Shown here: piece after piece, positions 1 to 64,000 of the stretch | Position numbering within the stretch: the stretch's first letter is position 1 | Layout: each line of letters opens with the position of its first letter | Source of the DNA: an uncultured bacterium | Lineage (GTDB): Bacteria > Patescibacteriota > Dojkabacteria > J137 | Direction of reading: 5' to 3' | NCBI GenBank assembly: GCA_963700155.1 | Contig: OY969472.1 | Location: forward strand, 936,690 to 1,000,689 | Length of the DNA: 64,000 bases | Notes under the pieces: generated by a model | Database searches by the model: none | What the model was told of the DNA's origin: nothing | What the model saw: the letters and a program-made list of their open reading frames with translations, nothing else | Position numbers and translations under genes: made by a program

Positions 1-44
1 ATTCAAGTGGTCCAGTTAGTGGGTCAAATCATTCAGTTGGAGGT

Positions 45-920
45 TTGGTTGGATTTAACGAATATAATATTTTCGATTCTTACACAGTAAGTCCAGTTTC
101 AGGAGATGCTGAAGAAATTGGCGGATTTACAGGTTATAATGATGACACTATTGAGTATTCTTTTTGGAATACACAGACTGCCCTACAATCTGATGCTTGT
201 GGAAATGAAGATTGTTCATCAGATGCAGTAGGAAAAACTTCTTCACAAATGAAATCTGAAGCAACATTTACTACAAGTCTCGGCGCAAATTCATGGGATT
301 TTGATAATACTTGGGCTATTAGTGGTGGAGTTAATAATGGTTATCCTTTCTTACAATGGAAATATGCTGATGATGGTGATTATGATGGAAATCCTGATTC
401 GGTTGAAAATGCTGGACCAAATAGTGGTGATGCAAATAACGATGGGATTTTGGATAGTCTTCAATCTAATGTTACAAGTTTTGTAAATACAATTACAAAT
501 ACATATTCAGTTTTAGAGTCAAATTGCAGTTCAAATTCTGGTGTTGATATTATGGAAGAACCTAATGATTATTTAGATAGTGGATTTGAATATCCAGCGG
601 GACTTATGGATTTTACATTACATTGTGCTGTTGGAGGTACAGCAACAGTTACTCAATATTATTATGGTGACTTGAGTGCAGATCAAATAGTTCCAAGAAA
701 GTATAATTCTACAACACATGTTTATACTACGATTCCAAATGCCGTTGTTACTGACGTTATGATCGGTGGTGAAAATGCTATAAAGGTTGTATATGAAATT
801 ACAGATGGTGGAGATTTAGATCAAGATGGAACTGCAAATGGAGCTATAGTTGACCCCTCAGGACCTTCTATAAATACAGCAGGAGTACCTGACACGGGAC
901 TAGGAAAACTCGGTGTATAA
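45..920 (+). CDS. Secreted acidic protein with thrombospondin-type-3-like Ca-binding D-x-D-x-D-G repeats (DGDYDGNPD, NNDGILD). Likely 5'-partial: the frame stays open to the window start and the annotated start is TTG.
   Basis: ORF track. Asp/Gly-rich calcium-binding-like repeats. Ends VPDTGLGKLGV immediately upstream of a sortase gene. Confidence 0.4.
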   Translation: MVGFNEYNIFDSYTVSPVSGDAEEIGGFTGYNDDTIEYSFWNTQTALQSDACGNEDCSSDAVGKTSSQMKSEATFTTSLGANSWDFDNTWAISGGVNNGYPFLQWKYADDGDYDGNPDSVENAGPNSGDANNDGILDSLQSNVTSFVNTITNTYSVLESNCSSNSGVDIMEEPNDYLDSGFEYPAGLMDFTLHCAVGGTATVTQYYYGDLSADQIVPRKYNSTTHVYTTIPNAVVTDVMIGGENAIKVVYEITDGGDLDQDGTANGAIVDPSGPSINTAGVPDTGLGKLGV

Positions 921-931
921 TTGGTTTAAGT

Positions 932-1696
932 ATGAAAAATAAATCTATTAAATTAAACCAGAGTAAAAAAGTTTTTCAATTAAAGGGCTTTGGCCAAAAG
1001 GCCAAAGCCCTTTATTATGCAAAAACTTTATCAGTATATAAATTAGTTAGAAAAACTACAAAGTATGAAAATTACAAAGCATTGATTTCAATTTCTTTAA
1101 CGGTTTTAATACTTGTTGTAGGTATCTCAATCTATAAATTTCCTACTTTGGTTGAACCTAAAGTTCTTCCGATTAATACTATAAAAGCTACTATCCTAAC
1201 ATATTCAACTGATCACCCGAGCGAGGATCAAGTAAGTGATTATCATGTTTCAGATAAAAATCCCCGCTTAATAAATTTCCCTTCTCTAGGAATTAAAGGT
1301 TTTATAGAACAAGTTGGTGTTGATCAAAATAATGCAATTGCTGTTCCGGATAATATTAATATGGCAGGTTGGTATGTAAATAGTGTAAAACCTGGTGAAT
1401 CTGGGTTAAGTATAATAGATGGACATGTCGATGGATTGTATAGCGATGGTGTGTTCAATAAAATACAATTCCTTCAAAAAGATGATACATTTGAAGTTGA
1501 ATATGGTGATGGACACGTTGTGAATTTCAAGGTTGTTGATATACAAACTCCACTAAATGCTGGCGCTGCTAAAGTTTTATATTCTAAACATTCTGATATA
1601 AAAAGTCAGTTAAACTTAATTACTTGTGGGGGAACGTATTCAAAAGATAAAAAAACATATGATCACAGAGTTATAGTTGTATCCGAACAGATTTAA
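932..1696 (+). CDS. Sortase family transpeptidase with an N-terminal TM anchor.
   Basis: His motif IIDGHVDG, Cys motif LNLITCGG (TLxTC-like) and a downstream Arg (DHRVIV). Overall sortase beta-barrel pattern IPSLGI...PGE.G. Confidence 0.55.
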   Translation: MKNKSIKLNQSKKVFQLKGFGQKAKALYYAKTLSVYKLVRKTTKYENYKALISISLTVLILVVGISIYKFPTLVEPKVLPINTIKATILTYSTDHPSEDQVSDYHVSDKNPRLINFPSLGIKGFIEQVGVDQNNAIAVPDNINMAGWYVNSVKPGESGLSIIDGHVDGLYSDGVFNKIQFLQKDDTFEVEYGDGHVVNFKVVDIQTPLNAGAAKVLYSKHSDIKSQLNLITCGGTYSKDKKTYDHRVIVVSEQI

Positions 1697-1884
1697 TAGT
1701 TATTCATTTTTTAAACAGTGGTACAAAAATGTTGAAATAATCATTTACACTTGAATAGACTTTTGTAACATACCAAATACAAGGAGTATTCAATATAGGG
1801 AAAGTTGCTGGACCAGTCCTGAAACGTCAGATTGAACTAAAAGTAAATATATCTTCAATGAATTTTCTGTTGTAAGATGATGAT

Positions 1885-2589
1885 ATGTTAAAAGTATTCA
1901 CACAAAATTGTTTTGGAACAAATATCTTTACATCAAACTTAAGACTTAAGTTTATCAGGGATTTTATTGAGGTTGAACAACCTGATTTTGTTTTCTTGCA
2001 AGAAATAATTTTCAAATTTCAAGTAGATACGATTACTCCAAATAATTATTCAGCTATATTTGTCTCAAATGGATATCTTGTTGATGGAGGTTTACTAACT
2101 TTAGTAAGAAATGATTATCAAGTTTTAAAATCTTACTTTAAAAGGTATTCAAAACAAGGAAAGATTTTAAGTAGTCAAATTTCTGATAGGATTTTAAGGA
2201 AAGGGTTTTTAGATGTTGAAGTAGATACAGATTTTCATTTAATAAACACACATTTGCTTGCAACTTACTCTAAGGAATTTATTTATGATAAAAACCAAGA
2301 GTCACAATTAATAGAATTATATAAATATTTGAAACAATTCAAAAATTTTATACTTGCTGGAGATTTTAATTTTGATGAAGATTCAATATTTTATAAAAAA
2401 CTATTAAAAGAATTGGATTTGAATGATTTAACTTATAAAATGGGGAATACTTCATTAACTAGCGCTAGAAAATTAGACATTATATTTCATTCTAAACCCT
2501 ATAAAGAAATTGAAAGAAATTTTGTAGATTATAAAGCAAAAAAGTATCCCTCTGATCACAAGGGCATTATTGTTGAATTTGGAGAATAA
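1885..2589 (+). CDS. Endonuclease/exonuclease/phosphatase (EEP) family protein.
   Basis: Motifs DFVFLQEI, GDFNFDE and SDHKGI are typical of the EEP / DNase I-like fold. Confidence 0.55.
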   Translation: MLKVFTQNCFGTNIFTSNLRLKFIRDFIEVEQPDFVFLQEIIFKFQVDTITPNNYSAIFVSNGYLVDGGLLTLVRNDYQVLKSYFKRYSKQGKILSSQISDRILRKGFLDVEVDTDFHLINTHLLATYSKEFIYDKNQESQLIELYKYLKQFKNFILAGDFNFDEDSIFYKKLLKELDLNDLTYKMGNTSLTSARKLDIIFHSKPYKEIERNFVDYKAKKYPSDHKGIIVEFGE

Positions 2590-2595
2590 ACTAAC

Positions 2596-2640
2596 ATGGG
2601 GTAGAACATGGTGTTCAGTCAGAGAACTATTTATACAGAG
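2596..2640. repeat. 45-nt direct repeat copy 1 (atggggtagaacatggtgt...), about 39/45 identical to the copy at 4426..4470.
   Basis: Seen directly. The two copies flank the arsR/trx/arsP-like cassette. Confidence 0.6.
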
Positions 2641-2662
2641 CCTAATAACTCTCTAACTGAAC

Positions 2663-3640
2663 TTACAAAATAATATTAAATAAATACCCTGTGAAAATTA
2701 TCCCTAAAGTCAGTATTGTTATATAAATTGCTAATAACTTTGGCTTTAAAACCTTTCTTAGAATTATCATTTCAGGTAAAGATAGTGCTGTAACTGACAT
2801 CATAAAAGAAAGTGATGTACCAATCGGCAGTCCTTTTTCTATCAAAGATTTTACTATAGGAATAGTACCAGCAGCATTTGAATAAAGTGGAACACCAATC
2901 AAAACAGCTATCGGAACTGCTAACCAATTATCTTTACCTGCAATTTGGGCCAAAAAGTTTTCTGGAGCATAACCATGTACTAAAGCTCCAATTCCCACAC
3001 CAATTAAAACATAAGGAAAGACTTTCTTAATAAGGTCTTTTGTGTATTCAAATGAGTCTTTCATCCTCTCTTTAAAGGTTAATTTGACTAATCCTATAAC
3101 ATTTTTTATAGCAATCTTCCAAACATAGTCTTCGACTAAATGCTCAAGCTTTAATCTTCCAAGAATAAACCCTGCAACTGTTGCAATAATAAGCCCAGAA
3201 ACAACATACAATAGCGCAACACTTGGTCCGAACATACCTAGAAGCAAAATAGCTGCAACTTCATTAATCATTGGAGCTGAAATTAAAAAGGAGAAAGTTA
3301 CTCCAAGCGGAACACCTGACTCAACTAGTCCAATAAAAAGAGGGACTGCTGAGCACGAACAAAATGGCGTTATTATGCCTATCAATGAAGCTAATAAATT
3401 TCCAACAATCTCGAACCTTGTGGATAAAAACTTCTTAGTTTTTTCAGGCGGTAGATATGACCTTATTATTGAAACAGCATAGATTATTACACATAAAAGA
3501 ATAAATATTTTTATGCTGTCATAAATAAAAAAGTTTAGAGAACCAGCTATTATGCTTGTTTTATCAAGATTTAGTAAAGAGTAAGTGAGCCAATCAGCGA
3601 GTATTTGTATTGGGTAAAAAATATCCATATTTATTTGCAA
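2663..3640 (-). CDS. DUF318/ArsP-like permease. The TPFCSCS motif suggests an organoarsenical or metal efflux permease.
   Basis: Polytopic membrane protein with the TPFCSCSAVP motif. Forms an operon with an ArsR-family regulator and a thioredoxin-like protein. Confidence 0.5.
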   Translation of the reverse strand: MQINMDIFYPIQILADWLTYSLLNLDKTSIIAGSLNFFIYDSIKIFILLCVIIYAVSIIRSYLPPEKTKKFLSTRFEIVGNLLASLIGIITPFCSCSAVPLFIGLVESGVPLGVTFSFLISAPMINEVAAILLLGMFGPSVALLYVVSGLIIATVAGFILGRLKLEHLVEDYVWKIAIKNVIGLVKLTFKERMKDSFEYTKDLIKKVFPYVLIGVGIGALVHGYAPENFLAQIAGKDNWLAVPIAVLIGVPLYSNAAGTIPIVKSLIEKGLPIGTSLSFMMSVTALSLPEMIILRKVLKPKLLAIYITILTLGIIFTGYLFNIIL

Positions 3641-3921
3641 TTACAATCAGTATTATTGCAATCGCAGCCTCCGCTAGTCATTTCTTTTCCATTCTGGATT
3701 AAATCTTTAAGCTTAGTAATATCATTAGAAAACCCAACCATTACAGGCTTGCCATTAACAGCTAGTACAGGCGATGACATAATTCCCATTTCGACAATCT
3801 TAGTTATGTCGGTGATATATTCTACTTCAGTGTCAATCTCTAAATCTTTAACTGCTTTCTGAGTAATCTCATAAAGTTTTTTACATGTTGGACAACCTGA
3901 ACCAAGCACTTGAATGGTCAT
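3631..3921 (-). CDS. Thioredoxin-fold redox-active disulfide protein (GSGCPTC) with an unusual Cys-rich C-terminal tail (GGCDCNNTDCNCK).
   Basis: N-terminal CxxC motif typical of the small 'redox-active disulfide protein 2' family. Overlaps the permease gene by 10 nt. Confidence 0.5.
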   Translation of the reverse strand: MTIQVLGSGCPTCKKLYEITQKAVKDLEIDTEVEYITDITKIVEMGIMSSPVLAVNGKPVMVGFSNDITKLKDLIQNGKEMTSGGCDCNNTDCNCK

Positions 3922-3938
3922 AATTTTGTAAATAATAA

Positions 3939-4268
3939 TTAGTTAATATCAATGAACTTAAATAGTTTTGCAATTTTGTCTTTCATCGATGACTTAATGA
4001 AGTAAAAAAGCTGATTACCTTTTCTTTCCTTATCGAGCACTCCACCTTCTTGCATAACTTTCAGATGGTGTGAAACTAGATTTTGAGGAAGTTCAATTTT
4101 CTCAGCCAAATCACAGACGCAAATCTCTTCATTATTCAAAATGCAAAGAATTTTTATTCTATTCGGCTCAGATATAATCTTTAAGAGGTCTGCTGAAGAA
4201 TCAATTTGGTTGAATCTGCTAGTATTTTCATCACAACATTTTGCTTTTGTCATAGTTTTGTATATCAA
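3939..4268 (-). CDS. ArsR/SmtB-family metalloregulator (wHTH).
   Basis: HTH segment ICVCDLAEKIELPQNLVSHHLKVMQEGGVL. First gene of the three-gene minus-strand operon. Confidence 0.6.
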   Translation of the reverse strand: MIYKTMTKAKCCDENTSRFNQIDSSADLLKIISEPNRIKILCILNNEEICVCDLAEKIELPQNLVSHHLKVMQEGGVLDKERKGNQLFYFIKSSMKDKIAKLFKFIDIN

Positions 4269-4425
4269 TAGGTATTGATATAGTAGCCCGACGTTGAAAC
4301 TATGTCAATAGATATTGATATAGTTTTGAGAATATTTAATTAAGAAAATTCTACTAATGTTATATATTAGTTCTGATGAAAGATGTTAGAACTTAATTTT
4401 TGCAGACAGATAAATGTTATAGACA

Positions 4426-4470
4426 ATGGGGTAGAACATGGTGTAGAGTTAGAGAATTATTCATACAAAG
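4426..4470. repeat. 45-nt direct repeat copy 2 (see 2596..2640).
   Basis: Seen directly. Confidence 0.6.
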
Positions 4471-4495
4471 TTTATTGAACTATTCTTTATAAAAT

Positions 4496-5239
4496 TTATT
4501 CTGTAAAAGTCCAGCCTAAATCAGCCTTCGGATATTCACATATCAAAATGCCTGCCTGATGCCTTTTTAATGAGGTAATGGTTCCATCAGGACACACAAA
4601 TGATGAAGGCATTCTAGAGTAGCGAGATGAAGAATTACTTCCAGAAATATACATTAAGCTATCAGTTGACCTAGTAATGAACTGCGCTCTCATTAACTCA
4701 TCCATACTATTTTTTGGTTTGGAACTGTTAGCGTTATAGAAAGATATAAACAACACCTCTACACCTGCATTTTTATAATCTTGAAAAAAACTAGGAAAGT
4801 TTGAATCGTAGCAAATTAAAAAACCGCACTTCACACCTTTTATATCATAGACAAGGCTATTTTCTTTGTTTTCAAACTTCTCTTTTTCCTTCCCATACAA
4901 ACGAGATTTGATGTAGTGACCTGCTATCTTGCCTTTATCCGTAATCAAGCAAGTAGCATTAAATGGGTTTCTATTTCCTGAGCTAGGTTGATGTACACCA
5001 ATTACGATATTTATATCAGACTCAGCAGCAATTGTTTTCAAATCTTCCATAGATTTATCCAACAAATTCCAATCAATTTCGGCTATCTCAGTCTGGTATC
5101 CTGATAGTGCTAATTCTGGAAAATGAATTACCTCCACTTTGGATTTTGCAGCTTCTTTAATTTGCCTGGAAATATAACGCATATTTTGTGCGATGTTGGT
5201 CGACACTGGGAATTGGCTTACAGCAATTTTAAGTTTCAT
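4496..5239 (-). CDS. Carbon-nitrogen hydrolase (nitrilase superfamily).
   Basis: E-K-C triad context: FPELALSGY, KSRLYGKE, LICYD. Overlaps the upstream gene by 11 nt. Confidence 0.65.
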   Translation of the reverse strand: MKLKIAVSQFPVSTNIAQNMRYISRQIKEAAKSKVEVIHFPELALSGYQTEIAEIDWNLLDKSMEDLKTIAAESDINIVIGVHQPSSGNRNPFNATCLITDKGKIAGHYIKSRLYGKEKEKFENKENSLVYDIKGVKCGFLICYDSNFPSFFQDYKNAGVEVLFISFYNANSSKPKNSMDELMRAQFITRSTDSLMYISGSNSSSRYSRMPSSFVCPDGTITSLKRHQAGILICEYPKADLGWTFTE

Positions 5240-6023
5240 TGTCTATCTGATAAAACTTATAAAATTCTTCAATACCGCACTTAGGAATTAGAAGTTTCAT
5301 TGGAAAAGTCTGCAATAATTCATCAATGTTTTTGGCTTCTTTGATTTTACTTAAAAATTTGATTTTTACTTGTTCATCTACTTCCTTTTCACTATTTATA
5401 AATTGCCCCCATATTCCACTGCTTCTTGGGAATGGAATTTCTTGAGTTCCGATTCCATTCATAAATGTTGAAGGAAATAATCTTCGATACGCTTCATAAT
5501 TGTATAGCCATGAACCTCCAGCAACATATTTTGCTGATGGAAAATTAGCTTTGATATATTTAAACATTTCCGCCAGCTCCTTCAAACGCTGTTCAATTCT
5601 TTGGTGAGAAAGTGGACCGAGTCCGCTTTTATCTTGATTGGAAAAATGTAGAGTTATTGTTTCCTTTGGTTGTTCATATTCGAATCTAAAACATCCAAAT
5701 CGTATTTTATCTGGAGACTTAATATTTCGTCTTTGTTTTTCATTTTCTAAGAAAAGATTATATGCAGTCTCAGCATAATTACCAACAGCTCTTGCAGATT
5801 GTAGGAAGTTTTGCCATATAGGATTATCACTATTAAACTGCCAATCCTTGACCCCTATCCGTTTGTAAAAAGCAGTATATTCCATCAAGCACTCCTCTAA
5901 AGTCTTTCCTGTAAGCTCCATAGCTTTTAATGCAAACTGGTACTGTAAATCAAAGTGTTCTCTAGGTATATCAGGTTTAAATGCTTCTTCTACTTGCTCA
6001 TCTAGATTCATATTGCTTGGCAT
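5229..6023 (-). CDS. Hypothetical protein, translationally coupled between the SAM methyltransferase and the C-N hydrolase.
   Basis: ORF with overlaps at both ends. No recognisable motif. Confidence 0.4.
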   Translation of the reverse strand: MPSNMNLDEQVEEAFKPDIPREHFDLQYQFALKAMELTGKTLEECLMEYTAFYKRIGVKDWQFNSDNPIWQNFLQSARAVGNYAETAYNLFLENEKQRRNIKSPDKIRFGCFRFEYEQPKETITLHFSNQDKSGLGPLSHQRIEQRLKELAEMFKYIKANFPSAKYVAGGSWLYNYEAYRRLFPSTFMNGIGTQEIPFPRSSGIWGQFINSEKEVDEQVKIKFLSKIKEAKNIDELLQTFPMKLLIPKCGIEEFYKFYQIDNET

Positions 6024-6769
6024 TTAAAAATAATTGTTGGAGTTACAAGATTTGCCCTGAATTTTGAATAATATCTTGAGGGATTATCAGATTGTCTTTC
6101 GCTGTAAATTTCTGGATTTGGTTCATAAACTTCAGAGATTTTGAAACCACTTTCATTTAATAAGTTAATCCAGGTGGAAATTTTTCTATGCTGTATATAT
6201 GCCCCACTACTGCCTACCCAGTCTGCTACAAATCTTGCCCCTTCATCTAGATAAGATTTATCCATGACTAATTTGTTATTTTCAACATTAAATCTTGAGT
6301 AAAATGGATGTTCCCAACTCCAAGTAAAATATCCCCCTTTATTTAAATAACTTCTGATATTTTTTAATGTCTTTTTCGGTGAAGTAGTCCAACCAATAGC
6401 ATAAACGGAAAATACAAAATCAACTTTCTCAGATAATTGAAGGTTTTCTTCCATAGAATTAAGATAAAGCACAACTTTGCCTTCTTCTATAGCCTTTTTA
6501 TTCAAATCTGAAGCTAATTCTTTTTGTTTTTCGGATATGTCCAACCCATAAATTTTCTTAGCACCTTTTTCAATAAGGTAGTGAATAGAATGTCCACTTC
6601 CAAAGCCTATTTCCATAATAGTTTTGCCTTTTATCTCACCTAGTAAGTCTATCTTTCTAAATTCGCCAAATGGTCCCCATGAAGGTAAATATAGACCGCC
6701 CGAAAATTTTTCAGCTACCTGCTCCCATGCTGCTTTATTTGTTTTAAGTATCTTATTAGGAACTACCAT
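6008..6769 (-). CDS. Class I SAM-dependent methyltransferase (Methyltransf_11-like).
   Basis: Motif I IMEIGFGSGHS and motif II-like KIYGLDIS. Confidence 0.65.
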   Translation of the reverse strand: MVVPNKILKTNKAAWEQVAEKFSGGLYLPSWGPFGEFRKIDLLGEIKGKTIMEIGFGSGHSIHYLIEKGAKKIYGLDISEKQKELASDLNKKAIEEGKVVLYLNSMEENLQLSEKVDFVFSVYAIGWTTSPKKTLKNIRSYLNKGGYFTWSWEHPFYSRFNVENNKLVMDKSYLDEGARFVADWVGSSGAYIQHRKISTWINLLNESGFKISEVYEPNPEIYSERQSDNPSRYYSKFRANLVTPTIIFKCQAI

Positions 6770-6814
6770 ATAGGTCTTTTCAGATTAATATCAAATATTT
6801 GTTAAGTTATCTTT

Positions 6815-7051
6815 CTAATCTATATTACTATTTTTTAAAGTATCATCCTGAGCTAATTCTTCAAGTAATGAACTATCAATGAGTATTTGTGAGAATGTTT
6901 CAAGTTCTCCTATTAGTTTTCTAATCTGTTCATCTGTATATTTCTGTCCTTCCTTTTCCAAAATTTTTCTTGCTTCTTCAACATTCATGATTATTATTTC
7001 TGTATTGAACTTCATTGAATAGCTTTTAATAAAGATTGAGTTACATGCCAC
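6815..7051 (-). CDS. Small helical hypothetical protein. The true start may be the internal Met (MNVEEARKILEK).
   Basis: ORF overlapping the 3' end of the C5-MTase gene. No motif. Confidence 0.3.
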   Translation of the reverse strand: MACNSIFIKSYSMKFNTEIIIMNVEEARKILEKEGQKYTDEQIRKLIGELETFSQILIDSSLLEELAQDDTLKNSNID

Positions 7052-7995
7052 ATCATAACTGGGGGTACTGCATTTCCTAATACCTTGTATGACTTGGTTT
7101 TTGATTCATGAAGTTTAAAAGTATCTGGGAAAGATTGTATTCTAGCAACTTCTTTTGGTGTGAACATTCGGTATCTTCCATTTATTTTTAAAACTGGGTC
7201 GGTACTATTTAAACTTACCTTAGCAAGGTGTGCACCAACAGTATTAGAAGGTAAGTTAATATCCTGTGCCCTGCCCTTATTCATTTTCTTGTTAGAGTTT
7301 AGCAGTCCTTGTACAGCCCTATCACTAAAATAATAATGACTTTCTATTGTATCCTCATTCTCAATAATTGTTTTTAATGCGACTTTATTTTCTACATGAG
7401 TTGGAATTGGGAACTCAAATTTTTCAAAAGCATCTTTGTCTCTAAATCCAACTATAAAAACTCTTTCTCTCCTCTGAGGCACTCCATAATCGGAGGCATT
7501 AAGAAGTTTATATTTTATAAAATAACCAGCTTTAGTAAATGTCTCAATAATCAAAGGAAAGGCTTGTTTCTGATTTGCAGATAATAGACCTTTTACATTT
7601 TCAGCAATGAAATATTTCGGTTTTTTATTTTCAAGAATCTTATACATTTCAAAGAATAATTTCCCATTTTCATTTTTATATCCTAATCTTGGGGGATTCT
7701 GAGCTACTATTGAAAAAGACTGGCAAGGAAACCCACCAATTAATAAGTCGTGTTCAGGTACTTCCGAAATATCGAGTTGTCTAATATCATTACAAATAAT
7801 TGGGTGTTCAAAGTTATCGTTATAGACACCACAGGCGATAGGGTCATTATCAATTGCATAGTTAATTTCAAATGGATTCTTGGCGTAAAGATTGTCTAGA
7901 AAATTAAATCCTCCGACTAATCCTAAATCCATTCCTCCACAGCCCGAGAAGAGAGATGCAACTCTTATTTTATTTCTACTAGTAATTTTTCCCAT
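7012..7995 (-). CDS. DNA (cytosine-5)-methyltransferase.
   Basis: Motif I FSGCGGMDLG, motif IV GGFPCQSFS, motif VI ENVKGL, motif X LGNAVPP. Confidence 0.85.
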   Translation of the reverse strand: MGKITSRNKIRVASLFSGCGGMDLGLVGGFNFLDNLYAKNPFEINYAIDNDPIACGVYNDNFEHPIICNDIRQLDISEVPEHDLLIGGFPCQSFSIVAQNPPRLGYKNENGKLFFEMYKILENKKPKYFIAENVKGLLSANQKQAFPLIIETFTKAGYFIKYKLLNASDYGVPQRRERVFIVGFRDKDAFEKFEFPIPTHVENKVALKTIIENEDTIESHYYFSDRAVQGLLNSNKKMNKGRAQDINLPSNTVGAHLAKVSLNSTDPVLKINGRYRMFTPKEVARIQSFPDTFKLHESKTKSYKVLGNAVPPVMMWHVTQSLLKAIQ

Positions 7996-9386
7996 TGTCC
8001 TGACTTTTCATTATATATAATTTCTGCACCATTTCTTGGAAGCATTTGAAGTAGATTTGACTTATATTTCCCCACAGGGTCTTGAATTACAAATAAATCT
8101 AAATCTTCCTTAGATATTAGTAACCTGTAGACAAAATACCTATTGTTATGTCCTTCTGCTGAAGTCCATTCACTTGGAGTCATGTGGAATCTATTTACAC
8201 TTAATCTTCCCTTACTTATTGTAGTTTTTACCTCAATATATCTCCTTGTACCATCAAATTCAGCCGATTGAATATCATAACCAACTGCATACTGGCTAGG
8301 TATCTTTTGTACATATGGAAGGAATTGTTCACCTCCAATATTAATTAGCCTTTGTTTTTCATGCCTATAAATAATAGCTTCCCCAGTATCACCAATCTTT
8401 TTAGTTCTCAGTTCATTTTCTTCAAAAATATCTTTCAAAACTTCGGCAAGTAATGCGTGAACAGGCTGAACCTCACTATCCACTCCTTCGAGGTAGGTAG
8501 TCAAATCAGTTGAGAATAAATCCGTAGATAGTTTAGTATTGACGTATTTGAACCAGTTAAAACTAGCCTGATTTATTATTGTATAGTCTTTTTCTTCAAT
8601 ATTTAAATTATTGTAAAGAGAGTTATATCCATCAAAATAATTACTGCTCTTAATAAATGCCTGAATTACTTCATAGTTTGATTTATTTAAATAATATTTA
8701 TTATTGGGTTGAAGAATCAACAAATCAGCCAAAACTAAATAGTCTAGTATATCTCCTGCATATCTAATAACATCACCCTCCCAGTCATAAGTTAACTTCT
8801 TTTTTTTATTTTCTTCAATTAGTTTGAATACATCTTCTGTTTGATATTCTCCAGTTGTAACTCTTAAATCATTAAATATGCAATGTGTCGCTTCTGCTTT
8901 ATCAATACCAAATCTTTTTGAAGTAGTTATCTCACCATAATCTAAAAGAGCAAGTATAAATTTTGCAGGTTTAAACTTTATTTTAGAATTTATTAACCCT
9001 GCAATCTCTTGTGGTTTTAAATGTCCACCTGGATATTGAAAGTAATATAAAAAATATCTAAAAAATTCAATTAAATCTTGGTTCTCAGCTAACAGTTTTG
9101 CCATTGGTGATGGAGACATTGTTCCATCTGCGTTGTTGCTTATTAGTCCGAATAACGCAGATATTTCTGTTCTCCAATTGTTAATAGTCTTTTCAGTTTT
9201 ATCTAAGTTGCTAGGGAATAGTTTAATTGCAGAGTTTACTTTCTCTATAAAATTAGCCTTTGGTAGAGTTGGAATTTGAGACAACTCATTAGACATATAG
9301 AACAAAACGTTTTCTACATCATTTTTAAATCGTGGTCTTACGTGATGTAATCTAAAAAAATGTTCCTCAGGTATGATATATTTCAT
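7965..9386 (-). CDS. Putative restriction endonuclease with a C-terminal PD-(D/E)xK nuclease domain of DUF3883-like type.
   Basis: C-terminal GYDIQS...IEVKTT...FHMTPSEW...YFVYRL pattern (D...EVK core). Gene is sandwiched between two C5-MTases and overlaps both. Confidence 0.45.
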   Translation of the reverse strand: MKYIIPEEHFFRLHHVRPRFKNDVENVLFYMSNELSQIPTLPKANFIEKVNSAIKLFPSNLDKTEKTINNWRTEISALFGLISNNADGTMSPSPMAKLLAENQDLIEFFRYFLYYFQYPGGHLKPQEIAGLINSKIKFKPAKFILALLDYGEITTSKRFGIDKAEATHCIFNDLRVTTGEYQTEDVFKLIEENKKKKLTYDWEGDVIRYAGDILDYLVLADLLILQPNNKYYLNKSNYEVIQAFIKSSNYFDGYNSLYNNLNIEEKDYTIINQASFNWFKYVNTKLSTDLFSTDLTTYLEGVDSEVQPVHALLAEVLKDIFEENELRTKKIGDTGEAIIYRHEKQRLINIGGEQFLPYVQKIPSQYAVGYDIQSAEFDGTRRYIEVKTTISKGRLSVNRFHMTPSEWTSAEGHNNRYFVYRLLISKEDLDLFVIQDPVGKYKSNLLQMLPRNGAEIIYNEKSGQWEKLLVEIK

Positions 9387-10420
9387 AGGTATTGTTTTAA
9401 TTTTTCGGCAATAGCTTTAGCCATTAATGGGGGAACTGCGTTTCCCACCTGTCGATATTGACTAGTTTTAGAGCCTTTAAAAATAAATTTATCTGAAAAA
9501 GATTGAATCCTTGCGCTTTCCCTCACTGTCGGTACACGATTCCATTTATAATGAAAATGGTGTCTATGTCCTGTATCTATTGTAAAACTTGGCATACTAC
9601 TATTCAAACGTGTCCAAGCAATATGCATCTTCCTAGTTCCTCTTAAATTCTCTGGCAAATCTTTGTAATTACCGCCATCAGGTACTAAGTTTATTATTTC
9701 AATTGTCTTATCATTATGTACTGTAATTTGATGATTATAAATACCTTTAGAACCAGCCCTAATTTCTTCCTGATACTTATTTTGTGGCTCAAATATATAA
9801 GGAGTCCCATCATCAAGGCTTCCTTCTGGTAAGTCGCTCAATGCCTCGAAAGAGGTCACATGAATTGTAGTTCTTTTCTCTGGGAAAACAAAACTATCTG
9901 ATAATAATCCTATAAAGACTAATCGCTTTCTTTTTTGTGGAACACCATAATCTGAAGAAACTAAAATAGAAGAGCTAACTTTATATCCTAATTGTGAAAA
10001 ATCTTCAATAATTTGTTTTTTAACTTCACCTTTGGCAATAGAACCCAAGTTCGGAACGTTTTCCATTAGAAAGGCTCTAGGTTTTATCTCTGAAACAATT
10101 TTTACAAAATATTTGTAAAGGGAATTTCTTGGGTCTTCAATCATCCTTTTTCCAGCGATTGAAAAGCCCTGACAAGGTGGTCCACCAACAATAATATCTA
10201 TCTCTGAATTTACCTTATTTAATATTTCTTCTGACGTAATATCTTCTATATTTGCTAGGATTGCTTTAGCTCCCACATGATTAAATTTAAATGACTCTAT
10301 TGAATCTTTATCATTATCAATACCAAGTAAAGGAATAAATCCTGCTTGTTCAAATCCATTTGATAATCCCCCACATCCAGAGAATAAATCTATAAATTTT
10401 ATTTCTTTTTTAGTTTTCAT
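9383..10420 (-). CDS. DNA (cytosine-5)-methyltransferase (second copy).
   Basis: FSGCGGLSNGF, GGPPCQGFSIAG, ENVPNL, VGNAVPPLMA. Confidence 0.85.
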   Translation of the reverse strand: MKTKKEIKFIDLFSGCGGLSNGFEQAGFIPLLGIDNDKDSIESFKFNHVGAKAILANIEDITSEEILNKVNSEIDIIVGGPPCQGFSIAGKRMIEDPRNSLYKYFVKIVSEIKPRAFLMENVPNLGSIAKGEVKKQIIEDFSQLGYKVSSSILVSSDYGVPQKRKRLVFIGLLSDSFVFPEKRTTIHVTSFEALSDLPEGSLDDGTPYIFEPQNKYQEEIRAGSKGIYNHQITVHNDKTIEIINLVPDGGNYKDLPENLRGTRKMHIAWTRLNSSMPSFTIDTGHRHHFHYKWNRVPTVRESARIQSFSDKFIFKGSKTSQYRQVGNAVPPLMAKAIAEKLKQYL

Positions 10421-10488
10421 GTCGTATTTAATTCAAGTATGTACATGCGATTATTAATTATACATCATCAAATTTCTGATGAGATATT

Positions 10489-11256
10489 TTAATTAAACTT
10501 TGCCCAATCGAAGCTCTGGTCTCCTTTCCTATTCAATATAATGTTTAACTTATTTGCTCTTACGTCGTAAATTGGTTTTAAAAACTCAAGCATTATTTGT
10601 TGATTTTCTAATCCAATAAAGAAAGGACACTCATATCCATCCGAATATGCTATGTGCCATTCAGCTGGCCACTGGTCTAAATTCTTTGTTCTATAGGTTA
10701 ATATTGCTATGTCATGATATTTTAAGGGAAAGGTAAGAAAGCTAGGTAGCTCAAAGTTATCTAATTCATCTATGTCAAATGATGAATTAATTCGAATACT
10801 CATAGGAGGGTTCATCATGGGTATCGCAAAAACCAATAAAAACTGTGGTTTTATTTCGGTTTTAGAAAGAATAAGATAATCACTCTTTCTGTTAAAAACT
10901 GGTGATTTTTCTGGAGAATAGGATGGTTCTTTAATAAAAGCTGAAAATAGATGTCTAACCCCACCACTATTTAGTTGTGCATTTAGTAATGTATTTCCTT
11001 TAACTATCATTTGAGAGTCTTTTTCACCGTAAGCTTTATAATGCGCTCTTCCAGAGGCGTGTATAGAGAGTTTTCCCTCTTTTTCACCCAATTGAGTAAT
11101 TAACCTATTGTTTTTAAAATCTTGGTTAAGCCATATTGTAGAACTAAATTCAGGCCAATTTACATATATTGAACCATCATTTTCCTGTGTAAATGAGAAA
11201 ATCTGATAATCTTTATCATTTTTCTTGAGAAAAACTCTTCTCTTATTAACTATCAT
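10489..11256 (-). CDS. Hypothetical protein, first gene of the co-directional R-M-containing cluster.
   Basis: ORF only. Same strand, 68 nt upstream of the MTase. Confidence 0.4.
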   Translation of the reverse strand: MIVNKRRVFLKKNDKDYQIFSFTQENDGSIYVNWPEFSSTIWLNQDFKNNRLITQLGEKEGKLSIHASGRAHYKAYGEKDSQMIVKGNTLLNAQLNSGGVRHLFSAFIKEPSYSPEKSPVFNRKSDYLILSKTEIKPQFLLVFAIPMMNPPMSIRINSSFDIDELDNFELPSFLTFPLKYHDIAILTYRTKNLDQWPAEWHIAYSDGYECPFFIGLENQQIMLEFLKPIYDVRANKLNIILNRKGDQSFDWAKFN

Positions 11257-11327
11257 TGGCTTAAAATCTTTTCAGATATTTTTTAAGGGGTATATTATTT
11301 TTAGATATTATCATAAACTAAAATTAT

Positions 11328-12050
11328 ATGGAGATTAATTTAACCCCACAAAAGGCTTTTGAAGGAATTGGCTATTGTATTCTCAATGCAAAAAATAAAT
11401 TTGAAGATGCGGAAGTTCTATTTAAAGAGAAAAAATATTCAAGTGCTTTTTCTCTATATGCTATAGCTTTGCAGGAATGTGGCAAAATTAAAATTATAGC
11501 TGAAATTTCAAAGTTGAATAAAAATCAAAACATCATGTTAAAAGATTTGTGGAAAAAGTTCCGCGACCATAAGATAAAAGATTTTATGGGAGATTTTTTT
11601 CAAGTTTCTGGTGAAGGAGGTCCAAAAGTAGTTATGAATGAATATCAGAGGCTACTAAGGGAAAATATGGCTTTTAGCCCTGAAGATAGTAGATTAGATT
11701 CACTTTATGTAGATTTTAATTCGAAAGCTGAAGCTTGGAAATACCCTCAAAACTCTTTAGAAAAAACTTCAGCTATAAGGAGTAAAGTTATAGAAACATT
11801 AAATCGAATCAAAAGATTAGAACTAATAGGTTTCTACTCAGAGGGATATTTAAGAAAATATAAGAAATTTTATCAAGAGAACTTCTCACCTGTATTTGAT
11901 AAACTTTTAAATAACCCTGTGGCATTTGCAGAGGAGGCAGATAGACAATACTGGAAGGATTTAAATTTGAAATTTATAACTGATTTGATAACACAAGGTA
12001 TTTTGAAAAAGACACCGTATAAGAAGAGACCTCAAAACGAGGCCTCTTAA
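11328..12050 (+). CDS. Possible HEPN/AbiV-like abortive-infection protein.
   Basis: N-terminal helix with SSAFSLYAIALQECGK resembles the AbiV/HEPN family. Located in the defence neighbourhood. Assignment is weak. Confidence 0.3.
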   Translation: MEINLTPQKAFEGIGYCILNAKNKFEDAEVLFKEKKYSSAFSLYAIALQECGKIKIIAEISKLNKNQNIMLKDLWKKFRDHKIKDFMGDFFQVSGEGGPKVVMNEYQRLLRENMAFSPEDSRLDSLYVDFNSKAEAWKYPQNSLEKTSAIRSKVIETLNRIKRLELIGFYSEGYLRKYKKFYQENFSPVFDKLLNNPVAFAEEADRQYWKDLNLKFITDLITQGILKKTPYKKRPQNEAS

Positions 12051-12065
12051 CTTATTCGAGACACA

Positions 12066-12596
12066 CTATTCTTGTGTGATTGTTACAGTCCAACTAACTC
12101 CAGAAATAACATGCACATAATATGTACCTTCAGTTAACCCTCTAATGGTTGTGTCACCGTGTCCATCTTCTGCGCCATCAGTAGAGATATTTAAATCTTC
12201 GCCAGTCAATCCATTAAGAAAAGTATTCTCTCCTTCCTTTTGAAGGGTAATTGATGAATACGTCCCATATGAGCCACCTGTTGTAGTAGCTGTCATTTTG
12301 GCAGTTCCATCATGTACAGTGAAGCTCTCAGTATCTTTATTTCCTTTTCCAGAATAAGTTACATTTACTGGTTCAACTGGAGCTTTTGTATTTGTATCGG
12401 GTTGTTGACTATTGTTAGTAGTGTTTGTTGTTGAGTTTGAATTATTACCATTTGAAGAAGTTAAAAGTGCAACTCCTCCGCAACAAAGTAATAAAACTAC
12501 TATTAAACCCACTACTACGCCTAGAGTTCCCGTTATCCCTCCAAAAAAGGACTTTGTTGCTGAACTAGCCGATGATGCAGCTATATTTTGAGCCAT
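12066..12596 (-). CDS. Membrane-anchored Ser/Thr/Asn-rich small protein.
   Basis: N-terminal TM segment and a low-complexity S/T/N stretch. Confidence 0.4.
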   Translation of the reverse strand: MAQNIAASSASSATKSFFGGITGTLGVVVGLIVVLLLCCGGVALLTSSNGNNSNSTTNTTNNSQQPDTNTKAPVEPVNVTYSGKGNKDTESFTVHDGTAKMTATTTGGSYGTYSSITLQKEGENTFLNGLTGEDLNISTDGAEDGHGDTTIRGLTEGTYYVHVISGVSWTVTITQE

Positions 12597-12689
12597 AAAT
12601 ATAAAATATAAAAAATAAAATAATAAACTAAAAGTTTATTTCATCTTTAATACTGTTCTGGGAATTAACTGAGGCTATAGATAGCAAAA

Positions 12690-12809
12690 ATGGCCTCCCA
12701 GACCAGCGGCTACACCCTTTCGGGCTGCCCTATAAGAGTTTCCCCTTATAGACGTACAGAACGATGCTGACTGGAAAGCCATTCAAACGTTCTGTACGAT
12801 TTTTATTTT
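12690..12809 (+). ncRNA. Candidate structured small RNA or leader. GC-rich segment ending in an intrinsic-terminator-like hairpin (12754..12763 / 12788..12797) plus a T-tract.
   Basis: Local GC about 50% against a 30% background. Stems ctataag/cttatag and gtacagaacg/cgttctgtac are followed by gatttttatttt. No coding ORF on the + strand here. Confidence 0.2.
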
Positions 12810-12945
12810 GATACCATGCCTATATTTGCATATCGGTTTAGGTCTCAGATATTGAATTATAATATAAAGGTGAAATTAACAAAAGTTTTTGGACGATATT
12901 AATAAAGAAGAAGTATAATTCTTAAAATTAAATATAAGCATTAAT

Positions 12946-13953
12946 ATGAAGAAGAAAAACAGTAATCCTACAAAAAGGAATAAAGAAGCTCACATTGATT
13001 TAGATTTGGATAATCCTCAACTTAAGTATGAACTTAATCACCTTAAAGAAGAAAATGAATTGTTTAAAATAGCTGCTTTTGAAGAACTTAAGCGTTTCCA
13101 AGCACAATTTCAATCTATGGCGTTACTGCCAACATATGCAATTACTGAGGCAATCAAGCCGTTGATTGATTTTCAAAATGTCTATTTAAACCAAATTAAG
13201 GAGATGACAGAGCTAGTTCAAAAATCTGTATACAATTCTGGAATTATGCAAATTGTTAGTTCTATTCAAAAATTACAAGTAGGTGCTTTCGCAGGTTTGA
13301 TTATAAACTCCGAAATTGAGAACCAAGTCATCTCATCTAAAAATGGACTTTTTACCACTTCCACCATTAGAAAAGCTAAGCTCACAGCCAGAAGTGAAGT
13401 GGGTATCAATATTGAAAAAAATACTACTACAGAAGTATCTAGTGGTATTTCATATAGAAAATTAGAGACAATTGAAACCAAACTTGAAATTCTAGATGAA
13501 AATATGAAAAGCCTCAGTAGTAAAGATGATTTAAGAATGATTAAGGAAAAGCTAAGTAAACATGATAATTTTTTTGATATGATTCAAGATAATCCATTCC
13601 AATTTTTTAAAATAAAAAAAGTGGATTTTGTTAAAGGATATAGTTATTTTCTAATTAATGGCAATATAAAAGTGATTATTCCTTCAAAAACATTACAGCA
13701 CTATATTTGTGAAGTCTTATTCTCGGGCAAAAAAGATAATATCACTGATGAATGGTTCACAGATGAAATTATTCATGAGTTGAAGTCATTTCTTGGAGTT
13801 GCTGAAATAAAAAGATTAACATGGTCAAAATTAAAAGAGGCAATAATTAATATTAATGAAAAAATAGCCATACAAACTACAAAGCAAGATGTGATAACAA
13901 TACCCAGAGCAGAAATAGCTCAATTAAATTACGAATATTTTTCTCCTAAGTAA
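12946..13953 (+). CDS. Hypothetical coiled-coil protein.
   Basis: ORF only. Confidence 0.4.
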   Translation: MKKKNSNPTKRNKEAHIDLDLDNPQLKYELNHLKEENELFKIAAFEELKRFQAQFQSMALLPTYAITEAIKPLIDFQNVYLNQIKEMTELVQKSVYNSGIMQIVSSIQKLQVGAFAGLIINSEIENQVISSKNGLFTTSTIRKAKLTARSEVGINIEKNTTTEVSSGISYRKLETIETKLEILDENMKSLSSKDDLRMIKEKLSKHDNFFDMIQDNPFQFFKIKKVDFVKGYSYFLINGNIKVIIPSKTLQHYICEVLFSGKKDNITDEWFTDEIIHELKSFLGVAEIKRLTWSKLKEAIININEKIAIQTTKQDVITIPRAEIAQLNYEYFSPK

Positions 13954-13980
13954 GTAAATTCCAGCTAAGCACTTCTACTC

Positions 13981-14007
13981 CAGCCGAACTCGGCTGACCT
14001 TTCTTTC
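13981..14007 (+). terminator. Hairpin cagccgaactcggctg followed by a T-rich run.
   Basis: Perfect 7-bp stem 28 nt after the stop of the 12946..13953 gene. Confidence 0.4.
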
Positions 14008-14041
14008 ATAAAATTTCCTCATAACTTTTAAAAATATAAGT

Positions 14042-14290
14042 ATGAAGAAAGAAGCCCAACATTTTAACACATTCGACCTAAATCTTGCTGCGGTTCTCCT
14101 TGCTAAAGGTTACATTCTTGAACAAGTTCAAAGAAATTCTAATGGCAAATCTCTATTTGTTTTTGATGAGTCAGATGCCTTGAAAAAACTAATAGAAAAG
14201 TACTGGAAAGGGAATCTTAAAATGAATCCCCAAGATGTATTCACAAGCCTAAAGGTCATTAAGAATAGGCTTTACAGCAGTTATTCATAA
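14042..14290 (+). CDS. Small hypothetical protein.
   Basis: ORF only. Confidence 0.35.
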   Translation: MKKEAQHFNTFDLNLAAVLLAKGYILEQVQRNSNGKSLFVFDESDALKKLIEKYWKGNLKMNPQDVFTSLKVIKNRLYSSYS

Positions 14291-14448
14291 ACCTATGGAA
14301 AAGGAGAGTCTTGATAAATTTAAAATTATTTTCAAGAAGGTTTATGGGATAGACCTGAGTGAAGCTCAAGCCCTCGATTTAGCAACTAATTTGCTCAATT
14401 TATATCGGGCAGTCTACAAAGAAAATCTAAATATTAATATTAAAAAAT

Positions 14449-14919
14449 ATGAAAAGGAAATACAATCTACGAAAAATCAAGACTAAAAGGTCTTATACTT
14501 CCGAAGAGCTTGCAGAAACTTTAAAAGTCCATGTTCAAACTGTTCATGACTGGAAAAGAAATGGATTACTACCCCTTGAAGAAAAAACTTCGCCGCATCT
14601 GTTTCTTGGAACTGAAGTTAAAAGTTTTCTTACAAAATTTGTATCTAAGCATAAGGTCTCTCTGAAAGAAGGAGAATTTTATTGTTTATCTTGTAAAAAT
14701 GCAGTGAAACCAACAAGTTTTGAATCAATCAGAAGAGGAATTACCATCGGGAACTCCAGAGAATCGCTCATACTTAAAGCGACTTGTCCAATATGTTCAA
14801 AAGTCGTGCATAGATTTAGTAGTGCTCCATTAATTGCTGAAGCGGAAAAGCACTTAGTTCCTAAACAAATCCGAAAAACAACAGATTTAGAAAAGGATTC
14901 AATTATGCTATTTGACTAA
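14449..14919 (+). CDS. Excisionase/MerR-like HTH (HTH_17-type) protein with a C-terminal Cys4 zinc ribbon.
   Basis: YTSEELAETLKVHVQTVHDWKRNGLLP matches the Xis/AlpA-type HTH. CLSCKN...CPICSK. Lies upstream of a tyrosine integrase. Confidence 0.4.
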   Translation: MKRKYNLRKIKTKRSYTSEELAETLKVHVQTVHDWKRNGLLPLEEKTSPHLFLGTEVKSFLTKFVSKHKVSLKEGEFYCLSCKNAVKPTSFESIRRGITIGNSRESLILKATCPICSKVVHRFSSAPLIAEAEKHLVPKQIRKTTDLEKDSIMLFD

Positions 14920-14951
14920 TAGAAAGTTAATTTATTTTTTATATAAAGTTT

Positions 14952-15386
14952 ATGAGAGCATCAAATTTATTTCAAATTTTGGATTTATCCAAAGACGTAG
15001 TAGCTGAAGTTAATATCTCTGATTTAATTAAATCGGGATTAGTATTGAATGAGGATTATGAGATTAAAAAGGATTTTTTATATAGCCAACCCGTTAAAAA
15101 TGATGGTGTGTTTTCTTTAGATATAACGAGAAGTAACGGTTGGTTTGGAAATATTGAAATACATTTCGCCTTTTTTATTGATACTAGTGAGAGCGATGAA
15201 AATATCCATATATCGCAGGAAGTGAGAATTGTGAAGAATAAAAATGGAAAATTGCAATTTGTTTGTCCAATTTTAGGTGGTGAAAATTTATGCTCAACTC
15301 TCTATTTGAGAAACGATTTTCCACTCTTTGGCTCAGATGAGGGTCTAAATGTGGGTTGGTGGCTAAAAAGTGCTCGAAGAGATTAA
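14952..15386 (+). CDS. Hypothetical protein.
   Basis: ORF only. Confidence 0.35.
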   Translation: MRASNLFQILDLSKDVVAEVNISDLIKSGLVLNEDYEIKKDFLYSQPVKNDGVFSLDITRSNGWFGNIEIHFAFFIDTSESDENIHISQEVRIVKNKNGKLQFVCPILGGENLCSTLYLRNDFPLFGSDEGLNVGWWLKSARRD

Positions 15387-15448
15387 CTAGGTTTTACAAA
15401 GTCCGTTATAACACTCGATTATGAACATTATCTTTTATTACAAATTAT

Positions 15449-16555
15449 ATGGCCAAGAACAAAGCAAAAAACGAAAAAATCAAACGAAAATATTTTGATT
15501 GGTTGCGAGGTGCTGAAGGTTTTTCAGATTTAACAATTGATGCAGTTGAAAAAGCAATCTGGAAATATGAAGAATTTACGAAAGAAGCCGATTATGGTGA
15601 ATTTAATGATAAAGTCGCAACGCAATTCAAAAAATGGCTTTCAACTGCAAAGAATCCAAGAACAGGGAATACTTTATCATTAACATCTCAGTACCATATT
15701 TTAAGGCATTTAAACTCACTTTTTGTGTGGCTTTCTGGGCAGGTCGGGTATAAATCAAAAGTCTCAACTTCTGATATTAGATACTTGAGATTGAGCAAAG
15801 AAGATTCAAGAAAAGCAACAAGTCCTAAACTTCCAAAATACCCTAGTCTTAGCTACATAAAGAAACTTTGCAGTTTTGAAGTTAATGATGAGATGGATAG
15901 AAGAGATAGAGCCTTAATTGCTTTTACAGCACTTTCAGGAATGAGAGATAGAGCAATCATTACTCTACCGATTTGCTGTTTTGATGTTCAAAAATTAGTT
16001 GTTTATCAAGACCCGACCAAAGGAGTTCATACTAAATTTTCAAAATCTATAATTACAACAATATTTAGATTTGATAAAGAACTTTTGGAGTATATTCTTG
16101 ACTGGCAAACGTATTTAACTGAGGAGAAAATGTTTACAGGTGAGAATCCGCTTTTCCCAAGCACACTAATAGAACTTGAGAGTGAAGTTAATCATTCTTT
16201 TGTCGCAAAAGGAGTGGAACCAATCTTCTGGAAAAATGCAGGAGCAATGAGAAAGATATTTCAAAACAGAGCAAAAGAAACTGGGCTGGATTATTTTTCG
16301 CCCCACAAATTTAGGCATTTTGCAATTAACGAAGCCCAGAAGTATGTAAACAATGCCGAAGAATTAAAAGCCGTCAGTCAAAATGTAGGACATGAGAATT
16401 TAACAACAACATTTTTCGGGTATGGAGGAATAGATGACTTCAGGGTTACAGAGATTATCGGTAATATGAACTTTGAGAAAAATAAGTCAAAAAGGAAACT
16501 AGATAAAGACACCATTGAAAAGCTGAAAGATTTATTGAACGAACAAGATGAGTGA
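15449..16555 (+). CDS. Tyrosine site-specific recombinase (phage-integrase family).
   Basis: R-containing box I (SGMRDRAII), HKFRHF (HxxR) and GHENLTTTFFGYGG with the catalytic Tyr. Confidence 0.7.
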   Translation: MAKNKAKNEKIKRKYFDWLRGAEGFSDLTIDAVEKAIWKYEEFTKEADYGEFNDKVATQFKKWLSTAKNPRTGNTLSLTSQYHILRHLNSLFVWLSGQVGYKSKVSTSDIRYLRLSKEDSRKATSPKLPKYPSLSYIKKLCSFEVNDEMDRRDRALIAFTALSGMRDRAIITLPICCFDVQKLVVYQDPTKGVHTKFSKSIITTIFRFDKELLEYILDWQTYLTEEKMFTGENPLFPSTLIELESEVNHSFVAKGVEPIFWKNAGAMRKIFQNRAKETGLDYFSPHKFRHFAINEAQKYVNNAEELKAVSQNVGHENLTTTFFGYGGIDDFRVTEIIGNMNFEKNKSKRKLDKDTIEKLKDLLNEQDE

Positions 16556-16621
16556 TATAAGGTTTATTTATAGAAACTATTGATTTAAAATGTACACATA
16601 TTTAACTCTTAATATAAAGCT

Positions 16622-17365
16622 ATGGAATTGAAAGACAAAGTTGTTTTGATAACAGGCTCTTCGAGCGGAATTGGGAAAGCCATTGCTATTAGATTAGCAA
16701 GTGAGGGAGCGAAGATTGTTATTAACTATAATTCTAACAAGGAAGGTGGGGAATCTACATTAAGTGAGATTCAAAGTTTAGGTAATGAAGGTCTGGTGGT
16801 TCAAGCAGATATTAGTGATGAATCTCAGGCGGAAAATCTAGTAAAAACAGTTATAGATAAGTTTGGAACAATCGATATTCTTGTTAATAATGCAGGGGGT
16901 TATATCGATGGTGATGATTGGAATGGTGAGAGCGAAGCATGGCTTAAAACTTTTCAAAAAAATATTCTTTCTGTAATGAATGTTTCTAAATATGTTCTCA
17001 GAGAATTTATTGAAGCTAAAAAAGGAAATATTGTTAGCATTGCAACAAGATATTCACTTTCAGGTCAATATGATTCACCAGCCTACTCTGCTTCAAAAGC
17101 AGGTATTGTAAATCTAACTCAAGGTTATGCAAAACTACTTTCACCGTTTGGAAGAGCAAATTGCATATCACCTGGAGCTGTAGAAGCTGGTTACTGGCTA
17201 AGAGCACCAAAAGAAGAGCTTGATGAAACTTTGGAAACAATTCCATTTAAAAGATTGATAAGTAAAGAGGAAGTTGCAGAAATGGTTTTTTACCTATCCT
17301 CTGAGCATTCTAAATCTATTACAGGTCAAAATTTTTTAATTGATGGAGGATTTAATTTAAAATAA
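16622..17365 (+). CDS. Short-chain dehydrogenase/reductase (SDR, FabG-like).
   Basis: TGSSSGIGKAIA, NNAG, YSASKAG. Confidence 0.8.
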   Translation: MELKDKVVLITGSSSGIGKAIAIRLASEGAKIVINYNSNKEGGESTLSEIQSLGNEGLVVQADISDESQAENLVKTVIDKFGTIDILVNNAGGYIDGDDWNGESEAWLKTFQKNILSVMNVSKYVLREFIEAKKGNIVSIATRYSLSGQYDSPAYSASKAGIVNLTQGYAKLLSPFGRANCISPGAVEAGYWLRAPKEELDETLETIPFKRLISKEEVAEMVFYLSSEHSKSITGQNFLIDGGFNLK

Positions 17366-17386
17366 TTTAATTTTTAAATAATAGAA

Positions 17387-17872
17387 ATGAATGCAGAGCC
17401 AAATCCAGAACACTTGAGAGAAATTCAAAGAGAGATTGTTTCAGGGCTTATTTTCTCAAAAGATGGGAAACTACTTGTTGGCAAAAAAGACCCGAATAAA
17501 GGTGGTGTATACGCTGATTGTTGGCATATTCCAGGAGGTGGAGTTGATGAAGGAGAAGATAAAATGACCACTTTAAAAAGAGAAATTAGAGAGGAAACAA
17601 ATTTAGATGTTGAGGGAGCTGAGCTTGAATTAGTTGATGATACTGGTCGTGGTTCAACAGAAAAGACATTGAAAGATACAGGTGAAAAAGTATGGTGCAA
17701 TATGAATTTTAATGTGTACAGGGTAAGGTTAAATAGAAATGCTTCTGAGATTGAATTAAATCCATCTGATGATTTAGTTGAATTAAAGTGGGTAGATATT
17801 TCTGAACTTAAGGAGCTTAAGCTAACACCACCAAGTATTGAATTGTTTAAAAGACTTGGATATATAGATTAG
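17387..17872 (+). CDS. NUDIX hydrolase.
   Basis: Nudix box GGGVDEGEDKMTTLKREIREETNL. Confidence 0.75.
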   Translation: MNAEPNPEHLREIQREIVSGLIFSKDGKLLVGKKDPNKGGVYADCWHIPGGGVDEGEDKMTTLKREIREETNLDVEGAELELVDDTGRGSTEKTLKDTGEKVWCNMNFNVYRVRLNRNASEIELNPSDDLVELKWVDISELKELKLTPPSIELFKRLGYID

Positions 17873-17901
17873 AGAATAAAATTTAAAATATAAGTATAAA
17901 T

Positions 17902-19557
17902 ATGCTTCAGGAAAAAGATTTTACAAAAAATAGATATATCCTTTATGCAAGGAAGTCTTCTGAATCTGAAGATAGACAGGTTGCTTCAATAGCATCACAG
18001 ATTGATGCTATGCAAGAGATTGCAAAGGAGTTGAAAATAAAAATTGTTGAAGTGATGAGCGAATCGAGTTCTGGTTTCCATGTAGGTAGGAATGTCTTTA
18101 ATTCAATGGTTGAAAAGATACATAAAGGCGAGGCAGACGGAATCATTGTCTGGAAACTTTCAAGACTATCAAGGAATCCTGATGATGCTGGAAGAATAAT
18201 GGGTATGTTACAACGGGAAGAAATTAAGCATATAAGGACTGTTGATAGAAACTGGTTTCCTGAAGACAATGTAATGATGATGTATGTTGAGTTCGGCGTA
18301 ACAAATCAGTTCAGCCGAGATTTAAGTGTTGATACAAGTAGAGGTTTATTAAAGAAAGCTCAAAGAGGCTGGTCGCCAATCTCTACTCTTCCTCTTGGTT
18401 ATATGCACAGCCCGTATAAGAAGCTAGGCGATGAAGAAATTATCCCTGACCCTGAAAGATTCGAAATTGTAAAAGAAGGTTTAAAACAAGTTGCTTCAAA
18501 TAGACTTACTCCAATGCAGTCCTTAGATTTTGTTTTAGAAAAAGGTTTAAAAACCAGAAAAGGAAAGCCGATAGGTGAAAGTGTGTGGTATCGAATACTC
18601 ATAAATCCTTTCTTTTATGGAACTTTTGAATTTCCGCAGAAAAGTGGAAGATTTTATGAAGGCAAACATACTCAAGCTATAACTCAAGAAGAATATAATC
18701 AAATTCAACATCAACTCGGCAGGAAGGACAGTCCTAGACCTAAAAAATGGTATTTCCCATACACTGGAATGATGAAATGTGGAGTTTGCGGTTGTTCAAT
18801 AATTGCAGACCCTAAATTTAAACATCAAAAGAATGGGAATGAACATGACTATGTTTATTATAGATGTACTAAAAAACGAGGTAATTGCGACCAGAGAAGC
18901 CTCGAAGTTGATGACTTGGAAATACAGTTCACAGATATAATTTCAAATATACGAGTACCTGATGGCTTCCATGAATGGGCAATGGAAGAGCTTCAAAAAG
19001 ACCATCAAAAGGAAATTGTAGAAAGAGGTGAATCTTATGAGAGAGCAAAGGCAAAATACGAGGAAGTTGTTAAAAAGATTGATGATTTAGTTGAGGGCTA
19101 TTTAGGAAAGAAAATTCCAGAAGAAACTTACGATAGAAAGTTGCCTGAATATCAAAAAGAACAGAATATCTTAAAAGGTATTCTTGATAGCTCAGATTTA
19201 AGAATAAAAGAATGGATTAACAAAGCTGATGAAGTTCTTGATTTTGCAACTAAAGCAAAATATGAATTTGAACATGGCGATGATAAAAAGAGAAAAGAGA
19301 TAGTTTCGTTTCTCGGCTCGAACCTCATTTTAAAAGACAGGATACTTAGCCTAGACTTAAAAAAGCCTCTGGAAGTTATTCAATCTGTTTCTGGGGAATT
19401 AAATGTCATTGCTGAAAAGTTCGAACCTCTCAATAGCTCAAATAGCAAAGAAGAATTTAAAGAATTTCTATCTACAAATGTCACATGGGGTGGAATCTGG
19501 GACGAATTTAAGAACTATTTAATTAATACTACTAGCAATTTTGTCATGAGTACCTAA
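17902..19557 (+). CDS. Large serine recombinase (resolvase/invertase domain, recombinase domain, zinc ribbon).
   Basis: YARKSSESEDRQ...SIASQ (catalytic Ser), LSRLSRN, CGVCGCS...YYRC. Confidence 0.8.
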   Translation: MLQEKDFTKNRYILYARKSSESEDRQVASIASQIDAMQEIAKELKIKIVEVMSESSSGFHVGRNVFNSMVEKIHKGEADGIIVWKLSRLSRNPDDAGRIMGMLQREEIKHIRTVDRNWFPEDNVMMMYVEFGVTNQFSRDLSVDTSRGLLKKAQRGWSPISTLPLGYMHSPYKKLGDEEIIPDPERFEIVKEGLKQVASNRLTPMQSLDFVLEKGLKTRKGKPIGESVWYRILINPFFYGTFEFPQKSGRFYEGKHTQAITQEEYNQIQHQLGRKDSPRPKKWYFPYTGMMKCGVCGCSIIADPKFKHQKNGNEHDYVYYRCTKKRGNCDQRSLEVDDLEIQFTDIISNIRVPDGFHEWAMEELQKDHQKEIVERGESYERAKAKYEEVVKKIDDLVEGYLGKKIPEETYDRKLPEYQKEQNILKGILDSSDLRIKEWINKADEVLDFATKAKYEFEHGDDKKRKEIVSFLGSNLILKDRILSLDLKKPLEVIQSVSGELNVIAEKFEPLNSSNSKEEFKEFLSTNVTWGGIWDEFKNYLINTTSNFVMST

Positions 19558-20292
19558 TATCAAATCTACTTGTTTAATCATCTCACTTGGCTGTAAGGAC
19601 ATGTCTTCAACTATTGAAGCAATGTTCTCAATTTCGTTTTCACAATTAAGAACCTTGAGCGATTCCCTAACGGGGACAGTGTTAAGTATTATGTAAGATT
19701 TCTTAATAGAATCTGTCACCTCCATTTGCAATTTGTTATAATTTTTATATAGTTCTCTTAACTCACAATTACTACAAAGACAGTAATCTATAATACAATC
19801 CCTATATCTTTTTTCCTTAAAACATATTACCCCCATTGCTAGGTATGCCTTACCCATCATATACCAATCTGAAGTTCTCATGCCATCTGAGAGCTGTTTA
19901 TTAAGAAGCCCCCACTCAACATCACTATCACTTGCAGGAGAACCAAATCTTTTAGATAATATGTTTTTAATAGACTGGAATTCTTCTCGGTGCTTTATTA
20001 ACTCATCATATGTACCATTGATTTTTGCCCATTCTAATTCCACTTCATCAGTCTGTAACTTGGTTAATGAAAGTTTCTCTTTTGTGTAAGGATGAGTTCT
20101 ACTATATATGTATTTCCCACAATTAGGACATTTTGTTTTAGCTTTAACTACTTTAACTAAAATTGAAGAACAATAAGGACAGATTTTTTGAGAAGATCTA
20201 ATATAATTATCCCCAAACTCACAAGTATTGGATTTATTGACTTTTTTTGTGGTTGAAAAGATTGTATTGACTATCCTCTTTATAATCGCCAT
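19519..20292 (-). CDS. Hypothetical zinc-ribbon protein (CPYCSS...CPNCGK).
   Basis: ORF with Cys4 motif. Confidence 0.4.
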   Translation of the reverse strand: MAIIKRIVNTIFSTTKKVNKSNTCEFGDNYIRSSQKICPYCSSILVKVVKAKTKCPNCGKYIYSRTHPYTKEKLSLTKLQTDEVELEWAKINGTYDELIKHREEFQSIKNILSKRFGSPASDSDVEWGLLNKQLSDGMRTSDWYMMGKAYLAMGVICFKEKRYRDCIIDYCLCSNCELRELYKNYNKLQMEVTDSIKKSYIILNTVPVRESLKVLNCENEIENIASIVEDMSLQPSEMIKQVDLILGTHDKIASSIN

Positions 20293-20306
20293 TAAACTAT
20301 TATGAA

Positions 20307-20573
20307 TTAATTGATTTTTTTAGAGCACCCTTTTTTAATCTCATCATCAGTAAACCCAAACTTTTTTATTTGTTGAATTATCATTTTAACGTAAAATGGA
20401 CCAACATTAGTTGAAATTATTATAAATGGTGGTTGATTTGAATCTTTTTCAGGAGATTTATTCGGATGAATGAATTTGTAGTTATGTTTACCAGCTCCAA
20501 CATCATTAAACCCCAGATTATATAGTAATGATATTAAATTCTTAAAATTTTTTGGAGGGAACTCTGATTTCAC
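20307..20573 (-). CDS. HicA-like mRNA-interferase toxin (YcfA/HicA family), divergent form.
   Basis: NLISLLYNLGF...GKHNYKFIHPNK parallels the HicA LLE..GW...R..GSHH.F.HP pattern. Confidence 0.4.
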   Translation of the reverse strand: MKSEFPPKNFKNLISLLYNLGFNDVGAGKHNYKFIHPNKSPEKDSNQPPFIIISTNVGPFYVKMIIQQIKKFGFTDDEIKKGCSKKIN

Positions 20574-20968
20574 TTTCCAATATATCTAACCTTCTCCTCA
20601 GTCTTAAATATTTTATTACCTAATCCCTCACTGCCAACAGATACAACATCTCCATTCTTATCTTGGACTACAAAGTCTTTAGCAGAGATTCGCTTATTAT
20701 AATAATGTGGAACATCAAAATACACAAAAAGTGCATCTTTTATCCTGTCAGCTATAGATTGACTGTCCGGAGAAAAAACCATAAAGCCAGGTAATGAATC
20801 AGCAATGAGAGTATAACCTGACTCATCTGAATGTACTTTTAAATCCAAATCTACAGGAATTTTTTTTAAGTTTTCCAAATTTAATTCTGGAGGTCTACTA
20901 CGAATATCGTAGTTGACAATTTCATTTAAATCCCTAATGAGTTTTTTGAGGATGAATTTGTAGTACAT
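20570..20968 (-). CDS. HicB-like antitoxin (UPF0150 / RNase H-like fold).
   Basis: ESGYTLIADSLPGFMVFSPDSQSIADRIKDAL matches the HicB GY.A..P.LPGC...G.T.EEA pattern. Overlaps the HicA-like gene by 4 nt. Confidence 0.4.
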   Translation of the reverse strand: MYYKFILKKLIRDLNEIVNYDIRSRPPELNLENLKKIPVDLDLKVHSDESGYTLIADSLPGFMVFSPDSQSIADRIKDALFVYFDVPHYYNKRISAKDFVVQDKNGDVVSVGSEGLGNKIFKTEEKVRYIGK

Positions 20969-21350
20969 GATATATTTAAATTAAGTTATAGATTATATTA
21001 TTATATTGTTTATATGTCCATCTATTAACGATATTATGTTAGAAGAAGAAATGACCATACTTATAGTATATATTATTTTTGATAAAGTTATAAGAATTTC
21101 AGTTTAATCTTTCAAATTTGATGGTAGGTGATCTATTATTATTTGAGTTTTTTCACATATTTGTTATCTAATTTGGGATTCAAAGGCAAATCTTTTTTAA
21201 GTTGATTGGGAGGCACTTTTTAGCTTAAGAATATCGATTTTACGCTTATTTCGTCAAGAAGTTTAAGTATCGTGTATCTTAACTATACGGTACCTTTTAT
21301 AATTTAGCTATACCCCACTTGTGGATATCCCCTATGATTAAACTAGAATA

Positions 21351-21800
21351 TTAATAAAATATGCTATAAGGTAACCCGATATCCCAAGTCCGACTTTCAT
21401 TATCTTGAGCCTCACAAATGAATCTACTATCACCAGTATTCCCATAAATTGTATCTTCAAAGCAGGTGATGTATCCTAAACTAACATAACCTCCATTGGG
21501 AAAATAAATTTCTGTAAATCTGTCACCGTTACTGGCTACCTCAAGAGTGTAACAGTAATTATCTGGGTCATCATGAGGGTAATAGCAAGCCTTCATGGAT
21601 TTTGATCCAGTAAACTTCATTATTTTACTGGGATACTCGGCACCTATTCCAATAAATCCACCCACAGATTGTGAGTATTCATCGTTGGGATTTTTAAACC
21701 CATTTAATGCGTAGATTATGAAAGCAATTATAACTATAAGTACTATTAGATTGATACAACCACCACCGCTTCTCTGCTGTTCAAATTCATTTTCATTCAT
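21351..21800 (-). CDS. Small membrane/secreted hypothetical protein.
   Basis: ORF with an N-terminal TM segment. Confidence 0.35.
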   Translation of the reverse strand: MNENEFEQQRSGGGCINLIVLIVIIAFIIYALNGFKNPNDEYSQSVGGFIGIGAEYPSKIMKFTGSKSMKACYYPHDDPDNYCYTLEVASNGDRFTEIYFPNGGYVSLGYITCFEDTIYGNTGDSRFICEAQDNESRTWDIGLPYSIFY

Positions 21801-21807
21801 AGATTAC

Positions 21808-22410
21808 TCACTTATATAATTCATAACATTTATTTTCTGCTGAAGTTTTACGGTTATCTAATACACTTGCCTCACTTGTTGAAAGTTTGCAATTCCAACC
21901 ATCCGTTTTTTCATATCCATGAGAATCACAATTAGCACTCCAATCATTTTTATAATCTGTATATGCTTTGTCTAAACAATTGTTCAATGCTAATTTATTA
22001 TTATTTACAACATCATGGGTTGTAGTTGTAGGGTAGTAATCTTTTACTCTATTTATAGCCAAAACAACTGTCAAAGCAATTAGAAAGAAAGCAACAAATG
22101 CAATAATCTTTGTGGAATTAGTATTTGAAGATTTTAAAACTAACCATGCAATTAAACCTGCAATACCTCCAGCAATTGTTCCACTCAGAATATCAAGGTG
22201 ACTTATTTGTGATACCAAAGCTATACAACCAATTACAAATATCCAGGAGAAGAATTTCACTACAGAAGATGTTGTATTATTTACTTCCTTATACTTTTGG
22301 TGGTGATCATTTATATTCTCATTCAAAAATTCTCCACAGAATCTGCACTTTATCGCTGACTCTTTAATTTCCTCACCACAATATGGACAAGATTTATATC
22401 CTAGCTTCAT
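21808..22410 (-). CDS. Zinc-ribbon (CPYCGEEI...CRFCGE) membrane protein.
   Basis: ORF with an N-terminal Cys4 and 2-3 TM segments. Confidence 0.4.
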   Translation of the reverse strand: MKLGYKSCPYCGEEIKESAIKCRFCGEFLNENINDHHQKYKEVNNTTSSVVKFFSWIFVIGCIALVSQISHLDILSGTIAGGIAGLIAWLVLKSSNTNSTKIIAFVAFFLIALTVVLAINRVKDYYPTTTTHDVVNNNKLALNNCLDKAYTDYKNDWSANCDSHGYEKTDGWNCKLSTSEASVLDNRKTSAENKCYELYK

Positions 22411-22464
22411 AATATTGTATTAATATATTGGGATTTTACTACTTTGGAATCCAAATATAAAATA

Positions 22465-22890
22465 TTATTTTTCTCGATTTTTGTCTAAGTCTTTATAACT
22501 TATAGTATTAAGTATAAATTGAGTCCCATCTTCACCAGTTACCTCTTTTCTTTGACTATATAAAGACTTTTGTCGTCGTTCTAAGTATTTCCAAGAATCT
22601 TCTACTGAATTTGAATCTATAACTGCTCTCGCAATATTCTTTTTTGAAGCGATGGCAATGAATTGTTTTGCTCTTTCCATACTCTCTGTAAATTCGTCGG
22701 ATTGTTTCTCCCACTCATAATACGTATCTTTACTTATTCCTGAGTATAGACAAGCCTCTTCGACTGTAAAATCATTTCTAAATGCTTCGGTTAAATCCGA
22801 CATTACCCTTTCAGTTAATTTATATGTTGATTGCATTAGTTCTTTTAAAGTTTTGTTTGGTATTCCGTTCATAATATTAGTTGATAACAA
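22465..22890 (-). CDS. HTH-containing small protein, possibly a phage-type regulator or small terminase-like.
   Basis: TVEEACLYSGISKDTYYEW is HTH-like. Weak. Confidence 0.3.
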   Translation of the reverse strand: MLSTNIMNGIPNKTLKELMQSTYKLTERVMSDLTEAFRNDFTVEEACLYSGISKDTYYEWEKQSDEFTESMERAKQFIAIASKKNIARAVIDSNSVEDSWKYLERRQKSLYSQRKEVTGEDGTQFILNTISYKDLDKNREK

Positions 22891-23000
22891 ATACGTATCA
22901 GATGTATTATATCAACAAATTTTAAACTTGCTAAAACTTAAAACAGAAAATATAATTCATTAATAATTAACACTACAATTCCCTGCTTTCTTTTTAAGTA

Positions 23001-23951
23001 GTGTTAGAAGAAGGCGGGGATTTTTATATGAATATTGAAGTTAAGCACGATGATAATTCATTGTTATTAGAAGATTTGACTGACATTACTAAACTTCTAT
23101 ATCAAGACTTTGGAAACAATAAACTCCCAATCTTTTTTGTAGATGACAGTTACTTAATGAACGAAAAAGAGGAAACAAAAGTACTAACTAAAGAAGAATT
23201 AAAGTTCATTAATATTAACTTGCAAAATAATGAAAAATTTAAAGTTTATAATCTAAAATCTCATTATTCACTCTATTATCTAGTGGATTTTGAAATCATA
23301 ACTAGTTATCAGTCGATTAGGAATTACTTAAACCCTCATGATGATTTTTCATTGAGAACTTTACACGAATTCGGAGGCATTTGCTATTACGTCCAGCCGA
23401 ATATAGTTTTATTAAACTGGGCTAATGGCAATTTAATTAATATACTAACTGCGATATCGAAAATAAAGGGAATAGTTAATGAAATAAAATCTGATAGACA
23501 GTTAAAATACACATATGCAATACCTGATATCCTAGGTAGACATAAGTTTCAGATAATAATTGATAAAAATTCTAATAAAATTCTCTTAAAAGGATTGAGT
23601 GAAAGAATATATGACACAAAACTCATATGCGAAGATCAAAATGGTTTAACAACAAAAAATTGCAGATTACTAGAATATCTACGCTTAAATGTGGGAACAA
23701 CAGATACTTTGATCAAAAGAAAAATTATTGATGAGTTAAAAAAGTACAACGAATTTAAAAAAGATATAAAGACTCTCAGGTTCTACTTTAAGGAAATCCG
23801 TGACGCAATTAAAACAATTTTCCAGTTATCCAATGAGGATTATGCTGAATACTTCTTTGATACAAGCGATAAATTCGACTTAATATTAAAATGCGACATA
23901 ATTTATATTGAAAAACTTATTACACCCACTTACACACCCACTCAGAAATAG
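23001..23951 (+). CDS. Hypothetical protein.
   Basis: ORF only. Confidence 0.4.
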   Translation: MLEEGGDFYMNIEVKHDDNSLLLEDLTDITKLLYQDFGNNKLPIFFVDDSYLMNEKEETKVLTKEELKFININLQNNEKFKVYNLKSHYSLYYLVDFEIITSYQSIRNYLNPHDDFSLRTLHEFGGICYYVQPNIVLLNWANGNLINILTAISKIKGIVNEIKSDRQLKYTYAIPDILGRHKFQIIIDKNSNKILLKGLSERIYDTKLICEDQNGLTTKNCRLLEYLRLNVGTTDTLIKRKIIDELKKYNEFKKDIKTLRFYFKEIRDAIKTIFQLSNEDYAEYFFDTSDKFDLILKCDIIYIEKLITPTYTPTQK

Positions 23952-24055
23952 GCTATAACCTCCTGCAGACTTAATAAAATAGTCGTTCACCCACACTTCC
24001 ACCCACTCATCATTTAAAGATATTATCTACACAATTAATTTATCAAGATTTTACT

Positions 24056-24643
24056 GTGCCTGAATATCTAATTGAACTTGAAAATGAACATAAAAGAAGC
24101 TTATTACTTTTGAATAATATGCTATTCATCAACAAGGCTTTCCCTGAAGGTTCAGAAATACTTCGCAGAAATAAAAGAATCTATGAGCAGGAGATAATTC
24201 AATATAAAAATGATTTGGAAAGATCTGTTCTACAAGCAATTATAGATGAGCTCCCACCCGTACAGGTTAAATTGATTCTCTTGTTCAAATATTTAAATCA
24301 ACGATTTAGAGAACTTAGAAATTGTTTACATTTTATTAATTCACAAATGCCACAAACAAAAAATCTGAATAAAACTAAAACAGATTATATTTCAATAAAA
24401 ATTCAGAGGTCTAAGGAAATAGATATAAGAAAGGTTGTTGAATATTTAGGTTTAGAAGTTAAGTCAAATGATATTTTGAGATGTCCTTTCCACCAAGATA
24501 AAACTCCCTCCTTAAAGTTATATAGAAAAGAAAATCGCTTTAAATGTTATGGATGTAATGCATCAGGTGACTCAATAACTTTTGTTAGAAAATTCCAAAA
24601 CGTTGGATTTTTAGAAGCAATAGATTTTATTAATAAATTATGA
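24056..24643 (+). CDS. DNA primase CHC2-type zinc-finger protein (zinc-binding domain only).
   Basis: CPFHQDKTPSLKLYRKENRFKCYGCNASGDSITFV matches the DnaG/phage-primase CHC2 finger. Confidence 0.6.
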   Translation: MPEYLIELENEHKRSLLLLNNMLFINKAFPEGSEILRRNKRIYEQEIIQYKNDLERSVLQAIIDELPPVQVKLILLFKYLNQRFRELRNCLHFINSQMPQTKNLNKTKTDYISIKIQRSKEIDIRKVVEYLGLEVKSNDILRCPFHQDKTPSLKLYRKENRFKCYGCNASGDSITFVRKFQNVGFLEAIDFINKL

Positions 24644-25692
24644 ATGAGGATAGTTACTTTAAAGAAATCCTAGACGAAATCGGAGAATCAACTGAATTGA
24701 AAACCATTGAGTTAGAAGATGTTACAGAAGAAAACGTTAGTTTCTTAGTTAATCCTTATATAGTGAAAAACGGGATCAATCTGATTACTGCACCACAAAA
24801 AAGTTTGAAAAGCATGATCATTCTTTACTTATGCATATGTACTTTAAAAGGAGATCAGTTTTTAGATCATTTCCCAACCGAAAAGATTAATAAGGTGTTA
24901 TTAATTGATCAAGAAAATAGGAAATCTGCAGTTAAAAACAGAACTATAAGATTAGGTTATGAACCTCAAAATATTACCTTAATAGACCAGTATATTTATT
25001 TCGACAAAGATGAAGAAATTACAAATAAACTTATCTCATTAATTAAGGAGAAAGAAATTGACCTAGTAGTTATAGATACACTAAGAAGAACGAATTCTAA
25101 TCTTGATGAAAATTCAAGCAGGGATGTTAATAAATTTTTTGCAAGAATTCAACCCTTAAAAGATTACGCAACAGTAATAATAATTCATCATGAGACTAAA
25201 CCAACACCAATGAATAAAAATACCTATTACAGAGGTTCTGGAGATATCGTTGGTGCTGTAGATAGTCATATCTCATTGAAGAAAGGTGATACAAACAATG
25301 ATTCAGTAAATCTCACTTTGAAGCATGAAAATGCTAGATATTCTCAAGAGAATGAGCCTATAGAAATTAAATTTAACTTTACTGATAAAAGATTTTCTTT
25401 TACTTATAACGGAGATTCTAAAGAAAACTTCATACAAAAATTAGAAGCAGAGAAACAAGAAAGATTAGAAAATTTGCTTCAATTTATTCAAGATTCTGAA
25501 ACTGAAGGCAGAAACATCAAGGAAATAGAGGAATTTTGTAAAAAGAACTTTAATAAAGGAGAACATACAGCAAAGGAATATCGAGATACTTTATTATTAG
25601 GAGGAGCGATTCAAGAACATACAAAACCTTCAGATAAAAAAACATACTTTATTTATACAGATTTTGCACCTCAGCAGAGCAATATACTATAG
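24640..25692 (+). CDS. RecA-like AAA_25/RepA-type ATPase, a mobile-element replicative helicase-like protein.
   Basis: P-loop-like TAPQKSLKS and a Walker B-like DLVVIDTLRR. Translationally coupled to the primase zinc-finger gene. Confidence 0.45.
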   Translation: MNEDSYFKEILDEIGESTELKTIELEDVTEENVSFLVNPYIVKNGINLITAPQKSLKSMIILYLCICTLKGDQFLDHFPTEKINKVLLIDQENRKSAVKNRTIRLGYEPQNITLIDQYIYFDKDEEITNKLISLIKEKEIDLVVIDTLRRTNSNLDENSSRDVNKFFARIQPLKDYATVIIIHHETKPTPMNKNTYYRGSGDIVGAVDSHISLKKGDTNNDSVNLTLKHENARYSQENEPIEIKFNFTDKRFSFTYNGDSKENFIQKLEAEKQERLENLLQFIQDSETEGRNIKEIEEFCKKNFNKGEHTAKEYRDTLLLGGAIQEHTKPSDKKTYFIYTDFAPQQSNIL

Positions 25693-25842
25693 ATGTGAGG
25701 TGCTGAGGAGAAGAAATATATGTCTGAAGAATCTAAAAAGGAAATAATAGAATTCTTAAAATTATTATCTGATATACTTGCTGATCAAATTAAAAGAGGT
25801 GTTTATGTTTAACTTCTTACTAATTTTATATATAATCTTATT

Positions 25843-25940
25843 GCTATAACAAGTTAATGACGAATTTATTAAACGGGTATCCAGATACATGAGTTCGTCT
25901 CTTGTTATAGCACTGGATGCCCGTTTATTTTTTACTTTTA
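25843..25940 (+). terminator. Interleaved inverted repeats forming a terminator-like hairpin (25871..25884 / 25913..25926 plus T-tract). A second 11-bp inverted repeat (25843..25853 / 25901..25911) overlaps it in A-C-A'-C' order.
   Basis: Seen directly. Lies immediately upstream of the second serine recombinase. Confidence 0.4.
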
Positions 25941-25944
25941 GTTC

Positions 25945-27444
25945 ATGTATAACAATTCATACTTCTTATATTGTCGAAAATCTAGTGAGGATAGTAGACA
26001 GGCTTTATCAATACCTGCTCAACTTAGAGAACTCAAAGAATTTGCAGTTAAAAATGATTTAAGAATCATTAAAACCTTTCAAGAAGAGAAATCAGCACGA
26101 ATACCTAACAAAAGAAAAGAATTTAATGAAATGCTTTATCAAATTAAACAAGGCAAGGCAACTAAAATTTTGTGTTGGCATACAAATAGGCTAAGTAGAA
26201 ACCCTCAGGAATCTGGTGTACTTCAGCAAATGATAACTGATGAAACTATTGAGGAGATAAGAACTCCATTTGAAACAATCACCAAAGACACAAATGATGT
26301 TATGCTCGGTGTGTCTTTCGGTGGCAATTCACAATACTCAAAAGAGTTAAGTTACAACACTAAACGTGGAATGAGAGAAAAAGCCTATCGTGGTGAATGG
26401 TTAACTGGTGCTCCACCCTTTTATATTAACTTTGGAGATAAAAAAGGTTCAAAGAATATAAAACCAGATCCAGAGACTTCAAAATTTTATCTCCCATGGA
26501 TTCGTAGAATTATAAAAGAACGTTTAACCACTCGAGAAGCAACAAGGGTACTTAGGGAACTTGGTGTTCGTGCAAAATCAAATAAATTCTACTCAAGCTC
26601 AATGGTGCAAAGATTATTAAGGAATCCAATGTATTATGGTCTTCTACAATATGGAGATATAGAGAAGATTGGAACTTGGGAACCATTAATTGATAAATGT
26701 ACTTGGGACGATCTTCAAATGGTATTAGACAATAGGACAAAACCATATTTCACAAAGCATAATCATGCATATAGTAAATTAATAAAATGTAGTGATTGTG
26801 GTGGCTTTTTGATCGGTGTTACTAAAACTAAGAAGAGCGGGAAATCTTATACTTATTATTCGGTTAATAAATCAAATCATCCTGAATGTAAATGTCTGCC
26901 AATCAAAGAAATGGATCTTGATGAACTTTTTTGTAATGACATTGAAAAGCTTGAGATGTCAGAAAGTCAGGCTGAAACTATTCGTGAATATACAATCAAA
27001 AGATTAGAAGGAGATAAAACAAGTAATTCATTTGTAAAAATACAATATGACAAAGAAATTGCCGAAGTAAATGAAAATTTAGATGGATTATTAAAATTAA
27101 GACTGGCTGAGGAAATAACAAAAGAAGATTACAAATTAAATAAATCTAAGAATGAAATGAGGCTCTCTGAGCTTGAAGAACTTATCAGAGATTTAAACTT
27201 AAATCGGAGTGAGTTCAGAAATGAGGTGGAACTAATTCTAGAAGATTGTCTGATCGTTAAAAAAGTATTTGAACATGGTAATAATGAAGAAAAACGAAGA
27301 ATTGTACTTCAAATTACACAAGATATTTCATTTGATGGAAATTCGATTCGGTGGAACTTCAAAAAGCCTTATCAGACAATGGTAAAATTCAAAAATGAAC
27401 CTAAAAGTGAAAACTGGGGTGGTCGGTGGGGCTCGAACATTTAG
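25945..27444 (+). CDS. Large serine recombinase (second copy). The last 8 codons are encoded by a tRNA-His-derived 3' fragment.
   Basis: LYCRKSSEDSRQ...IPAQ, HTNRLSRN. The 3' end overlaps tRNA-like sequence ggtggtcggtggggctcgaac. Confidence 0.8.
   Translation: MYNNSYFLYCRKSSEDSRQALSIPAQLRELKEFAVKNDLRIIKTFQEEKSARIPNKRKEFNEMLYQIKQGKATKILCWHTNRLSRNPQESGVLQQMITDETIEEIRTPFETITKDTNDVMLGVSFGGNSQYSKELSYNTKRGMREKAYRGEWLTGAPPFYINFGDKKGSKNIKPDPETSKFYLPWIRRIIKERLTTREATRVLRELGVRAKSNKFYSSSMVQRLLRNPMYYGLLQYGDIEKIGTWEPLIDKCTWDDLQMVLDNRTKPYFTKHNHAYSKLIKCSDCGGFLIGVTKTKKSGKSYTYYSVNKSNHPECKCLPIKEMDLDELFCNDIEKLEMSESQAETIREYTIKRLEGDKTSNSFVKIQYDKEIAEVNENLDGLLKLRLAEEITKEDYKLNKSKNEMRLSELEELIRDLNLNRSEFRNEVELILEDCLIVKKVFEHGNNEEKRRIVLQITQDISFDGNSIRWNFKKPYQTMVKFKNEPKSENWGGRWGSNI
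27417..27438 (-). pseudogene. 3' fragment of a tRNA-His paralog: T-loop TTCGAGC, T-stem CCCAC, acceptor 3' strand CGACCAC, discriminator C, CC.
   Basis: The acceptor 3' strand is exactly complementary to the 5' fragment at 27573..27623. It lies within the recombinase C-terminus. Confidence 0.5.
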
Positions 27445-27462
27445 AGATGGCATATCCTGTTA

Positions 27463-27538
27463 GGGGTGGACAGTGGGGCTCGAACCCACGACAACTCGCT
27501 CCACAGGCGAGCGCTCTACCAACTGAGCTATGTCCACC
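27463..27538 (-). tRNA. tRNA-His (anticodon GTG) with a genomically encoded G-1 and no encoded CCA.
   Basis: Manual fold: G-1, acceptor GTGGACA/TGTCCAC, D arm GCTC-AGTTGGTA-GAGC, anticodon loop CTGTGGA, T arm GTGGG-TTCGAGC-CCCAC, discriminator C. Confidence 0.85.
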
Positions 27539-27572
27539 CCTAACAGGACATTAAGTACTAATAACTTTTATT

Positions 27573-27623
27573 CACGACAATCCCGATTAATCGGGACGCT
27601 CTACCAACTGAGCTACGACCACC
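27573..27623 (-). pseudogene. 5' fragment of a tRNA-His paralog: G-1, acceptor, D arm, an anticodon arm replaced by the perfect palindrome TCCCGATTAATCGGGA, variable region. The T arm is missing.
   Basis: About 85% identical to the intact tRNA-His 5' two-thirds. Ends at TTGTCGTG, then unrelated sequence. Confidence 0.5.
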
Positions 27624-27730
27624 ATCAATTTAGCTCTGTAATTATATCATCTAATATCCCCATAAATAAACCATTATAGGAGCTAAATAACTTACAAAAT
27701 GTTAGAATACATCATCATTATTAAACATTT

Positions 27731-28675
27731 ATGTTCAGAGATAAAGTAAAACTAAAATTTAAAGCAGGAAAAGGCGGAAATGGTATAGTCGCATATAATA
27801 AAGGTCGAATCCCGTATGGAGGTAGTGGTGGTGACGGAGGTGATGTTTATTTAGAAGGTTCTTCTAAGATATATGACTTGAGTTTTATTAATCAAGACTC
27901 AACCATTTCCGCCGAAGATGGGGCACCAGGTGGAATAAAAAATCTTCAAGGTAAAGATGGAAAAGATTTAATATTTAAATTGCCTTTAATAACACATGTC
28001 ATGGATTCCAATGGAAGATTAATCATGACATTAGATAAAGATGGTGAAAAAAAACTTTTGGAAAAAGGTGGCAAAGGAGGTCAAGGTAATTTTATGTTTA
28101 GACATGGTGTAGAGAATCATTCTAAGTCTACTCCTGGAATGTCCGGACAAGAATTAGATATTTCATTAAATCTGGAACTTTATAGTGATATTATTTTTAT
28201 TGGATTCCCTAATGCAGGCAAATCCTCTATCTTGAATGCCATTACTAACGCAAATTCAAAAGTTGCTTCTTATGCTTTTACGACTCTCGATCCTATTTTA
28301 GGGAGACTAAAAGGCATTACTTTGATGGATTTGCCAGGATTAATTGAAGGAACAAGCGAAGGTAAAGGACTTGGAACTAAGTTTGTTAAACATACAAAAG
28401 CTTCAAAGTTAGTGGCTCATGTAATTAGCTTAGAATCAGAAGATGTTAAGGTTGAATATACAAAAATGCGAGAAGAATTAAAAAGGATAGATCAATCTCT
28501 TTATGATAAGCCGGAAATAATAATTCTATCTAAATCAGATTTAGTTGATCCTGACAAAGTAAAGTCTTCAGTTAAAGCTTTAAAAAGTCTTAAAAAAGAA
28601 ACTCTTGTCTGCTCTGTGTATGATTATGACTCTTTAGAGCTTCTAAAAAAACTACTAGAAACACAGCTTTCCTAA
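27731..28675 (+). CDS. obg: Obg-family GTPase (short form).
   Basis: Gly-rich Obg fold KGGNGIVAYNKGRIPYGGSGGDGGDVY. G1 GFPNAGKSS, G3 DLPG, NK.D-like SKSD. Confidence 0.75.
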   Translation: MFRDKVKLKFKAGKGGNGIVAYNKGRIPYGGSGGDGGDVYLEGSSKIYDLSFINQDSTISAEDGAPGGIKNLQGKDGKDLIFKLPLITHVMDSNGRLIMTLDKDGEKKLLEKGGKGGQGNFMFRHGVENHSKSTPGMSGQELDISLNLELYSDIIFIGFPNAGKSSILNAITNANSKVASYAFTTLDPILGRLKGITLMDLPGLIEGTSEGKGLGTKFVKHTKASKLVAHVISLESEDVKVEYTKMREELKRIDQSLYDKPEIIILSKSDLVDPDKVKSSVKALKSLKKETLVCSVYDYDSLELLKKLLETQLS

Positions 28676-28750
28676 TCTTTTTTGTAACAGTTTTTCAATC
28701 ACAACGTATACATATTAGTAACAAACATTTTAGTTTTTATAATTTACAAG

Positions 28751-29452
28751 ATGAAAGTTCAATATGTCCTTATCGCATTAATTTTAATTATAGTTTTAAC
28801 TGGAAGTATTGGAACAGTAGCTGTTTCAGCTTCAACTGTTTCAAATCCTGGAGATTATTTGTATGGACTTGGTAAAACGATAGAGAATTTTCAAAGAAGT
28901 AATATTACTGATCCATTCCAAAAAGTACAGTTTGAAAACGAAATAATGAGAGAACGTCTTTCAGAATTAGATACTCTTCAACAATATAACAGCAACAATT
29001 TAAATTTAGGATTACAAGAAGTTGCAGGACAATATCAAAGATTGCAGCAATCAATAAAAGATTGTCCAAACTGTCAACCTGAACTTAAACAATCTTGTTT
29101 AGATTTAATTAAAACTTCAGCTTCAGCTACTGGTCAGATTATGAATCAAGCAAGGATAGGCAAAAATTCTGTCTTAGAAAATACTGCAATAGATCTTGAA
29201 ACAAAACTGCAAGATTACATAGCAACTGCTTTACCAAAAGCAAAAGTTCAACAAAAAAATCGTAATATTGAGCAACAAGCTGAAAATCAACAACCTACTG
29301 CAACTAACTATGTTCCTGCAGCTCCACAACCTATACAGCAAGTTCAGCAACCAGTTCAACAAGTTGTAAATGTACAACAAAGTTCAACTCAACCTCAGCC
29401 TAAGTATTATGAAGATGAATACTATGAAGCAGAAACAGAAAATAACGATTAA
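28751..29452 (+). CDS. Secreted/membrane-anchored protein, paralog of the extracytoplasmic domain of 31279..32184.
   Basis: Shared blocks GDYLYGLGKTIENFQRSNITDP / ENEIMRERLSELD / DCPNCQP with the anti-sigma-like protein. Confidence 0.45.
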   Translation: MKVQYVLIALILIIVLTGSIGTVAVSASTVSNPGDYLYGLGKTIENFQRSNITDPFQKVQFENEIMRERLSELDTLQQYNSNNLNLGLQEVAGQYQRLQQSIKDCPNCQPELKQSCLDLIKTSASATGQIMNQARIGKNSVLENTAIDLETKLQDYIATALPKAKVQQKNRNIEQQAENQQPTATNYVPAAPQPIQQVQQPVQQVVNVQQSSTQPQPKYYEDEYYEAETENND

Positions 29453-29532
29453 ATCCATATTCAATTCATATTGATTTCATTTAATCAAAATATAATCAAT
29501 TTTATTAATTAAAAATTGTTAGTTAGAAGTAT

Positions 29533-29928
29533 ATGAAACGAGAATCAGTAAAATTATCAATACCATTACTTATAGGAGGATTTATACTTGTAATCGCAAT
29601 GGGAGCCGGTGGAATAGCCTTGTCAGTTATTTCATCTGCTTTTGAAGGTAGAAATACATTTGCATCTACAGCCATTACATCTAACAATACCACAGACACA
29701 TCAGCACAAACCTCTGTTGTAAACCAAGATTCAACAACTAGTCCAGCCCCTAAAACTAATCAGAATAATACTTCACAGCCAGCTGTAACAACATCTCCAG
29801 TTGTGGCACAGCCGGCACCACAGCCAGCTCCTGCACCTGCACCACAACCTGCTCCTACACCGGCACCTACAATTGTAGGGACACCGATTATAACTTATCC
29901 TCCATCAAGAAGAAGTGGGGCATCATAA
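29533..29928 (+). CDS. Membrane-anchored Thr/Pro/Ala-rich protein with a PAPQPAPAPAP repeat tail.
   Basis: N-terminal TM segment and low-complexity P/A/T repeats at 29790..29880. Confidence 0.4.
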   Translation: MKRESVKLSIPLLIGGFILVIAMGAGGIALSVISSAFEGRNTFASTAITSNNTTDTSAQTSVVNQDSTTSPAPKTNQNNTSQPAVTTSPVVAQPAPQPAPAPAPQPAPTPAPTIVGTPIITYPPSRRSGAS

Positions 29929-29940
29929 AATTTAAACACT

Positions 29941-31266
29941 TTGAATATGAAAATTAGAAAAGATTACCTATTGTACTCGATAATAATAGCTTCTTTGCTT
30001 TTAGTTTTTATTCCTTCAACTAATTTTGTTCTTCAAGGAGGATTTACTTTACAAGATTCATTTTGGATTATCGGGTCAGTCACAGGATTGTTCGCGTTTG
30101 TATTATTCTTTTGGGAGTATGTTTTAAGTATAAGATCTGTTGTAAGTTATTTTACACAAGATGTTATCTCAGTCATAAATCTTCATAGATGGATTGGAAT
30201 TAATTCATTATTATTTATACTACTTCACCCTATAACTTTAATTTTAGATTCGATAATTAATCGAAATGAACTTTTAATAAAGATTATTCCTGTAAGTAAT
30301 TATGATGTTCAAGTTATTTATGGAGAAATAGTTTTTATTTTATTTTTTGTTATTTGGATTTCCAGCTATTTATCAAGAAAAAATCTTTCATTTAGATTTT
30401 GGAAGTTAGTGCATTATCTGACATATATTGTACTTCCCTTAACATTTATTCATGCTAATCAAATTGGTACTTTACTACAAAGTTCTTTTATAAGAGATTA
30501 CATAATATTCATGATGATTGTGTTTGTTCTTATTGTGATTTGGAGAGCTCTAGAATTTATTGGAGTTATGAGTGCTAAGTATACTATTAAATCTATCGAA
30601 TACGTAGGAAAAGATGTTATTCAGCTTGGCTTATCACCAATTGGAGATTATATAGAACCAAACAAAGGACAGTTTATCGATTTAAAACTTAGAAGATTTG
30701 GTGAAATTCATCCTTTCAGTGTTTTTTATTTTGACGAAGAGTCCAAAGATATATATCTAGCTATAAAAAAGGCTGGATCATTCACCTCAAGACTTGATAA
30801 TATGAAAATAGGTGATAGAGTTTTTGTTAAAGGTCCATATGGAATATTTACAAGAGAAGCTTATTTTCCTACTTCAAGAAAAGTTGTTTTGATTGCAGGG
30901 GGAATTGGAATAACTCCTTTTATAAGATTTATTGATCATATTAAAAAACATTACAGCAAATTTGATGAAGTTTATTTATTTTATGGGACAAAAACATTAG
31001 AAGAAATTTCATTTAGAAAGTATTTGGAATCACTTTCTCTTCCAAATTTAGAAGTAGTATTTTGTATGAGCAGAGAAAACGTAAAGTCTCCTTATGAAAA
31101 TGGGAGAATAAATATAAAGTTGATTAAGAAATATTTAAAGAATCAGTTATATAGATATCAGTATTTCATTTGTGGACCGCAACCGATGATGGATAGTGTA
31201 AACGCCGAACTCCTCTTTAATGGTGTAGACAATGATAATATCTACAAAGAGGAGTTCGGCTGGTAA
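29941..31266 (+). CDS. Ferric-reductase/NOX-like flavocytochrome (heme-binding TM domain plus FAD and NAD(P)H domains).
   Basis: Paired His in TM helices (HRWIGINSLLFILLH, HYLTYIVLPLTFIH). FAD motif HPFSV, GPYG, NAD motif IAGGIGITP. Confidence 0.65.
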   Translation: MNMKIRKDYLLYSIIIASLLLVFIPSTNFVLQGGFTLQDSFWIIGSVTGLFAFVLFFWEYVLSIRSVVSYFTQDVISVINLHRWIGINSLLFILLHPITLILDSIINRNELLIKIIPVSNYDVQVIYGEIVFILFFVIWISSYLSRKNLSFRFWKLVHYLTYIVLPLTFIHANQIGTLLQSSFIRDYIIFMMIVFVLIVIWRALEFIGVMSAKYTIKSIEYVGKDVIQLGLSPIGDYIEPNKGQFIDLKLRRFGEIHPFSVFYFDEESKDIYLAIKKAGSFTSRLDNMKIGDRVFVKGPYGIFTREAYFPTSRKVVLIAGGIGITPFIRFIDHIKKHYSKFDEVYLFYGTKTLEEISFRKYLESLSLPNLEVVFCMSRENVKSPYENGRINIKLIKKYLKNQLYRYQYFICGPQPMMDSVNAELLFNGVDNDNIYKEEFGW

Positions 31267-31278
31267 GTTTTTAAGAAT

Positions 31279-32184
31279 TTAATCTTCTTTATGCTCCTGA
31301 TCTTGTTCCTTTTGCTGTTCCTGCTCTTGAGTTTTCTTCTTTTCTTCTTGTTGTTGTTCAAGCTGCTGTTTCTGTTGCTCTTGTTGCTGTTCTAGTTGCT
31401 GCTTTTGTTGTTCCTGTTGCAATTCCAGTTGCTGTTTCTCAGATTCAGATAGATTATTCTGTTCTGCAGCATTTTTCTGTTGCTCCTGTTGTTGCTCTAA
31501 TTGTTGTTTTTGCTGCTCTTGTTCTAGTTCAAGATTTCTTTTTTGAATTTGAAGAACATGTTCTTGTGCCTTGTTTTCAAGGCTTAGTGCCTCACTTTCT
31601 AATTCTGAATCATTGTTTTCTTGTGCTCTTGTTCTAATTTGATTTGCAGTATTACCAACATAGTTTATTAAATCTTCACTCTCTTGTTCTAAATGAGGAT
31701 CACAGTTTGTACAATCCTGTAGTCTTGTTGTTAATCTATCTTGTTGTTCAGAAACTTCTTTTACACCAAGTGTTAAATTTGAACTATTATTTTGTTGAAG
31801 GTAATCTAATTCTGAAAGACGTTCTCTCATTACCTCATTTTCATAGCTTACTAATTGAATAGGATCATTAATATTGCTTCTTTCAATACTCTCAATTGAT
31901 TTGTCTAATCCAAATAAAGGATCACCTGCATTGGAATTCTTTGCTGCTTGAACTGTTATTGCTCCTAAACTACTTAGTATCACTAGTGCTGATATAATGG
32001 ATGCTAAAACTAATTTACCTTTCATAAAAATCTGACTTAAAAAATTAAATTGCTTTGGATTTTCATCCATAGCGTTCATCTTAGAAATTATTTGATTGCG
32101 AGTATTATTAACCCAGTGCGCATCTGGAGTAACATTGATACCCGTTAAGATGTCTTTTAGTTGTTTTTCATTAATTTGTTTCAT
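31279..32184 (-). CDS. Anti-sigma-factor-like membrane protein with a Gln/Glu-rich repeat tail. Cytoplasmic N-terminal domain, TM, extracytoplasmic domain.
   Basis: Overlaps the 3' end of the ECF sigma gene by 14 nt on the same strand. Topology is typical of anti-sigma factors. QQEQQKQQLEQQQ repeats at 31300..31540. Confidence 0.45.
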   Translation of the reverse strand: MKQINEKQLKDILTGINVTPDAHWVNNTRNQIISKMNAMDENPKQFNFLSQIFMKGKLVLASIISALVILSSLGAITVQAAKNSNAGDPLFGLDKSIESIERSNINDPIQLVSYENEVMRERLSELDYLQQNNSSNLTLGVKEVSEQQDRLTTRLQDCTNCDPHLEQESEDLINYVGNTANQIRTRAQENNDSELESEALSLENKAQEHVLQIQKRNLELEQEQQKQQLEQQQEQQKNAAEQNNLSESEKQQLELQQEQQKQQLEQQQEQQKQQLEQQQEEKKKTQEQEQQKEQDQEHKED

Positions 32185-32665
32185 TTACTAATTTTTTTAA
32201 TTTATTTAAAGTTCGATGAATAAATACTCTTACTGCTATGTAATTTTTTTGAATTATATTCGCAATTTCTTTATCAGAAAATTCATAAACATATTTATAT
32301 ATAATAATTTCTTTTTCTTTTTCTTTTAATAATTCCATTTTCATTAAAATGAATTCAGTTAATTCTTTATTTTCTGGTTCTATCCCAATCTCTTCAATTT
32401 GATCAATATTATAAATTCTTTGTTTATTAATCCTGTAAAAATCAATAATCTGATTATGGGCAATTCTAAAGAGCCATGTTTTTATACTTGCTTTTTTATT
32501 ATCAAAATCTTTAAATTTCTTTAGTGCTTTATAAAAAACTTCTTGCGTTAAGTCTTCTGCTGTTTCCTTTACAAAACCGGTTCTTAAATATATGTATTTG
32601 TAAATCAACGCGTTATGTTTATTGAACACATCCAGAAAATTCAAATCTTCATTTTTTGGATTCAT
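32171..32665 (-). CDS. ECF-type sigma-70 family RNA polymerase sigma factor.
   Basis: Region 2 DLTQEVFYKALKKF..WLFRIAHNQIIDFYR. Region 4 HTH SDKEIANIIQKNYIAVRVFIHRTLNKLKK. Confidence 0.7.
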   Translation of the reverse strand: MNPKNEDLNFLDVFNKHNALIYKYIYLRTGFVKETAEDLTQEVFYKALKKFKDFDNKKASIKTWLFRIAHNQIIDFYRINKQRIYNIDQIEEIGIEPENKELTEFILMKMELLKEKEKEIIIYKYVYEFSDKEIANIIQKNYIAVRVFIHRTLNKLKKLVNETN

Positions 32666-32748
32666 AAATTTTATTTATCTAACTATATATACGTATTTAC
32701 AATATAAATGTTACAGGAATATTAAAATTTTCTAAAGAAGTAAATATG

Positions 32749-34215
32749 TTATTGTAGTTTTTCTAGAGAATCATCTGGAAGCTGTCGGTAATACCCTGCA
32801 CCATCTGGACCTGTAGAGCTCCAAGAATTGAGGGGTACATCATATTTATCTCCAGTGCTTGGAGATTCGACAGTTTCAAAGCCAAGCATTGCATCTTCCC
32901 AATACTGACTGGATTCATCACTAACAGAATCAGCATAGCTGGTATCTGATGTTATTGAAGTTCCGGAACTTTCAAGGGGTCTGTTTGGTGGTAATAAAGT
33001 ATTACTTCTGGTAGCACCGATGTTTGTTATCTGTACTGAATCTTGCATAATTTGTAAAGTACTTTTAGCGCCATCCCATTCTGAAGGAGTTGCAACTTCA
33101 ATACCCCAGAATGCTGATGAATAATGAGGACCTATCCCAACATAAGGAGTATTATAAATTCCAACTGTTACTTTACCTTTGACATCAATATACCCATTTA
33201 ATAACCCAGTGAAGTCAAACTCTTGAATATCTTGGCCATCAATGGGAGATGTTATATTTTTTGCACTTCCTAGACTAAGATTTTGAATTTTAGCGAATTC
33301 TGGGAGAGCTTTTTCAGCCCATGACTTTGGAGTGTAACTTCCATTCATTCCAGTAACATAAGCATAACTGAACCCAGCGTTTCCATCTGATCTAGTTAAA
33401 TCTATTCCACTGTCAGTTTCAGCATTAACAGTAAAGTTTGAAGGTTTAGACAATTTAAAATATTTCCCATTATAAACTTCGAACCCTGTTGCTGTTTTCT
33501 CTGAAGTAACACCTGTACTGGATTTTGTTTCTGCAGCTTTTAGTACTTCAGGTGTTAGAATTTTAGTTCTACCAAAACAATCTACAATTTGTGTCAAAGT
33601 TGTTTCTTTTTTAGAATAGTCTGCGACAGGAGCCCAGTAAGATTTTAGGATTACGAATCCTTCACTCTTTTCTACTTTCATAACCCCTTTCATAGAGTCA
33701 CTACCGATTGTCGCAGATATATCCCCAGATGCAGTTGTATCATCTGAAATAATATTTTCTATATTAAATGTACCTTTCACATCAGTTATGGTTTTGTTAA
33801 ATATTGTACTAAATTTATCCAAAAAATCTTTAGGACTTAGATCCTGTTCCAATTTAGCAGTATAAAGAAATGCTGCTGTTGTATTGCTTGAATCCTGCAT
33901 TATTGAGACTGTCCCATTATCTACTTCATAAATCCAGCCGTTTGGAACTCCGATCGAAAATGCACTTGCATCAAAATTTACAACTGGTAACGTGCATGTA
34001 GGATTATCATTTTTTACAGTAGTATCTACTACTCGTGATTGAGATGAATTTTGGGAAGTATTCAATATACTTGAACCAGTATTAAGCAATGCATAAGCAA
34101 CGACTAAAAATATGACACAGAGTAAAAGTATAACGATAATTGCAGCTATTTTAAAAAAAGGCTTATGCCATAGTGACTTTAAATTAACACCAGAAGTGTT
34201 GTTTTCTTTTTCCAA
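32749..34215 (-). CDS. Secreted hypothetical protein with an N-terminal signal anchor.
   Basis: ORF with an N-terminal TM segment. No motif. Confidence 0.45.
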   Translation of the reverse strand: MEKENNTSGVNLKSLWHKPFFKIAAIIVILLLCVIFLVVAYALLNTGSSILNTSQNSSQSRVVDTTVKNDNPTCTLPVVNFDASAFSIGVPNGWIYEVDNGTVSIMQDSSNTTAAFLYTAKLEQDLSPKDFLDKFSTIFNKTITDVKGTFNIENIISDDTTASGDISATIGSDSMKGVMKVEKSEGFVILKSYWAPVADYSKKETTLTQIVDCFGRTKILTPEVLKAAETKSSTGVTSEKTATGFEVYNGKYFKLSKPSNFTVNAETDSGIDLTRSDGNAGFSYAYVTGMNGSYTPKSWAEKALPEFAKIQNLSLGSAKNITSPIDGQDIQEFDFTGLLNGYIDVKGKVTVGIYNTPYVGIGPHYSSAFWGIEVATPSEWDGAKSTLQIMQDSVQITNIGATRSNTLLPPNRPLESSGTSITSDTSYADSVSDESSQYWEDAMLGFETVESPSTGDKYDVPLNSWSSTGPDGAGYYRQLPDDSLEKLQ

Positions 34216-34333
34216 TCTTGGTTCTTGAAATTTATTAACTATTTATTCTATTCTTTTCATTTGCTGAATTCAATAATTTTTTAAGTTTGTAAAATTATGT
34301 ATACTTCTAATAATTAATTTTATTTTTTTAATT

Positions 34334-34774
34334 ATGAATACATTAATTTATTTTATTTTTATTATTATTGCGGCTTTATTTTTAGCTCTTGCCGAAATTC
34401 AGATTGAAGGTGAATTTGGTTGGGCAAAAAAACTACCAACATGGAGAAAAAAAATTGCGTTTGGACCAATAAAATTTGAATTGACTGGATATCATCTTTT
34501 CTTTTTTAGCTTTATTATTTTTATTCTTCATTTTAGATTCGCTTTTCAGGTATGGACATTAAAAGATGAATTATATACTTTGGCAGCCTATCTTTTTATT
34601 GTGATTTTGGAGGACTTTTTCTGGTTTGTATTCAATCCGCACTATGGGTTAAAGAAATATAATAAAAAATATGTTTATTGGTTTAAAAGCTGGTTTTTAG
34701 GATTTCCCTCATTTTATTTTATGGTTCTTCCAATTGGGATTATTCTTTTGCTTGTAGCACAAGGCATTTCGTAA
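34334..34774 (+). CDS. Small polytopic membrane protein, paralog of 46502..46963.
   Basis: Shared motif EIQIEG(E/K)FGWA(K/A)KLPTWR. Confidence 0.45.
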   Translation: MNTLIYFIFIIIAALFLALAEIQIEGEFGWAKKLPTWRKKIAFGPIKFELTGYHLFFFSFIIFILHFRFAFQVWTLKDELYTLAAYLFIVILEDFFWFVFNPHYGLKKYNKKYVYWFKSWFLGFPSFYFMVLPIGIILLLVAQGIS

Positions 34775-34783
34775 TGCTATAAT

Positions 34784-35104
34784 TTGTCGTTGCTAAATGG
34801 AGGCGAAATAATGTTCTTTAAATCGTTGTTTGCAGGAGTGGGAAATTTCCTGCACGAGCTGTTAGACCTCCTTGATACTCCTGTAGAGGAGTTAGAGGAT
34901 ATGCATGTGTCTTTGGGTCAGTTTGTTCCAGAGATACATACAGATATCAACGGAAAGGAGCTTCCGCTTGGGGTAACCCGAGGGATGCTCATCGATGGCA
35001 TTTGGAACGGTCATGGTCATGACTGTCCATGTCACGATTGCTTTATCAAATATCGTTTTGAAGGTAATTGGCTCGTCGGTGTTAAGGATCATCGCTCCCT
35101 ATAG
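34784..35104 (+). CDS. Hypothetical ORF inside high-GC islet 1.
   Basis: About 45-50% GC against a 30% background. Ends ...GHGHDCPCHDCF... Coding status is uncertain. Confidence 0.25.
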   Translation: MSLLNGGEIMFFKSLFAGVGNFLHELLDLLDTPVEELEDMHVSLGQFVPEIHTDINGKELPLGVTRGMLIDGIWNGHGHDCPCHDCFIKYRFEGNWLVGVKDHRSL

Positions 35105-35143
35105 CATTGCGGGGCGCTCCATCTGTTAAGATCTATTATTTAG

Positions 35144-35174
35144 TCTTTGCAGAAAAACGGAGGCCCTGCAAAGA
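35144..35174. terminator. Hairpin tctttgcag-N13-ctgcaaaga, 4 nt beyond the 3' end of the minus-strand P-type ATPase gene.
   Basis: 9-bp perfect stem. No clear U-tract. Confidence 0.3.
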
Positions 35175-35178
35175 CCAT

Positions 35179-37524
35179 TTACTCTCTATAAAACTTTATC
35201 TTCGCAACCTCCCCAATCTGCATCCAGAAGAATGACCAAACCCAAACAAATATTATTAAATCTATGTTTATTCGTCCCGGCATTAAAAAGCCTGTGAATG
35301 CTAATAAAGAAGCGAATAACTGAGTCCCTAATGTAGCAAATATAACAATTTTACTTGGAAGATATTTGTACCATCTTTCTTTGGTTCTCGCGATGTAAAT
35401 TAATAAATGTCCAGAAACTGTTAATTTTAAAAAGAACATTGTCTGAACAATCGCCCAATCTAAATTGAAGAGATATTTTGCAAGAATAAATAGTCCCATG
35501 CTATTTACTACTCCAACTAATCCCCATATTGAACTCATTGCAAATCTTTTTTTTAAATGTAAATGAGAAGGCTTATTTACAGCCCTTACTCTGTCAAACG
35601 CAAGCGAAATTATCGGGATGTCATTTAATAATGCTAATAGAATGATTTGTAAAGGTGTCAAAGGATAATCTCCTACAAGAATTCCTAACAATAAAATTGT
35701 AAGAATAAGTCTAAAACTTTCTGAAATTCTATATTGTGCGTAGGCAGAAAGTCTTGCAAAGATCTTTCTGCTTTCAATAATTGCATCTTTAATAACTGCT
35801 ATTCCATCTGATAACAAGACAATATCAGCAGCTGACTTTAAAGAACTGACAGCTGAGGCGACGGCGATTCCAACGTTTGAAGCGAGAATCGCAGGAATAT
35901 CATTTACGCCGTCGCCATTTGCAGAAACTACATAATATTGCTCAGCATTTTTTACTAATTTATATTTATCATCTGGAAGGACCTCAGCGAACGCTGAGGT
36001 CCCTTCATAATCTTTTTTTTCTAACTTCATATTTTCTTCCAGTTCACTTTTCTTTAAAACATTACCTTCCATTCCAAGTTGTCTTGAAATTTCCTTTGCA
36101 ATCAATACGTTATCTCCTGTTACCATAACTGTTTTAATTTGATTTTCACCTAAAAATTTCAATACGTCTGCAGCATCTTCTCTCAAAGTATCTGAGAGCG
36201 CCATTACACCTGCCATCTTAAGTTCACTTTCATCTTTTACATTTTCACCAATAGCTACTGCAAGCGCTCTGTATCCTTTTTCTGCAAATTCTTCTACATC
36301 CTTATCAAAATTAGTTTTTTCATAACTTTCCTTTTTAATTAAATTTTTAATAATTTGTGGTGCACCGATAGCTACTGTGATTTGATATTTATCAGCTTTA
36401 ATTATTAATGAACTATGTTTTCTTTCAGAATCTGCTGGAATAAAATTCACCACCTCTGCTTTGAGTTCTTTTAAAGCACTACTTCGAAAATTATGAATAA
36501 TGGCTCTATTAATTGGATTATCAGCATCTTTAGAAGCAGAGATAAATGATAATTGTAAAATATCTATATTACTAAAGTCATTATAAGTTTTAAGATCATA
36601 GATGTTTATCTCGTTTTTAGTTAATGTACCGGTTTTATCTGTTAGTAATAAATCTACATTAGATAATTCCTCTAAAGCTGATAATCTTCTTACAATAACT
36701 TTTTTCTTATATAAATTAATTGCTCCAAACTCAATTATTAAAGTCATAACAGTCGTTAAGCTAATAGGAATCCCAGCAATTACGATACTTAAATCTAGTG
36801 TTAGAAGTTCAACAAGCGGTTTTTCTTTAATTAAAAAATATAAATTGAGTAATACAACAGAAACAAGGCTAATAATTGTTAAATACTTTGCAATATTTAA
36901 AATATCTTTTTCTAAAATACTTTTTTTTGTAATTTCATTAACTTTTTTTACAGATTGAGCGAGATAAGTATTTAATCCAGTTTCTGTAACTTTGATTGTA
37001 CATTGTCCTGTAGTCAAAAATGAACCCGAGAATAATTTATCATCAACTTTTTTATCTACAGGTAAAGATTCACCTGTTAAAGTTGATTCGTTAATACTAA
37101 GATTTGATTCTTTTAATACCTTCGCATCTGCGGGAACAACGTCACCTATATTTAATTCAACGATATCATCAGGAACTAATTCTTTAGAATCAATTTTATC
37201 CCATTTCCCATCTCTTATGACTTCCACATAACTAATAATTTCTTTGTTTAATTCTTTGACTGCATTATCCGCCTTATTTTCCTGCCATAAGGTTATGGCA
37301 ATATTAAGCATCATTAAAATTATGATAAAAGTGAAGTCAAAAATTTTATTTGAATATAGAGATAATAAAGCTGCTGCTAAAAGCATTAAGGTTATTGGAG
37401 AAACGATTTGTTTAACTATTTTACGTATAAATTTATTATTTTTTTCAGGAATCTCATTTAAACCGAACTTTTTCTTTCGTTCTATAACTTCCTGCTGCTT
37501 TAATCCAGTTTCTTGAATATCCAT
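35179..37524 (-). CDS. Cation-transporting P-type ATPase (P2/P3-type).
   Basis: DKTGTLT phosphorylation motif. TGDN, GDGVNDIPAIL hinge, 8-10 TM segments. Confidence 0.85.
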   Translation of the reverse strand: MDIQETGLKQQEVIERKKKFGLNEIPEKNNKFIRKIVKQIVSPITLMLLAAALLSLYSNKIFDFTFIIILMMLNIAITLWQENKADNAVKELNKEIISYVEVIRDGKWDKIDSKELVPDDIVELNIGDVVPADAKVLKESNLSINESTLTGESLPVDKKVDDKLFSGSFLTTGQCTIKVTETGLNTYLAQSVKKVNEITKKSILEKDILNIAKYLTIISLVSVVLLNLYFLIKEKPLVELLTLDLSIVIAGIPISLTTVMTLIIEFGAINLYKKKVIVRRLSALEELSNVDLLLTDKTGTLTKNEINIYDLKTYNDFSNIDILQLSFISASKDADNPINRAIIHNFRSSALKELKAEVVNFIPADSERKHSSLIIKADKYQITVAIGAPQIIKNLIKKESYEKTNFDKDVEEFAEKGYRALAVAIGENVKDESELKMAGVMALSDTLREDAADVLKFLGENQIKTVMVTGDNVLIAKEISRQLGMEGNVLKKSELEENMKLEKKDYEGTSAFAEVLPDDKYKLVKNAEQYYVVSANGDGVNDIPAILASNVGIAVASAVSSLKSAADIVLLSDGIAVIKDAIIESRKIFARLSAYAQYRISESFRLILTILLLGILVGDYPLTPLQIILLALLNDIPIISLAFDRVRAVNKPSHLHLKKRFAMSSIWGLVGVVNSMGLFILAKYLFNLDWAIVQTMFFLKLTVSGHLLIYIARTKERWYKYLPSKIVIFATLGTQLFASLLAFTGFLMPGRINIDLIIFVWVWSFFWMQIGEVAKIKFYRE

Positions 37525-37630
37525 AAAGTTTTTTTAAGTTATGATTTATTCTAAATTTAATTGATTAATCTTTCAAGCTAGGAGTTTTTGTTATGTTATT
37601 ATTTAATTAAATAACTGTTATTAAAATACT

Positions 37631-38188
37631 ATGGATAATTTCGATAATGGATTAATTAAAAATCAGTTTATAGATAAGTTATATTATTCGATTTTTATGA
37701 AGATAGGACAAAGTAAGGGAGATACTAATATTGTATTAGCATTAGAAGAATTAGCAAATCTTGATGCTGAAAATAGGGTATCTACTGAAGAACTTCCTTC
37801 TTTACTAACTGCATTTAATGAAGTAAATTTATGGTTCTTATTTAATGGTGATGTTCTTTCTAACGAAGAAAAAATATTTCTAGAAAATTTGCTAGATAGA
37901 GTTGATAAAAAGATTCCGTATGTATATTCATCAGTAATTAACAAAATAGGGGAAAATTATGAAAATAGAGAGATTTCAAGATCATTTAGAGTTTTGTTGT
38001 ATTTAAGTTCAAGGTCTGATCTTATTGGTATTGAGCCAATTGATTTAGTTGAAGCATTTAGAAATTTTGATTATTGGTTTACTCTTAATAGCTATTTATT
38101 TAATAGAGATGAAATAAAGTCTATAAATGAATTGATAGAGGCTATACATCGCAAAATTCCTAGGAATGGTAATGGTCATTTGAATTAA
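37631..38188 (+). CDS. Hypothetical protein.
   Basis: ORF only. Confidence 0.4.
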   Translation: MDNFDNGLIKNQFIDKLYYSIFMKIGQSKGDTNIVLALEELANLDAENRVSTEELPSLLTAFNEVNLWFLFNGDVLSNEEKIFLENLLDRVDKKIPYVYSSVINKIGENYENREISRSFRVLLYLSSRSDLIGIEPIDLVEAFRNFDYWFTLNSYLFNRDEIKSINELIEAIHRKIPRNGNGHLN

Positions 38189-38212
38189 AGTTTGGAAGTT
38201 TTTGTTGTCGAG

Positions 38213-38238
38213 GGGCGGACCTTTCGGTCCGCCCTTTC
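38213..38238 (+). terminator. GC-rich perfect hairpin gggcggacc-tttc-ggtccgccc followed by TTTC, at the left edge of high-GC islet 2.
   Basis: Seen directly. Could terminate the 37631..38188 gene or be an element end. Confidence 0.4.
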
Positions 38239-38254
38239 AACAACTGGAAATGAA

Positions 38255-39214
38255 CTACTGCGCGAGCGGGTCGCTGACTTCGGCACAGACGCCTGGCTGC
38301 ACAACTTCGAAGAAGCGCAGCTCATTGAGCTGATTGCCGACCACCCGATAGGTCCCCTGGTAGGGGTATTCACTCGGGTTGGCGAACAACGCGATTTCGT
38401 AAACCGAGTGCTGATCATCGCCTTTGAACGTCTGGCTAACCCATCCGTCCCAGGGTGCCCATTCGGAGCCTTCCAGAACCTGCGGGTACATCGGTGGATT
38501 GATAGGCTCGACGACGTCTAGCATACACACGAATCCGCCACTCGGTGTCATACCGAGGCTGAACGGAACGACCGGCTCTTCAGGTTCGCCGGGCTGCGGT
38601 AATCCAAAAGTGAAAACGTAGCAGCCGAAAGTCATGCTTTCGATCACGCCGTCTCCGTGGACACCTGAACCCAACGAATATCCCACCGCGATAACTTGTG
38701 CGTTCGGGAACGCAACTGCCCATTCGGGCAGCGTTCCGAACCAGTTGCTACCGTTGCCGCCGCCGGTGTGCGGGGCGCCGGACTTGACGAATGCGGCGGC
38801 GCTGTTGGAGAGCCACCAATTATCGCCGTAAACTGCCTCCCCGACGAGAATCCCGTCGGGAGTGCCGTTGTTGTCGAAGTCCACTACGAGCTGTAAGCCC
38901 GGGGTGATGCCGAACGAGGCGACGTAGTCAATGTTGCCGGACGTGATGTTTGACAGCAGGACCGCGAACGGATAGTAGCCGGCTGCTTTATCGAGCGACG
39001 TGTTCGACTCGGTCCAGATATGCAAGCCATCGGCTTGCAGCTCGTTGTGACCTTGAGCACGTGTTTCGCTCAGATCCCAGTTTCCAAGGTTCGTCGTGTG
39101 GATGTTTCCACATGCCTGGACCTGGTTCGGCGAGGCGGCTAAAGGTGCGAACGTGGCGAATGCCAGAACGAAAACAATAGCCAGCGCGATCAATGTGAAA
39201 ACTTTCTTACTCAT
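38255..39214 (-). CDS. Secreted protein (signal peptide) encoded in a 55-60% GC islet, likely horizontally acquired.
   Basis: Long ORF with a signal peptide MSKKVFTLIALAIVFVLAFATFA. GC and codon usage contrast strongly with the flanks. Overlapping +-strand ORFs are artefacts of high GC. Confidence 0.5.
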   Translation of the reverse strand: MSKKVFTLIALAIVFVLAFATFAPLAASPNQVQACGNIHTTNLGNWDLSETRAQGHNELQADGLHIWTESNTSLDKAAGYYPFAVLLSNITSGNIDYVASFGITPGLQLVVDFDNNGTPDGILVGEAVYGDNWWLSNSAAAFVKSGAPHTGGGNGSNWFGTLPEWAVAFPNAQVIAVGYSLGSGVHGDGVIESMTFGCYVFTFGLPQPGEPEEPVVPFSLGMTPSGGFVCMLDVVEPINPPMYPQVLEGSEWAPWDGWVSQTFKGDDQHSVYEIALFANPSEYPYQGTYRVVGNQLNELRFFEVVQPGVCAEVSDPLAQ

Positions 39215-39267
39215 GGTTCTGTTACTCCTATAGAATATGAATTTGAATTCGAAATTTGCCGTTGCTA

Positions 39268-39327
39268 GATGCTTCGGCGGTTCAAAAGACTAAATTTAAT
39301 TTTAATCTCCAAAACCGCCGAAGCATC
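39268..39327. repeat. 15-bp perfect inverted repeat gatgcttcggcggtt / aaccgccgaagcatc with a 30-nt loop, at the right edge of high-GC islet 2.
   Basis: Seen directly. Followed by tttattgtagtttta. Confidence 0.45.
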
Positions 39328-39531
39328 TTTATTGTAGTTTTAATTTCCAGTTGTTAAAGAACATGTTCAGGGAATTTAATCCACTGATTATATTTATATT
39401 AATTCAGAAACAAATGTTATCTGTACTATATAAATTCAGATGGATTATATAACAAATATATACAAAAATCAAGAGTTGCTAAATATATAAAAGTCGCTAA
39501 CAAATCAAGATGGAAGAGTGTTTAATAGAAA

Positions 39532-39603
39532 TATGCCAGAGAGGATTCGAACCTCTGACCTGCCGCTTAGAAGGCGGCTGCTCTATCCACTGAGCTACTG
39601 GCA
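39532..39603 (-). tRNA. tRNA-Arg (anticodon TCT).
   Basis: Manual fold: acceptor GTGCCAG/CTGGCAT (G1-U72), D arm GCTC-AGTGGATA-GAGC, anticodon loop CTTCTAA, T arm AGAGG-TTCGAAT-CCTCT. Confidence 0.8.
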
Positions 39604-39670
39604 CACATTAACAGCAGGCATATTTTAACATTTAATTAAAAAATACTGAATACTTAAGAAGATGAATTAA

Positions 39671-40093
39671 TTACATTGCAGTTTCTGCAAGAATAACTCC
39701 AATTGAAGCTATAGTGGCAAAAGTTAAAAATCCAATAAAAGCTATTCTTAAGCTTTTTAAATCTTTAATATTATTGCTCTTCATCATTTTAAATTCTCTA
39801 TTGCTTACAATTCCAACAGTTAATCCGACTATAAATATGAGGAACATTTTTATCCAGAACAATGGATTAGATCCAAAATTCTCCCATTCAGAAAAAGCAA
39901 GGTAAAGTCCAGTTAAAATTTGAATTAATAATATTGGTCCAGTAACTTTCCAGATGAAACCCAATATATTTATCTGTTCATTTGTTCTATTAAACTTAAA
40001 TTGAATTATTAATGAAATAAAAGCTGTTCCTACTAAAATAGTAGCTCCTAAAACATGCAGGATAAGAATTATCAAATGAAGAGTATCAGACAT
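39671..40093 (-). CDS. Small 4-TM membrane protein.
   Basis: ORF. Hydrophobic. Confidence 0.4.
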   Translation of the reverse strand: MSDTLHLIILILHVLGATILVGTAFISLIIQFKFNRTNEQINILGFIWKVTGPILLIQILTGLYLAFSEWENFGSNPLFWIKMFLIFIVGLTVGIVSNREFKMMKSNNIKDLKSLRIAFIGFLTFATIASIGVILAETAM

Positions 40094-40148
40094 AAAAAAA
40101 TTTAATATATGTAATTTTAATAAATCTTGAAGTTAAAAACAATAAAAA

Positions 40149-40220
40149 TGAGCTGACCGGGACTCGAACCCGGAACCAATCGCTTAAGAGGCGACTGCTC
40201 TACCATTGAGCTATCAGCCC
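40149..40220 (-). tRNA. tRNA-Lys (anticodon CTT).
   Basis: Manual fold: acceptor GGGCTGA/TCAGCTC, D arm GCTC-AATGGTA-GAGC, anticodon loop CTCTTAA, T arm CCGGG-TTCGAGT-CCCGG. Confidence 0.85.
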
Positions 40221-40642
40221 ATCTCATTTCTAGCTCGATATTATAACATTATAGGTGTTGTTATTGAAGATACAGATATATTAAAATCTGCCAAACACTT
40301 AAAACTTTCTATATCTTCACTACATAATTTTAAAAAATTTGTTATATTCTATATATGAATAAATCTGGTCAAAATAATTGTTTTCAAACCAAGGAGAATC
40401 ATTCAGAAGAATTAAAAGTTATTCTAGAACTCTGGAACGATTTCGGCTCACATTTTGAAAAAGTTCATGATTCAAAAACTGCATGATATTTTTGGGGTGA
40501 GACAAATCTTTTAATTTCAAAATTAATCGAAGAAGATCTAATAAATGCTACCGAGATTGGAATAAGATTTTCTACATTTCCTAGAACAGATGGTGAAGAT
40601 AATTCTAATGAATATTTAAGAGGAACAGGGCTTACTATCTTA

Positions 40643-41020
40643 ATGGATGGAAGAATAATACCTCAAATTATTGGTTTAATTAGTTCTGAAGCTTATGAAG
40701 CTCAAAGAATTAGTTATATTCTAGCTTCAAGTTTAAGAGATTTTATAACTAATGATAAGATTAAAGATATGGATAAAGAAACTGCTTTCACTACTCCAAG
40801 TTTTTATTCATTTATAACAGCACTCCTTGTAATAGAAGAATTGGAAGACTCTGTGAAAACATATCCAATTGAAGATATGGATTATATAAATTATTTAGAA
40901 TTTCTGGTTGAATATGCAAGGAAGCTATTAAACGATCCAGCTATTGTAGAAAGAATAAAATGGTATTTAAAAATACCGGATACTGAGAATTTAGCTAGAA
41001 AATTACTTGCATTTATTTAG
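40643..41020 (+). CDS. Hypothetical protein.
   Basis: ORF only. Confidence 0.35.
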   Translation: MDGRIIPQIIGLISSEAYEAQRISYILASSLRDFITNDKIKDMDKETAFTTPSFYSFITALLVIEELEDSVKTYPIEDMDYINYLEFLVEYARKLLNDPAIVERIKWYLKIPDTENLARKLLAFI

Positions 41021-41317
41021 AAGAACTTTTAAATATATAAATCATATTCACTAATCTACTCTCCCTAAAATTAAATACTTTCTTTTTTCAATATACTTAC
41101 TATATGGAATAGTATGTTATATTTATAACACTTGCATGTTTACTATTTGCGTTTTGTTTATCTAAAATTTAGACAACAGAAAGTTGCTTGTCTTTTTAAT
41201 TTCTTAATTAAGGACATTATATGTCTATCTATCCAAAGTGCAATTACCTTCTAATCCAATACTTGCTTTTTAAAGTTTGGCAGGGGTAATTGCACATTGA
41301 CAATTTAAGAAGAAAGG

Positions 41318-41677
41318 GTGAAAAAGATGCTACGGCTAGTCGTTTTGTTCGTGTTCTGTCTATTGGGCGCTGGAAGTTTTACACTCTATAGTATCGTATT
41401 CGGGCAGGTCGGTTCACCAAGGATTAGTACGGATTATATTGTGTCCTTGGTGTTAAATCCACTGTTTCTTTTTGCATTGGGACTTTCCCTTTTCGGAGCT
41501 GTATTGCGTATGTTCATATTCAAGGAGTTCGGAATTTCGCGTTCAGCTGTATTATCCGAACTGACGTTTTTGTTTACTCTCAGCGGTGGTCTTCTTGTAT
41601 CACATGAGAAAGTTGATCTTAAGCTTGTTGTCGGTGCTTTACTAATGTTCATGGCTTTATTCGTTCTGGAGAGTTGA
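41318..41677 (+). CDS. Small 4-TM membrane protein (GtrA/SMR-like size class) preceding a glycosyltransferase.
   Basis: ORF. Hydrophobic. GC higher than the genome background. Confidence 0.35.
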   Translation: MKKMLRLVVLFVFCLLGAGSFTLYSIVFGQVGSPRISTDYIVSLVLNPLFLFALGLSLFGAVLRMFIFKEFGISRSAVLSELTFLFTLSGGLLVSHEKVDLKLVVGALLMFMALFVLES

Positions 41678-41683
41678 TTAATC

Positions 41684-42838
41684 ATGATTAGACTGACACT
41701 AGTATCTAATCTAACTCCAACACTTCCAGTTAGCGAATATGGATTATATCTCGCGACTGCATTGAGTGAAGTGATGGATGTAATAGTTCTGACGGATAAA
41801 AATGCGCCAGAAATCGAACATGGATGTCTTGATCTTCATCGCATCTATAATTACGGATCTCACTTAACCCCTATTAGGTTAATGAGTGAGATAAAAAGAA
41901 GCCAACCAGACTGCGTGATGTACAATGTCACACTTGGAGCATTTGGAAGCTCTACGGCAAACTTTGCTTCAATGATGACTCTACCTGTATTGCGGATGTT
42001 GGGGGTTCCAACGATCGTTTTGCTTCATAATATGGTTGAGGAATTCAATGGCAATGTTGCAACAATTCTTAGACTCGGTGCACAGGCAGCAACTTGGATT
42101 ATAACTCGATCAGGGGAGGTTTGTGTTTTAAGGCAAGAGTATTCAGACTTGCTGCGGTCCAAATACCATGCGCAATATGTACACCTGGTTCCGCATGGGA
42201 TGTTAGGAAATCCAAAGGCAAAAAGTTTGCCAGGTACAAAGGAAATCCTATCATTCGGCATTTATGGAACGCATAAACGTCTGGAAAATCTCTTGGAAGC
42301 AATGACGATACTCTTGCCAATCGATCCTGTTATTAAGCTGAAGATTGTGGGTGGCTCTAACTCACACAATCCACGCTATTATCATGAAGTTCATGACAAG
42401 TATGGTCACCTTCCAAATGTTGACTGGTTTGGGTATGTCCCGGAAGATATGGTTCAGAAAGTATTCACCGAAAGTGAAGTTGTCATCCTAACAAATTGCA
42501 CTAATGGTGGAGAATCTGGTGTTCTGATTCAGGCAGGGATGTACGCAAGACCTGTAATTGCATCGGATATTCCTCTCTTTAGAAATAAAATGAGTGAGGG
42601 ATATAGGTTGAAACTGGTTGATATTTCTAATCCCTCATGTATTGCTGAGGCGATATTCTGCCTCTTGCATGATGAGGAGGAAAAGTTAGCTCAATCAGTT
42701 CAGAATTTTGAAGCATCAATTAAGTATAGTATGGGCGACGTTGCCAAAATCTACCTCGGAATAATCGAGCATCTCGTGGAGGAAAGGAATGCGAATAAAC
42801 AAACTGCTCCTAGCCATAGGAGTCGTAGTCTTTCTTAA
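41684..42838 (+). CDS. Glycosyltransferase, GT4-like (GT-B fold).
   Basis: C-terminal ESGVLIQAGMYARPVIASDIPLFRN matches the E..G...EA.a.G.PVIas motif of GT1/GT4 enzymes. Confidence 0.55.
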   Translation: MIRLTLVSNLTPTLPVSEYGLYLATALSEVMDVIVLTDKNAPEIEHGCLDLHRIYNYGSHLTPIRLMSEIKRSQPDCVMYNVTLGAFGSSTANFASMMTLPVLRMLGVPTIVLLHNMVEEFNGNVATILRLGAQAATWIITRSGEVCVLRQEYSDLLRSKYHAQYVHLVPHGMLGNPKAKSLPGTKEILSFGIYGTHKRLENLLEAMTILLPIDPVIKLKIVGGSNSHNPRYYHEVHDKYGHLPNVDWFGYVPEDMVQKVFTESEVVILTNCTNGGESGVLIQAGMYARPVIASDIPLFRNKMSEGYRLKLVDISNPSCIAEAIFCLLHDEEEKLAQSVQNFEASIKYSMGDVAKIYLGIIEHLVEERNANKQTAPSHRSRSLS

Positions 42839-44495
42839 CTTGGGACCACTTGTGAGTCCATTTACAACACTAAATTGGGATAGTGAGACGCATATGTTTT
42901 TTGCGGATCACTTTCAACGTTCATGGTTTAATCCATGGGAACCTAGGTGGTATGGAGGGTTCTATGTATATGCAAGTGCACCTTTAACATATCAGCTGGT
43001 AGCTATTGCTGGTATTGGTGATCTTGAACGTGGCTATCGTATAGTTCAGTTGGTCGCATTGGTGTTACTTCCTGCTTCTATTTACTTCTTCACCAAAGAA
43101 GTTTTCGGTAAGAAGTATGCAGGATGGGCTTCCTTGTTGGTTGTCGGGGTGTCGGGTACTTATGTTGTCCTATACACATTTGGACAATTACCGACTTTTG
43201 TTGCTTTTGTTCTCGCGATTATGGCTGCTGGAATGTATTCACGCTTCCTGAGAACAGGTAACTGGACAAATTTAATCGGGTGGTTTGCATTGGCCGGCGG
43301 GGCAGTTTCAAGCAACCATTATACAGTAATATTGTGTCTTCCACTGGTAGTTGTTGCAGTTACAATTTCCTACTGGTTGAGGACCGCATTTTCTATTCGA
43401 GCGTGGATTCTGAAACCGTTAGTTGCTTCGATTGTACTTTTAGGAGCAGTGGTTTTAGTCATTGCGCCATTCTGGTGGTGGTACTTCAGAATTAGCTTGC
43501 CTCAAACTACTATTCCTCATCCAACTCGGTCGCCATTCTTACAGAATCCCGATGATGCAGAAATGTATTTTTGGGATATGTATGGCGGAGCGTTACTCTT
43601 CATCCCTTTAGGTATTCTTGCTTTGAGGAAAGTCTGGAAAGCTTTCCCCCTGGTTCTAGTTGTTCTTTTCCTTGTATTGATGGGACTTGGTGGAAACACA
43701 GATATCCCTACAAAGATACTTGGCGGACTGGCTGATGTTTTCACCTTTGATAGGTTTTCATTCTGGGCAGCAATGCTCACATCAGTATTGGGAGCACTAT
43801 TTGTTGCTAATTTGAGTTTGGATTGGCGAAAGTATGTGCTCATAGCCCTTTCAGTAGTTTTACTCTTTGGAATTGGGAGTGCAATTCAATTTCCCAACAC
43901 TACAGAGTTACTGAAAAAACCATTGTTAGCATGGGAGGAAGATGAGGTTGTTAAATTCCTCGATGATCATACGGATTGGAACTATTTGACTTTAGGATTA
44001 GGAGAACCTGAAGTCGCAAAGCTTTCGCGGTTGACAAACGCAACATCTATTGATGGATTCTACAACCAGGCGCGATCTAACTACTGGTTGAGGATTTCCG
44101 GAGTCGGAACTTTAGATTCAACTCCTCTACTTCAACCATCAAGCCCAGGATTACTTGAAGGAATACTATCTCATCCACAGGACTGGAGTCTCCGATGGGT
44201 AATTTGTGATATACCCTGGGCCGAAGAATGGTTGCGTCAAGATGGATGGCAACTTCTTCATCCAATCGGATCCTCTATAGGTTGGAAATTGGGGGATGCC
44301 AATTACAGCGACATCACTGTGTGGGAAGCACCCATTGATGCTGTCGCCGAAATGACGAAAGCTACCCAAATACCACCAAAAATTGGAGATATCCCTCGAA
44401 TTGTTTTCCCAATCTGGTGGGGTGTTGTACCCTTATCTTCTTTAGTTGTCGGGCTCCTTACTTTGTTATATATCTTATACAGGAGGAGCGACTGA
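42789..44495 (+). CDS. Large polytopic membrane protein, possibly a GT-C-type glycosyltransferase or YfhO-like.
   Basis: 12 or more TM helices. Overlaps the GT4 gene by 50 nt. Confidence 0.35.
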   Translation: MRINKLLLAIGVVVFLNLGPLVSPFTTLNWDSETHMFFADHFQRSWFNPWEPRWYGGFYVYASAPLTYQLVAIAGIGDLERGYRIVQLVALVLLPASIYFFTKEVFGKKYAGWASLLVVGVSGTYVVLYTFGQLPTFVAFVLAIMAAGMYSRFLRTGNWTNLIGWFALAGGAVSSNHYTVILCLPLVVVAVTISYWLRTAFSIRAWILKPLVASIVLLGAVVLVIAPFWWWYFRISLPQTTIPHPTRSPFLQNPDDAEMYFWDMYGGALLFIPLGILALRKVWKAFPLVLVVLFLVLMGLGGNTDIPTKILGGLADVFTFDRFSFWAAMLTSVLGALFVANLSLDWRKYVLIALSVVLLFGIGSAIQFPNTTELLKKPLLAWEEDEVVKFLDDHTDWNYLTLGLGEPEVAKLSRLTNATSIDGFYNQARSNYWLRISGVGTLDSTPLLQPSSPGLLEGILSHPQDWSLRWVICDIPWAEEWLRQDGWQLLHPIGSSIGWKLGDANYSDITVWEAPIDAVAEMTKATQIPPKIGDIPRIVFPIWWGVVPLSSLVVGLLTLLYILYRRSD

Positions 44496-44513
44496 TGTTA
44501 TCAGTATGTGCAA

Positions 44514-44550
44514 GATACCGGGCGGGACCTTAAAAGGCCCGCCCGGTATC
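44514..44550 (+). terminator. Strong GC-rich hairpin gataccgggcggg-N11-cccgcccggtatc after the stop of the glycosylation operon.
   Basis: 13-bp perfect stem 19 nt after the stop codon. Confidence 0.5.
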
Positions 44551-44610
44551 AGGTACTATTCTTCTATTACATTTATTTTTGAAAAATTGTGTTATAAGTT
44601 CTTAAAGATG

Positions 44611-44682
44611 TGAGCTGACCGGGACTCGAACCCGGAACCAACTGCTTAAAAGGCAGCTGCTCTACCATTGAGCTATCAGCCC
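44611..44682 (-). tRNA. tRNA-Lys (anticodon TTT).
   Basis: Same scaffold as tRNA-Lys(CTT), with anticodon loop CTTTTAA. Confidence 0.85.
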
Positions 44683-44762
44683 TGCAATAATCAGTTTAAT
44701 CGAAGGCGCATAATTATAAGACACATTAAAGATAATTTCCATATATGTATAACCAAATAATT

Positions 44763-46556
44763 CTAGAGCTTTGCTTCTAAAATTTTAGCTTCTTTAATTT
44801 CTCTCTTTCTAAAATTCCTTATTTTTCTTGTTAAAGAATACTTATCTTCACTAATTAAACTTTCTAATTTATTTATTATTCTAATGGCTGCTTCAAATTC
44901 TGGCTCAACAATACTGGATATATTTTCAGAATCTGTAAGAGTATTACTAGTTCTCAATACAATTTCAATCTTTGAATTAATTTTCTTTAATTCTTTTACA
45001 AAATTTGATAATTCAAGCGTATTAGTTTCAGGAAGTGCCACGACAATAGCTTTCGCATCTTTTATTCCTGCTTTTATAAGTATATCCAAATTTGTTGCAT
45101 CTCCAAAAATAATATTTTGATGCTCTAGTGCTGCTTTCTGTACCAAGTTGCTGTCCATTTCTATAATTACATATTCTTCTTTTGAAAGATTAACTGCCTT
45201 AGCAACATATCTTCCAACTTTTCCAAATCCACAGATAATAATATGATTCGTTAATTCAGGCTGAACTTCTTGAGATAAATGCTTTAAGAAGAATTTCCTG
45301 TACAAATTTGGGAAATAAGTTCTAACTCTTCCTTGTACAAAATTATAAACATCATCGGAATACGAGTACAAAAATGGAGTTGCAGTCATTGTAACGATTG
45401 TAGCAATTAATACTATTGAATAGACTTGTTCATTTATCCATCCACTTGAAAACCCAATACTTATTGCCAAAAAAGCAAATTCACCTATTTGAGATAAACC
45501 TAAGCCTACCTTAATTGCATTTTTAGGATGAATATTAAAGAGAATATTTATTACTATGATCACAACTATCTTAAATAAAACAAGAAGAAAAATTATTCCC
45601 AGCAAAGAAGGAATATCACTCAACAAAGTGTTTATTTGAAATAAAGTTCCAATAGACACAAAAAAGATCATTGAAAACAAATCTCTTAAAGGTTTAATCT
45701 CTGTAAAAATTTCATGTCTTAAGAAAGTATCAGATAAAGCAATCCCAGTTAAAAATGCACCAAGAGTATAAGAAATCCCTAATAATTCTGTGAGTAAAGC
45801 AAACCCAACACTTAATGCTACTACCGATATTAATAGTATTTCCTGTGATCTAGTTTCTGCAATTTTCTCAAATATTTTCGGGACAATAAATCTTCCTACA
45901 AAGAAAGTTACAACTATTAAGATTACAGCCTTTATTATTGGTTCTATTATATTAACAGCACCATTTCCTTCATTAGGTGCATAAGTTTTTAAAAGCAAAA
46001 ATAATGCAATTATTAAAATATCCTGCATAACAAGCCACCCAACCATAATATTGCTTGCTCGTGCAGACAGTTCTTCATTCTGTTCTAACATTTTAAGAAC
46101 AAATGCTGTAGAGCTTGTTGCACCAACAACTCCGATAAAGAAGGCTTCATATTGAGAAAGTCCAAAAACCTGCATAACTAATGCTCCAAAAATTATTACA
46201 AGAACTGTCTGCACGAGCACTCCAATTACAACAAGATTCCTAATTTTAGTTATGTTGTTTACTGAAAATTCAATTCCAGCTGCAAAAAGTAAGAAAGCGA
46301 TTCCAAGCTGAGCTGCCTGAGTTATAAATTCTGAATTGAAACTATAGTGAACACCTAGAATAGATATGACTATACTTATTATAAGTCCTGCAAGTATATA
46401 TCCAACAATTGAAGGCAATTTTGATTTAACAGCAATGTATCCACCAATACTTCCAGCGAGGATAATTATTGCTAAATCGGCTAATGATGAAAATGAATTA
46501 CTCATAATATTGTTGCTACTACGTATAATATAATTCCTAATGGAATTAAAATCCAA
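44763..46556 (-). CDS. CPA2-family cation/proton antiporter with a C-terminal RCK/TrkA-N domain.
   Basis: 12-TM Na_H exchanger-like N-terminus. Rossmann motif IIICGFGKVGRYVAKA. Confidence 0.7.
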   Translation of the reverse strand: MDFNSIRNYIIRSSNNIMSNSFSSLADLAIIILAGSIGGYIAVKSKLPSIVGYILAGLIISIVISILGVHYSFNSEFITQAAQLGIAFLLFAAGIEFSVNNITKIRNLVVIGVLVQTVLVIIFGALVMQVFGLSQYEAFFIGVVGATSSTAFVLKMLEQNEELSARASNIMVGWLVMQDILIIALFLLLKTYAPNEGNGAVNIIEPIIKAVILIVVTFFVGRFIVPKIFEKIAETRSQEILLISVVALSVGFALLTELLGISYTLGAFLTGIALSDTFLRHEIFTEIKPLRDLFSMIFFVSIGTLFQINTLLSDIPSLLGIIFLLVLFKIVVIIVINILFNIHPKNAIKVGLGLSQIGEFAFLAISIGFSSGWINEQVYSIVLIATIVTMTATPFLYSYSDDVYNFVQGRVRTYFPNLYRKFFLKHLSQEVQPELTNHIIICGFGKVGRYVAKAVNLSKEEYVIIEMDSNLVQKAALEHQNIIFGDATNLDILIKAGIKDAKAIVVALPETNTLELSNFVKELKKINSKIEIVLRTSNTLTDSENISSIVEPEFEAAIRIINKLESLISEDKYSLTRKIRNFRKREIKEAKILEAKL

Positions 46557-46963
46557 TAATCAATTGGTAAATATAAAAACCAGTAATTATGCCATTTGAT
46601 ATGTTCTTTATTAAACTTTCTTAATCCATATCCAGGATTAAATATAAACCATAAAAAATCTTCGAGTGGATTTAAGAGTATATAGAAAGAAAGTATAAAA
46701 AATTCAGCTCTTAAGCTCCAAGGAATAAATAGAAATGCAAAATGTGGTAATAATAAAATTAATGCAAAAATAAAGGTATGATAACCGGTTATTTCACGAT
46801 TAAAAAAGAAAAATGTTGATTTTATTTTAAACCGCCAGGTGGGCAGCTTCGCTGCCCACCCAAATTTCCCTTCTATCTGAATTTCTGTCATGGCAAACAA
46901 GAAAGCTGCTAGAATTAAAAATCCAAAGAAAAAAATCACATCTTCCATAAATTCAAAATACAA
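46502..46963 (-). CDS. Small polytopic membrane protein, paralog of 34334..34774.
   Basis: Shared EIQIEGKFGWAAKLPTWR motif. Confidence 0.45.
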   Translation of the reverse strand: MYFEFMEDVIFFFGFLILAAFLFAMTEIQIEGKFGWAAKLPTWRFKIKSTFFFFNREITGYHTFIFALILLLPHFAFLFIPWSLRAEFFILSFYILLNPLEDFLWFIFNPGYGLRKFNKEHIKWHNYWFLYLPIDYWILIPLGIILYVVATIL

Positions 46964-46985
46964 AGTTATGTTAACTATATCATTA

Positions 46986-47645
46986 TTATCTTAAACTGAA
47001 CAAATCACCCATACCTAAGTTCTTAGATAGATCATTTATTTTGTCCATAATTGATTTGATTTTATCTCCCCAATTTTGACAACCCGGTTCACTTCCACAA
47101 AAAGTATTTTCCATAAGGCTTGGGTCAATCATATAGTCAGGGCCATATTGTTTTGCAAGGACTTCAGTTACCTTGTCAATTCCTGCTTCAAAACTTGGAA
47201 ATGTAACTCTGTATTCCGCTGGACCACCAAATCCCCAGCAATTATGCATTCCTGCGGAATTATTATAATTACATAAATGCGTCTCATTCATTGCTATAGC
47301 AACTACTGTTGTACAATCTCTTGGTGCATTATATTTTGTACATGAATCAACAAACATTTTTGCTGTACCGTAAAGTGGAGATTTATTTTGTAGAAAGTAT
47401 TGGTCTAATACATAAATTCTTTTATCAAAATCTCTTACTGTAGCAGTAAAATTTACATAATTATAATTTTTAAAATTGTTTGTATGATCAACAATGTTAG
47501 GAGCTGTATATTGGATATTTGAATTTTCTTCTGCATAAACTTCTTGAGAGTCTAAAATTTTGACATTCCTACTTACAATAAGTATTAATAAGCTTACAAA
47601 TATAAGTATTATGAGATTTTTGATAGAAAAAGTATTTATCTTCAC
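46986..47645 (-). CDS. Secreted hypothetical protein.
   Basis: N-terminal signal anchor. Confidence 0.4.
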   Translation of the reverse strand: MKINTFSIKNLIILIFVSLLILIVSRNVKILDSQEVYAEENSNIQYTAPNIVDHTNNFKNYNYVNFTATVRDFDKRIYVLDQYFLQNKSPLYGTAKMFVDSCTKYNAPRDCTTVVAIAMNETHLCNYNNSAGMHNCWGFGGPAEYRVTFPSFEAGIDKVTEVLAKQYGPDYMIDPSLMENTFCGSEPGCQNWGDKIKSIMDKINDLSKNLGMGDLFSLR

Positions 47646-47726
47646 TTAAGTATTTTAACTGTAATTCTTGTACAGTTTACATTACTAAGCTTAAAGAATC
47701 CAGAAATCAAAATTTGGATAGTTTAC

Positions 47727-48071
47727 TTAACTTTCTAAATCTTTAAATGAACTTGCCGAATCTATGAGTATCTGCTCATCAGTTAAAATCAGTAAAGCTG
47801 CAGCAAACCTGTCTTCCCCTTCTTTTGTGAAATATAGTCGCCAAAAGGGATTTTCTTGATTGAGTATCTCTTCGGATTCAACTACTCTTCCAAGAAGAAT
47901 AGATAATCCTTCTGCAATATTACCAGCATCTAATAGTGGTGTAACTACTCTCTCTATATCATCAATAGATGGATTATTTCCAAGGTTGTGTTTTGAATAT
48001 AATTTAAGGATATATTGATCTGTAATGACTCTATTTGTCCAGTATATTTCTTCAGTGTTTTTATTATCCAT
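47727..48071 (-). CDS. Hypothetical protein.
   Basis: ORF only. Confidence 0.35.
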   Translation of the reverse strand: MDNKNTEEIYWTNRVITDQYILKLYSKHNLGNNPSIDDIERVVTPLLDAGNIAEGLSILLGRVVESEEILNQENPFWRLYFTKEGEDRFAAALLILTDEQILIDSASSFKDLES

Positions 48072-48088
48072 ATAATTTTAATAAGAAT

Positions 48089-48865
48089 TTAAATGATTGT
48101 TTTTACAGCAAGGATAACGATTCTGTTTTTACCATCGTTTGTAACGATTTGCAGATAATTCTCATCATTATTTATTTTGTATATAAAATCTGATGAAAAG
48201 TTGAAAGTGTTTGTGCCGATTATCTTGTATGTTGAAGTACTTCCATTTGAATTATCTAAAATAATTTCATCATTAATACTCAACTTGTTTAAGTACCAAC
48301 AACTTCTTGGGTCCGTTGATTTAAACTGTGATCTATAGCATAAAAGTATAATCTCACCTTTATTAATAAGATTAGAACCTGGATAAATAAAGAATCCATT
48401 TTGAAGTATAAATTGCGCATCACTTCCATGCATTGCTGGCGAATCTAAGCCTATGCTTGGGATTTCAACTCTAAATTTTATTTGAGTTAAATTATTCCCT
48501 GTCTGAATTCTTGATGCCAAAGCTTCTTTTAAGATTGGCTCCTTACTAATGTTAACTGAAGTACTTCCTAATACCTGAGCATTTTTATATGGCATTTCAT
48601 ATTTTATAGCATTTGTTTGTTCAGAGTCATTTTGATTTTGGTTAGCTTGAGGAGTTTCAATAGCTGAGACTGCTGGAACCTGAAAGTTATAATCAACAGG
48701 CTGCTGAATCCTAAAAAAGTTCCCTACACTGTTTATTCCATCATTAATTGGCTGAGCAATAATTCCCCAAATTAAGTTAAAAATAATAATAACTGTAACA
48801 ATACAGACAACCAAGATTGCTGCCACTAACAAAAATGTATTTTGATCTTCTTTTGAAAAATTCAT
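48089..48865 (-). CDS. Membrane-anchored sortase-fold paralog with substituted active-site residues (His position reads LLCYRS, TLxTC position reads IVTNDG).
   Basis: VEIPSIGLDSP...PGSNLINKGEI parallels the sortase at 932..1696. Catalytic His and Cys are not conserved. Confidence 0.3.
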   Translation of the reverse strand: MNFSKEDQNTFLLVAAILVVCIVTVIIIFNLIWGIIAQPINDGINSVGNFFRIQQPVDYNFQVPAVSAIETPQANQNQNDSEQTNAIKYEMPYKNAQVLGSTSVNISKEPILKEALASRIQTGNNLTQIKFRVEIPSIGLDSPAMHGSDAQFILQNGFFIYPGSNLINKGEIILLCYRSQFKSTDPRSCWYLNKLSINDEIILDNSNGSTSTYKIIGTNTFNFSSDFIYKINNDENYLQIVTNDGKNRIVILAVKTII

Positions 48866-48954
48866 TATAAATATAATTATTTTATTTAAATAATTATAAC
48901 ATTTTAGTGGTATTTTGAGCTATATTCGTTATATCTTTAAGCTCGGAAGTGATT

Positions 48955-51162
48955 TCAGAATAAATCTTTAATTAATCTCCCTCTTCCTCGCTTTTGAGGT
49001 TTTAAATTTTCAATATTATTTTCTTCAGTTTCGTGCATAAGTGTATTGAAAATATCATCAGGACGATCTCTTAAAATAATGCCTGTAATCTTTAATGACA
49101 AAAGATTTTCAATAACATTTTTTCTAAATTCATTATTTGTAATCTTTACCCAGATTTCTATATTTGAATTACTAGTTATATCTTTTATTACACCAATTTG
49201 ATTCAACATCATTTCATGATCAGAATCATGTAAAACTGACTTTGAAGTACTATTTGTGAAAAGTTTTTCGTAATCAATGATTATCCCATCAATATCCTCT
49301 GATTCAATTTTTTTAAGTTCAAAAACGAATGAAGGGAATAGGACTTCAGTATATATTTTTAAGCTGGTGGATCTTCTCAGACCTAACGATGCAATAAGTT
49401 TCTTGATTTTTATTAAATTATCATAACTTTTTACCGATGGAATTGATAAGTCAATATTTTTGAATCTAAGTTGGTTTCTGCATTTTTTTAATGCAAGAAT
49501 TTCTGCAGTGATGCTATCAGGGTTATTTATAAATCTTTCATCATTAAAATCTTTATGTTTTGAAAGGTCTACTCCTAAAAGTTTTAGTTTATCAATATCT
49601 ATATTTGAGAATTGGTAAATTAATTTATTATTTTCGATTATTCTTACTGCAGTTGAGATATCTAGTGTAAAAGTGTCAACAACTTGATTTAAGCTTCCTT
49701 CTTTTTGAATTACTTCTTCCGGAAGCGCATTATTATTTAAAATAATTTCAGTCCCATCAATAAATGCACCGTTTAAATTTTTAGCAGTTGAAAGCGCTTC
49801 CGTACTCATCTTTGACACATCAAGAATAACTGGTGTTAAAAAGTTATAATCTTGATTGTCTTCATGAATTTCATTAACTTGGGTAACCAAATCTTCTTTA
49901 TCTTTTTCTTTTTGAATTTCAGGAGCGTTTACACTTCTTTCTAAATCAAGGTTCAAAAGTGGAGTTTTTTGTTGGGCGATTTGTTGAACTTCTTTAACAA
50001 GTTTATGTATATTCGCTTGTGATTTATCAACTACAACCTTTTCAAATGCACCTAATTTTTCATCTGGTATTTTTTCAGAAAGCTGGGTATTAAGACTTGA
50101 TGTTTTTTTTATATCATTCGATTTTATTTCAGTATTTAAATTATTTTGAACTGTTGCTTCAGAAGTTAAATTTGTACTAAATGACCCAGCTTTCTGAACT
50201 TCATCAATATTCAGGATCGTAAAATCGCCCAACTCCAAACTCCACATAATTTCAATTGGATTCTTAAAATAACCTTCAAGTTTTTTTGAAATTTTTGTCA
50301 AATCTACGATTTTTTTATCATCAAGTTTTTGGACTTTTCTCCAATGGTTTGAAATATCAATTTTGACATTGGGATTTTCTCCTGGAGTATAATTTCCTTT
50401 CCTTACAACCATTTTATCTTGCTGGATTATATTTTTCTCTTCAATCTTTAATGTATTTTTATCAATTTTATACACATCGTAACCATTTTCGTTTAGATCT
50501 TTTGGATCTTCAAAACCATATAATGCATGAATCTCGGTCGTATTAGTATTGTTATTTATTTGCGAGATAGAATAAATTTTTCCAGAAATTTCTGATTGTG
50601 GCATCCTTTTTACAAGAATAGCAATCGATAATATTCCATTATAATTTTTATTTGTTTTCCATTCTATTGCTTCGGTTGAGAATAATGAAATCCAGATTTC
50701 TTTTATTTTATAAATTAGTTCTTTGTTGCCTTTTATATTAATATCTCTCGAATTATTAACATTATGTGGTAGAAATCTAGGATCTATAATATTTGAAGGT
50801 GTAATGAATAAATATGGACTTCCATGATCACCAAGATTTCTATAAGCTTCAGAAAGTGGTCTCTCTATTATGGAAGGAATATTTGCATTCAATATTAAGG
50901 ATGAGATTTCTTCAGAAGCTTTTTTCGCTAAGATTTTTGAATATGGTTTTACGTTTTGTAAACTTTGAGAGATAGGATCTACTAAATTATTTGCAGTAAT
51001 AAAATCATCAAAAGTTCTAGTGGTTATAACAAATCCATCAGTAGTTCTGACGTTTGCGTCATAAAGACAGGAATTATCAATTGCAGTTTTCCCAATAAGC
51101 TCAAAATCATCAGCTTCTATATTTTTAAGGTTGAGCACATAAGGCATCGGCCTTCCCAGCAT
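48955..51162 (-). CDS. Protein with a PEP-synthase / pyruvate-phosphate-dikinase N-terminal (ATP-grasp-like) domain.
   Basis: N-terminal IGKTAIDNSCLYDANVRTTDGFVITTRTFDDFI resembles the PPDK_N GGK.A.L.EM...G..VP.GF.IT..AF..F block. Confidence 0.35.
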   Translation of the reverse strand: MLGRPMPYVLNLKNIEADDFELIGKTAIDNSCLYDANVRTTDGFVITTRTFDDFITANNLVDPISQSLQNVKPYSKILAKKASEEISSLILNANIPSIIERPLSEAYRNLGDHGSPYLFITPSNIIDPRFLPHNVNNSRDINIKGNKELIYKIKEIWISLFSTEAIEWKTNKNYNGILSIAILVKRMPQSEISGKIYSISQINNNTNTTEIHALYGFEDPKDLNENGYDVYKIDKNTLKIEEKNIIQQDKMVVRKGNYTPGENPNVKIDISNHWRKVQKLDDKKIVDLTKISKKLEGYFKNPIEIMWSLELGDFTILNIDEVQKAGSFSTNLTSEATVQNNLNTEIKSNDIKKTSSLNTQLSEKIPDEKLGAFEKVVVDKSQANIHKLVKEVQQIAQQKTPLLNLDLERSVNAPEIQKEKDKEDLVTQVNEIHEDNQDYNFLTPVILDVSKMSTEALSTAKNLNGAFIDGTEIILNNNALPEEVIQKEGSLNQVVDTFTLDISTAVRIIENNKLIYQFSNIDIDKLKLLGVDLSKHKDFNDERFINNPDSITAEILALKKCRNQLRFKNIDLSIPSVKSYDNLIKIKKLIASLGLRRSTSLKIYTEVLFPSFVFELKKIESEDIDGIIIDYEKLFTNSTSKSVLHDSDHEMMLNQIGVIKDITSNSNIEIWVKITNNEFRKNVIENLLSLKITGIILRDRPDDIFNTLMHETEENNIENLKPQKRGRGRLIKDLF

Positions 51163-51217
51163 CTTTTCTAATTAAAAATTAACAATGAGCAAATAATAAT
51201 ATTTCTCTAGATTTATT

Positions 51218-52369
51218 ATGATGAGAATGCGAAGTGATGTCAATCAATTCAAAATTTCTGATTTTAAATTTTTAGTGATAAAATCAAAAAAATTTTTAAA
51301 CAGTATGGCAGGACAAATAGATTTGTACAAACCAAAAGAAAATATTGAAAGAGTAAGGAAAACCCATCTTTCTCAATTTCTTAATGAGATTTCGAAATAT
51401 ATCGAAATTATTAATAATGATGATATTGATGATTTAGAAAAACTTAATTCTTTAGAAAAAGTAATAGAGGCTATTACATCTTTATTTATTTTGTATAGGA
51501 ATGAAATAAATAGTTCATTAGAGATATTACTTGATAATCCAAACGCTCTAAATAAAAATGACACTGAATACTTTCTCAGAAAGGAACTTCATGATTTCGA
51601 ATCATATTTTATTGAAGAAATATCATTAGAGTTAAAACTTAACTTTGAAGAATATGAGCTTATATGTGGATTAATTTTATCAGAATTTGATTCATTAATT
51701 TTGGACAAAGTCAGTTCATTAGATTATGTAGAAAAGTGGAAAAGAAGAGATGATTCTGAAGAGGAAGATGTATTTGGTTTTCTAAGCGCAGAAATTCCAG
51801 ATAATGAAAGAAAAAAGGCTATAAGTGTGTATAAAAATTTAATAAAAGATAGGGATATTCTTGGACAAATACTTGACGATACAGTATTCAATGGACTTGT
51901 AGAACTAGCCAGATCGGATTCATTTTTAGCTGATAAATATTTAATGAATTTATTAAAGATGTTAATAGATAAAAAGTTAGAATTCACTTATCGTCTACCC
52001 GGATACGTTGATTTAGATACAACAATTACGGGTATTATCTTTTTTATGCTTTTCCTTTTGGGAATAGGTGCATTTAGTCTTTGGGATTCTGATCCTGAAG
52101 TAATCGCTGCTTCCTTTATTATTCTTGATGTAATTTCCTGGATTGTATTTATTAATATTTTAAGGAAGAATCATAACTTTAAGCTTAAATATAATAAAAT
52201 AATTAAAAAAGGTATTGAGAATATTCCAGAGATGATTGAGGGAAGATTAAACGAGCCAAAAGTTAAAAATGACGATCTCGAACTTGATACTGGTGAATCT
52301 GAAGGAATTGATGAGGAAGATGACAGTGACAATATGTCACTGGATAATTTATTATATACTGAAGGATAA
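51218..52369 (+). CDS. Hypothetical protein with a C-terminal TM segment and an acidic tail.
   Basis: ORF only. Confidence 0.35.
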   Translation: MMRMRSDVNQFKISDFKFLVIKSKKFLNSMAGQIDLYKPKENIERVRKTHLSQFLNEISKYIEIINNDDIDDLEKLNSLEKVIEAITSLFILYRNEINSSLEILLDNPNALNKNDTEYFLRKELHDFESYFIEEISLELKLNFEEYELICGLILSEFDSLILDKVSSLDYVEKWKRRDDSEEEDVFGFLSAEIPDNERKKAISVYKNLIKDRDILGQILDDTVFNGLVELARSDSFLADKYLMNLLKMLIDKKLEFTYRLPGYVDLDTTITGIIFFMLFLLGIGAFSLWDSDPEVIAASFIILDVISWIVFINILRKNHNFKLKYNKIIKKGIENIPEMIEGRLNEPKVKNDDLELDTGESEGIDEEDDSDNMSLDNLLYTEG

Positions 52370-52376
52370 TTCTTGA

Positions 52377-53030
52377 ATGCTTCAAGTAAAAAAACTATTT
52401 TCAGAAATAAATGAACTTCACTTAAAGCATGGTGATTCGGATTTTACAGCTATATATGGTGCTGGTGAAATAAATCAACCTAAAATGTGTTTTATCTTTA
52501 TGAATCCGACAGGAAGAAATGTATCTTCAGTTAAAGATTGGACGGGGTTGCGTGCACCTTGGCTTGGAACAAAAAATGTTTGGAGGATGTTTTATAAACT
52601 TGGAATTTTAGAAGAGAACTACTGGGAAAAGATAAATAAACTTAAACCAAATGAGTGGGATGTTGAGTTTTCAGAAGATCTTTATAGTTATTTAGGCAGA
52701 AAATCCATTTATATTACTAATATTGCCAAGTGTACAAAGGTAAATGCTAAACATCTTCCAGACAGTGTCTATAAGGATTTTCTGCCATCTCTTCTAAAAG
52801 AGTTGAAAATTATCCGACCTCAAATAACTTTTGCTTTCGGAAATCAAGTGAGCTCTATTTTGCTAGGAAAGAATATTTCAGTTTCTAACTATCAAAATGA
52901 TGAATTTGAAATTCTTAACTTAGGAGATGGCATAAAACTTAAGATCTTTCCAACATATTATCCAGTTGGCCAGGGAACTCCCAATATGCCTAAAGCGATG
53001 AAGAGAATACAGGCAGTACTGAAAAGTTAA
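52377..53030 (+). CDS. Uracil-DNA glycosylase superfamily protein (family 4/5-like, variant motif).
   Basis: FMNPTGRN (compare NRTGR/GEAPG), IYITNIAKCT, FAFGNQVS. Confidence 0.45.
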   Translation: MLQVKKLFSEINELHLKHGDSDFTAIYGAGEINQPKMCFIFMNPTGRNVSSVKDWTGLRAPWLGTKNVWRMFYKLGILEENYWEKINKLKPNEWDVEFSEDLYSYLGRKSIYITNIAKCTKVNAKHLPDSVYKDFLPSLLKELKIIRPQITFAFGNQVSSILLGKNISVSNYQNDEFEILNLGDGIKLKIFPTYYPVGQGTPNMPKAMKRIQAVLKS

Positions 53031-53088
53031 TTAAAAATTTAATTTTATATTTTTATGCTAAAATCCAGAAGATATTATTAAGAATAGT

Positions 53089-54201
53089 ATGTCTGATCAA
53101 TTGAATCAATCAAATAACTTAGATAATGTTAATGCTCAAATTGATGATGTCGTTAATAAGAAGTTAGCTTCACTTGAAGCAGATATAATTCAGTTTACCT
53201 CACTGGTAGATCTTGATGGAGAAAACGAATTTTACAATAGGAGGTATATTGATCCATATGCCTTGCAACAAGCAGCAGATAAAATGAATCTTTATTATGA
53301 AGATCTATTAAAATCACTTATTTCATTTATGAATACCATAAATTTTTCTAGAGATAATGTTTTGGATAGAGAAGGTATTATTGATCATATTAACTTAAAA
53401 TTAGCAGAGCTCTCATATCGTATATATAGTACATTATCGGATACTGCTATTATTGATATGGTTTTATATAAAGAGATTTTAGATATTATTTTTTTTGATT
53501 TAGATTCTCAAGTTGATGAGAAAAATTTAAGAATTCAAGGTTTGATAAAAAATAAATTAAGTGTTCCAATAGGTGAAGATGAAAGTAGGGACATTACTTT
53601 CCTTTCTGCAGAAACTTCAGGTAAAGAAAGGACTAAATTAAGACAGCAAATTGCTGAAATTGAAAAGATGAAAGCAACAGCAGAAAAAATTTTATATGAG
53701 AATTTAGGATTTTCTTCTAACCGAAAGATTTTAAGTAGTGATTCTCAGAGGAGGTTAGTTAAGTTAATATCAGGTCACATGAAATTAGACATGGAGTGGG
53801 GTGATTTAGGCTTGTCTAGAAAAGATAGAATATATTTCATTTTTCTTTTTCCTTTAATTATTGCAGGAGTTAATTTAGGAATGTCAGCAGATGATTTTGC
53901 TAAACATAATTATGCTTCAATTGATGCTCTTGGTTATATTTATCTATATGTAGCAATTATATTTTTTATTGTTACAGTTATCGGATTTTCTTACCCAACA
54001 ATCTATATAAAATATAGAGAAAGAAAGTATAAGAATTTATTAAATTCAGGGTTAGAAAATCTGAAACTACCTCCTGATAGAGTTAAGAAAAAATTTACAA
54101 AAGAAATGTTACGAGATCTAGACGATGGTCAATTTCCCGAAGATTTTGATATGAATCCAGATTCTGCAAGTTTAGCAGATCTTAATATTAGTGAGGGGTA
54201 A
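53089..54201 (+). CDS. Hypothetical protein with 2 TM segments.
   Basis: ORF only. Confidence 0.35.
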   Translation: MSDQLNQSNNLDNVNAQIDDVVNKKLASLEADIIQFTSLVDLDGENEFYNRRYIDPYALQQAADKMNLYYEDLLKSLISFMNTINFSRDNVLDREGIIDHINLKLAELSYRIYSTLSDTAIIDMVLYKEILDIIFFDLDSQVDEKNLRIQGLIKNKLSVPIGEDESRDITFLSAETSGKERTKLRQQIAEIEKMKATAEKILYENLGFSSNRKILSSDSQRRLVKLISGHMKLDMEWGDLGLSRKDRIYFIFLFPLIIAGVNLGMSADDFAKHNYASIDALGYIYLYVAIIFFIVTVIGFSYPTIYIKYRERKYKNLLNSGLENLKLPPDRVKKKFTKEMLRDLDDGQFPEDFDMNPDSASLADLNISEG

Positions 54202-54279
54202 GACTTGCTAAAAACAATTTTAGTTGAATCTCTCATATCCATAAGTTAAATTCTCATTATAATTTATTATTTATTCAAG

Positions 54280-54987
54280 ATGAAAAATCCTGAAGTTTCA
54301 GTTCATTATTTACAAAATGAGATTATAAGAAGACTTAGTCTTAGACCGAAACTCAGATTTAACGAATTAATAATAGAGGGTCTCGAGAGTGAGCATATGA
54401 ATTATCATCTTAAGAAATTATTAGATTTGAAATTTGTAGGAAAAGATAAAGAATATTATCAATTGACTGATTTAGGCAAAGATTACAGTAATTCTATGGA
54501 TGATGAGAATAAATATATTGAGAAGCAGCCAAAAACTTCTATTTTAATAAGGGGTTTAAGAAAAAATAAGAAAGGTGAAGTTGATCATTTATTATCTAAA
54601 AGGTTAAAACAGCCATATTATGGAAAAATAGGGAGATTGAGCGGAAAAGTTAAATTCGGTGAAACCTTGGTAAAGGCTGCACAAAGGGAGCTTTATGAAG
54701 AGACTGGATTAAAAGCAGAGTTTATTCAGTTAGAAGAGATTTATCATAAATTAAGGTTTAAAAATGAAGATAATTTTGTGCAAGATGTTGTATTTTATGT
54801 TTTCTTTATGACAGGTTTTAAAGGGAAATTTATAAAAAAGACTTCGTATCAGGAAAATCTATGGATTTCGAAAAGTGAAGTTAAAAAACAAAAATTAGAT
54901 TTATTTGAAAATTTAGTACTTAATAATAGGTATAAACCAAAAAGATTAAAATTGATCGAGGATATATCTGTAGCAGATGGATATTAA
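54280..54987 (+). CDS. NUDIX hydrolase with an N-terminal winged-helix domain.
   Basis: Nudix box GKVKFGETLVKAAQRELYEETGL. N-terminal wHTH-like segment. Confidence 0.6.
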   Translation: MKNPEVSVHYLQNEIIRRLSLRPKLRFNELIIEGLESEHMNYHLKKLLDLKFVGKDKEYYQLTDLGKDYSNSMDDENKYIEKQPKTSILIRGLRKNKKGEVDHLLSKRLKQPYYGKIGRLSGKVKFGETLVKAAQRELYEETGLKAEFIQLEEIYHKLRFKNEDNFVQDVVFYVFFMTGFKGKFIKKTSYQENLWISKSEVKKQKLDLFENLVLNNRYKPKRLKLIEDISVADGY

Positions 54988-55050
54988 TAACTTCTTGACT
55001 TCTTTTTTAGAATAATTTAATCTTTTATATACTTATAATATAGAGTAAAT

Positions 55051-55761
55051 ATGGATCCTTTCTTAGATAATATTAGAACTGGTAGAACTAATATAGTAGA
55101 TGTTTACTTTGATGATGTTACAACTCCTTCAGAATATGATCAAAGAAAAATTGAATTCCATGAAGATGTGATTGATAGAATAGTTGAAAAACTCTTTCAA
55201 CCTAATCCTTCAATTAAGACATCTGAAGATGAGGAGACCTTATCTACTTTTAATCGGCTAGATAATAAAAGATTTGTAATAACTCGTTTGGATTCAAAAT
55301 TGTTAGAGTTTTATAAAAATGGTGATGAAGCAGGAATTTTAGACTTACAAGCTGCAGTGACAGACACTAAAAAATTTTTGTTTGCTGCTGAGTTAACTGA
55401 TTGGGATTCAAGGTATGATATGAAAGAAATCATAGATATAAGTAATGATAAAAAATTTATAAAAGATATAATGATAAGGGCATTATTATTACTTTTGCTT
55501 TTAGGAACTACTTCAAATTTAGCTGATAATAAGTTTATTGAAACAATAAATTCTCTGAGTAAAAGCAATAAAGTAACTGTAGTAGAGTTTTTTGAAATTA
55601 TTGGAGATTTAATTGATAAAATGAATGAGCATATCGCTATTTTACATAGAAATACTAACAGAGTAGATATAGCTGTACTTTATTCTTACTTTCAATTTCG
55701 TAGAAAATATGTAAGAGATATTGTTGGAGATATAGTAAGAGTTGTGGGCAAGGAACCTTAA
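55051..55761 (+). CDS. Hypothetical protein.
   Basis: ORF only. Confidence 0.35.
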   Translation: MDPFLDNIRTGRTNIVDVYFDDVTTPSEYDQRKIEFHEDVIDRIVEKLFQPNPSIKTSEDEETLSTFNRLDNKRFVITRLDSKLLEFYKNGDEAGILDLQAAVTDTKKFLFAAELTDWDSRYDMKEIIDISNDKKFIKDIMIRALLLLLLLGTTSNLADNKFIETINSLSKSNKVTVVEFFEIIGDLIDKMNEHIAILHRNTNRVDIAVLYSYFQFRRKYVRDIVGDIVRVVGKEP

Positions 55762-55764
55762 TCC

Positions 55765-58245
55765 CTAAATTTTTTCTACTTCAAACTTCCCATTCTTAAA
55801 CTCAACTTTAATTTTATCTCCTTTAGTAATTTTGTCTTCTAGCATCATATTTGAAAGAAGATTATCTACTTCCCTTTGAACGGCTCTGCGAATTGGTCTT
55901 GCTCCAAACTGAGGGTCATAACTTTCTTTTGCCAACTGTTGAATTGCTGATTTCTCAAATTCAATATCAATTTCTTGTGCTTTCATTAAGTCTTTAGTGT
56001 TTTTTAATACAAGAGTAACTATCTTTTCAACTTCAGGTTCGCTTAATGCTTTGAACATTATGATTTCATCAAGCCTATTTAAAAATTCCGGTTTAAAATA
56101 TTTCTTTAAAATTTCAAATATTTCATTTTTAAGTTCGTTCCAATTTGGAATCATATCAGTAGCTTTTTTTAGTTTAACAAGGCTTTTTTCTGATTCTTGT
56201 GGTTTAATATCTTCTATCATTTCTGTAACTTCTTTAGCTCCGAGTGCTGCAAGAATTAAATCCGAACCAATATTACTTGTTGCAATAATAATTGTATTCT
56301 TGAAATCGATAACTCTTCCTTTCCCATCAGTAAGTTTCCCATCATCAAGAACTTGAAGAAGAATATTAAAGACATCCGGATGCGCTTTTTCAATCTCATC
56401 TAATAATATTACTGAATAAGGTTTTCTTCGAACTTTTTCTGTAAGTTGCCCTCCTTCTTCATAACCAACATATCCTGGTGGAGCTCCAATGAGTCTTGAA
56501 ACTGCAAATTTTTCCATATACTCACTCATATCAATTCTTATAATTGCGTCTTCATTCCCAAATACTAATTCGGCTAAAGCTTTAGCCAACTCTGTCTTAC
56601 CAACACCAGTTGGACCTAAGAACATAAAGGAAGCGATTGGTCTTTTTGGATCTTTCAACCCTGTTCTTGATCTTCTTATTGCTTGTGCAACAAGATGTAC
56701 AGCTTCATCCTGACCAATAATTCTTTCGTGAAGTTTTTCCTCCAAAGTAATTAAACTTTGCTTCTCTTCTTTATTAAGTTCTGTTATTGGCACTCCAGTC
56801 ATTCTTGAAATAACTTCATGAATATCAGCTACTGTTACTTCTGGAGTTCCTGTTCCTCTTTTTCTCATCCATTCGTTTTCTATTGGTTTTAATTCTTCTT
56901 TTAGTTGTTCAATTTTAACCTTAATTTCAGCAGCTTCTTTATGTTGACCTGCTCTTGTTAAAGATTCTCTCTCCATTTCCATTTTTTGAATTTGGTTTTT
57001 CAAGTTTCTTAAATTATCCGGTTCGCTAGTAAATCTAAGTCTTACTCTGCTGGCTGCTTCATCTATAACATCAATTGCCTTATCGGGTAGGAATCTGTTT
57101 TTTATATATCTATTGGAAAGATGAGCAGCAGCTTTTAAAGCTTCATCAGTGATTTTTAATTTGTGATGAGCTTCATATCGTTCTTTTATTCCTTCTAGAA
57201 TTTGAATTGATTCTTCAACAGAAGGTTCTTCAACTAGAACTGGCTGGAATCTTCTTTCCAAAGCTGCATCTTTCTCAATATATTTTTGATATTCATTTAA
57301 AGTTGTTGCTCCGATAACCTGCAGCTCACCACGGGCAAGTGCCGGTTTTATCATATTAGAAAAATCTAATTCACCTTGCTGTGCACCACTTCCTACAATT
57401 GTATGTAGTTCGTCTATAAATAGAATTATGTTTCTTTCAGCTTTTTCTAAATCTTGAATTAATTTTTTTGAACGCTCTTCAAACTCACCTCTGAATTTAG
57501 AACCTGCAACCATACTAGCAAGGTCGAGTGATTTAACTTTTTTGTCTTTTAAAATATCAGGCACTTGCCCGCTTACAATTCTTTGGGCAAGACCTTCTGC
57601 GATTGCAGTTTTCCCTACTCCTGGTTCTCCAATTAAAACAGGATTATTCTTTTTTCTTCGAGATAATATTTCTACAACTCTGGTTATTTCTTCATCCCTA
57701 CCAATTACGGGATCGATCTTATCTTCTTTAGCTAATTCAGTCAGATCTTTGGTAAATGCATCAAGAGTTGGAGTTTCACTTTTCTTTTCAATGTGAGAAC
57801 CTTCTTTATCACCTTCTCCGACAACTTTAACTACAGCTTGTCTTGCTTGAGAATGTGATATTGAATACTTTTTTAGAATTTGTGCAGCCAACCCTTCACT
57901 CTCTACAATTAATCCTAAGAATAAATGTTCAGTTCCAATGTAGTTATGCCCTAGTTCTAAGGCTTCTTGGTATGCAAGTTGGATTACCTGACTCGCTCTT
58001 GGAGTGAAGGTTGGCTGCATTCCTGAATAATTTCCATCGGCTATCTGTACTTCTAATAAGTCTTTAAGTTCTTCAGGATTAATACCTAATTCTTTGAATA
58101 CACGTTTCATTACAACCTCATCTTGGCAAAGTCCATAAAGCAGATGTTCAGTATCAATCGATCTTTGATGCTTTTTTATTGCAAATTCTGCAGCTGATTG
58201 AATTGCTTCATTAGTTCTGTTCGAAAAAAGTGCTGAAATATCCAT
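55765..58245 (-). CDS. clpC: ClpA/B-family AAA+ chaperone, ClpC-like (two NBDs, short middle domain, Clp_N repeats).
   Basis: Walker [14 protein letters not shown] and [15 protein letters not shown]. Clp_N repeats. About 60-aa linker between the NBDs. Confidence 0.8.
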
Positions 58246-58336
58246 TGAATTATTATTAAGAAATATCAGTAATATGAATTCATGTGTAATTCATATAAGT
58301 TCATTATATTTTTTTTAGAATTTTAATAAAATAATT

Positions 58337-58363
58337 TTAGCAGATAGTTGATTAAACTGCTAA
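58337..58363. promoter_or_regulatory. CIRCE-like inverted repeat TTAGCAG-N13-CTGCTAA (27 nt overall, same span as the HrcA operator), about 92 nt upstream of the clpC start.
   Basis: Seen directly. Matches CIRCE TTAGCACTC-N9-GAGTGCTAA at the outer TTAGCA/TGCTAA positions. Confidence 0.3.
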
Positions 58364-58447
58364 TTTTATTGAAAAACGACTGTTTTAAACATAGAATAAG
58401 TAAGTTCATATAAATTTATTGAATGAGCATTCCAGACTTTTGACTTA

Positions 58448-61400
58448 ATGAATTTTGTAATAAAAAAACACTCTAAAATCTCGAAATTGTTTAATCCAAT
58501 TGTGATTGTTTTTGCCCTTATATTGATTGCTTCAACTTATTCACTGTTAAGGGATTTGAGTACATCCGGATTAAGACCTTTTGGTGTTATTAATGATATT
58601 TTTGCACAAGTTACGGGAACGGCAACTATAAATCAAACCACCACAGCTGCTCTCTCAGGTGATTACCAAATAATTGACAGCTGGGGAAGATGTCTTGTTG
58701 ATAATCCTAATGCGAAAAAGAAGATTCAGACTGTCGCTGAAAGTGGTTATTCTACTGGACTTGATATAACTTCAAAAGCTGGATTGAATCAAGGATTGCC
58801 TTTAAGTAGTTCTGATTGGGGGACTGAAATGGATTTTATGAAGGCTGCGAATATAAATATGAGTTATATTGAAATGTTAGCTATTAGTCCTGGTGATAGC
58901 GGAATTGCTTCAACATTTGTACAGGAAGCTAATGCTGAGGGGAAATTCCCAGTGATTAGGCTTTGCTATGTTGGTGGTTGTAAATTTTCAGGTGGAGCTA
59001 ATGATATTGTTAAATTTTATACCGATCTAGAGAATGAATTAGCTGGTAAAGATGTAGTTTATGTTGGTGTTGTTGGCCCAAATGAACCAAATACAGGGAC
59101 TCCTACAGAAATGTCTGGATTCGGACTAGCGGATAATGATTATGCAGCAGCAGTAGATATGTCTAATAACGCAGCAAAAAGACTTCAATTTGCACGAGCT
59201 GAAAATGGAGGTCATATGTATATTGCGCCGGTAATCTTCAATATGCCCAATGGGGTAGATATCCCTGAATATTTATTCTCAACAACCCATGCAACTATCA
59301 ATCCTGAGTTATATGATTTTCTTATGGGTAATACTTACAACATAGCTGATGGTTCTGCAGTTAATTGGTATGAAACATATGGGATGAAAAAGTATGTTGA
59401 AGATCATTCAGAATTGCTTACTTTAATTAGTGAATTTGGTTATTCAGCAGGAACTTTAGCTCAATTTAAACAGTCATATCAAACATTATGTAATGATGAT
59501 ACAGTTGACGGGATATTATTCTATAGACCAGATAATCCAGAGCTTCCAGCTGGCGAACCTGGAAATAGACAAGATCCACCGATTAATTCAAAAGTTCTTA
59601 ACCAAATTATTAGCACTTGTAGTAAAGAACCTCAAAAATTAAAGAGTAAAAATTCAGCGTGGTTGAATTGTAATTTTGATTCATGTATCTCAAAAGATTA
59701 TACTTATTCATCAAGGAGTATTGCACATCCGGTCACACCTGTTATTGTAACTTCTAGCGGAGCACCAAATAGTAAAGCACCGGCAAGCTGTAATCCAAAT
59801 GCTTATTCTGTTTATAATTCACAAAACGTTTTAAATATAGGTGCATCAAATAAAGATCAATCTAAAATAATTTTAATTGGAGATAGTGAAACCTTTAATG
59901 ATCCTTTACCAAATTCAATAAATATTGGAGCACCCGGAGCAAGCACGTATTGGTTTTTAGGCAATGATCCAATTGATCCTAACAATTCGAGCAAGACTAA
60001 AGCTAAGAAAGATTTTGAAAACTCTTTAAATTTAAATGCTTTTGCAGCAATAATAATGCTAGGAACAAACGATTGTGGAGGGGTAGATATTACAAAATTT
60101 AAAGAGAATCTAACTTCAATCGCCAAACAATATGCACAAGCAGGTATTATTCCGATTTTAAGTACTTTCCCTGAAAGAGATGTCGGAACTGCAACTGCCC
60201 ATAAACTTCCTGGGTGTGAAAATACAACTGATACGTTTAACTCTGCAATAAAAAGTATTGCTTCTACTAACGGCTGGCCTTTAAGAGATGGGACCCAAAT
60301 GGTTGAAATCTCGGATTTAGGAGACGATGGATTGCATATAAGTGATTATTCCTGTTTAGACTCAGGTACAAACGAATTATTAAATAAATTAAGAGCAATC
60401 TTAGGTGGAGCTCCTTTTAAAGATGGAAGTTATGAAGCTGACTATACCTCTGCTCCATCGCAAGATTCAAATCAAAAAGCTTGGCTGACTATAAAATGTT
60501 CCGGTGACGGTTGTACTGCTAAACAGATAAATACAATTCAAACTTGGCTTCCAATAAAAAGCCTCGGCAGTACAACCGCCACCAATTCAACTAAATACAG
60601 ATCTGACACTCCATCTTGTGTTGAACTTGCAACTCAAGTTCATTCTGACCAGTATGACTTGTTAAATCAATTCGCTGGAAAGTTAAGTTCAGGAAGTAGC
60701 ACTTATCCTATGCCTTGGCTCGGCTCATTAATAAATTGTCTTTCTGAAATGGCGGATTATACTCAGGATTTTGCTGGTCAACCTCAAGTTCAGCAGGATT
60801 TTAATCCACATCCATTTTCAAAAAAATCAGAAGCAGATATTGAAACTAAATCTGATATTGCAAGGGGACTTGCAAAATCTCCTATTAATTCTGAATCAGT
60901 AGATAAAATTTATGCTGAGTTAGAAAATACAACAATCGAAATTCCTGATGAAAGAAGTATTTGTCTGAAAGATAATAAGACAGGTGTTGAGAATTGTTAT
61001 GATTCATCTTCAGCTGAAGTTTTGAAGCTTTTTAAAGCATATGACGCTTTTTCAGTACCGGCTAATTATTACGACTTGGATTACAAGAACTCATTAGGAA
61101 CACTGTCGAATATGATTTATCTACAAAATAAAGATGATATGCTTCCTGGTCCCGAAATTAATGTTGGAAGTGATTCTACAAATTTCTCTGCGGGAGATTT
61201 GTGTAGAAGATATGGGATAAGAAAAATTGATGATGAAACGAAGAATAATTATAGATTTACTGAAAATTTAAATTGTACATTAAATCCGCAAGCATTGTTT
61301 GATTCAAATCAGATAATTTACTGTTCCAGTGTATTATCAAATTTTACCCTTCAAAGCGATGCTTTTAAAAATGGTGAGTTATCATATTTTACTGATTCAA

Positions 61401-63466
61401 GATATGCAAATTGTCTGACATACAATCCATCAAGTAAAGATAGAATTGAATATGCTACACAAAATTACGCTAATGCTCCAAGTTATAATATAGAAGGAGC
61501 ATATGATGCCCTTTATAAGCTTTACCTTCGACTCGAAAATGAAATGTCAGCAGGTAATAAGAAAGTTGTTTTTCAAAAAGATATCGGATGGACAGCAGAA
61601 GTTGATTCAATTATTCGGGACGGCAATCAGCCTGTAGATCTTGGAGACTATTTATATAAAGGAGAATATAATACAAGTCAGTGTGTTAGTGTAGATTTTT
61701 TTGATAATAAAACTGCAAAAGCTAGAGGCGGTTCAGTCAAAAAAAGTACTTCCTACTATGAGGAGCTAGGAGCTTTAGAGCCTATGCAGGAATGGATTGA
61801 TGTATATACCAAAGGAACAAGTGTGCCGGATGTTCAAGAAGGTTTTGTGACATCTGTATCTAGTGCAATTACGACAGACCAGCAGCTGAGTCAAGGTGTA
61901 ACTAATCCGTTTTATGATCCAGCAGATGTCACAAAACCTAATAATGACAAAAAATCAATTCTAGTTTCAGGGCTTGCAAGTCAGTTTTTAAATTTTCCGT
62001 TATTAACTTGTGACCAGGTAAGAGTTGGTGAAAATTATTCTAACGAAGAATTATTTAATGCTTTAAGATCGATGGATAGATATAAGAGTCTGTCTGATGA
62101 TCAAGTCCAGCAACTAGCAGATCAAGTTTGGCCTTTAAAAAATAAAGTTGAAAAAGGAAGCATTCCAGCATGCATCGCGTTAAGTAATGATAATGAAATT
62201 CAAGACACTATGGCACAATTTTTGTGTAATCAAGGATATTCGATACCAGGAGTTTGTAATGCAAATAGTGAACTTAATAAGTGTATTTATAAAGATGATG
62301 AAATTACTTCAAGTCAGTATACATGTCCAGTTACATCTAATGGTAATACTGCGATTTGTATAGAAGGACCACTTGTTGGTACTCATGCATCATCTCATTT
62401 GAATGCTTTAGATTTAGCAGGCGATACTTTAGTTGCTCCATTTGATGGTGTTGTAGCAAAAGCTGTTACAGCATACCCATATTGTATAGGTGGGGGAACA
62501 GCTGGTGGAGCTGTATTTTATACTGGTATGTTCCAAGGCCAAAAAACTACGTTGTTCTTTTATCATATAAAAGTTACATCCGGATTGCAGGGAAAAACAT
62601 TTAAGAAGGGTGAGGTGATTGCAAATACAGTAACTGCATCAGATCCAAGCGTTACAAGTACTTCATGTTTGGGAAGTCCACAGCATTCTCACATAGAAAT
62701 CTCAAATGATAAATTTCAGACAAACCAACCAGGTGACATAAGGTCTATTATTTATGGAATGGGTTGTAAACAGGGAAGTGCCTCTTCATGTCAATTGCAA
62801 AGTGACTCAACTTTACAATGTGATTCTGAGCAGCTTCCTCCAAATATAATTCCTGGTGGAAAATGTAATGAGTTTAACTGCGGCTTAGGAACAAATAACG
62901 ATTTTGCGTCTTCACTTCAATGCATAACCAGTTTAGGATATTTAAGAGGAGATACTGATAAAGCTGTAGATATTTATGGCCCATTTTGTGACAATGAAAC
63001 TTATAAATCTGGAGTGTTACCTTTTGGACATAATTTAATGCAGTTTTATGATTCTTATCTAAAGCCGGGAACTACCGGTGGTAGAGTATGTAGTGAACTT
63101 CCACCTGATCAAGCAAGGCCTGAAGACATAGGAATGGCTTGCCCTACATTTAGCATAAGATATGGAACTGAGGCATATAATTATTATCGAGGAGCTTTAA
63201 TAAGATGTCCAATCCCTGAAGATCAGCGCGGGTGGACCTCAGCTAATAGTTTTGGAAGAGATCCTGTTGACCTTGCAGATTATCTAATGAATACTTTAAA
63301 TGTTAATTATAATGGTTTATATTTAAAAAATACTCCAAAATCTAAGGTGGTTGCAGTATTAACTCAAGCTAAACAACAAAATATTAATCCATTTATTATA
63401 TTAGGAATATGGGGCACAGAATCATGGTTCGGACAATTCAGTGCTCAATGTAACTCTACATCTTAA
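58448..63466 (+). CDS. Giant (1672 aa) secreted multidomain protein: N-terminal TM anchor, SGNH/GDSL hydrolase-like domain, Cys-rich regions, C-terminal M23 (LytM) peptidase-like domain. Putative cell-wall-active hydrolase.
   Basis: SGNH block I LIGDSETF and block III-like GTNDCGG (about 59870..60080). M23-like HLNALDLAG...PFDGVV and HSHIEIS (about 62390..62700). Confidence 0.55.
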   Translation: MNFVIKKHSKISKLFNPIVIVFALILIASTYSLLRDLSTSGLRPFGVINDIFAQVTGTATINQTTTAALSGDYQIIDSWGRCLVDNPNAKKKIQTVAESGYSTGLDITSKAGLNQGLPLSSSDWGTEMDFMKAANINMSYIEMLAISPGDSGIASTFVQEANAEGKFPVIRLCYVGGCKFSGGANDIVKFYTDLENELAGKDVVYVGVVGPNEPNTGTPTEMSGFGLADNDYAAAVDMSNNAAKRLQFARAENGGHMYIAPVIFNMPNGVDIPEYLFSTTHATINPELYDFLMGNTYNIADGSAVNWYETYGMKKYVEDHSELLTLISEFGYSAGTLAQFKQSYQTLCNDDTVDGILFYRPDNPELPAGEPGNRQDPPINSKVLNQIISTCSKEPQKLKSKNSAWLNCNFDSCISKDYTYSSRSIAHPVTPVIVTSSGAPNSKAPASCNPNAYSVYNSQNVLNIGASNKDQSKIILIGDSETFNDPLPNSINIGAPGASTYWFLGNDPIDPNNSSKTKAKKDFENSLNLNAFAAIIMLGTNDCGGVDITKFKENLTSIAKQYAQAGIIPILSTFPERDVGTATAHKLPGCENTTDTFNSAIKSIASTNGWPLRDGTQMVEISDLGDDGLHISDYSCLDSGTNELLNKLRAILGGAPFKDGSYEADYTSAPSQDSNQKAWLTIKCSGDGCTAKQINTIQTWLPIKSLGSTTATNSTKYRSDTPSCVELATQVHSDQYDLLNQFAGKLSSGSSTYPMPWLGSLINCLSEMADYTQDFAGQPQVQQDFNPHPFSKKSEADIETKSDIARGLAKSPINSESVDKIYAELENTTIEIPDERSICLKDNKTGVENCYDSSSAEVLKLFKAYDAFSVPANYYDLDYKNSLGTLSNMIYLQNKDDMLPGPEINVGSDSTNFSAGDLCRRYGIRKIDDETKNNYRFTENLNCTLNPQALFDSNQIIYCSSVLSNFTLQSDAFKNGELSYFTDSRYANCLTYNPSSKDRIEYATQNYANAPSYNIEGAYDALYKLYLRLENEMSAGNKKVVFQKDIGWTAEVDSIIRDGNQPVDLGDYLYKGEYNTSQCVSVDFFDNKTAKARGGSVKKSTSYYEELGALEPMQEWIDVYTKGTSVPDVQEGFVTSVSSAITTDQQLSQGVTNPFYDPADVTKPNNDKKSILVSGLASQFLNFPLLTCDQVRVGENYSNEELFNALRSMDRYKSLSDDQVQQLADQVWPLKNKVEKGSIPACIALSNDNEIQDTMAQFLCNQGYSIPGVCNANSELNKCIYKDDEITSSQYTCPVTSNGNTAICIEGPLVGTHASSHLNALDLAGDTLVAPFDGVVAKAVTAYPYCIGGGTAGGAVFYTGMFQGQKTTLFFYHIKVTSGLQGKTFKKGEVIANTVTASDPSVTSTSCLGSPQHSHIEISNDKFQTNQPGDIRSIIYGMGCKQGSASSCQLQSDSTLQCDSEQLPPNIIPGGKCNEFNCGLGTNNDFASSLQCITSLGYLRGDTDKAVDIYGPFCDNETYKSGVLPFGHNLMQFYDSYLKPGTTGGRVCSELPPDQARPEDIGMACPTFSIRYGTEAYNYYRGALIRCPIPEDQRGWTSANSFGRDPVDLADYLMNTLNVNYNGLYLKNTPKSKVVAVLTQAKQQNINPFIILGIWGTESWFGQFSAQCNSTS

Positions 63467-63475
63467 AATTTATTA

Positions 63476-63880
63476 ATGAAAAAATTAAAATTACCAAAAA
63501 TTGATTTAAAAAATATTAATTTTAACACAGTTATTCCTTTCCTTATTGGTTTAGTTATTCTTTTTGGGATAATTTATGTGATTTTTTTAAGGCCGATTCT
63601 CTCCCCTTCAGAAACACCAGTAAGTTCTCCGGCAACTTTACAAGAAGAACAGCAGCAATATCATCAAGATTTAACAAGCGAGCTCTTCCCAATTCTTCCA
63701 TATGCCAGTGATGATTATTTAATCACATTGGAAACTATTGACGGAACAAAATATATTGTAATATATTCAGACAAAGAGGTGAAAAATTCTTTACAAAAAG
63801 CTTATTTATTCCTTCAGCAATATGGCATTCTTCCTGGTGATCCAAGATTGAAATTAAAAGATTTAGTGCATGGGTTATAA
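63476..63880 (+). CDS. Small membrane-anchored hypothetical protein.
   Basis: ORF with an N-terminal TM segment. Confidence 0.4.
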   Translation: MKKLKLPKIDLKNINFNTVIPFLIGLVILFGIIYVIFLRPILSPSETPVSSPATLQEEQQQYHQDLTSELFPILPYASDDYLITLETIDGTKYIVIYSDKEVKNSLQKAYLFLQQYGILPGDPRLKLKDLVHGL

Positions 63881-64000
63881 TGACAAAATCTCCATTTCAG
63901 GTTAGAATTGTTTGCTGCAAATTAAAGTTATTTTTATAAATTTATTATGTTCAAATTAGGAAAATTTAAATCTTTTTTAGACCTCAACCAAAATCAAGTA

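Follow-up and report, generated by a model that had tools for sequence, protein, structure and literature searches.

A predicted BpuJI-type Type IIS restriction-modification cassette among accessory genes of a variable, integrase-associated region

The Type IIS enzyme BpuJI is a dimer that becomes active when bound to two sites and cuts near its asymmetric recognition site. HgaI is another Type IIS system with two separate strand-specific methyltransferases. BpuJI originates from Bacillus pumilus and recognises 5′-CCCGT; its gene, bpuJIR, is flanked by bpuJIM1 and bpuJIM2, both of which are m5C methyltransferase genes, and the active site of R.BpuJI, YD348...E367VK369, was established by alanine mutants (Sukackaite et al. 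2007, PMC1874659).

Eight co-directional open reading frames (ORFs) lie on the minus strand of a 64,000-nucleotide stretch of DNA (the window), whose closest homologs and 1.14-Mb source contig point to a small-genome, Patescibacteria-like host, as against Bacillus for BpuJI. The original prediction regarded these ORFs as one candidate novel DNA-modification or defence system. All eight were found at the coordinates it gave, and its junctions of −4, −31, −40, +45, −16 and −11 nt were all correct; missing from its list was the first junction, a +68-nt gap between the gene for a 255-aa protein and the first methyltransferase gene. Its domain calls (two C5-MTases, a nuclease, a SAM methyltransferase, and a C-N hydrolase) were also confirmed by profile searches. 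The grouping of the genes fared differently. The locus is very probably composite, consisting of an autonomous BpuJI-type restriction-modification (R-M) cassette and five unrelated accessory ORFs. The main value of the analysis lies in this correction: a mobile R-M cassette of three genes and the unrelated genes beside it had looked like a new eight-gene system on account of their tight, co-directional packing.

Genes of the cassette and their likeness to BpuJI

As in BpuJI, a single restriction endonuclease gene (R) lies between two m5C methyltransferase genes (M1 and M2). M1 (9383-10420, minus strand; 345 aa) and M2 (7012-7995, minus strand; 327 aa) are C5 cytosine DNA methyltransferases by profile search (PF00145, 4.1e-76 and 2.7e-77, respectively; M1 also TIGR00675, 3e-64). 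Both keep motifs I, IV (PCQ), VI (ENV), VIII, and X, intact as FSGCGG, PPCQ, ENV, QKRKR, and GNAV in M1 and as FSGCGG, FPCQ, ENV, QRRER, and GNAV in M2. The two proteins are only ~31% identical to each other.

R (7965-9386, minus strand; 473 aa) belongs to the BpuJI family of Type IIS restriction endonucleases, with which it shares an N-terminal BpuJI_N recognition domain and, at the C-terminus, an AHJR-like PD-(D/E)XK nuclease. The BpuJI_N match (PF11564, 8.7e-95) spans residues 3-278 and positions 1-277 of the 278 in the profile, and is thus full-length. Comparison with the crystal-structure sequences of the R.BpuJI N-domain (PDB 2vla/5hlt) by phmmer gave 1.4e-15 over ~250 residues, a similarity so distant that the recognition site of R need not be CCCGT. 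The C-terminus matches NOV_C/DUF3883 (2e-12) and contains the catalytic triad GYD370...IE385VK387, of the same YD...EVK form as that of BpuJI; the D-to-E spacing is 15 residues in R (D370-E385) vs. 19 in BpuJI. The BpuJI_N domain had gone unnoticed in the original prediction. Searches with this endonuclease family returned >2,700 matches, hundreds of them full-length at 50-55% identity, and BpuJI-type Type IIS systems are very abundant in Patescibacteria, where full-length homologs number in the hundreds.

We infer that the cassette is enzymatically active and, by analogy with BpuJI, that M1 and M2, two distinct m5C methyltransferases, each methylate one strand of an asymmetric recognition site in host DNA. 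R would bind the unmethylated site via its BpuJI_N domain, and this binding would free the C-terminal nuclease (YD370...E385VK387) for cleavage nearby. HgaI-like systems resemble such an arrangement in having one methyltransferase per strand of the asymmetric site and in dividing recognition and cleavage between separate domains of the nuclease, and differ from it in their nuclease and recognition folds. The earlier guess of “type IIS logic” was right as to type: the core is of the BpuJI family, with presumably one m5C methyltransferase per strand. Judged from its sequence, the interval 7011-10420 is a predicted self-contained BpuJI-type Type IIS R-M cassette, M1-R-M2, of an already known type.

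Copies of the cassette and its candidate promoter

The boundaries of the cassette are defined by one near-identical copy. A contig from a different sample (L097) aligned with the window by blastn at 91.8% identity, without gaps, across 3,410 bp, L097 118-3527 corresponding to window 10420-7011. The M1 ATG and the M2 stop codon are the exact limits of this similarity, beyond which the two sequences are unrelated; in L097, M2 is followed by a Walker-A/UvrD-like gene. A 92%-identical copy that begins and ends precisely with the trio, amid unrelated surroundings, marks it as a discrete unit of 3.41 kb (7011-10420, minus strand) common to the window and L097. The locus gives an unusually clean view of an R-M cassette that moves as one piece, from first start codon to last stop codon.

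The two copies differ by 101 nt and 6 aa in R, 89 nt and 21 aa in M1, and 91 nt and 12 aa in M2. The small number of amino acid differences relative to nucleotide differences indicates purifying selection on all three genes, R being the most constrained. These figures bear on whether the cassette could be a decaying or orphan remnant with active methylases and a dead nuclease, a reading that we consider very improbable. It would find support in the CCCGT count of the window (19 observed, 14.9 expected), where the site is not avoided, but this count is uninformative, since CCCGT is the site of BpuJI, the specificity of R may differ, and host sites would be methylated. Against a dead nuclease stand the full length of R, its intact YD...EVK triad, and its constraint relative to L097, together with the intact motifs of both methyltransferases.

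Orthologous cassettes are present in Patescibacteria genomes at L092 (CP129476.1), L094 (JAGOVB010000001.1), and L095/L096 (Ga0172380_10000211), where M1, R, and M2 have the same order, orientation, and tight spacing. Identities to the window proteins in L092, L094, and L095 are 51-58% for M1, 52-53% for R, and 59-61% for M2. The neighbours of the cassette differ in every case, and the other five genes of the window are absent around it in all four other contexts (L092, L094, L095/L096, and L097). In L092, M1 bears an additional HTH at its N-terminus and a gene for a Vsr mismatch endonuclease lies downstream, both of which are missing from the window.

The cassette probably also has its own promoter, which we infer from the sequence of the 68-nt gap upstream of M1. 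This gap contains a perfect extended −10 box, TGTATAAT (10457-10450, minus strand), which occurs only 3 times in the 64 kb with both strands counted. TGTATAAT is also found upstream of M1 in L097, at a similar distance, and L092, L094, and L095 have TGn-extended −10-like elements ahead of M1. The stretch from M2 to the downstream SAM methyltransferase gene contained no terminator-like site, nor did the rest of the cluster. Read-through from the R-M promoter into the downstream genes may occur and, even if real, would not turn eight genes into one system.

The five neighbouring ORFs

We propose that the five other ORFs are accessory genes of a variable, integrase-associated region, not R-M components. 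Profile searches of the kind that the original prediction had suggested found BpuJI_N in the 473-aa protein and gave no family for the 255-, 264-, and 78-aa products, none of which had an above-threshold match in Pfam, NCBIfam, or PADLOC. PHROGs contained no match for the 255-aa protein or for the 57-aa form of the small ORF, and a negligible one (E = 0.0065) for the 264-aa protein. PADLOC also had no match for the 247-aa C-N hydrolase, and gave only a generic SAM-domain match to mad2 for the SAM methyltransferase.

The 255- and 264-aa families are conserved and entirely uncharacterised. In an exhaustive search the 255-aa protein (10489-11256, minus strand) had ~90 representative clusters, and its AF2 model is unreliable (pLDDT 42). 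The small ORF encodes 78 aa from GTG 7051 (6815-7051, minus strand) or 57 aa from ATG 6988 (6815-6988); an independent gene call, from an independent assembly, gives the 57-aa form, which does not overlap M2. The chance probability of a small ORF of such length in the 242-nt spacer is ~0.002-0.01. It is absent downstream of M2 in L097, L092, L094, and L095.

The SAM methyltransferase, MTase11 (6008-6769, minus strand; 253 aa), matches Methyltransf_11 (7.7e-13), and its nearest solved relatives are 3g5l, 3bkw, and ToxA. The [DNS]PP[YFW] motif of DNA methyltransferases was not found in it, and it is predicted to be a class-I SAM methyltransferase of small-molecule type. The 264-aa protein (5229-6023, minus strand) has a helical N-terminal domain and a remote GNAT-like fold; an alternative start at 6011 (260 aa) is possible and would give a 4-nt overlap with MTase11. 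Compared with GNAT acyl-CoA N-acyltransferases, it has an extra N-terminal helical domain of ~100 residues, and its conserved motifs FGCF, HFxN, GGSWLYN, and WGQF differ from the classical acetyl-CoA-binding motif of GNAT. It had no GNAT match in Pfam or NCBIfam, its family profile had no sequence match in the PDB, and its Foldseek matches had E values of at least 0.7. The C-N hydrolase of the nitrilase superfamily (4496-5239, minus strand; 247 aa) matches PF00795 (1.8e-23; 83.7 bits vs. a cut-off of 23.2) with the triad E42/K111/C143 present, and scores below every NCBIfam equivalog cut-off.

These assignments can be set against the proposal that all eight genes form one operon and a novel DNA-modification or defence system, the downstream enzymes making or tailoring a modified base for use by the R-M genes. 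Co-directional, tight packing with no predicted terminator inside is consistent with it, as is a very weak Foldseek match (prob 0.23, E ~2) of the 264-aa protein, through its remote GNAT-like fold, to phage Mu Mom, a GNAT-fold DNA-modifying enzyme. However, this match lacks significance and would be expected of any protein with a GNAT-like fold, MTase11 lacks the DNA-methyltransferase motif, no PADLOC defence model matches the 255-, 264-, and 247-aa proteins, and the cassette is likely to have its own promoter. The sequence shared with L097 starts and stops precisely with M1 and M2, the trio recurs in three genomes without any of the other genes, and the accessory genes occur without R-M genes at a further locus, L081. 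The eight-gene reading is already largely refuted on these comparative grounds, and we regard it as extremely improbable.

Linkage of the accessory genes in other genomes

Homologs of the C-N hydrolase (72%), MTase11 (70%), the 264-aa protein (49%), and the 255-aa protein (36%) are contiguous in L081. These four are followed by homologs of window 12946-16555, the same integrase module, and L081 contains no R-M genes, AbiV, or small ORF. Homologs of the 255-aa protein occur in L081, L084, L085, and L089-L091, all without R-M genes nearby, and at 80 further genome loci of the 264-aa family no R-M genes were adjacent and no other accessory genes were present. A repeated linkage of accessory genes to C5-MTases, for which the original prediction had suggested looking, is contradicted by this comparison, with L097, L092, L094, and L095 lacking the accessory genes and L081 lacking the R-M genes. 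The eight genes were accordingly rejected as one system, since accessory and R-M genes do not co-occur across genomes. Elsewhere the downstream genes show no linkage to R-M genes, an outcome that the original prediction had named as speaking against it, although they are accessory, not housekeeping, genes.

The arrangement in L081 also bears on whether the four accessory genes work together as a separate functional module, for instance one that tailors or detoxifies a small molecule through acylation, methylation, and hydrolysis of amides. Such a four-gene module would be cargo next to a tyrosine-integrase module, and the R-M cassette would have landed inside the cargo. We consider this unlikely; if it were true, the R-M cassette would still be independent. 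All four genes, contiguous in L081, are present in the window, and both loci adjoin the same 335/353-aa - DUF5659 - Xis-like - integrase block. Both loci have the 264-aa gene directly after MTase11, with stop and start codons overlapping, the catalytic motifs of the enzymes are intact, and the solved structures closest to MTase11 are those of small-molecule methyltransferases, ToxA among them. However, the overall gene order differs, the C-N hydrolase and 255-aa genes swapping ends between the loci, and the window-L081 identities are very uneven (72, 70, 49, and 36%). The adjacent integrase module is common to both loci, so the linkage may reflect common descent. Closer or similar homologs of each gene occur apart from the others, among them those of the 264-aa protein at 49-53% and of the 255-aa protein at 41-49% without other accessory genes, and those of MTase11 at 61-62%, in L087 and L088, without any other cluster gene. 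In 80 genomes, no neighbour of the 264-aa family is conserved between phyla.

It is also quite doubtful that the 255-aa all-beta protein, MTase11, the 264-aa protein, and the C-N hydrolase act jointly on a small molecule or macromolecule as the uncharacterised cargo of a family of integrase-associated elements found in small-genome (Patescibacteria-like) bacteria, with the R-M cassette inserted among them. Two of these four proteins belong to families without annotation anywhere. The “separate small-molecule module” that the original prediction offered as an alternative came nearer the truth than its eight-gene headline.

The region surrounding the composite locus of R-M cassette and accessory ORFs is variable and also holds AbiV. 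An Abi-like gene and an integrative element had been predicted nearby, and both AbiV and tyrosine integrase/recombinase genes were confirmed. The AbiV (HEPN) gene, which adjoins the cluster at 11328-12050, matches PF18728 with 73.3 bits vs. a cut-off of 27.1 (E 3.1e-20) and the PADLOC AbiV model at 5e-6.

Identity of the restriction-modification core

The eight co-directional ORFs that the original prediction placed on the minus strand between 4496 and 11256 are all present at those coordinates, with the overlaps and gaps it quoted; the 68-nt gap between the 255-aa gene (10489–11256) and M1 was absent from its list of junctions. Its domain calls were confirmed by Pfam, NCBIfam and PADLOC: two C5 cytosine DNA methyltransferases, M1 (9383–10420, 345 aa) and M2 (7012–7995, 327 aa; PF00145, 4e-76 and 3e-77), a DUF3883-like nuclease R (7965–9386, 473 aa), a class-I SAM methyltransferase (MTase11, 6008–6769, 253 aa; Methyltransf_11, 8e-13), and a C-N hydrolase (4496–5239, 247 aa; PF00795, 1.8e-23). 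R combines a NOV_C/DUF3883 domain with a BpuJI_N match over the whole profile (8.7e-95). The 255-, 264- and 78-aa products gave no matches in the same three libraries, and among them only the 264-aa product (5229–6023) matched PHROGs, which were searched additionally, at a negligible E = 0.0065.

R matched the crystal-structure sequences of R.BpuJI (2vla, 5hlt) at 1.4e-15. BpuJI is a Type IIS enzyme recognizing 5′-CCCGT, with a C-terminal domain like the archaeal Holliday-junction resolvases and an active site, YD348...E367VK369, established with alanine mutants (PMC1874659). The window shares the M1-R-M2 layout of this system, and the R residues GYD370...IE385VK387 are the counterpart of the BpuJI active site. 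Motifs I, IV (PCQ), VI (ENV), VIII, and X are intact in both methyltransferases, which are only ~31% identical to each other, fitting the expectation that each enzyme serves one strand of an asymmetric site. The core is thus of a known kind, BpuJI-type Type IIS with predicted enzymatic activities, and the Type IIS logic proposed originally was right, given BpuJI_N and the two C5-MTases. The endonuclease family has >2,700 matches, many carrying a Patescibacteria label, with hundreds full-length at 50–55% identity and having the same two domains; no relatives were found in the viral contigs scanned. CCCGT/ACGGG, which is the BpuJI site and may not be that of the window enzyme, is not avoided in the window (observed/expected 1.27).

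Boundaries and conservation of the cassette

A near-identical copy of the cassette from another sample (L097, sequencing run SRR15221276, different from that of the window) aligns gap-free over 3,410 bases at 91.8% nucleotide identity; the match begins at the start codon of M1 (10420) and ends at the stop codon of M2 (7012/7011). A base-by-base check showed that similarity stops at precisely these positions; the flanking sequences are unrelated, and the gene following the copy encodes a Walker-A, UvrD-like protein. Since the differences are mostly synonymous (101 nt and 6 aa in R, 89 and 21 in M1, 91 and 12 in M2), all three genes are under purifying selection, R the most.

The M1-R-M2 order is kept, with gene-by-gene orthology (M1 51–58%, R 52–53%, M2 59–61%), in three further genomes: a 1.17-Mb Patescibacteria chromosome (L092, CP129476.1), a Pacebacteria genome (L094), and L095/L096. 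The surroundings of these cassettes are completely different from those in the window, and no homologs of the other five window ORFs were found there. A 255-aa ORF downstream of the L092 cassette was considered as a homolog of the window 255-aa protein and rejected, with zero tblastn matches. Vsr very-short-patch repair endonucleases are common companions of C5-MTases, and the L092 cassette has one directly after M2 (L092 9419–9832), unlike the window cassette; L092 M1 (5764–6999) also carries an N-terminally fused HTH_17/MerR domain that is missing from window M1.

The 68-nt gap 5′ of M1 contains a perfect extended −10 box, TGTATAAT (10450–10457), found only three times across the 64 kb. L097 has this octamer upstream of its M1 as well, and in the other cassettes M1 is preceded by TGn-extended −10-like elements. 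We infer from this that the trio is driven by a promoter of its own. Between TGTATAAT and the M1 start codon lies a palindrome, ATGTACAT (10439–10446, minus strand), which could be an operator for R-M autoregulation. A search for direct or inverted repeats around the cassette turned up only homologous motifs common to the two MTases and AT-rich chance matches, which point to no insertion mechanism.

Accessory genes with and without the cassette

The 264-aa protein is a member of a small, unannotated family (54 clusters). Across 80 representative genomes, including Chloroflexota, Dojkabacteria, Saccharibacteria, Poribacteria, Caulobacteraceae, and others, no 264-aa homolog had an adjacent C5-MTase, BpuJI-like gene, MTase11, CN hydrolase, or 255-aa homolog, and clustering of the neighbors revealed synteny within clades only, with zero cross-phylum partners. 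Two of the three closest homologs (49–53% identity) are solitary; the third lies in locus L081, where genes for the CN hydrolase (72%), MTase11 (70%), 264-aa (49%), and 255-aa (36%) proteins are contiguous on one strand, in an order differing from that in the window. These are followed by homologs of window 12946–16555 (a 335/353-aa protein, DUF5659, a small ORF, an Xis-like HTH, and a tyrosine integrase). L081 lacks R-M genes, AbiV, the 176-aa gene, and the small ORF adjoining M2; by this comparison, the window contains extra DNA comprising the R-M cassette, small ORF, AbiV, and 176-aa gene.

The accessory genes thus occur elsewhere without R-M genes, and the trio elsewhere without them, leaving the proposed novel eight-gene DNA-modification or defense system unsupported. 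In other genomes, the genes downstream of the trio show no linkage to R-M genes, an outcome that the original prediction had itself named as counting against it, although they are accessory rather than housekeeping genes. The locus is very probably an autonomous BpuJI-type R-M cassette among unrelated accessory genes, with activities predicted from sequence. The main residual alternative, compatible with an autonomous cassette, is that the four accessory genes constitute a separate module, as their co-occurrence in L081 would suggest, but we consider it unlikely: the evidence is confined to two loci sharing an adjacent integrase block, so the linkage may be by descent. Each of the four also occurs elsewhere apart from the other three; MTase11 homologs (61–62%) do so in L087 and L088, and 255-aa homologs (41–49%) in L084, L085, and L089–L091.

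A conserved 255-aa/SAM MTase pairing, suggested by L089, was rejected, as the similarity of the L089 enzyme to MTase11 is limited to the generic SAM-binding region (26%, E 0.004). In L085 (1585–3050), the 255-aa homolog adjoins a NERD-domain protein and is seemingly split by a frameshift, giving two tblastn segments (residues 4–111 and 118–239).

MTase11 has SAM motif I and lacks the amino-DNA-MTase motif (D/N/S)PP(Y/F/W); among solved structures, it is closest to small-molecule MTases, ToxA being one of them. The Glu-Lys-Cys triad is retained in the CN hydrolase, which reaches no equivalog-level family. The 255-aa family comprises ~90 representative clusters, and the protein is predicted to be all-beta in an unreliable AF2 model from four sequences (pLDDT 42). 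Profile searches with the 255-aa and 264-aa families found zero relatives among PDB sequences, and the viral contigs scanned for the 264-aa family contained none. The small ORF (78/57 aa) is unlikely to be open by chance (P 0.002–0.01); it has zero homologs among the fetched loci.

The surrounding variable region

The island-like appearance noted originally holds, with an AbiV-family HEPN abortive-infection gene (11328–12050, plus strand; PF18728, 3.1e-20), a tyrosine integrase, and a large serine recombinase nearby. The AbiV gene is divergently transcribed from the cluster; since it is missing in L081, it is a predicted second defense gene in a variable spot. In the mobile-element module (12946–19557), six ORFs precede an SDR, a NUDIX protein, and the large serine recombinase (17902–19557): those for the 335-aa protein, DUF5659 (82 aa), a 63-aa product, an Xis-like HTH_17 protein (156 aa), a 144-aa product, and the tyrosine integrase (368 aa). 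These six are syntenic with L081 7122–10007, save the 144-aa ORF, for which L081 has no counterpart.

A full-length LOOT RNA match (12708–12844, minus strand; Rfam RF03000, 53.8 bits, gathering threshold 46.4) lies directly 5′ of the Ser/Thr/Asn-rich membrane-anchored 176-aa ORF (12066–12596) on the same strand and may therefore be a cis element or sRNA. Both are missing from L081.

The same DNA was also assembled independently (L086, Logan ERR11571143; 3 mismatches in 16,854 bases), giving a 23,042-bp contig that ends at window 4403, just past the CN hydrolase, and 27444, 19 nt before tRNA-His (27463–27537). These ends might mark a variably present island; no att-like direct repeats of at least 10 nt were found at them. 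At 4261–4323 (minus strand) are two 23-nt direct copies of CTATATCAATAnCTATTGAnATA, each with the inverted repeat TATCAATA-n4-TATTGAnA. These copies overlap a promoter-like TTGACA-17-TACTAT just upstream of genes for an ArsR-family repressor (likely start ATG 4253) and an ArsP-type permease, and are probably a pair of ArsR operators.

Follow-up and report, generated by a model that had tools for sequence, protein, structure and literature searches.

The locus described here raises the question of why three site-specific recombinase genes, of two different classes, lie close together beside a single tRNA-His gene, and whether they belong to one mobile element or to several. In a 64-kb window from a Dojkabacteria-like (CPR) chromosome, the initial annotation had taken these genes for an integrative module associated with tRNA-His, not obviously a prophage or an ICE, whose elements are nested or stand in tandem. 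This reading is supported by the overlap of the recombinase family with tRNA genes, the presence of four junction repeats, an equivalent tandem at a related locus (L167), and the absence of the elements from a syntenic relative (L170). The region that drew attention forms the tRNA-proximal end of an island of approx. 25 kb, extending from about 2597 to 27624, which was probably built by successive site-specific insertions at tRNA-His, with E1 and E2 as separate integrative elements. This tandem arrangement is supported by the domain content, the tRNA linkage of the family, the repeat structure and the absence from the syntenic relative, all of which are observed; a point against it is that the G+C content of the region does not differ from that of the host.

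The two large serine recombinases (LSRs) are encoded on the plus strand, LSR1 at 17902..19557 and LSR2, next to tRNA-His, at 25945..27444. Both were recognised in the initial annotation and are confirmed by three Pfam domains each, i.e., Resolvase, Recombinase and Zn_ribbon_recom (PF00239 at 1.4e-20 in LSR1 and 1.3e-18 in LSR2; PF07508 and PF13408 in both), and both proteins share the invariant Y-x-R-K-S motif with 31 homologues. The two proteins are only 27% identical and match different subfamilies, both of which occur at tRNA-His; LSR1 shows 41–57% identity to LSRs whose genes overlap tRNA-His or tRNA-Asn. The closest phage LSRs in INPHARED are at most 26% identical, PDB sequences match only the catalytic domain, and no relatives of LSR2 were found among the viral contigs of IMG/VR. 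The final nine codons of LSR2 (WGGRWGSNI*) are the antisense of a tRNA-His 3′ end, and similarity of the window to L170 begins exactly at 27417. Both LSRs belong to a broad family whose genes are almost always convergent with a tRNA or tmRNA gene and overlap it. In 90 of the 124 loci with relatives of LSR2 and a complete LSR ORF end, the stop codon lies within a tRNA or tmRNA gene on the opposite strand; the CCA is translated as Trp at 44 of these 90 loci, and C-termini such as WGGRWDSNPRPPLPQRGALTN represent translated antisense sequence of a tRNA.

The tRNA-His gene itself has an unusual organisation, since the working gene sits inside a decayed older copy. The inner, functional tRNA-His(GTG) was detected by ARAGORN and Rfam on the minus strand at 27463-27537 (feature 27455..27548), 19 nt past the stop codon of LSR2. 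It is bordered by inverted repeats of 10–14 bp that extend the acceptor stem, and the region, with a fold z-score of −6.8, is conserved in L170. The 5′ part of the outer gene (27573..27624, minus strand) retains the acceptor, the D arm and the start of the T-stem, with a 16-nt palindrome in place of the anticodon arm and a TATAAT box approx. 20 nt upstream. The same nesting is found in L170, and a simple gene in a more distant relative. A comparable nested layout was also seen at tRNA-Pro in L035.

Four plus-strand repeats of decayed tRNA-His 3′ ends, at 2597, 4427, 19486 and 27415, split the region into units; apart from the tRNA itself, they are the only matches to the nhmmer profile in the 64 kb. 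J1 (2597..2644; TGGGGTAGAACATGG...; E=2.5e-11) is the distal limit of the island within the window and is conserved in L170 at 5370, and J2 (4427..4474; E=1.3e-8) is the point where synteny with L170 stops (window 4478). J3 (19486..19526; TGGGGTGGAATCTGGGACGAATTTAAGAACTATTT; E=1.1e-6) forms the junction between E1 and E2, and the final 24 or so codons of LSR1 pass through it into the left end of E2; a solo site in L170 (4696-4730) matches it over 35 nt with 94% identity. J4 (27415..27456; E=0.004) comprises the 3′ portion of the outer tRNA-His, CCA included (27417-27440), and 16 additional nucleotides. According to these junctions, E2 spans approx. 19527-27414 and contains a replication pair, a TerS-like gene and LSR2, and E1, in which cargo genes and a LOOT sRNA accompany a Xer-like tyrosine recombinase, has its right end at 19485, at LSR1. 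The left boundary that had been suggested at 12600-12950 was not borne out as an att site; no att repeat occurs there, and the island starts at about 2597. E1 begins either near 12.6 kb or at 4475, in which case it would take in a block with R-M and AbiV genes; because no junction repeat lies near 12.6 kb, an E1 of 15 kb, or a composite, is possible.

Between J1 and J2 lies the unit U1 (2645..4426, minus strand), encoding an ArsP permease, a thioredoxin and ArsR (Pfam); it is shared with L170, being 88% identical in nucleotide sequence to L170 5366-7253. The block that follows (4475..12596) encodes a CN-hydrolase, a SAM methyltransferase, AbiV and a membrane protein (Pfam), together with two C5 methyltransferases with a BpuJI-like endonuclease. 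It is not present in L170, and represents either E1 cargo or an older unit whose junction was lost. The comparison of presence and absence that had been proposed as a check was made with L170, which belongs to another species (its Obg protein is 77% identical): this locus is syntenic with window positions 2593-4478 and 27588-37506, but the interval between them measures 2.3 kb there as opposed to 23 kb in the window, and E1, E2 and any LSR are missing. The same tandem of two LSR genes is found at tRNA-His in L167, where the distal LSR, like LSR1, ends in a non-tRNA tail.

In E1, the rightward genes (12946..15386, plus strand; Pfam) start with a 335-residue ORF of unknown function, followed by DUF5659 (14042-14290), a small ORF (14295-14486), a protein with HTH_17 and zinc-ribbon features (14449-14919) and another unknown ORF (14952-15386), all on the plus strand. 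Homologues of these genes are found upstream of LSR genes in L012, L013, L015, L044, L067, L131 and L162. The protein at 14449-14919 had been called excisionase-like, for which support is weaker: its HTH_17 score of 23.6 bits is below the 27-bit cut-off, and its homologue in L012 reaches 27.1 bits. The tyrosine integrase and the SDR and NUDIX cargo genes of the initial annotation were all recovered on the plus strand. The first (15449..16555) matches PF00589 at 1.4e-9 (38.4 bits versus a cut-off of 27.1 bits), has legible HKFRH and terminal GY motifs, and resembles XerA, XerC and XerD in NCBIfam, although far under the equivalog cut-offs. SDR (16622-17365) and NUDIX (17387-17872), identified with Pfam, lie between the tyrosine recombinase and LSR1. 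Given that homologues of the tyrosine recombinase immediately precede LSR1-type genes in L126 (66% identity) and L012 (36%), where the two recombinase genes are adjacent, it was assigned to E1; that it represents a third element is considered less likely on account of this pairing. No replication gene was recognised in E1.

To the left of these genes, a LOOT sRNA gene (RF03000) is present on the minus strand at 12685..12844 as part of E1. It scores 53.8 bits in Rfam versus a cut-off of 46.4 bits (model positions 1–121), with the relatives' RNAs at 72–90 bits, and 64.9 bits with a covariance model of our own; a hairpin resembling an intrinsic terminator is located at 12705->12691. This RNA was found at 13 of the 27 testable LSR1-type loci versus 6 of 130 others; at LSR1-type loci it is positioned 2.1–6.3 kb upstream of the LSR gene.

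The leftward genes of E2 (19519..22410, minus strand) encode a zinc-ribbon protein (19519-20292), a putative HicB/HicA-like pair (20570-20968 and 20307-20573), a membrane protein (21351-21800) and a zinc-ribbon membrane protein (21808-22410). The zinc-ribbon ORFs noted previously are upheld, by Pfam for 21808-22410 and by legible CxxC pairs in 19519-20292 and 14449-14919. The HicA/HicB assignment, in contrast, is unsupported: neither ORF had a match in Pfam (E<=0.01), NCBIfam, PHROGs or PDB sequences, HicA_toxin (PF07927) left only a trace (E=0.1; 13.2 bits versus a 27-bit cut-off) and HicB none, and the AlphaFold models were unusable (pLDDT of 51 and 42). Next, an HTH protein at 22465..22890 (minus strand) is TerS-like, matching phrog_4102 (4.4e-14) and seven other TerS PHROGs, and GP3_package weakly. 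The earlier statement that capsid and terminase genes are not recognisable is correct for the capsid, as no ORF matched capsid, portal, tail or large terminase families in Pfam or PHROGs, and incorrect for the terminase. On the plus strand, the putative replication module (23001..25692) consists of an unknown ORF of 316 residues, a CHC2 zinc-finger protein (24056-24643; CHC2 at residues 120–192) and an AAA_25/RepA-like ATPase (24640-25692). The description of a CHC2-only protein coupled to this ATPase was sustained by Pfam and by the 4-nt overlap of the two ORFs, and no TOPRIM or AEP domain is recognisable in the CHC2 protein. The module matches PHROG primase families and shows 24–28% identity to RepA-like or primase-helicase proteins of phages, and the ATPase resembles RepA-like helicases.

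Other explanations of this region have to be considered. A single composite element of approx. 23 kb (4475-27414) could move as a whole, with LSR1 and the tyrosine recombinase as passengers or as accessory functions in directionality or resolution. The lack of a junction repeat between 4427 and 19486 in the window, the absence of the whole 23 kb at once from L170, and the intact ORF of LSR1 are all compatible with this idea; nevertheless, J3 is a bona fide junction repeat placed exactly at the end of the LSR1 ORF, its solo copy in L170 stands in a different context, genes of the LSR1 type and of the LSR2 type are each found singly at tRNA genes in numerous genomes, and the tandem in L167 is independent, so that a composite is considered unlikely. 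Very unlikely, in our view, is a decayed prophage, or a fossil island with immobile or domesticated recombinases: the TerS-like ORF, the host-like G+C content and the decay of J1 to J3 would fit it, but none of the three recombinase ORFs is truncated and their catalytic motifs are conserved, the nearest relative lacks the elements, and both the missing virion and large terminase genes and the low identity to phage LSRs argue against it.

It could also be that the nested tRNA and the fusion of LSR2 with it are artefacts of assembly caused by the repeated tRNA sequence, given that the tRNA is flanked by breaks, at 27444 and 27581, in the short-read (Logan) contigs of ERR11571143. However, the same nesting occurs in the independent assembly of another species (L170), a similar layout is found at the tRNA-Pro of L035, and LSR genes run into a tRNA or tmRNA at 90 independent loci, which makes an artefact extremely improbable.

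Integrative elements of this sort, anchored at tRNA genes, are familiar, and several details of the present ones appear to be undescribed. The tycheposons of Prochlorococcus reside at tRNA or tmRNA genes, are stacked in tandem, leave partial tRNAs and build islands; some are PICI-like with terS, and LSRs are in the minority (27 of 937) (Hackl et al., bioRxiv 10.1101/2020.12.28.424599). Likened by description and not by sequence, they are also small cargo elements with a site-specific recombinase and a primase/helicase, and the island shows an integrase beside a tRNA, partial tRNA repeats at the unit borders and tandem accretion. Unlike tycheposons, the elements reported here reside in a CPR host, both have serine recombinases with ORFs that overlap the tRNA, and E1 adds a Xer-like tyrosine recombinase and the LOOT sRNA. 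In the classical tRNA and tmRNA islands with tyrosine integrases (Williams 2002; Islander, PMC4383910), the target is likewise split, the element provides its 3′ part, and the far end is recognisable by the displaced fragment; the anticodon loop, the T loop and the 3′ end are recurrent breakpoints. According to Islander, integration into tDNA is "catalyzed by tyrosine integrases" (PMC4383910), whereas catalysis is here assigned to large serine recombinases.

Phage serine integrases such as phiC31, Bxb1 and A118/LI share the three-domain architecture of LSR1 and LSR2. Large serine recombinases are usually described as targeting protein-coding genes, and serine integrases recombine a short attP with attB through a 2-nt crossover, with directionality set by an RDF; in the present region the junction repeats could be mapped, and no RDF was recognised. 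The present proteins differ in their tRNA and tmRNA targets and in an apparent att similarity over tens of bases; such long att identity is unusual among serine integrases and counts against the present reading. An att site within the integrase gene has a precedent in the streptococcal ICEs that target rumA (PMC4701971). With its integrase, primase/replication module and small terminase subunit in approx. 8 kb, E2 is reminiscent of PICI-type phage satellites, but capsid-remodelling, repressor and helper-sensing genes were not recognised in it. We know of no helper phage for E2.

The recombination chemistry, replication, packaging and present-day activity of E1 and E2 are what we infer from these features. 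Each LSR gene occupies the tRNA-proximal end of its element, with its frame running antisense into the 3′ end of tRNA-His sequence and the CCA serving as a Trp codon. The recombinase would join the 3′ part of tRNA-His to an attP situated across the 3′ end of its own coding sequence; the crossover may take place close to the CCA, within the T loop or at a more 5′ position. Newcomers would insert between the tRNA and the earlier resident, and J1 to J4 would be the copies of the tRNA 3′ fragment that remained after such insertions. The Xer-like recombinase of E1 would more likely act in multimer resolution or as a second recombination route than mark a third element; E1 carries the LOOT sRNA, the HTH protein and the SDR and NUDIX cargo, and possibly R-M and AbiV defence cargo. 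Once excised, E2, with its putative replication module and TerS-like protein, probably replicates, and a helper phage may package it in a satellite- or tycheposon-like manner; as capsid genes and viral relatives of LSR2 were not found, it is the one TerS-like ORF that points to such a satellite lifestyle.

The region beside the tRNA-His gene is divided into tandem units by repeats of the 3′ end of that gene. The last nine codons (WGGRWGSNI*) of the large serine recombinase (LSR) of element E2, LSR2 (25945-27444), are the antisense of the tRNA-His 3′ end (27417-27440), and tRNA-His is located on the minus strand 19 nt past the LSR2 stop codon, in agreement with the linkage reported in the initial annotation. 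Likewise, the C-terminus of LSR1 (17902-19557), the recombinase of element E1, reads WGGIWDEFKNY... and is encoded antisense to a decayed tRNA-His 3′-end copy (19486-19526). Further decayed copies are found at 2597-2644 and 4427-4474; all copies are on the plus strand, and the junction repeats have 35-48 nt in common. These repeats delimit a first unit with ArsP, thioredoxin and ArsR (2645-4426), a middle unit with LSR1 at its end (4475-19485) and E2 with LSR2 at its end (19527-27414), and such an array is the hallmark of elements inserting one after another at a single tRNA gene, with the previous 3′ fragment displaced each time. The G+C content is about 31% across the window, with no compositional step at the recombinase region, and the proteins nearest to the Obg encoded in the window are from Dojkabacteria (CPR).

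Comparison with relatives also supports a tandem arrangement, one of the readings considered initially. The closest relative on record (L170, with an Obg 77% identical) is collinear with the window at 2593-4478, with 88% nucleotide identity, and at 27588-37506; the interval between these blocks is 2.3 kb long and holds two unrelated ORFs, versus 23 kb in the window, and L170 has no LSR. Since L170 is syntenic and lacks both E1 and E2, these are insertions relative to a syntenic genome, and the presence/absence polymorphism proposed as a check was thus found, between species. L170 has junction repeats of the same kind, including a solo copy 94% identical over 35 nt to the E1-E2 junction, and its similarity to the window stops exactly at the CCA. 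Another related locus (L167) has two LSR elements in tandem at tRNA-His, as in the window, the tail of its distal LSR being non-tRNA and LSR1-like. A left boundary had been expected at 12600-12950; a search there for a tRNA-His 3′-end repeat found none. The ArsP-thioredoxin-ArsR cluster (2597-4474) is flanked by two 48-nt direct repeats, roughly 88% identical, in the window and in L170, and is probably an old integrated unit.

Outside the island, a 1-kb stretch (38001-39214) has 52% G+C versus 31% for the genome; its gene (38255-39214, minus strand) specifies a secreted protein of 319 aa that matches nothing in Pfam, and the stretch was possibly acquired recently. A 239-nt inverted repeat, 71% complementary (28805-29043 and 31733-31971), joins a DUF5667 gene (28751-29452) and an oppositely oriented 301-aa ORF (31279-32184), which are diverged paralogues placed around a ferric-reductase gene; this arrangement was found in L170 too.

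The initial annotation of the gene content was mostly right. HMM searches recovered the Resolvase, Recombinase and zinc-ribbon domains in both LSRs, matched the SDR and NUDIX genes, and detected PF00589 (1.4e-9) in the tyrosine recombinase (15449-16555), whose nearest NCBIfam families are XerA, XerC and XerD, at scores far under the equivalog cut-offs. The excisionase-like protein retained its helix-turn-helix assignment through an HTH_17-like match, but this was slightly below the Pfam cut-off. In the nearest relative of LSR1 (L126, 57% identity), a tyrosine recombinase gene, 66% identical, is directly upstream of the LSR, and in L012 the gene order is HTH, tyrosine recombinase and LSR, as in E1. 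Judged from these sequence comparisons, the tyrosine recombinase is a component of E1, and given that L126 and L012 pair it directly with the LSR, the SDR and NUDIX genes are cargo inserted between the recombinase genes. DUF5659 and the small ORF 14295-14486 have counterparts upstream of other LSR1-type genes too.

E2 contains zinc-ribbon and membrane ORFs, a TerS-like gene, a 316-aa ORF, a zinc-finger/RepA pair and LSR2. Both domains of the pair were confirmed by HMM: the zinc finger is the sole recognisable part of the CHC2 primase zinc-finger protein (24056-24643), whose gene overlaps that of the AAA_25/RepA-like ATPase (24640-25692) by 4 nt. Contrary to the initial annotation, a terminase-like gene is recognisable: the ORF 22465-22890 (minus strand) matches eight PHROG terminase-small-subunit families (best 4.4e-14). 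A HicA/HicB pair proposed at 20307-20968 remained unsupported: in five sequence libraries its sole trace was a HicA_toxin match of 13 bits (E=0.1), and two structure predictions gave no support, the single-sequence models being unusable. A PDB sequence search with the 316-aa ORF (23001-23951) returned no match, and scans of the region for tandem repeats and promoters revealed nothing above background that would indicate an iteron-type origin of replication.

A LOOT RNA (RF03000) was detected on the minus strand at 12708-12844, with 53.8 bits against the Rfam cut-off of 46.4; it is followed by a terminator-like hairpin, and RNA plus hairpin cover 12685-12844 (minus strand). Nine LSR1-type loci gave Rfam matches to LOOT and four LSR2-type loci gave none. 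From these matches a covariance model was built, and, run on about 165 loci, it detected LOOT in 19 of them: in 13 of the 35 with an LSR scoring at least 350 bits against LSR1 (13 of 27 when only those with enough upstream sequence are counted), and in 6 of the 130 remaining, five of these six being the next most LSR1-like. Besides the window, the loci with LOOT are L007, L012, L013, L015, L023, L027, L034/L041, L042, L059, L089, L090, L093, L094, L105, L110, L138, L152 and L162, and in every case LOOT is 2.1-6.3 kb upstream of the LSR gene. LOOT, an orphan sRNA motif, may thus be a conserved component of the LSR1-type element subfamily.

In the window LOOT belongs to E1, and this element therefore reaches at least 12685. 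In related elements the genes carry on leftward of LOOT, and no junction repeat was found between 4427 and 19486; therefore E1 may be 15 kb long and may include a BpuJI-type restriction-modification system, AbiV and other genes. The window has in this part a defence block (7012-12050), missing in L170, in which two C5 cytosine methyltransferases surround a BpuJI-N/NOV_C endonuclease and are followed by an AbiV HEPN protein. An exact protein look-up of the ORF left of LOOT (12066-12596) gave no record, and the ORF 12946-13953 showed no homology with the ORFs at the same position in L012 and L013.

The overlap between recombinase and tRNA is found across the family. A survey of 160 loci fetched from genome and metagenome collections included 124 in which the end of the LSR ORF is within the contig; in 90 of these the LSR has its stop codon within a tRNA or tmRNA gene on the other strand and overlaps that gene by 9 to 154 nt, and in 44 of these LSRs a Trp codon corresponds to the encoded CCA. 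The target genes include tRNA His, Ser, Glu, Gln, Asn, Arg, Trp, Pro, Gly, Ala, Val, Ile, Met, Tyr and Leu, as well as tmRNA. The homologues of LSR2 comprise a close set with 40-48% identity and a far larger one with 27-35%, and many have C-terminal peptides such as WGGRWDSNPRPPLPQRGALTN, which is the translation of a tRNA gene read in antisense. LSR1 and LSR2 share only 27% identity and belong to separate subfamilies: the nearest relatives of LSR2 are tRNA-His-linked genes in L003, L004, L165 and L169, and those of LSR1 are in L126, L091, L027, L013, L007 and others, many at tRNA-His or tRNA-Asn too. The nearest phage integrases have at most 26% identity, and no LSR2 relatives were found in IMG/VR. 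A further independent pairing was observed in a Dojkabacteria-like relative (L171, Obg 64% identical), where, at 16231-17928, a 544-aa resolvase-domain gene overlaps tRNA-His about 6 kb from Obg. In L004 a 13-nt repeat spans the acceptor 3′ strand only, and at other loci the repeats have their start in the T loop or anticodon loop; the crossover may lie near the CCA, in the T loop or further 5′. These sequence data suggest that there may be a widespread LSR clade dedicated to tRNA and tmRNA genes, spread over CPR, Elusimicrobiota, Omnitrophota, Planctomycetia-labelled and other MAGs. Its att site may lie within the last codons of the recombinase, in which case the C-terminal tail would be swapped on integration or displacement by a newcomer.

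At the right end of the island, the working tRNA-His sits within the T arm of an older, decayed tRNA-His gene (27417-27624, minus strand; 9484-9770 in L170). Along the tRNA strand, a TATAAT box is followed by an outer 5′ part, a 24-nt spacer, a complete tRNA-His, a 16-nt spacer and an outer 3′ part. The outer 5′ part (27624 to 27573) consists of G-1, the acceptor GTGGTCG and an intact D arm, then the perfect 16-nt palindrome TCCCGATTAATCGGGA in the place of the anticodon arm, and finally TTGTCGTG. The outer 3′ part is GTTCGAGCCCCACCGACCACC-CCA, and its acceptor strand pairs perfectly with the outer 5′ part. The inner complete tRNA-His(GTG) has an acceptor stem extended by a flanking inverted repeat (10-14 bp), and the predicted fold of the whole stretch is a tRNA inside a tRNA-like frame (z = -6.8).

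An origin of the 132-bp insert (27441-27572) from a third element, later than E2 and now reduced to a remnant, was considered, and P-arm-like motifs are in favour of it; nevertheless, this order of events was dropped because L170, which has no LSR, is nested too, its insert being flanked by a 10-nt direct repeat, GTCGTGGGTT, and because L175, a more distant relative (Obg 70% identical), has a simple ancestral gene. For the same reason, its presence in LSR-free L170, the nesting is neither an assembly artefact nor a by-product of E2. The tRNA-His of L175, with encoded CCA, is at the same place upstream of Obg and its body is identical to the inner tRNA of the window; therefore, the nested form is derived. 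In L170 the anticodon arm of the outer gene is almost wholly deleted and its D loop has an extra 71-nt insertion (9690-9760, tRNA strand), a structured sequence that ends in 7-bp inverted repeats and contains a CCCCGGAGGGG hairpin. In viral collections, the inverted-repeat-flanked tRNA end gave two chance matches only, in portal genes, and the outer palindrome gave no match. A complete tRNA-His copy flanked by inverted repeats would have entered the old gene at its T arm, and that gene would then have decayed with its promoter and 3′ end kept, the island growing from that 3′ end. Through such a disrupt-and-replace process the outer 3′ end may now be the landing site, with the integration target separated from the essential gene.

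Split host genes occur at other loci. In L021 (2626-2710 and 11574-11755), tRNA-His halves 1-34 and 34-72 surround a 9-kb LSR element whose own tRNA-His has an 11-bp flanking inverted repeat, and L035 (1609-2088) likewise has a split host gene, tRNA-Pro, and a complete replacement copy. At these two loci and at L026 (3477-3671), the host tRNA is split at the anticodon or T loop, the complete replacement tRNA is beside the LSR, and the displaced fragments hold short structured inserts of 46 and 127 nt. Among Logan short-read contigs of ERR11571143, one ends exactly at the LSR2 stop (27444) and one starts at the outer palindrome (27581), so the tRNA is bordered on either side by a branch or break in the assembly graph, for which heterogeneity in the population or k-mers shared among tRNAs could account.

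Around the observed anatomy, repeats, polymorphism and family-wide tRNA overlap, the following mechanism can be proposed. Each LSR would act on an attP that overlaps the 3′ end of its own coding sequence and recombine it with the 3′ part of tRNA-His, and newcomers would insert between the tRNA and the resident element; it follows from this mechanism that the C-terminal tail of the recombinase would vary by context, being encoded by the tRNA, the newcomer or attP. After excision, E2 might replicate by means of its RepA-like ATPase and zinc-finger protein, and with its TerS-like protein it could be packaged by a helper phage, while the Xer-like enzyme of E1 might serve in multimer resolution or as a second recombination route. 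The closest concept is that of tycheposons, small replicative cargo-bearing elements whose insertion at tRNA or tmRNA genes produces tandem arrays and islands; some carry terS and resemble PICIs, and in a small minority the recombinase is a large serine recombinase (bioRxiv 10.1101/2020.12.28.424599). Classical tRNA islands are ascribed to tyrosine integrases (Islander, PMC4383910), and a serine integrase with att inside its own gene is represented by the rumA-targeting streptococcal ICEs (PMC4701971). In the open-access literature no paper was found on an LSR clade dedicated to tRNA and tmRNA genes, on a link between LOOT and LSRs or on nesting of tRNA-His. We tentatively put forward the LSR clade, the LOOT component and the nested tRNA-His replacement as three linked, possibly undescribed features, a proposal whose prospects we regard as slightly short of even.

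Three things set this locus above an ordinary island: the overlap of LSR and tRNA genes across the family, the association with LOOT and the nesting of tRNA-His. The tRNA/tmRNA-targeting clade of serine integrases, if real, would widen the natural attB set for the integrase toolbox, because its targets are conserved and present in every genome. The link with LSRs provides the first genomic context for the orphan LOOT motif and makes its function testable, the candidates being copy control, excision control and immunity. The nested tRNA-His, in turn, points to a way in which an integration hotspot may be detached from an essential tRNA, by the host or by the element. With an empty-site relative and about 160 related loci as a comparative handle, the locus is a worked example of island growth in CPR bacteria, whose mobile elements are poorly known.

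Follow-up and report, generated by a model that had tools for sequence, protein, structure and literature searches.

How did a working histidine tRNA gene come to lie within the disrupted remnants of an earlier copy of the same gene, and what part was played by the large serine recombinase that takes its last codons from one of these remains? The question is raised by a locus in the window analyzed here, a 64,000-nt stretch of a 1.1-Mb Dojkabacteria genome. An earlier interpretation made without database searches (the sequence-only reading) had regarded the split gene as a fossil or compound attachment site of the recombinase, or as the result of tandem integrations at tRNA-His. We assign a probability of about 0.6 to a two-layer explanation: (i) an old nesting inherited by the host, and (ii) a recent tandem integration of serine-recombinase elements at the 3' tip of the outer tRNA copy. 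The recombinase junction is ordinary, and the nested tRNA locus beneath it is unusual and inherited.

The inner tRNA-His(GTG) gene is intact from G-1 to C73 (27463..27538, minus strand), as established by ARAGORN, Rfam/Infernal and direct reading. ARAGORN calls a single tRNA-His(GTG) at the locus, at 27463-27537(-), and the Rfam tRNA score of the inner copy is 69.7 bits with every stem paired. The gene has the features of a functional bacterial tRNA-His, namely the cloverleaf, a 7-nt loop that holds the GTG anticodon, and pairing of G-1 with C73. It does not encode CCA, and CCT is found instead at its 3' side; the remaining tRNA genes in the window likewise have no encoded CCA, and, unlike this gene, they have no flanking repeats.

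The two halves of the outer copy surround this gene. The 5' part (27573..27623, minus strand) comprises G-1, the acceptor strand GTGGTCG, the D arm, an aberrant anticodon arm and the variable loop, and stops 3 nt into the T stem; the 3' part (27415..27438, minus strand) comprises G53, the T loop, the 3' strand of the T stem, the acceptor strand CGACCAC, C73 and an encoded CCA, with which the fragment extends to 27415. A single base, G52, is absent between the halves. The 5' part is supported by a direct repeat (27597-27623 versus 27512-27538, 27 nt, 93% identity to the 5' end of the inner gene) and by direct reading, the 3' part by a second direct repeat (27416-27438 versus 27463-27485, 91% identity to the inner 3' end) and by reading of the overlapping ORF, and both by the orthologous locus L009 described below. 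The outer acceptor strands are exact complements of each other and differ by two base pairs from those of the inner gene (GTGGACA / TGTCCAC). The halves are separated from the inner gene by spacers of 34 nt (27539..27572, minus strand) and 24 nt (27439..27462, minus strand). The last 13 nt of the former and the first 13 nt of the latter are the arms of a stem of 18-21 bp that closes the inner tRNA and is built from its own flanks; it appears as an inverted repeat of 21 nt, 95% complementary, at 27452-27472 / 27531-27551. The positions of the three tRNA pieces, their spacings and the distinct, mutually complementary acceptor strands of the fragments had all been described correctly by the sequence-only reading.

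Upstream of the outer G-1, at a distance of 17 nt, lies the extended -10-like motif TGATATAAT (27641..27649, minus strand, direct reading), and in an alignment its form TGnTATAAT is kept in the window, in L009 and in another related locus, L091. The motif is likely to be the promoter of the whole nested unit. A two-hexamer scan yielded no full sigma-70 match, and the promoter and terminator scans yielded no full consensus sites. The only conserved promoter-like motif is on the 5' side of the outer copy, and the ACCCCA-3' end is on the outer 3' side.

With its anticodon arm replaced in the window and deleted in L009, the outer copy has lost the ability to decode. In place of the arm, the window carries the perfect 16-nt palindrome TCCCGATTAATCGGGA (27581..27596, direct reading), already recognized as such in the earlier interpretation, which leaves a 6-nt loop without the GTG anticodon. 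L009 carries TCTCGACA at this position; therefore, the outer anticodon arm is not conserved. When the outer halves of the window were rejoined in silico, ARAGORN found a cloverleaf with an abnormal 6-nt anticodon loop and reported it as 'tRNA-???', and the rejoined outer copy of L009 was not recognized as a tRNA at all. The outer copy therefore lacks what characterizes a functional tRNA, a 7-nt loop and a usable anticodon conserved among relatives. Infernal, suggested earlier as a check, called the intact gene and neither outer fragment individually, which is expected because they are partial genes. A metagenome scan for the outer anticodon arm GAGCGTCCCGATTAATCGGGA returned one chance match, on an unrelated high-GC contig.

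Comparison with relatives separates the split from the recombinase. L009 has the same gene order, with genes syntenic on both sides of the locus and an Obg about 77-80% identical to that of the window, and the nested arrangement recurs there upstream of obg, with an outer 5' part, a spacer, the inner tRNA-His, another spacer and an outer 3' part that ends in CCA. Its inner tRNA-His is closed by the flanking repeat CTTGTTAGGG / CCCTAACAAG, and the region upstream aligns with that of the window, as the spacers do, although poorly. The outer 3' part of L009 is followed by host-type sequence and has no adjacent recombinase; therefore, the split was not made by the neighboring recombinase. This is the result that the sequence-only reading had named beforehand as refuting its proposal, and the claim that integrations of the recombinase had split the gene falls with it. 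L091 has a single tRNA-His, the body of which is identical to those of the inner tRNAs of the window and of L009; it encodes CCA, a hairpin and a T-run come after it, and it would represent the pre-split state. The nesting was seen in two independent genomes only, those of the window and of L009; the latter looks as if it had been assembled from long reads and may contain indel errors, given a truncated obg and the sequence TGCTCAC in the 3' strand of the inner acceptor. None of the obg loci from 80 species genomes has a tRNA-His beside obg beyond the closest relatives, and the gene is also missing from this position in L010, L092, L160 and L161. From these comparisons, the nesting appears to be inherited in a small group of Dojkabacteria.

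Several observations speak for an attachment-site origin of the split, with the 135-bp insert as the remnant of an element: the 3' fragment directly adjoins the recombinase ORF, elements have indeed integrated in tandem at tRNA-His, and the insert in L009 is flanked by an 11-bp direct repeat, TGTCGTGGGTT, such as a site-specific event would leave. The identical split in L009 with no recombinase beside it largely refutes this origin. Moreover, all junctions of the recombinase family fall at the tRNA 3' end (TGGGGT) and none in the T arm, and the insert has no recombinase-type arms. The 13-mer GTGGGGCTCGAAC, earlier offered as the att core, and the T-arm core TTGTCGTGGGTTCGAG are confined to the tRNA copies in the window, and the 13-mer, present only at the two copies, is not the crossover site. 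We regard this origin as highly improbable.

The insert contains no remnant of an integrase or transposase, and it is not bounded by inverted repeats at its ends. Four other identities of the insert were considered and rejected. For a group I intron, there is no Rfam intron match at E<=10, and the insert is 135 nt long, located in the T arm and mostly a tRNA. For an archaeal-type split or intron-containing tRNA, the predicted folds have continuous helices at the junctions and no bulge-helix-bulge, the outer copy has no anticodon and the host is a bacterium. For a transposon or MITE, the 11-bp repeat of L009 lies 20-24 nt away from the inverted repeat, and the ends of the insert are not inverted copies. 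A tmRNA-like reading of the insert was rejected as well.

The same comparison bears on the quality of the assembly. Logan contigs of ERR11571143 break inside the region, at 27444 and at 27581, where a second contig starts; therefore, the middle 136 bp are left without independent confirmation from this sample. These breaks could speak for an assembly artefact, with repeats collapsed or chimerically joined around the tRNA. Against such an artefact, the order of parts recurs in L009, which was assembled independently from a different sample, the repeats are imperfect and none reaches 31 nt, and the boundary of the island described below accounts for the break at 27444. An artefact is scarcely credible.

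A further question is whether the nesting arose once. It might have arisen independently, or been moved by homologous recombination, in two lineages with differing tRNA-His acceptor stems, the cassette itself being mobile. The outer acceptor differs between the two genomes and the inner tRNA with its stem is nearly identical; the insert junctions also differ, L009 keeping the 11-bp repeat and the window being without GGTT on one side and without TGTCGTG on the other. In addition, the two genomes share 97% identity in ArsP, which is encoded next to the site, compared with about 80% in Obg, and this hints at a recent local exchange. However, the outer anticodon regions share derived features (GAGCG-T-C[C/T]CGA versus the ancestral GAGCG-CTCGCC), which favors a single origin, and the cassette is found nowhere else: the tRNA-His pattern gave 0 matches in genome_contigs and 0 in viral_contigs, and the spacer-tRNA-spacer cassette was found in L009 alone among 162 loci. 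Separate or mobile origins are thus improbable.

The first layer of the favored two-layer explanation is then as follows. In the common ancestor with L009, a single tRNA-His gene upstream of obg would have been split in the T arm by a putative insertion of a segment of approximately 135-150 bp carrying a second complete tRNA-His. The inner copy, with its canonical cloverleaf, G-1:C73 pair and GTG anticodon, would be the working gene. The whole unit is probably made as one transcript, from which the inner tRNA would be cut out.

The second layer concerns the recombinase and its relatives. The large serine recombinase (499 aa; 25945..27444, plus strand) contains the Pfam domains Resolvase (PF00239, 1.3e-18), Recombinase (PF07508, 7.9e-10) and Zn_ribbon_recom (PF13408, 6.8e-08) and matches the PHROG integrase phrog_95 (7.8e-64). 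Residues Y9, R11, K12, S13 and R82/S84/R85 are invariant across 28 family members. As claimed earlier, the ORF reads through the outer 3' fragment, which encodes the last residues of the protein (..N W G G R W G S N I*). C-termini of homologs, such as NWGGRWDSNPRPSVPQTDALTN, are likewise antisense-translated tRNA, and others end in ..EWGG. In the loci L003, L004/L005 and L007, an intact tRNA-His overlaps the recombinase stop, and the core TGGGGT is also present in L003, L004 and L007. L007 is a tandem array consisting of tRNA-His, recombinase B, element B, and then recombinase A joined at GAATGGGGTGCG. A search of the far ends of the L003 and L004 elements revealed no tRNA pieces, which fits a recombinase needing no homology. 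Based on these overlaps, a clade of candidate-phyla large serine recombinases appears to use the tRNA-His 3' end as its chromosomal site. Two tail variants of the enzyme are distinguished, ..WGGRWGSNI and ..WGGIWDEFKNYLINTTSNFVMST; the tail that belongs to this element type is IWDEFKNYL, located at 19494, and the LVDTIMN-like tail motif of some homologs is absent from the window. No directionality factor was identified for the recombinase.

The core TGGGGT, antisense of A71-A76 of the outer tRNA, marks three junctions of the window. It occurs (i) at the right end of the island (27415..27420, plus strand), (ii) at the junction of elements 2 and 1 (19486..19491, plus strand), and (iii) at the left end, where it is followed by AGAACATGGTGTAGAG.., a degenerate arm resembling a tRNA 3' end (4427..4460, plus strand; orthologous junction in L009 at 7195-7235). 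The three junctions (4427, 19486 and 27415) have unrelated outer flanks and share only this short core, and TGGGGTGG occurs in the window at 19486 and 27415 only. Element 1 (about 7.9 kb; 19494..27414, plus strand) encodes unknown proteins, a small-terminase-like protein, a primase zinc ribbon, an AAA_25 helicase and, as the last gene of the element nearest to the tRNA, the recombinase described above. Element 2 carries a second large serine recombinase (551 aa; 17902..19557, plus strand) that is 27% identical to the first and ends in ..T W G G; its last 20 codons come from the left end of element 1. The three cores bound a 23-kb tandem array of integrated elements (4433-27414). The crossover is predicted to fall within TGGGGT, at a presumptive dinucleotide, and successive integrations, in a presumed order, would have built the array. 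At the tRNA, the junction consists of the recombinase 3' end, the core and the tRNA 3' arm; it is a simple junction, contrary to the earlier view that this was not a simple attL. The 3' end of the inner working gene reads AGGGGT, versus TGGGGT for the outer copy; the elements docked on the 3' tip of the outer copy and not on the working gene. The recombinase clade would target the tRNA-His 3' end, with a recent docking in this genome on the outer copy.

The boundaries of the array are also visible in Logan contigs, the underlying graphs of which are built on 31-mers (PMC12424806). Contig ERR11571143_911 (23,042 nt) corresponds exactly to window positions 4403-27444; it starts with the 30-mer ending at the left core and ends with the 30-mer starting at the right core. 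We infer that these ends are the signature expected at k=31 if the same sample also holds the empty site, a pattern that seems to fit an empty site rather than a circle junction. Part of the sampled population appears to lack the island. The empty site is predicted to read CAGACAGATAAATGTTATAGACAATGGGGTGGTCGGTGGGGCTCGAACATTTAG, and the boundary model expects GACAATGGGGTGGTCGG in ERR11571143 reads; the predicted circle junctions are CCTAAAAGTGAAAACTGGGGTGGAATCTGGGACGAATTTAAG for element 1 and GTGAAAACTGGGGTAGAACATGGTGTAGAG for the whole island. In L009, the right junction tattatagacttTGGGGTggacag is the uninterrupted orthologue of the empty site. The earlier suggestion to search relatives for an empty site thus bore fruit in part, L009 providing an uninterrupted junction in which the nested tRNA is retained, and L091 a single tRNA-His. 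Likewise, of the earlier proposal that the fragments form an attachment site of the adjacent recombinase, the part concerning the 3' tip stands, supported by the overlap of ORF and tRNA-His 3' end throughout the family, by the cores and by the Logan contig ends, and the T-arm split is no part of that site; tandem integrations at tRNA-His, also proposed, are borne out by the three cores and the same contig ends.

Docking on the outer and not the inner 3' end also enters a functional interpretation of the nested unit, in which the outer halves are selected as an RNA shell, a closing acceptor-type helix with D-arm and T-arm pieces, that aids expression or processing of the inner tRNA and might also be a decoy docking site. 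Comparison of the window with L009 gives an identity of about 92% for the outer fragments, in which 2 of 29 nt and 2 of 24 nt differ and every change is compensatory, whereas the spacers are far less conserved; a plain pseudogene would not be expected to behave in this manner. The outer acceptor helix has two double compensatory changes (T5:A68 and G7:C66 in the window versus A5:T68 and A7:T66 in L009) and no broken pair, and the inner closing stem has one (C:G versus T:A). Moreover, the predicted RNA fold pairs the outer halves and forms the long inner stem (z = -6.5 for the window and -3.3 for L009), and the sole conserved -10-like motif precedes the outer 5' end. However, only two genomes are compared, and the outer acceptor of L009 equals the inner one; therefore, gene conversion would give the same 'compensatory' pattern without selection on the outer helix, and conversion from the inner copy would explain the conservation of the outer fragments. 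Nor does the outer copy preserve its anticodon arm, its D loop, which has a 70-nt insertion in L009, or its T stem, which is incomplete in the window, and no known bacterial processing pathway requires such a shell. We consider this interpretation rather unlikely. Its stronger form, that the tRNA in its shell is a selected transcription or processing unit for the only tRNA-His of the cell, with the CCA-bearing 3' tip doubling as a decoy landing pad that spares the working gene, is decidedly unlikely. If the outer shell is selected, the locus would represent a new way to organize a tRNA gene; otherwise, it cleanly illustrates the remodeling of tRNA loci by mobile DNA.

Under the two-layer explanation, the locus combines features of several known systems. 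With phage large serine recombinases of the phiC31, Bxb1, A118 and TP901-1 type, it shares the resolvase, recombinase and zinc ribbon domains, the invariant nucleophile motif, short att sites with minimal identity and an integrase gene at the element end. In contrast to them, the site is a tRNA 3' end and the crossover lies inside the reading frame of the recombinase (codons W-G-G). TGGGGT being the recombinase's own W-G codons, integration swaps the C-terminal tail, replacing the last 7-20 residues. SSV1-type archaeal integrases are tyrosine recombinases that have attP inside the integrase gene, so that integration splits the gene in two. Both systems target a tRNA gene with an attachment site that overlaps the integrase ORF, and therefore the integrated and free forms encode different proteins in both; unlike in SSV1-type systems, only the C-terminal tail is exchanged here, and the enzyme is complete in both states. 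The enzyme of phage phiRSM is a small resolvase-like protein of a filamentous phage and not a large serine recombinase, and we know of no overlap of its ORF with a tRNA. It resembles the present enzyme as a serine recombinase with a tRNA gene 3' end as its chromosomal site, its integration at the 3' end of tRNA-Ser being cited in PMC7192596 (ref. 22).

Genomic islands and integrative elements that occupy tRNA genes, tandem arrays among them, have been mapped, for example, by Islander/TIGER (PMC7192596). The present island resembles them in the tRNA docking site, the core restored at both element ends, the tandem arrangement of several different elements and the relic resembling a tRNA 3' end at the far end of the island (4427-4460). 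It differs in having large serine recombinases instead of the usual tyrosine integrases, a shared core of just 6 bp, and docking on the 3' tip of a non-functional outer copy instead of the working gene. Disrupted tRNA genes of Archaea and algae are split, permuted or multi-intron, and a mobile-element model of tRNA disruption was described for Caldiarchaeum (PMC3293823). They share with this locus a non-canonical interruption, fragments near recombinase genes and a proposed mobile-element origin. Theirs, however, are spliced into a working tRNA via bulge-helix-bulge motifs, whereas the present locus belongs to a bacterium, its outer copy is devoid of a usable anticodon, and the 'intron' is itself the working tRNA of the same identity. 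We found no account of a bacterial locus in which a complete tRNA gene lies within the T arm of its own disrupted paralogue and the arrangement is inherited over a deep divergence. The locus also carries a warning that tRNA fragments beside an integrase need not belong to the att site of that integrase.

The analysis defines a clade of candidate-phyla large serine recombinases that would dock on the tRNA-His 3' end with a crossover in their own last codons, and thereby gives ready attB/attP predictions and a natural case of integration altering the tail of an enzyme. A search of viral contigs with the single recombinase protein gave no matches, and a search with the family alignment gave distant relatives only (<=33% identity). 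Many of these distant relatives adjoin antisense tRNAs of other identities.

All parts of the nested tRNA-His locus described in the sequence-only reading were found by ARAGORN, Rfam, a repeat finder and reading of the minus strand. The intact inner tRNA-His(GTG) (27463-27537, minus strand) is the sole tRNA-His call by ARAGORN and scores 69.7 bits with the Rfam tRNA model. The repeat finder recovered the outer 5' fragment at 27597-27623 (93% identity to 27512-27538), the outer 3' fragment at 27416-27438 (91% identity to 27463-27485), and a 21-nt inverted repeat, 95% complementary, on both sides of the intact gene. On the minus strand, the spacers of 34 and 24 nt, G-1 and the perfect 16-nt palindrome TCCCGATTAATCGGGA were borne out, as was the claim that the outer acceptor strands, GTGGTCG and CGACCAC, are complementary to each other and distinct from the inner GTGGACA and TGTCCAC (two base pairs differ). 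The earlier description is refined in that the outer 3' fragment reaches 27415 and carries an encoded CCA. Like the inner gene, the other tRNA genes in the window have no encoded CCA, and they are free of flanking repeats. One nucleotide, G52, is absent between the outer halves; joined in silico, they fold into a cloverleaf with a 6-nt anticodon loop, labeled 'tRNA-???' by ARAGORN.

The ORF at 25945-27444 (plus strand) encodes a large serine recombinase (LSR; Pfam Resolvase, Recombinase and Zn_ribbon_recom) that, as claimed earlier, reads through the 3' fragment: its terminal ..NWGGRWGSNI* is the antisense of the outer 3' fragment. Many LSR homologs (40-48% identity) have C-termini of the form ..NWGGRWDSNPRPSVPQTDALTN, a whole tRNA translated antisense, and others end at ..EWGG. 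In the homolog-bearing contigs L003 and L004/L005, and at the second recombinase of contig L007, the recombinase gene end is overlapped on the opposite strand by an intact tRNA-His(GTG) with the 3' end ..CCACCCCA. L007 contains a tandem array in the order tRNA-His, recombinase B, element B, recombinase A, in which the left end of element B supplies the coding sequence for recombinase A's tail (join GAATGGGGTGCG). Since distant LSR relatives in viral contigs often adjoin antisense tRNAs of other identities, tRNA targeting is a trait of the wider LSR clade. To our knowledge, few serine recombinases are found at tRNA 3' ends, but there are precedents. The SSV-type integrases resemble the LSR in that their attachment core lies within the integrase ORF.

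The window has the same tandem structure as the L007 array. A second recombinase (17902-19557; 27% identical to LSR) ends in ..TWGG followed by IWDEFKNYL.., and TGGGGTGG occurs in the window only at 19486 and 27415; thus, the element nearest the tRNA, element 1, occupies about 19494-27414. It encodes a small-terminase-like protein (22465-22890; phrog_4102, 4e-14), a primase zinc ribbon, an AAA_25 helicase and the serine recombinase. Judging from the two junctions, excision of element 1 would give LSR the tail IWDEFKNYLINTTSNFVMST instead of RWGSNI. With no structural genes, this set resembles that of a phage satellite. Cargo of the defence type and another integrase are found in the left part of the island (4433-19485): a BpuJI-like restriction enzyme (7965-9386), a C5 methylase (9383-10420), AbiV (11328-12050) and a tyrosine integrase (15449-16555). 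A second DNA methylase was called on a Logan contig matching the island, and a match to the LOOT RNA (Rfam RF03000) lies within the island at 12708-12844 on the minus strand (53.8 bits vs a gathering score of 46.4). Tandem arrays are a familiar feature of tRNA genes (PMC7192596).

The host has a Dojkabacteria-type genome of 1.14 Mb. At the left junction of the island (4427-4432, gacaaTGGGGTagaacatggtg), the same core is followed by a degenerate arm resembling a tRNA 3' end, an arrangement common to the window and a relative with the same gene order (L009), whose synteny with the window places the ars operon at window positions 2666-4253 and whose homology extends to window position 4478. An independent Logan contig from sample ERR11571143 (23,042 nt) matches window positions 4403-27444 exactly; its first 30 nt run up to the end of the left core, and its last 30 nt run from the start of the right core. 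Because Logan graphs are based on 31-mers (PMC12424806), contig ends of this kind would be expected if the empty-site junction gacaaTGGGGTggtcgg were present in the sample as well. A circle junction on its own would have produced breaks at 4427 and 27420. The empty site has an orthologue in L009, namely the sequence tattatagacttTGGGGTggacag beside the outer tRNA 3' end. Thus, the junction beside LSR is an ordinary recombinase junction, and the island comprises 4433-27414. A second ERR11571143 Logan contig begins at 27581, exactly where the 16-nt palindrome starts, a break for which the island boundary does not account. ArsP shares 97% identity between the window (2666-4253) and L009 (5436-7049), compared with 50-88% for Obg and other flanking proteins; a recent exchange may have involved the ars operon beside the left junction. 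In L009, a flank of ~50 nt (atgttagaac..tattatagacNNTGGGGT) is present twice (7150-7210 and 9440-9491), enclosing 2.2 kb, with a tRNA-like arm after one copy and the real tRNA after the other; this duplication was probably left behind by another integration.

The nesting itself has a different history. L009 (Obg 77-80% identical, same flanking genes) carries upstream of obg a nested unit with (i) an outer 5' part, composed of GGTGGACATAGCTCAGTTG, a 70-nt D-loop insertion and GTAGAGCGTCTCGACATTGTCGTGGGTT, (ii) a spacer, the inner tRNA-His with pairing flanks CTTGTTAGGG / CCCTAACAAG and another spacer, and (iii) an outer 3' part, TGTCGTGGGTTCGAGCCCCACTGTCCACCCCA. The D-loop insertion (about 9680-9751, minus strand) contains internal hairpins, keeps all D-arm nucleotides and has no match in Rfam. 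A third relative, L091 (Obg 70% identical), shows the simple form: a lone tRNA-His gene whose body is the same, with CCA encoded and a hairpin that resembles a terminator. The split tRNA had been proposed as a fossil or compound attachment site of the recombinase, or as the product of tandem integrations, and this proposal is partly supported. LSR does dock at the outer tRNA 3' end; however, L009 keeps the nested arrangement with no recombinase beside it, so the split was not made by LSR. On this comparison, the nesting appears to be a host feature older than the recombinase junction, and the nested tRNA-His represents an uncommon form of tRNA-locus remodelling that has been inherited.

In L009 the insert is bordered by the 11-bp direct repeat TGTCGTGGGTT, which points to a single insertion into the T arm. 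Derived features shared by the degenerate outer anticodon regions of both genomes favor one origin of the nesting. The insertion could have arisen by site-specific recombination of an element with its own tRNA-His, the cargo being lost afterwards, or by template-switch duplication. The insert contains neither an integrase remnant nor terminal inverted repeats, and no further copies of the spacer-tRNA-spacer cassette were found in genome contigs, viral contigs, the window or the collected loci. In the IMG/VR contig L116 (about 12045-12412, minus strand), the 5' end of a complete tRNA-Ser(GCT) recurs as a 17-nt copy 98 nt upstream, and a GGAGACG...GAATCCTCTCGTCTCC shell lies downstream; these scars resemble the tRNA-His nesting, but at a different tRNA.

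Decoding by the outer copy is argued against by its anticodon arm (a 16-nt palindrome in the window vs an 8-nt remnant in L009), its incomplete T stem in the window and its interrupted D loop in L009. The outer shell could nevertheless be under some constraint: its fragments differ between the two genomes at only 2/29 and 2/24 positions, whereas the spacers are hard to align, all four differences are accounted for by two compensating base-pair changes in the outer acceptor helix, another compensating change is present in the inner closing stem, and predicted RNA folds pair both helices (z = -6.5 in the window, -3.3 in L009). Gene conversion of the outer copy from the inner copy, a neutral process, would yield the same compensatory pattern, since the outer and inner acceptors do not differ in L009; the window and L009 together fit either explanation. 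In both genomes the outer 5' end is preceded, at a distance of about 17-20 nt, by a TGnTATAAT motif, which also stands upstream of the single gene of L091. The inner gene has no comparably conserved motif in front of it; from this we infer that the nested unit is probably transcribed as one RNA.

We found no paper on a 'nested tRNA' or 'tRNA within a tRNA'. Disrupted tRNA genes linked to mobile elements have been described in Archaea (PMC3293823), but in those genes the pieces undergo splicing and the insert is something other than a tRNA, whereas here it carries tRNA-His. Elsewhere in the window, GC content rises to 0.42-0.44 at 38000-40000 and 42000-44000 against a background of about 0.31.
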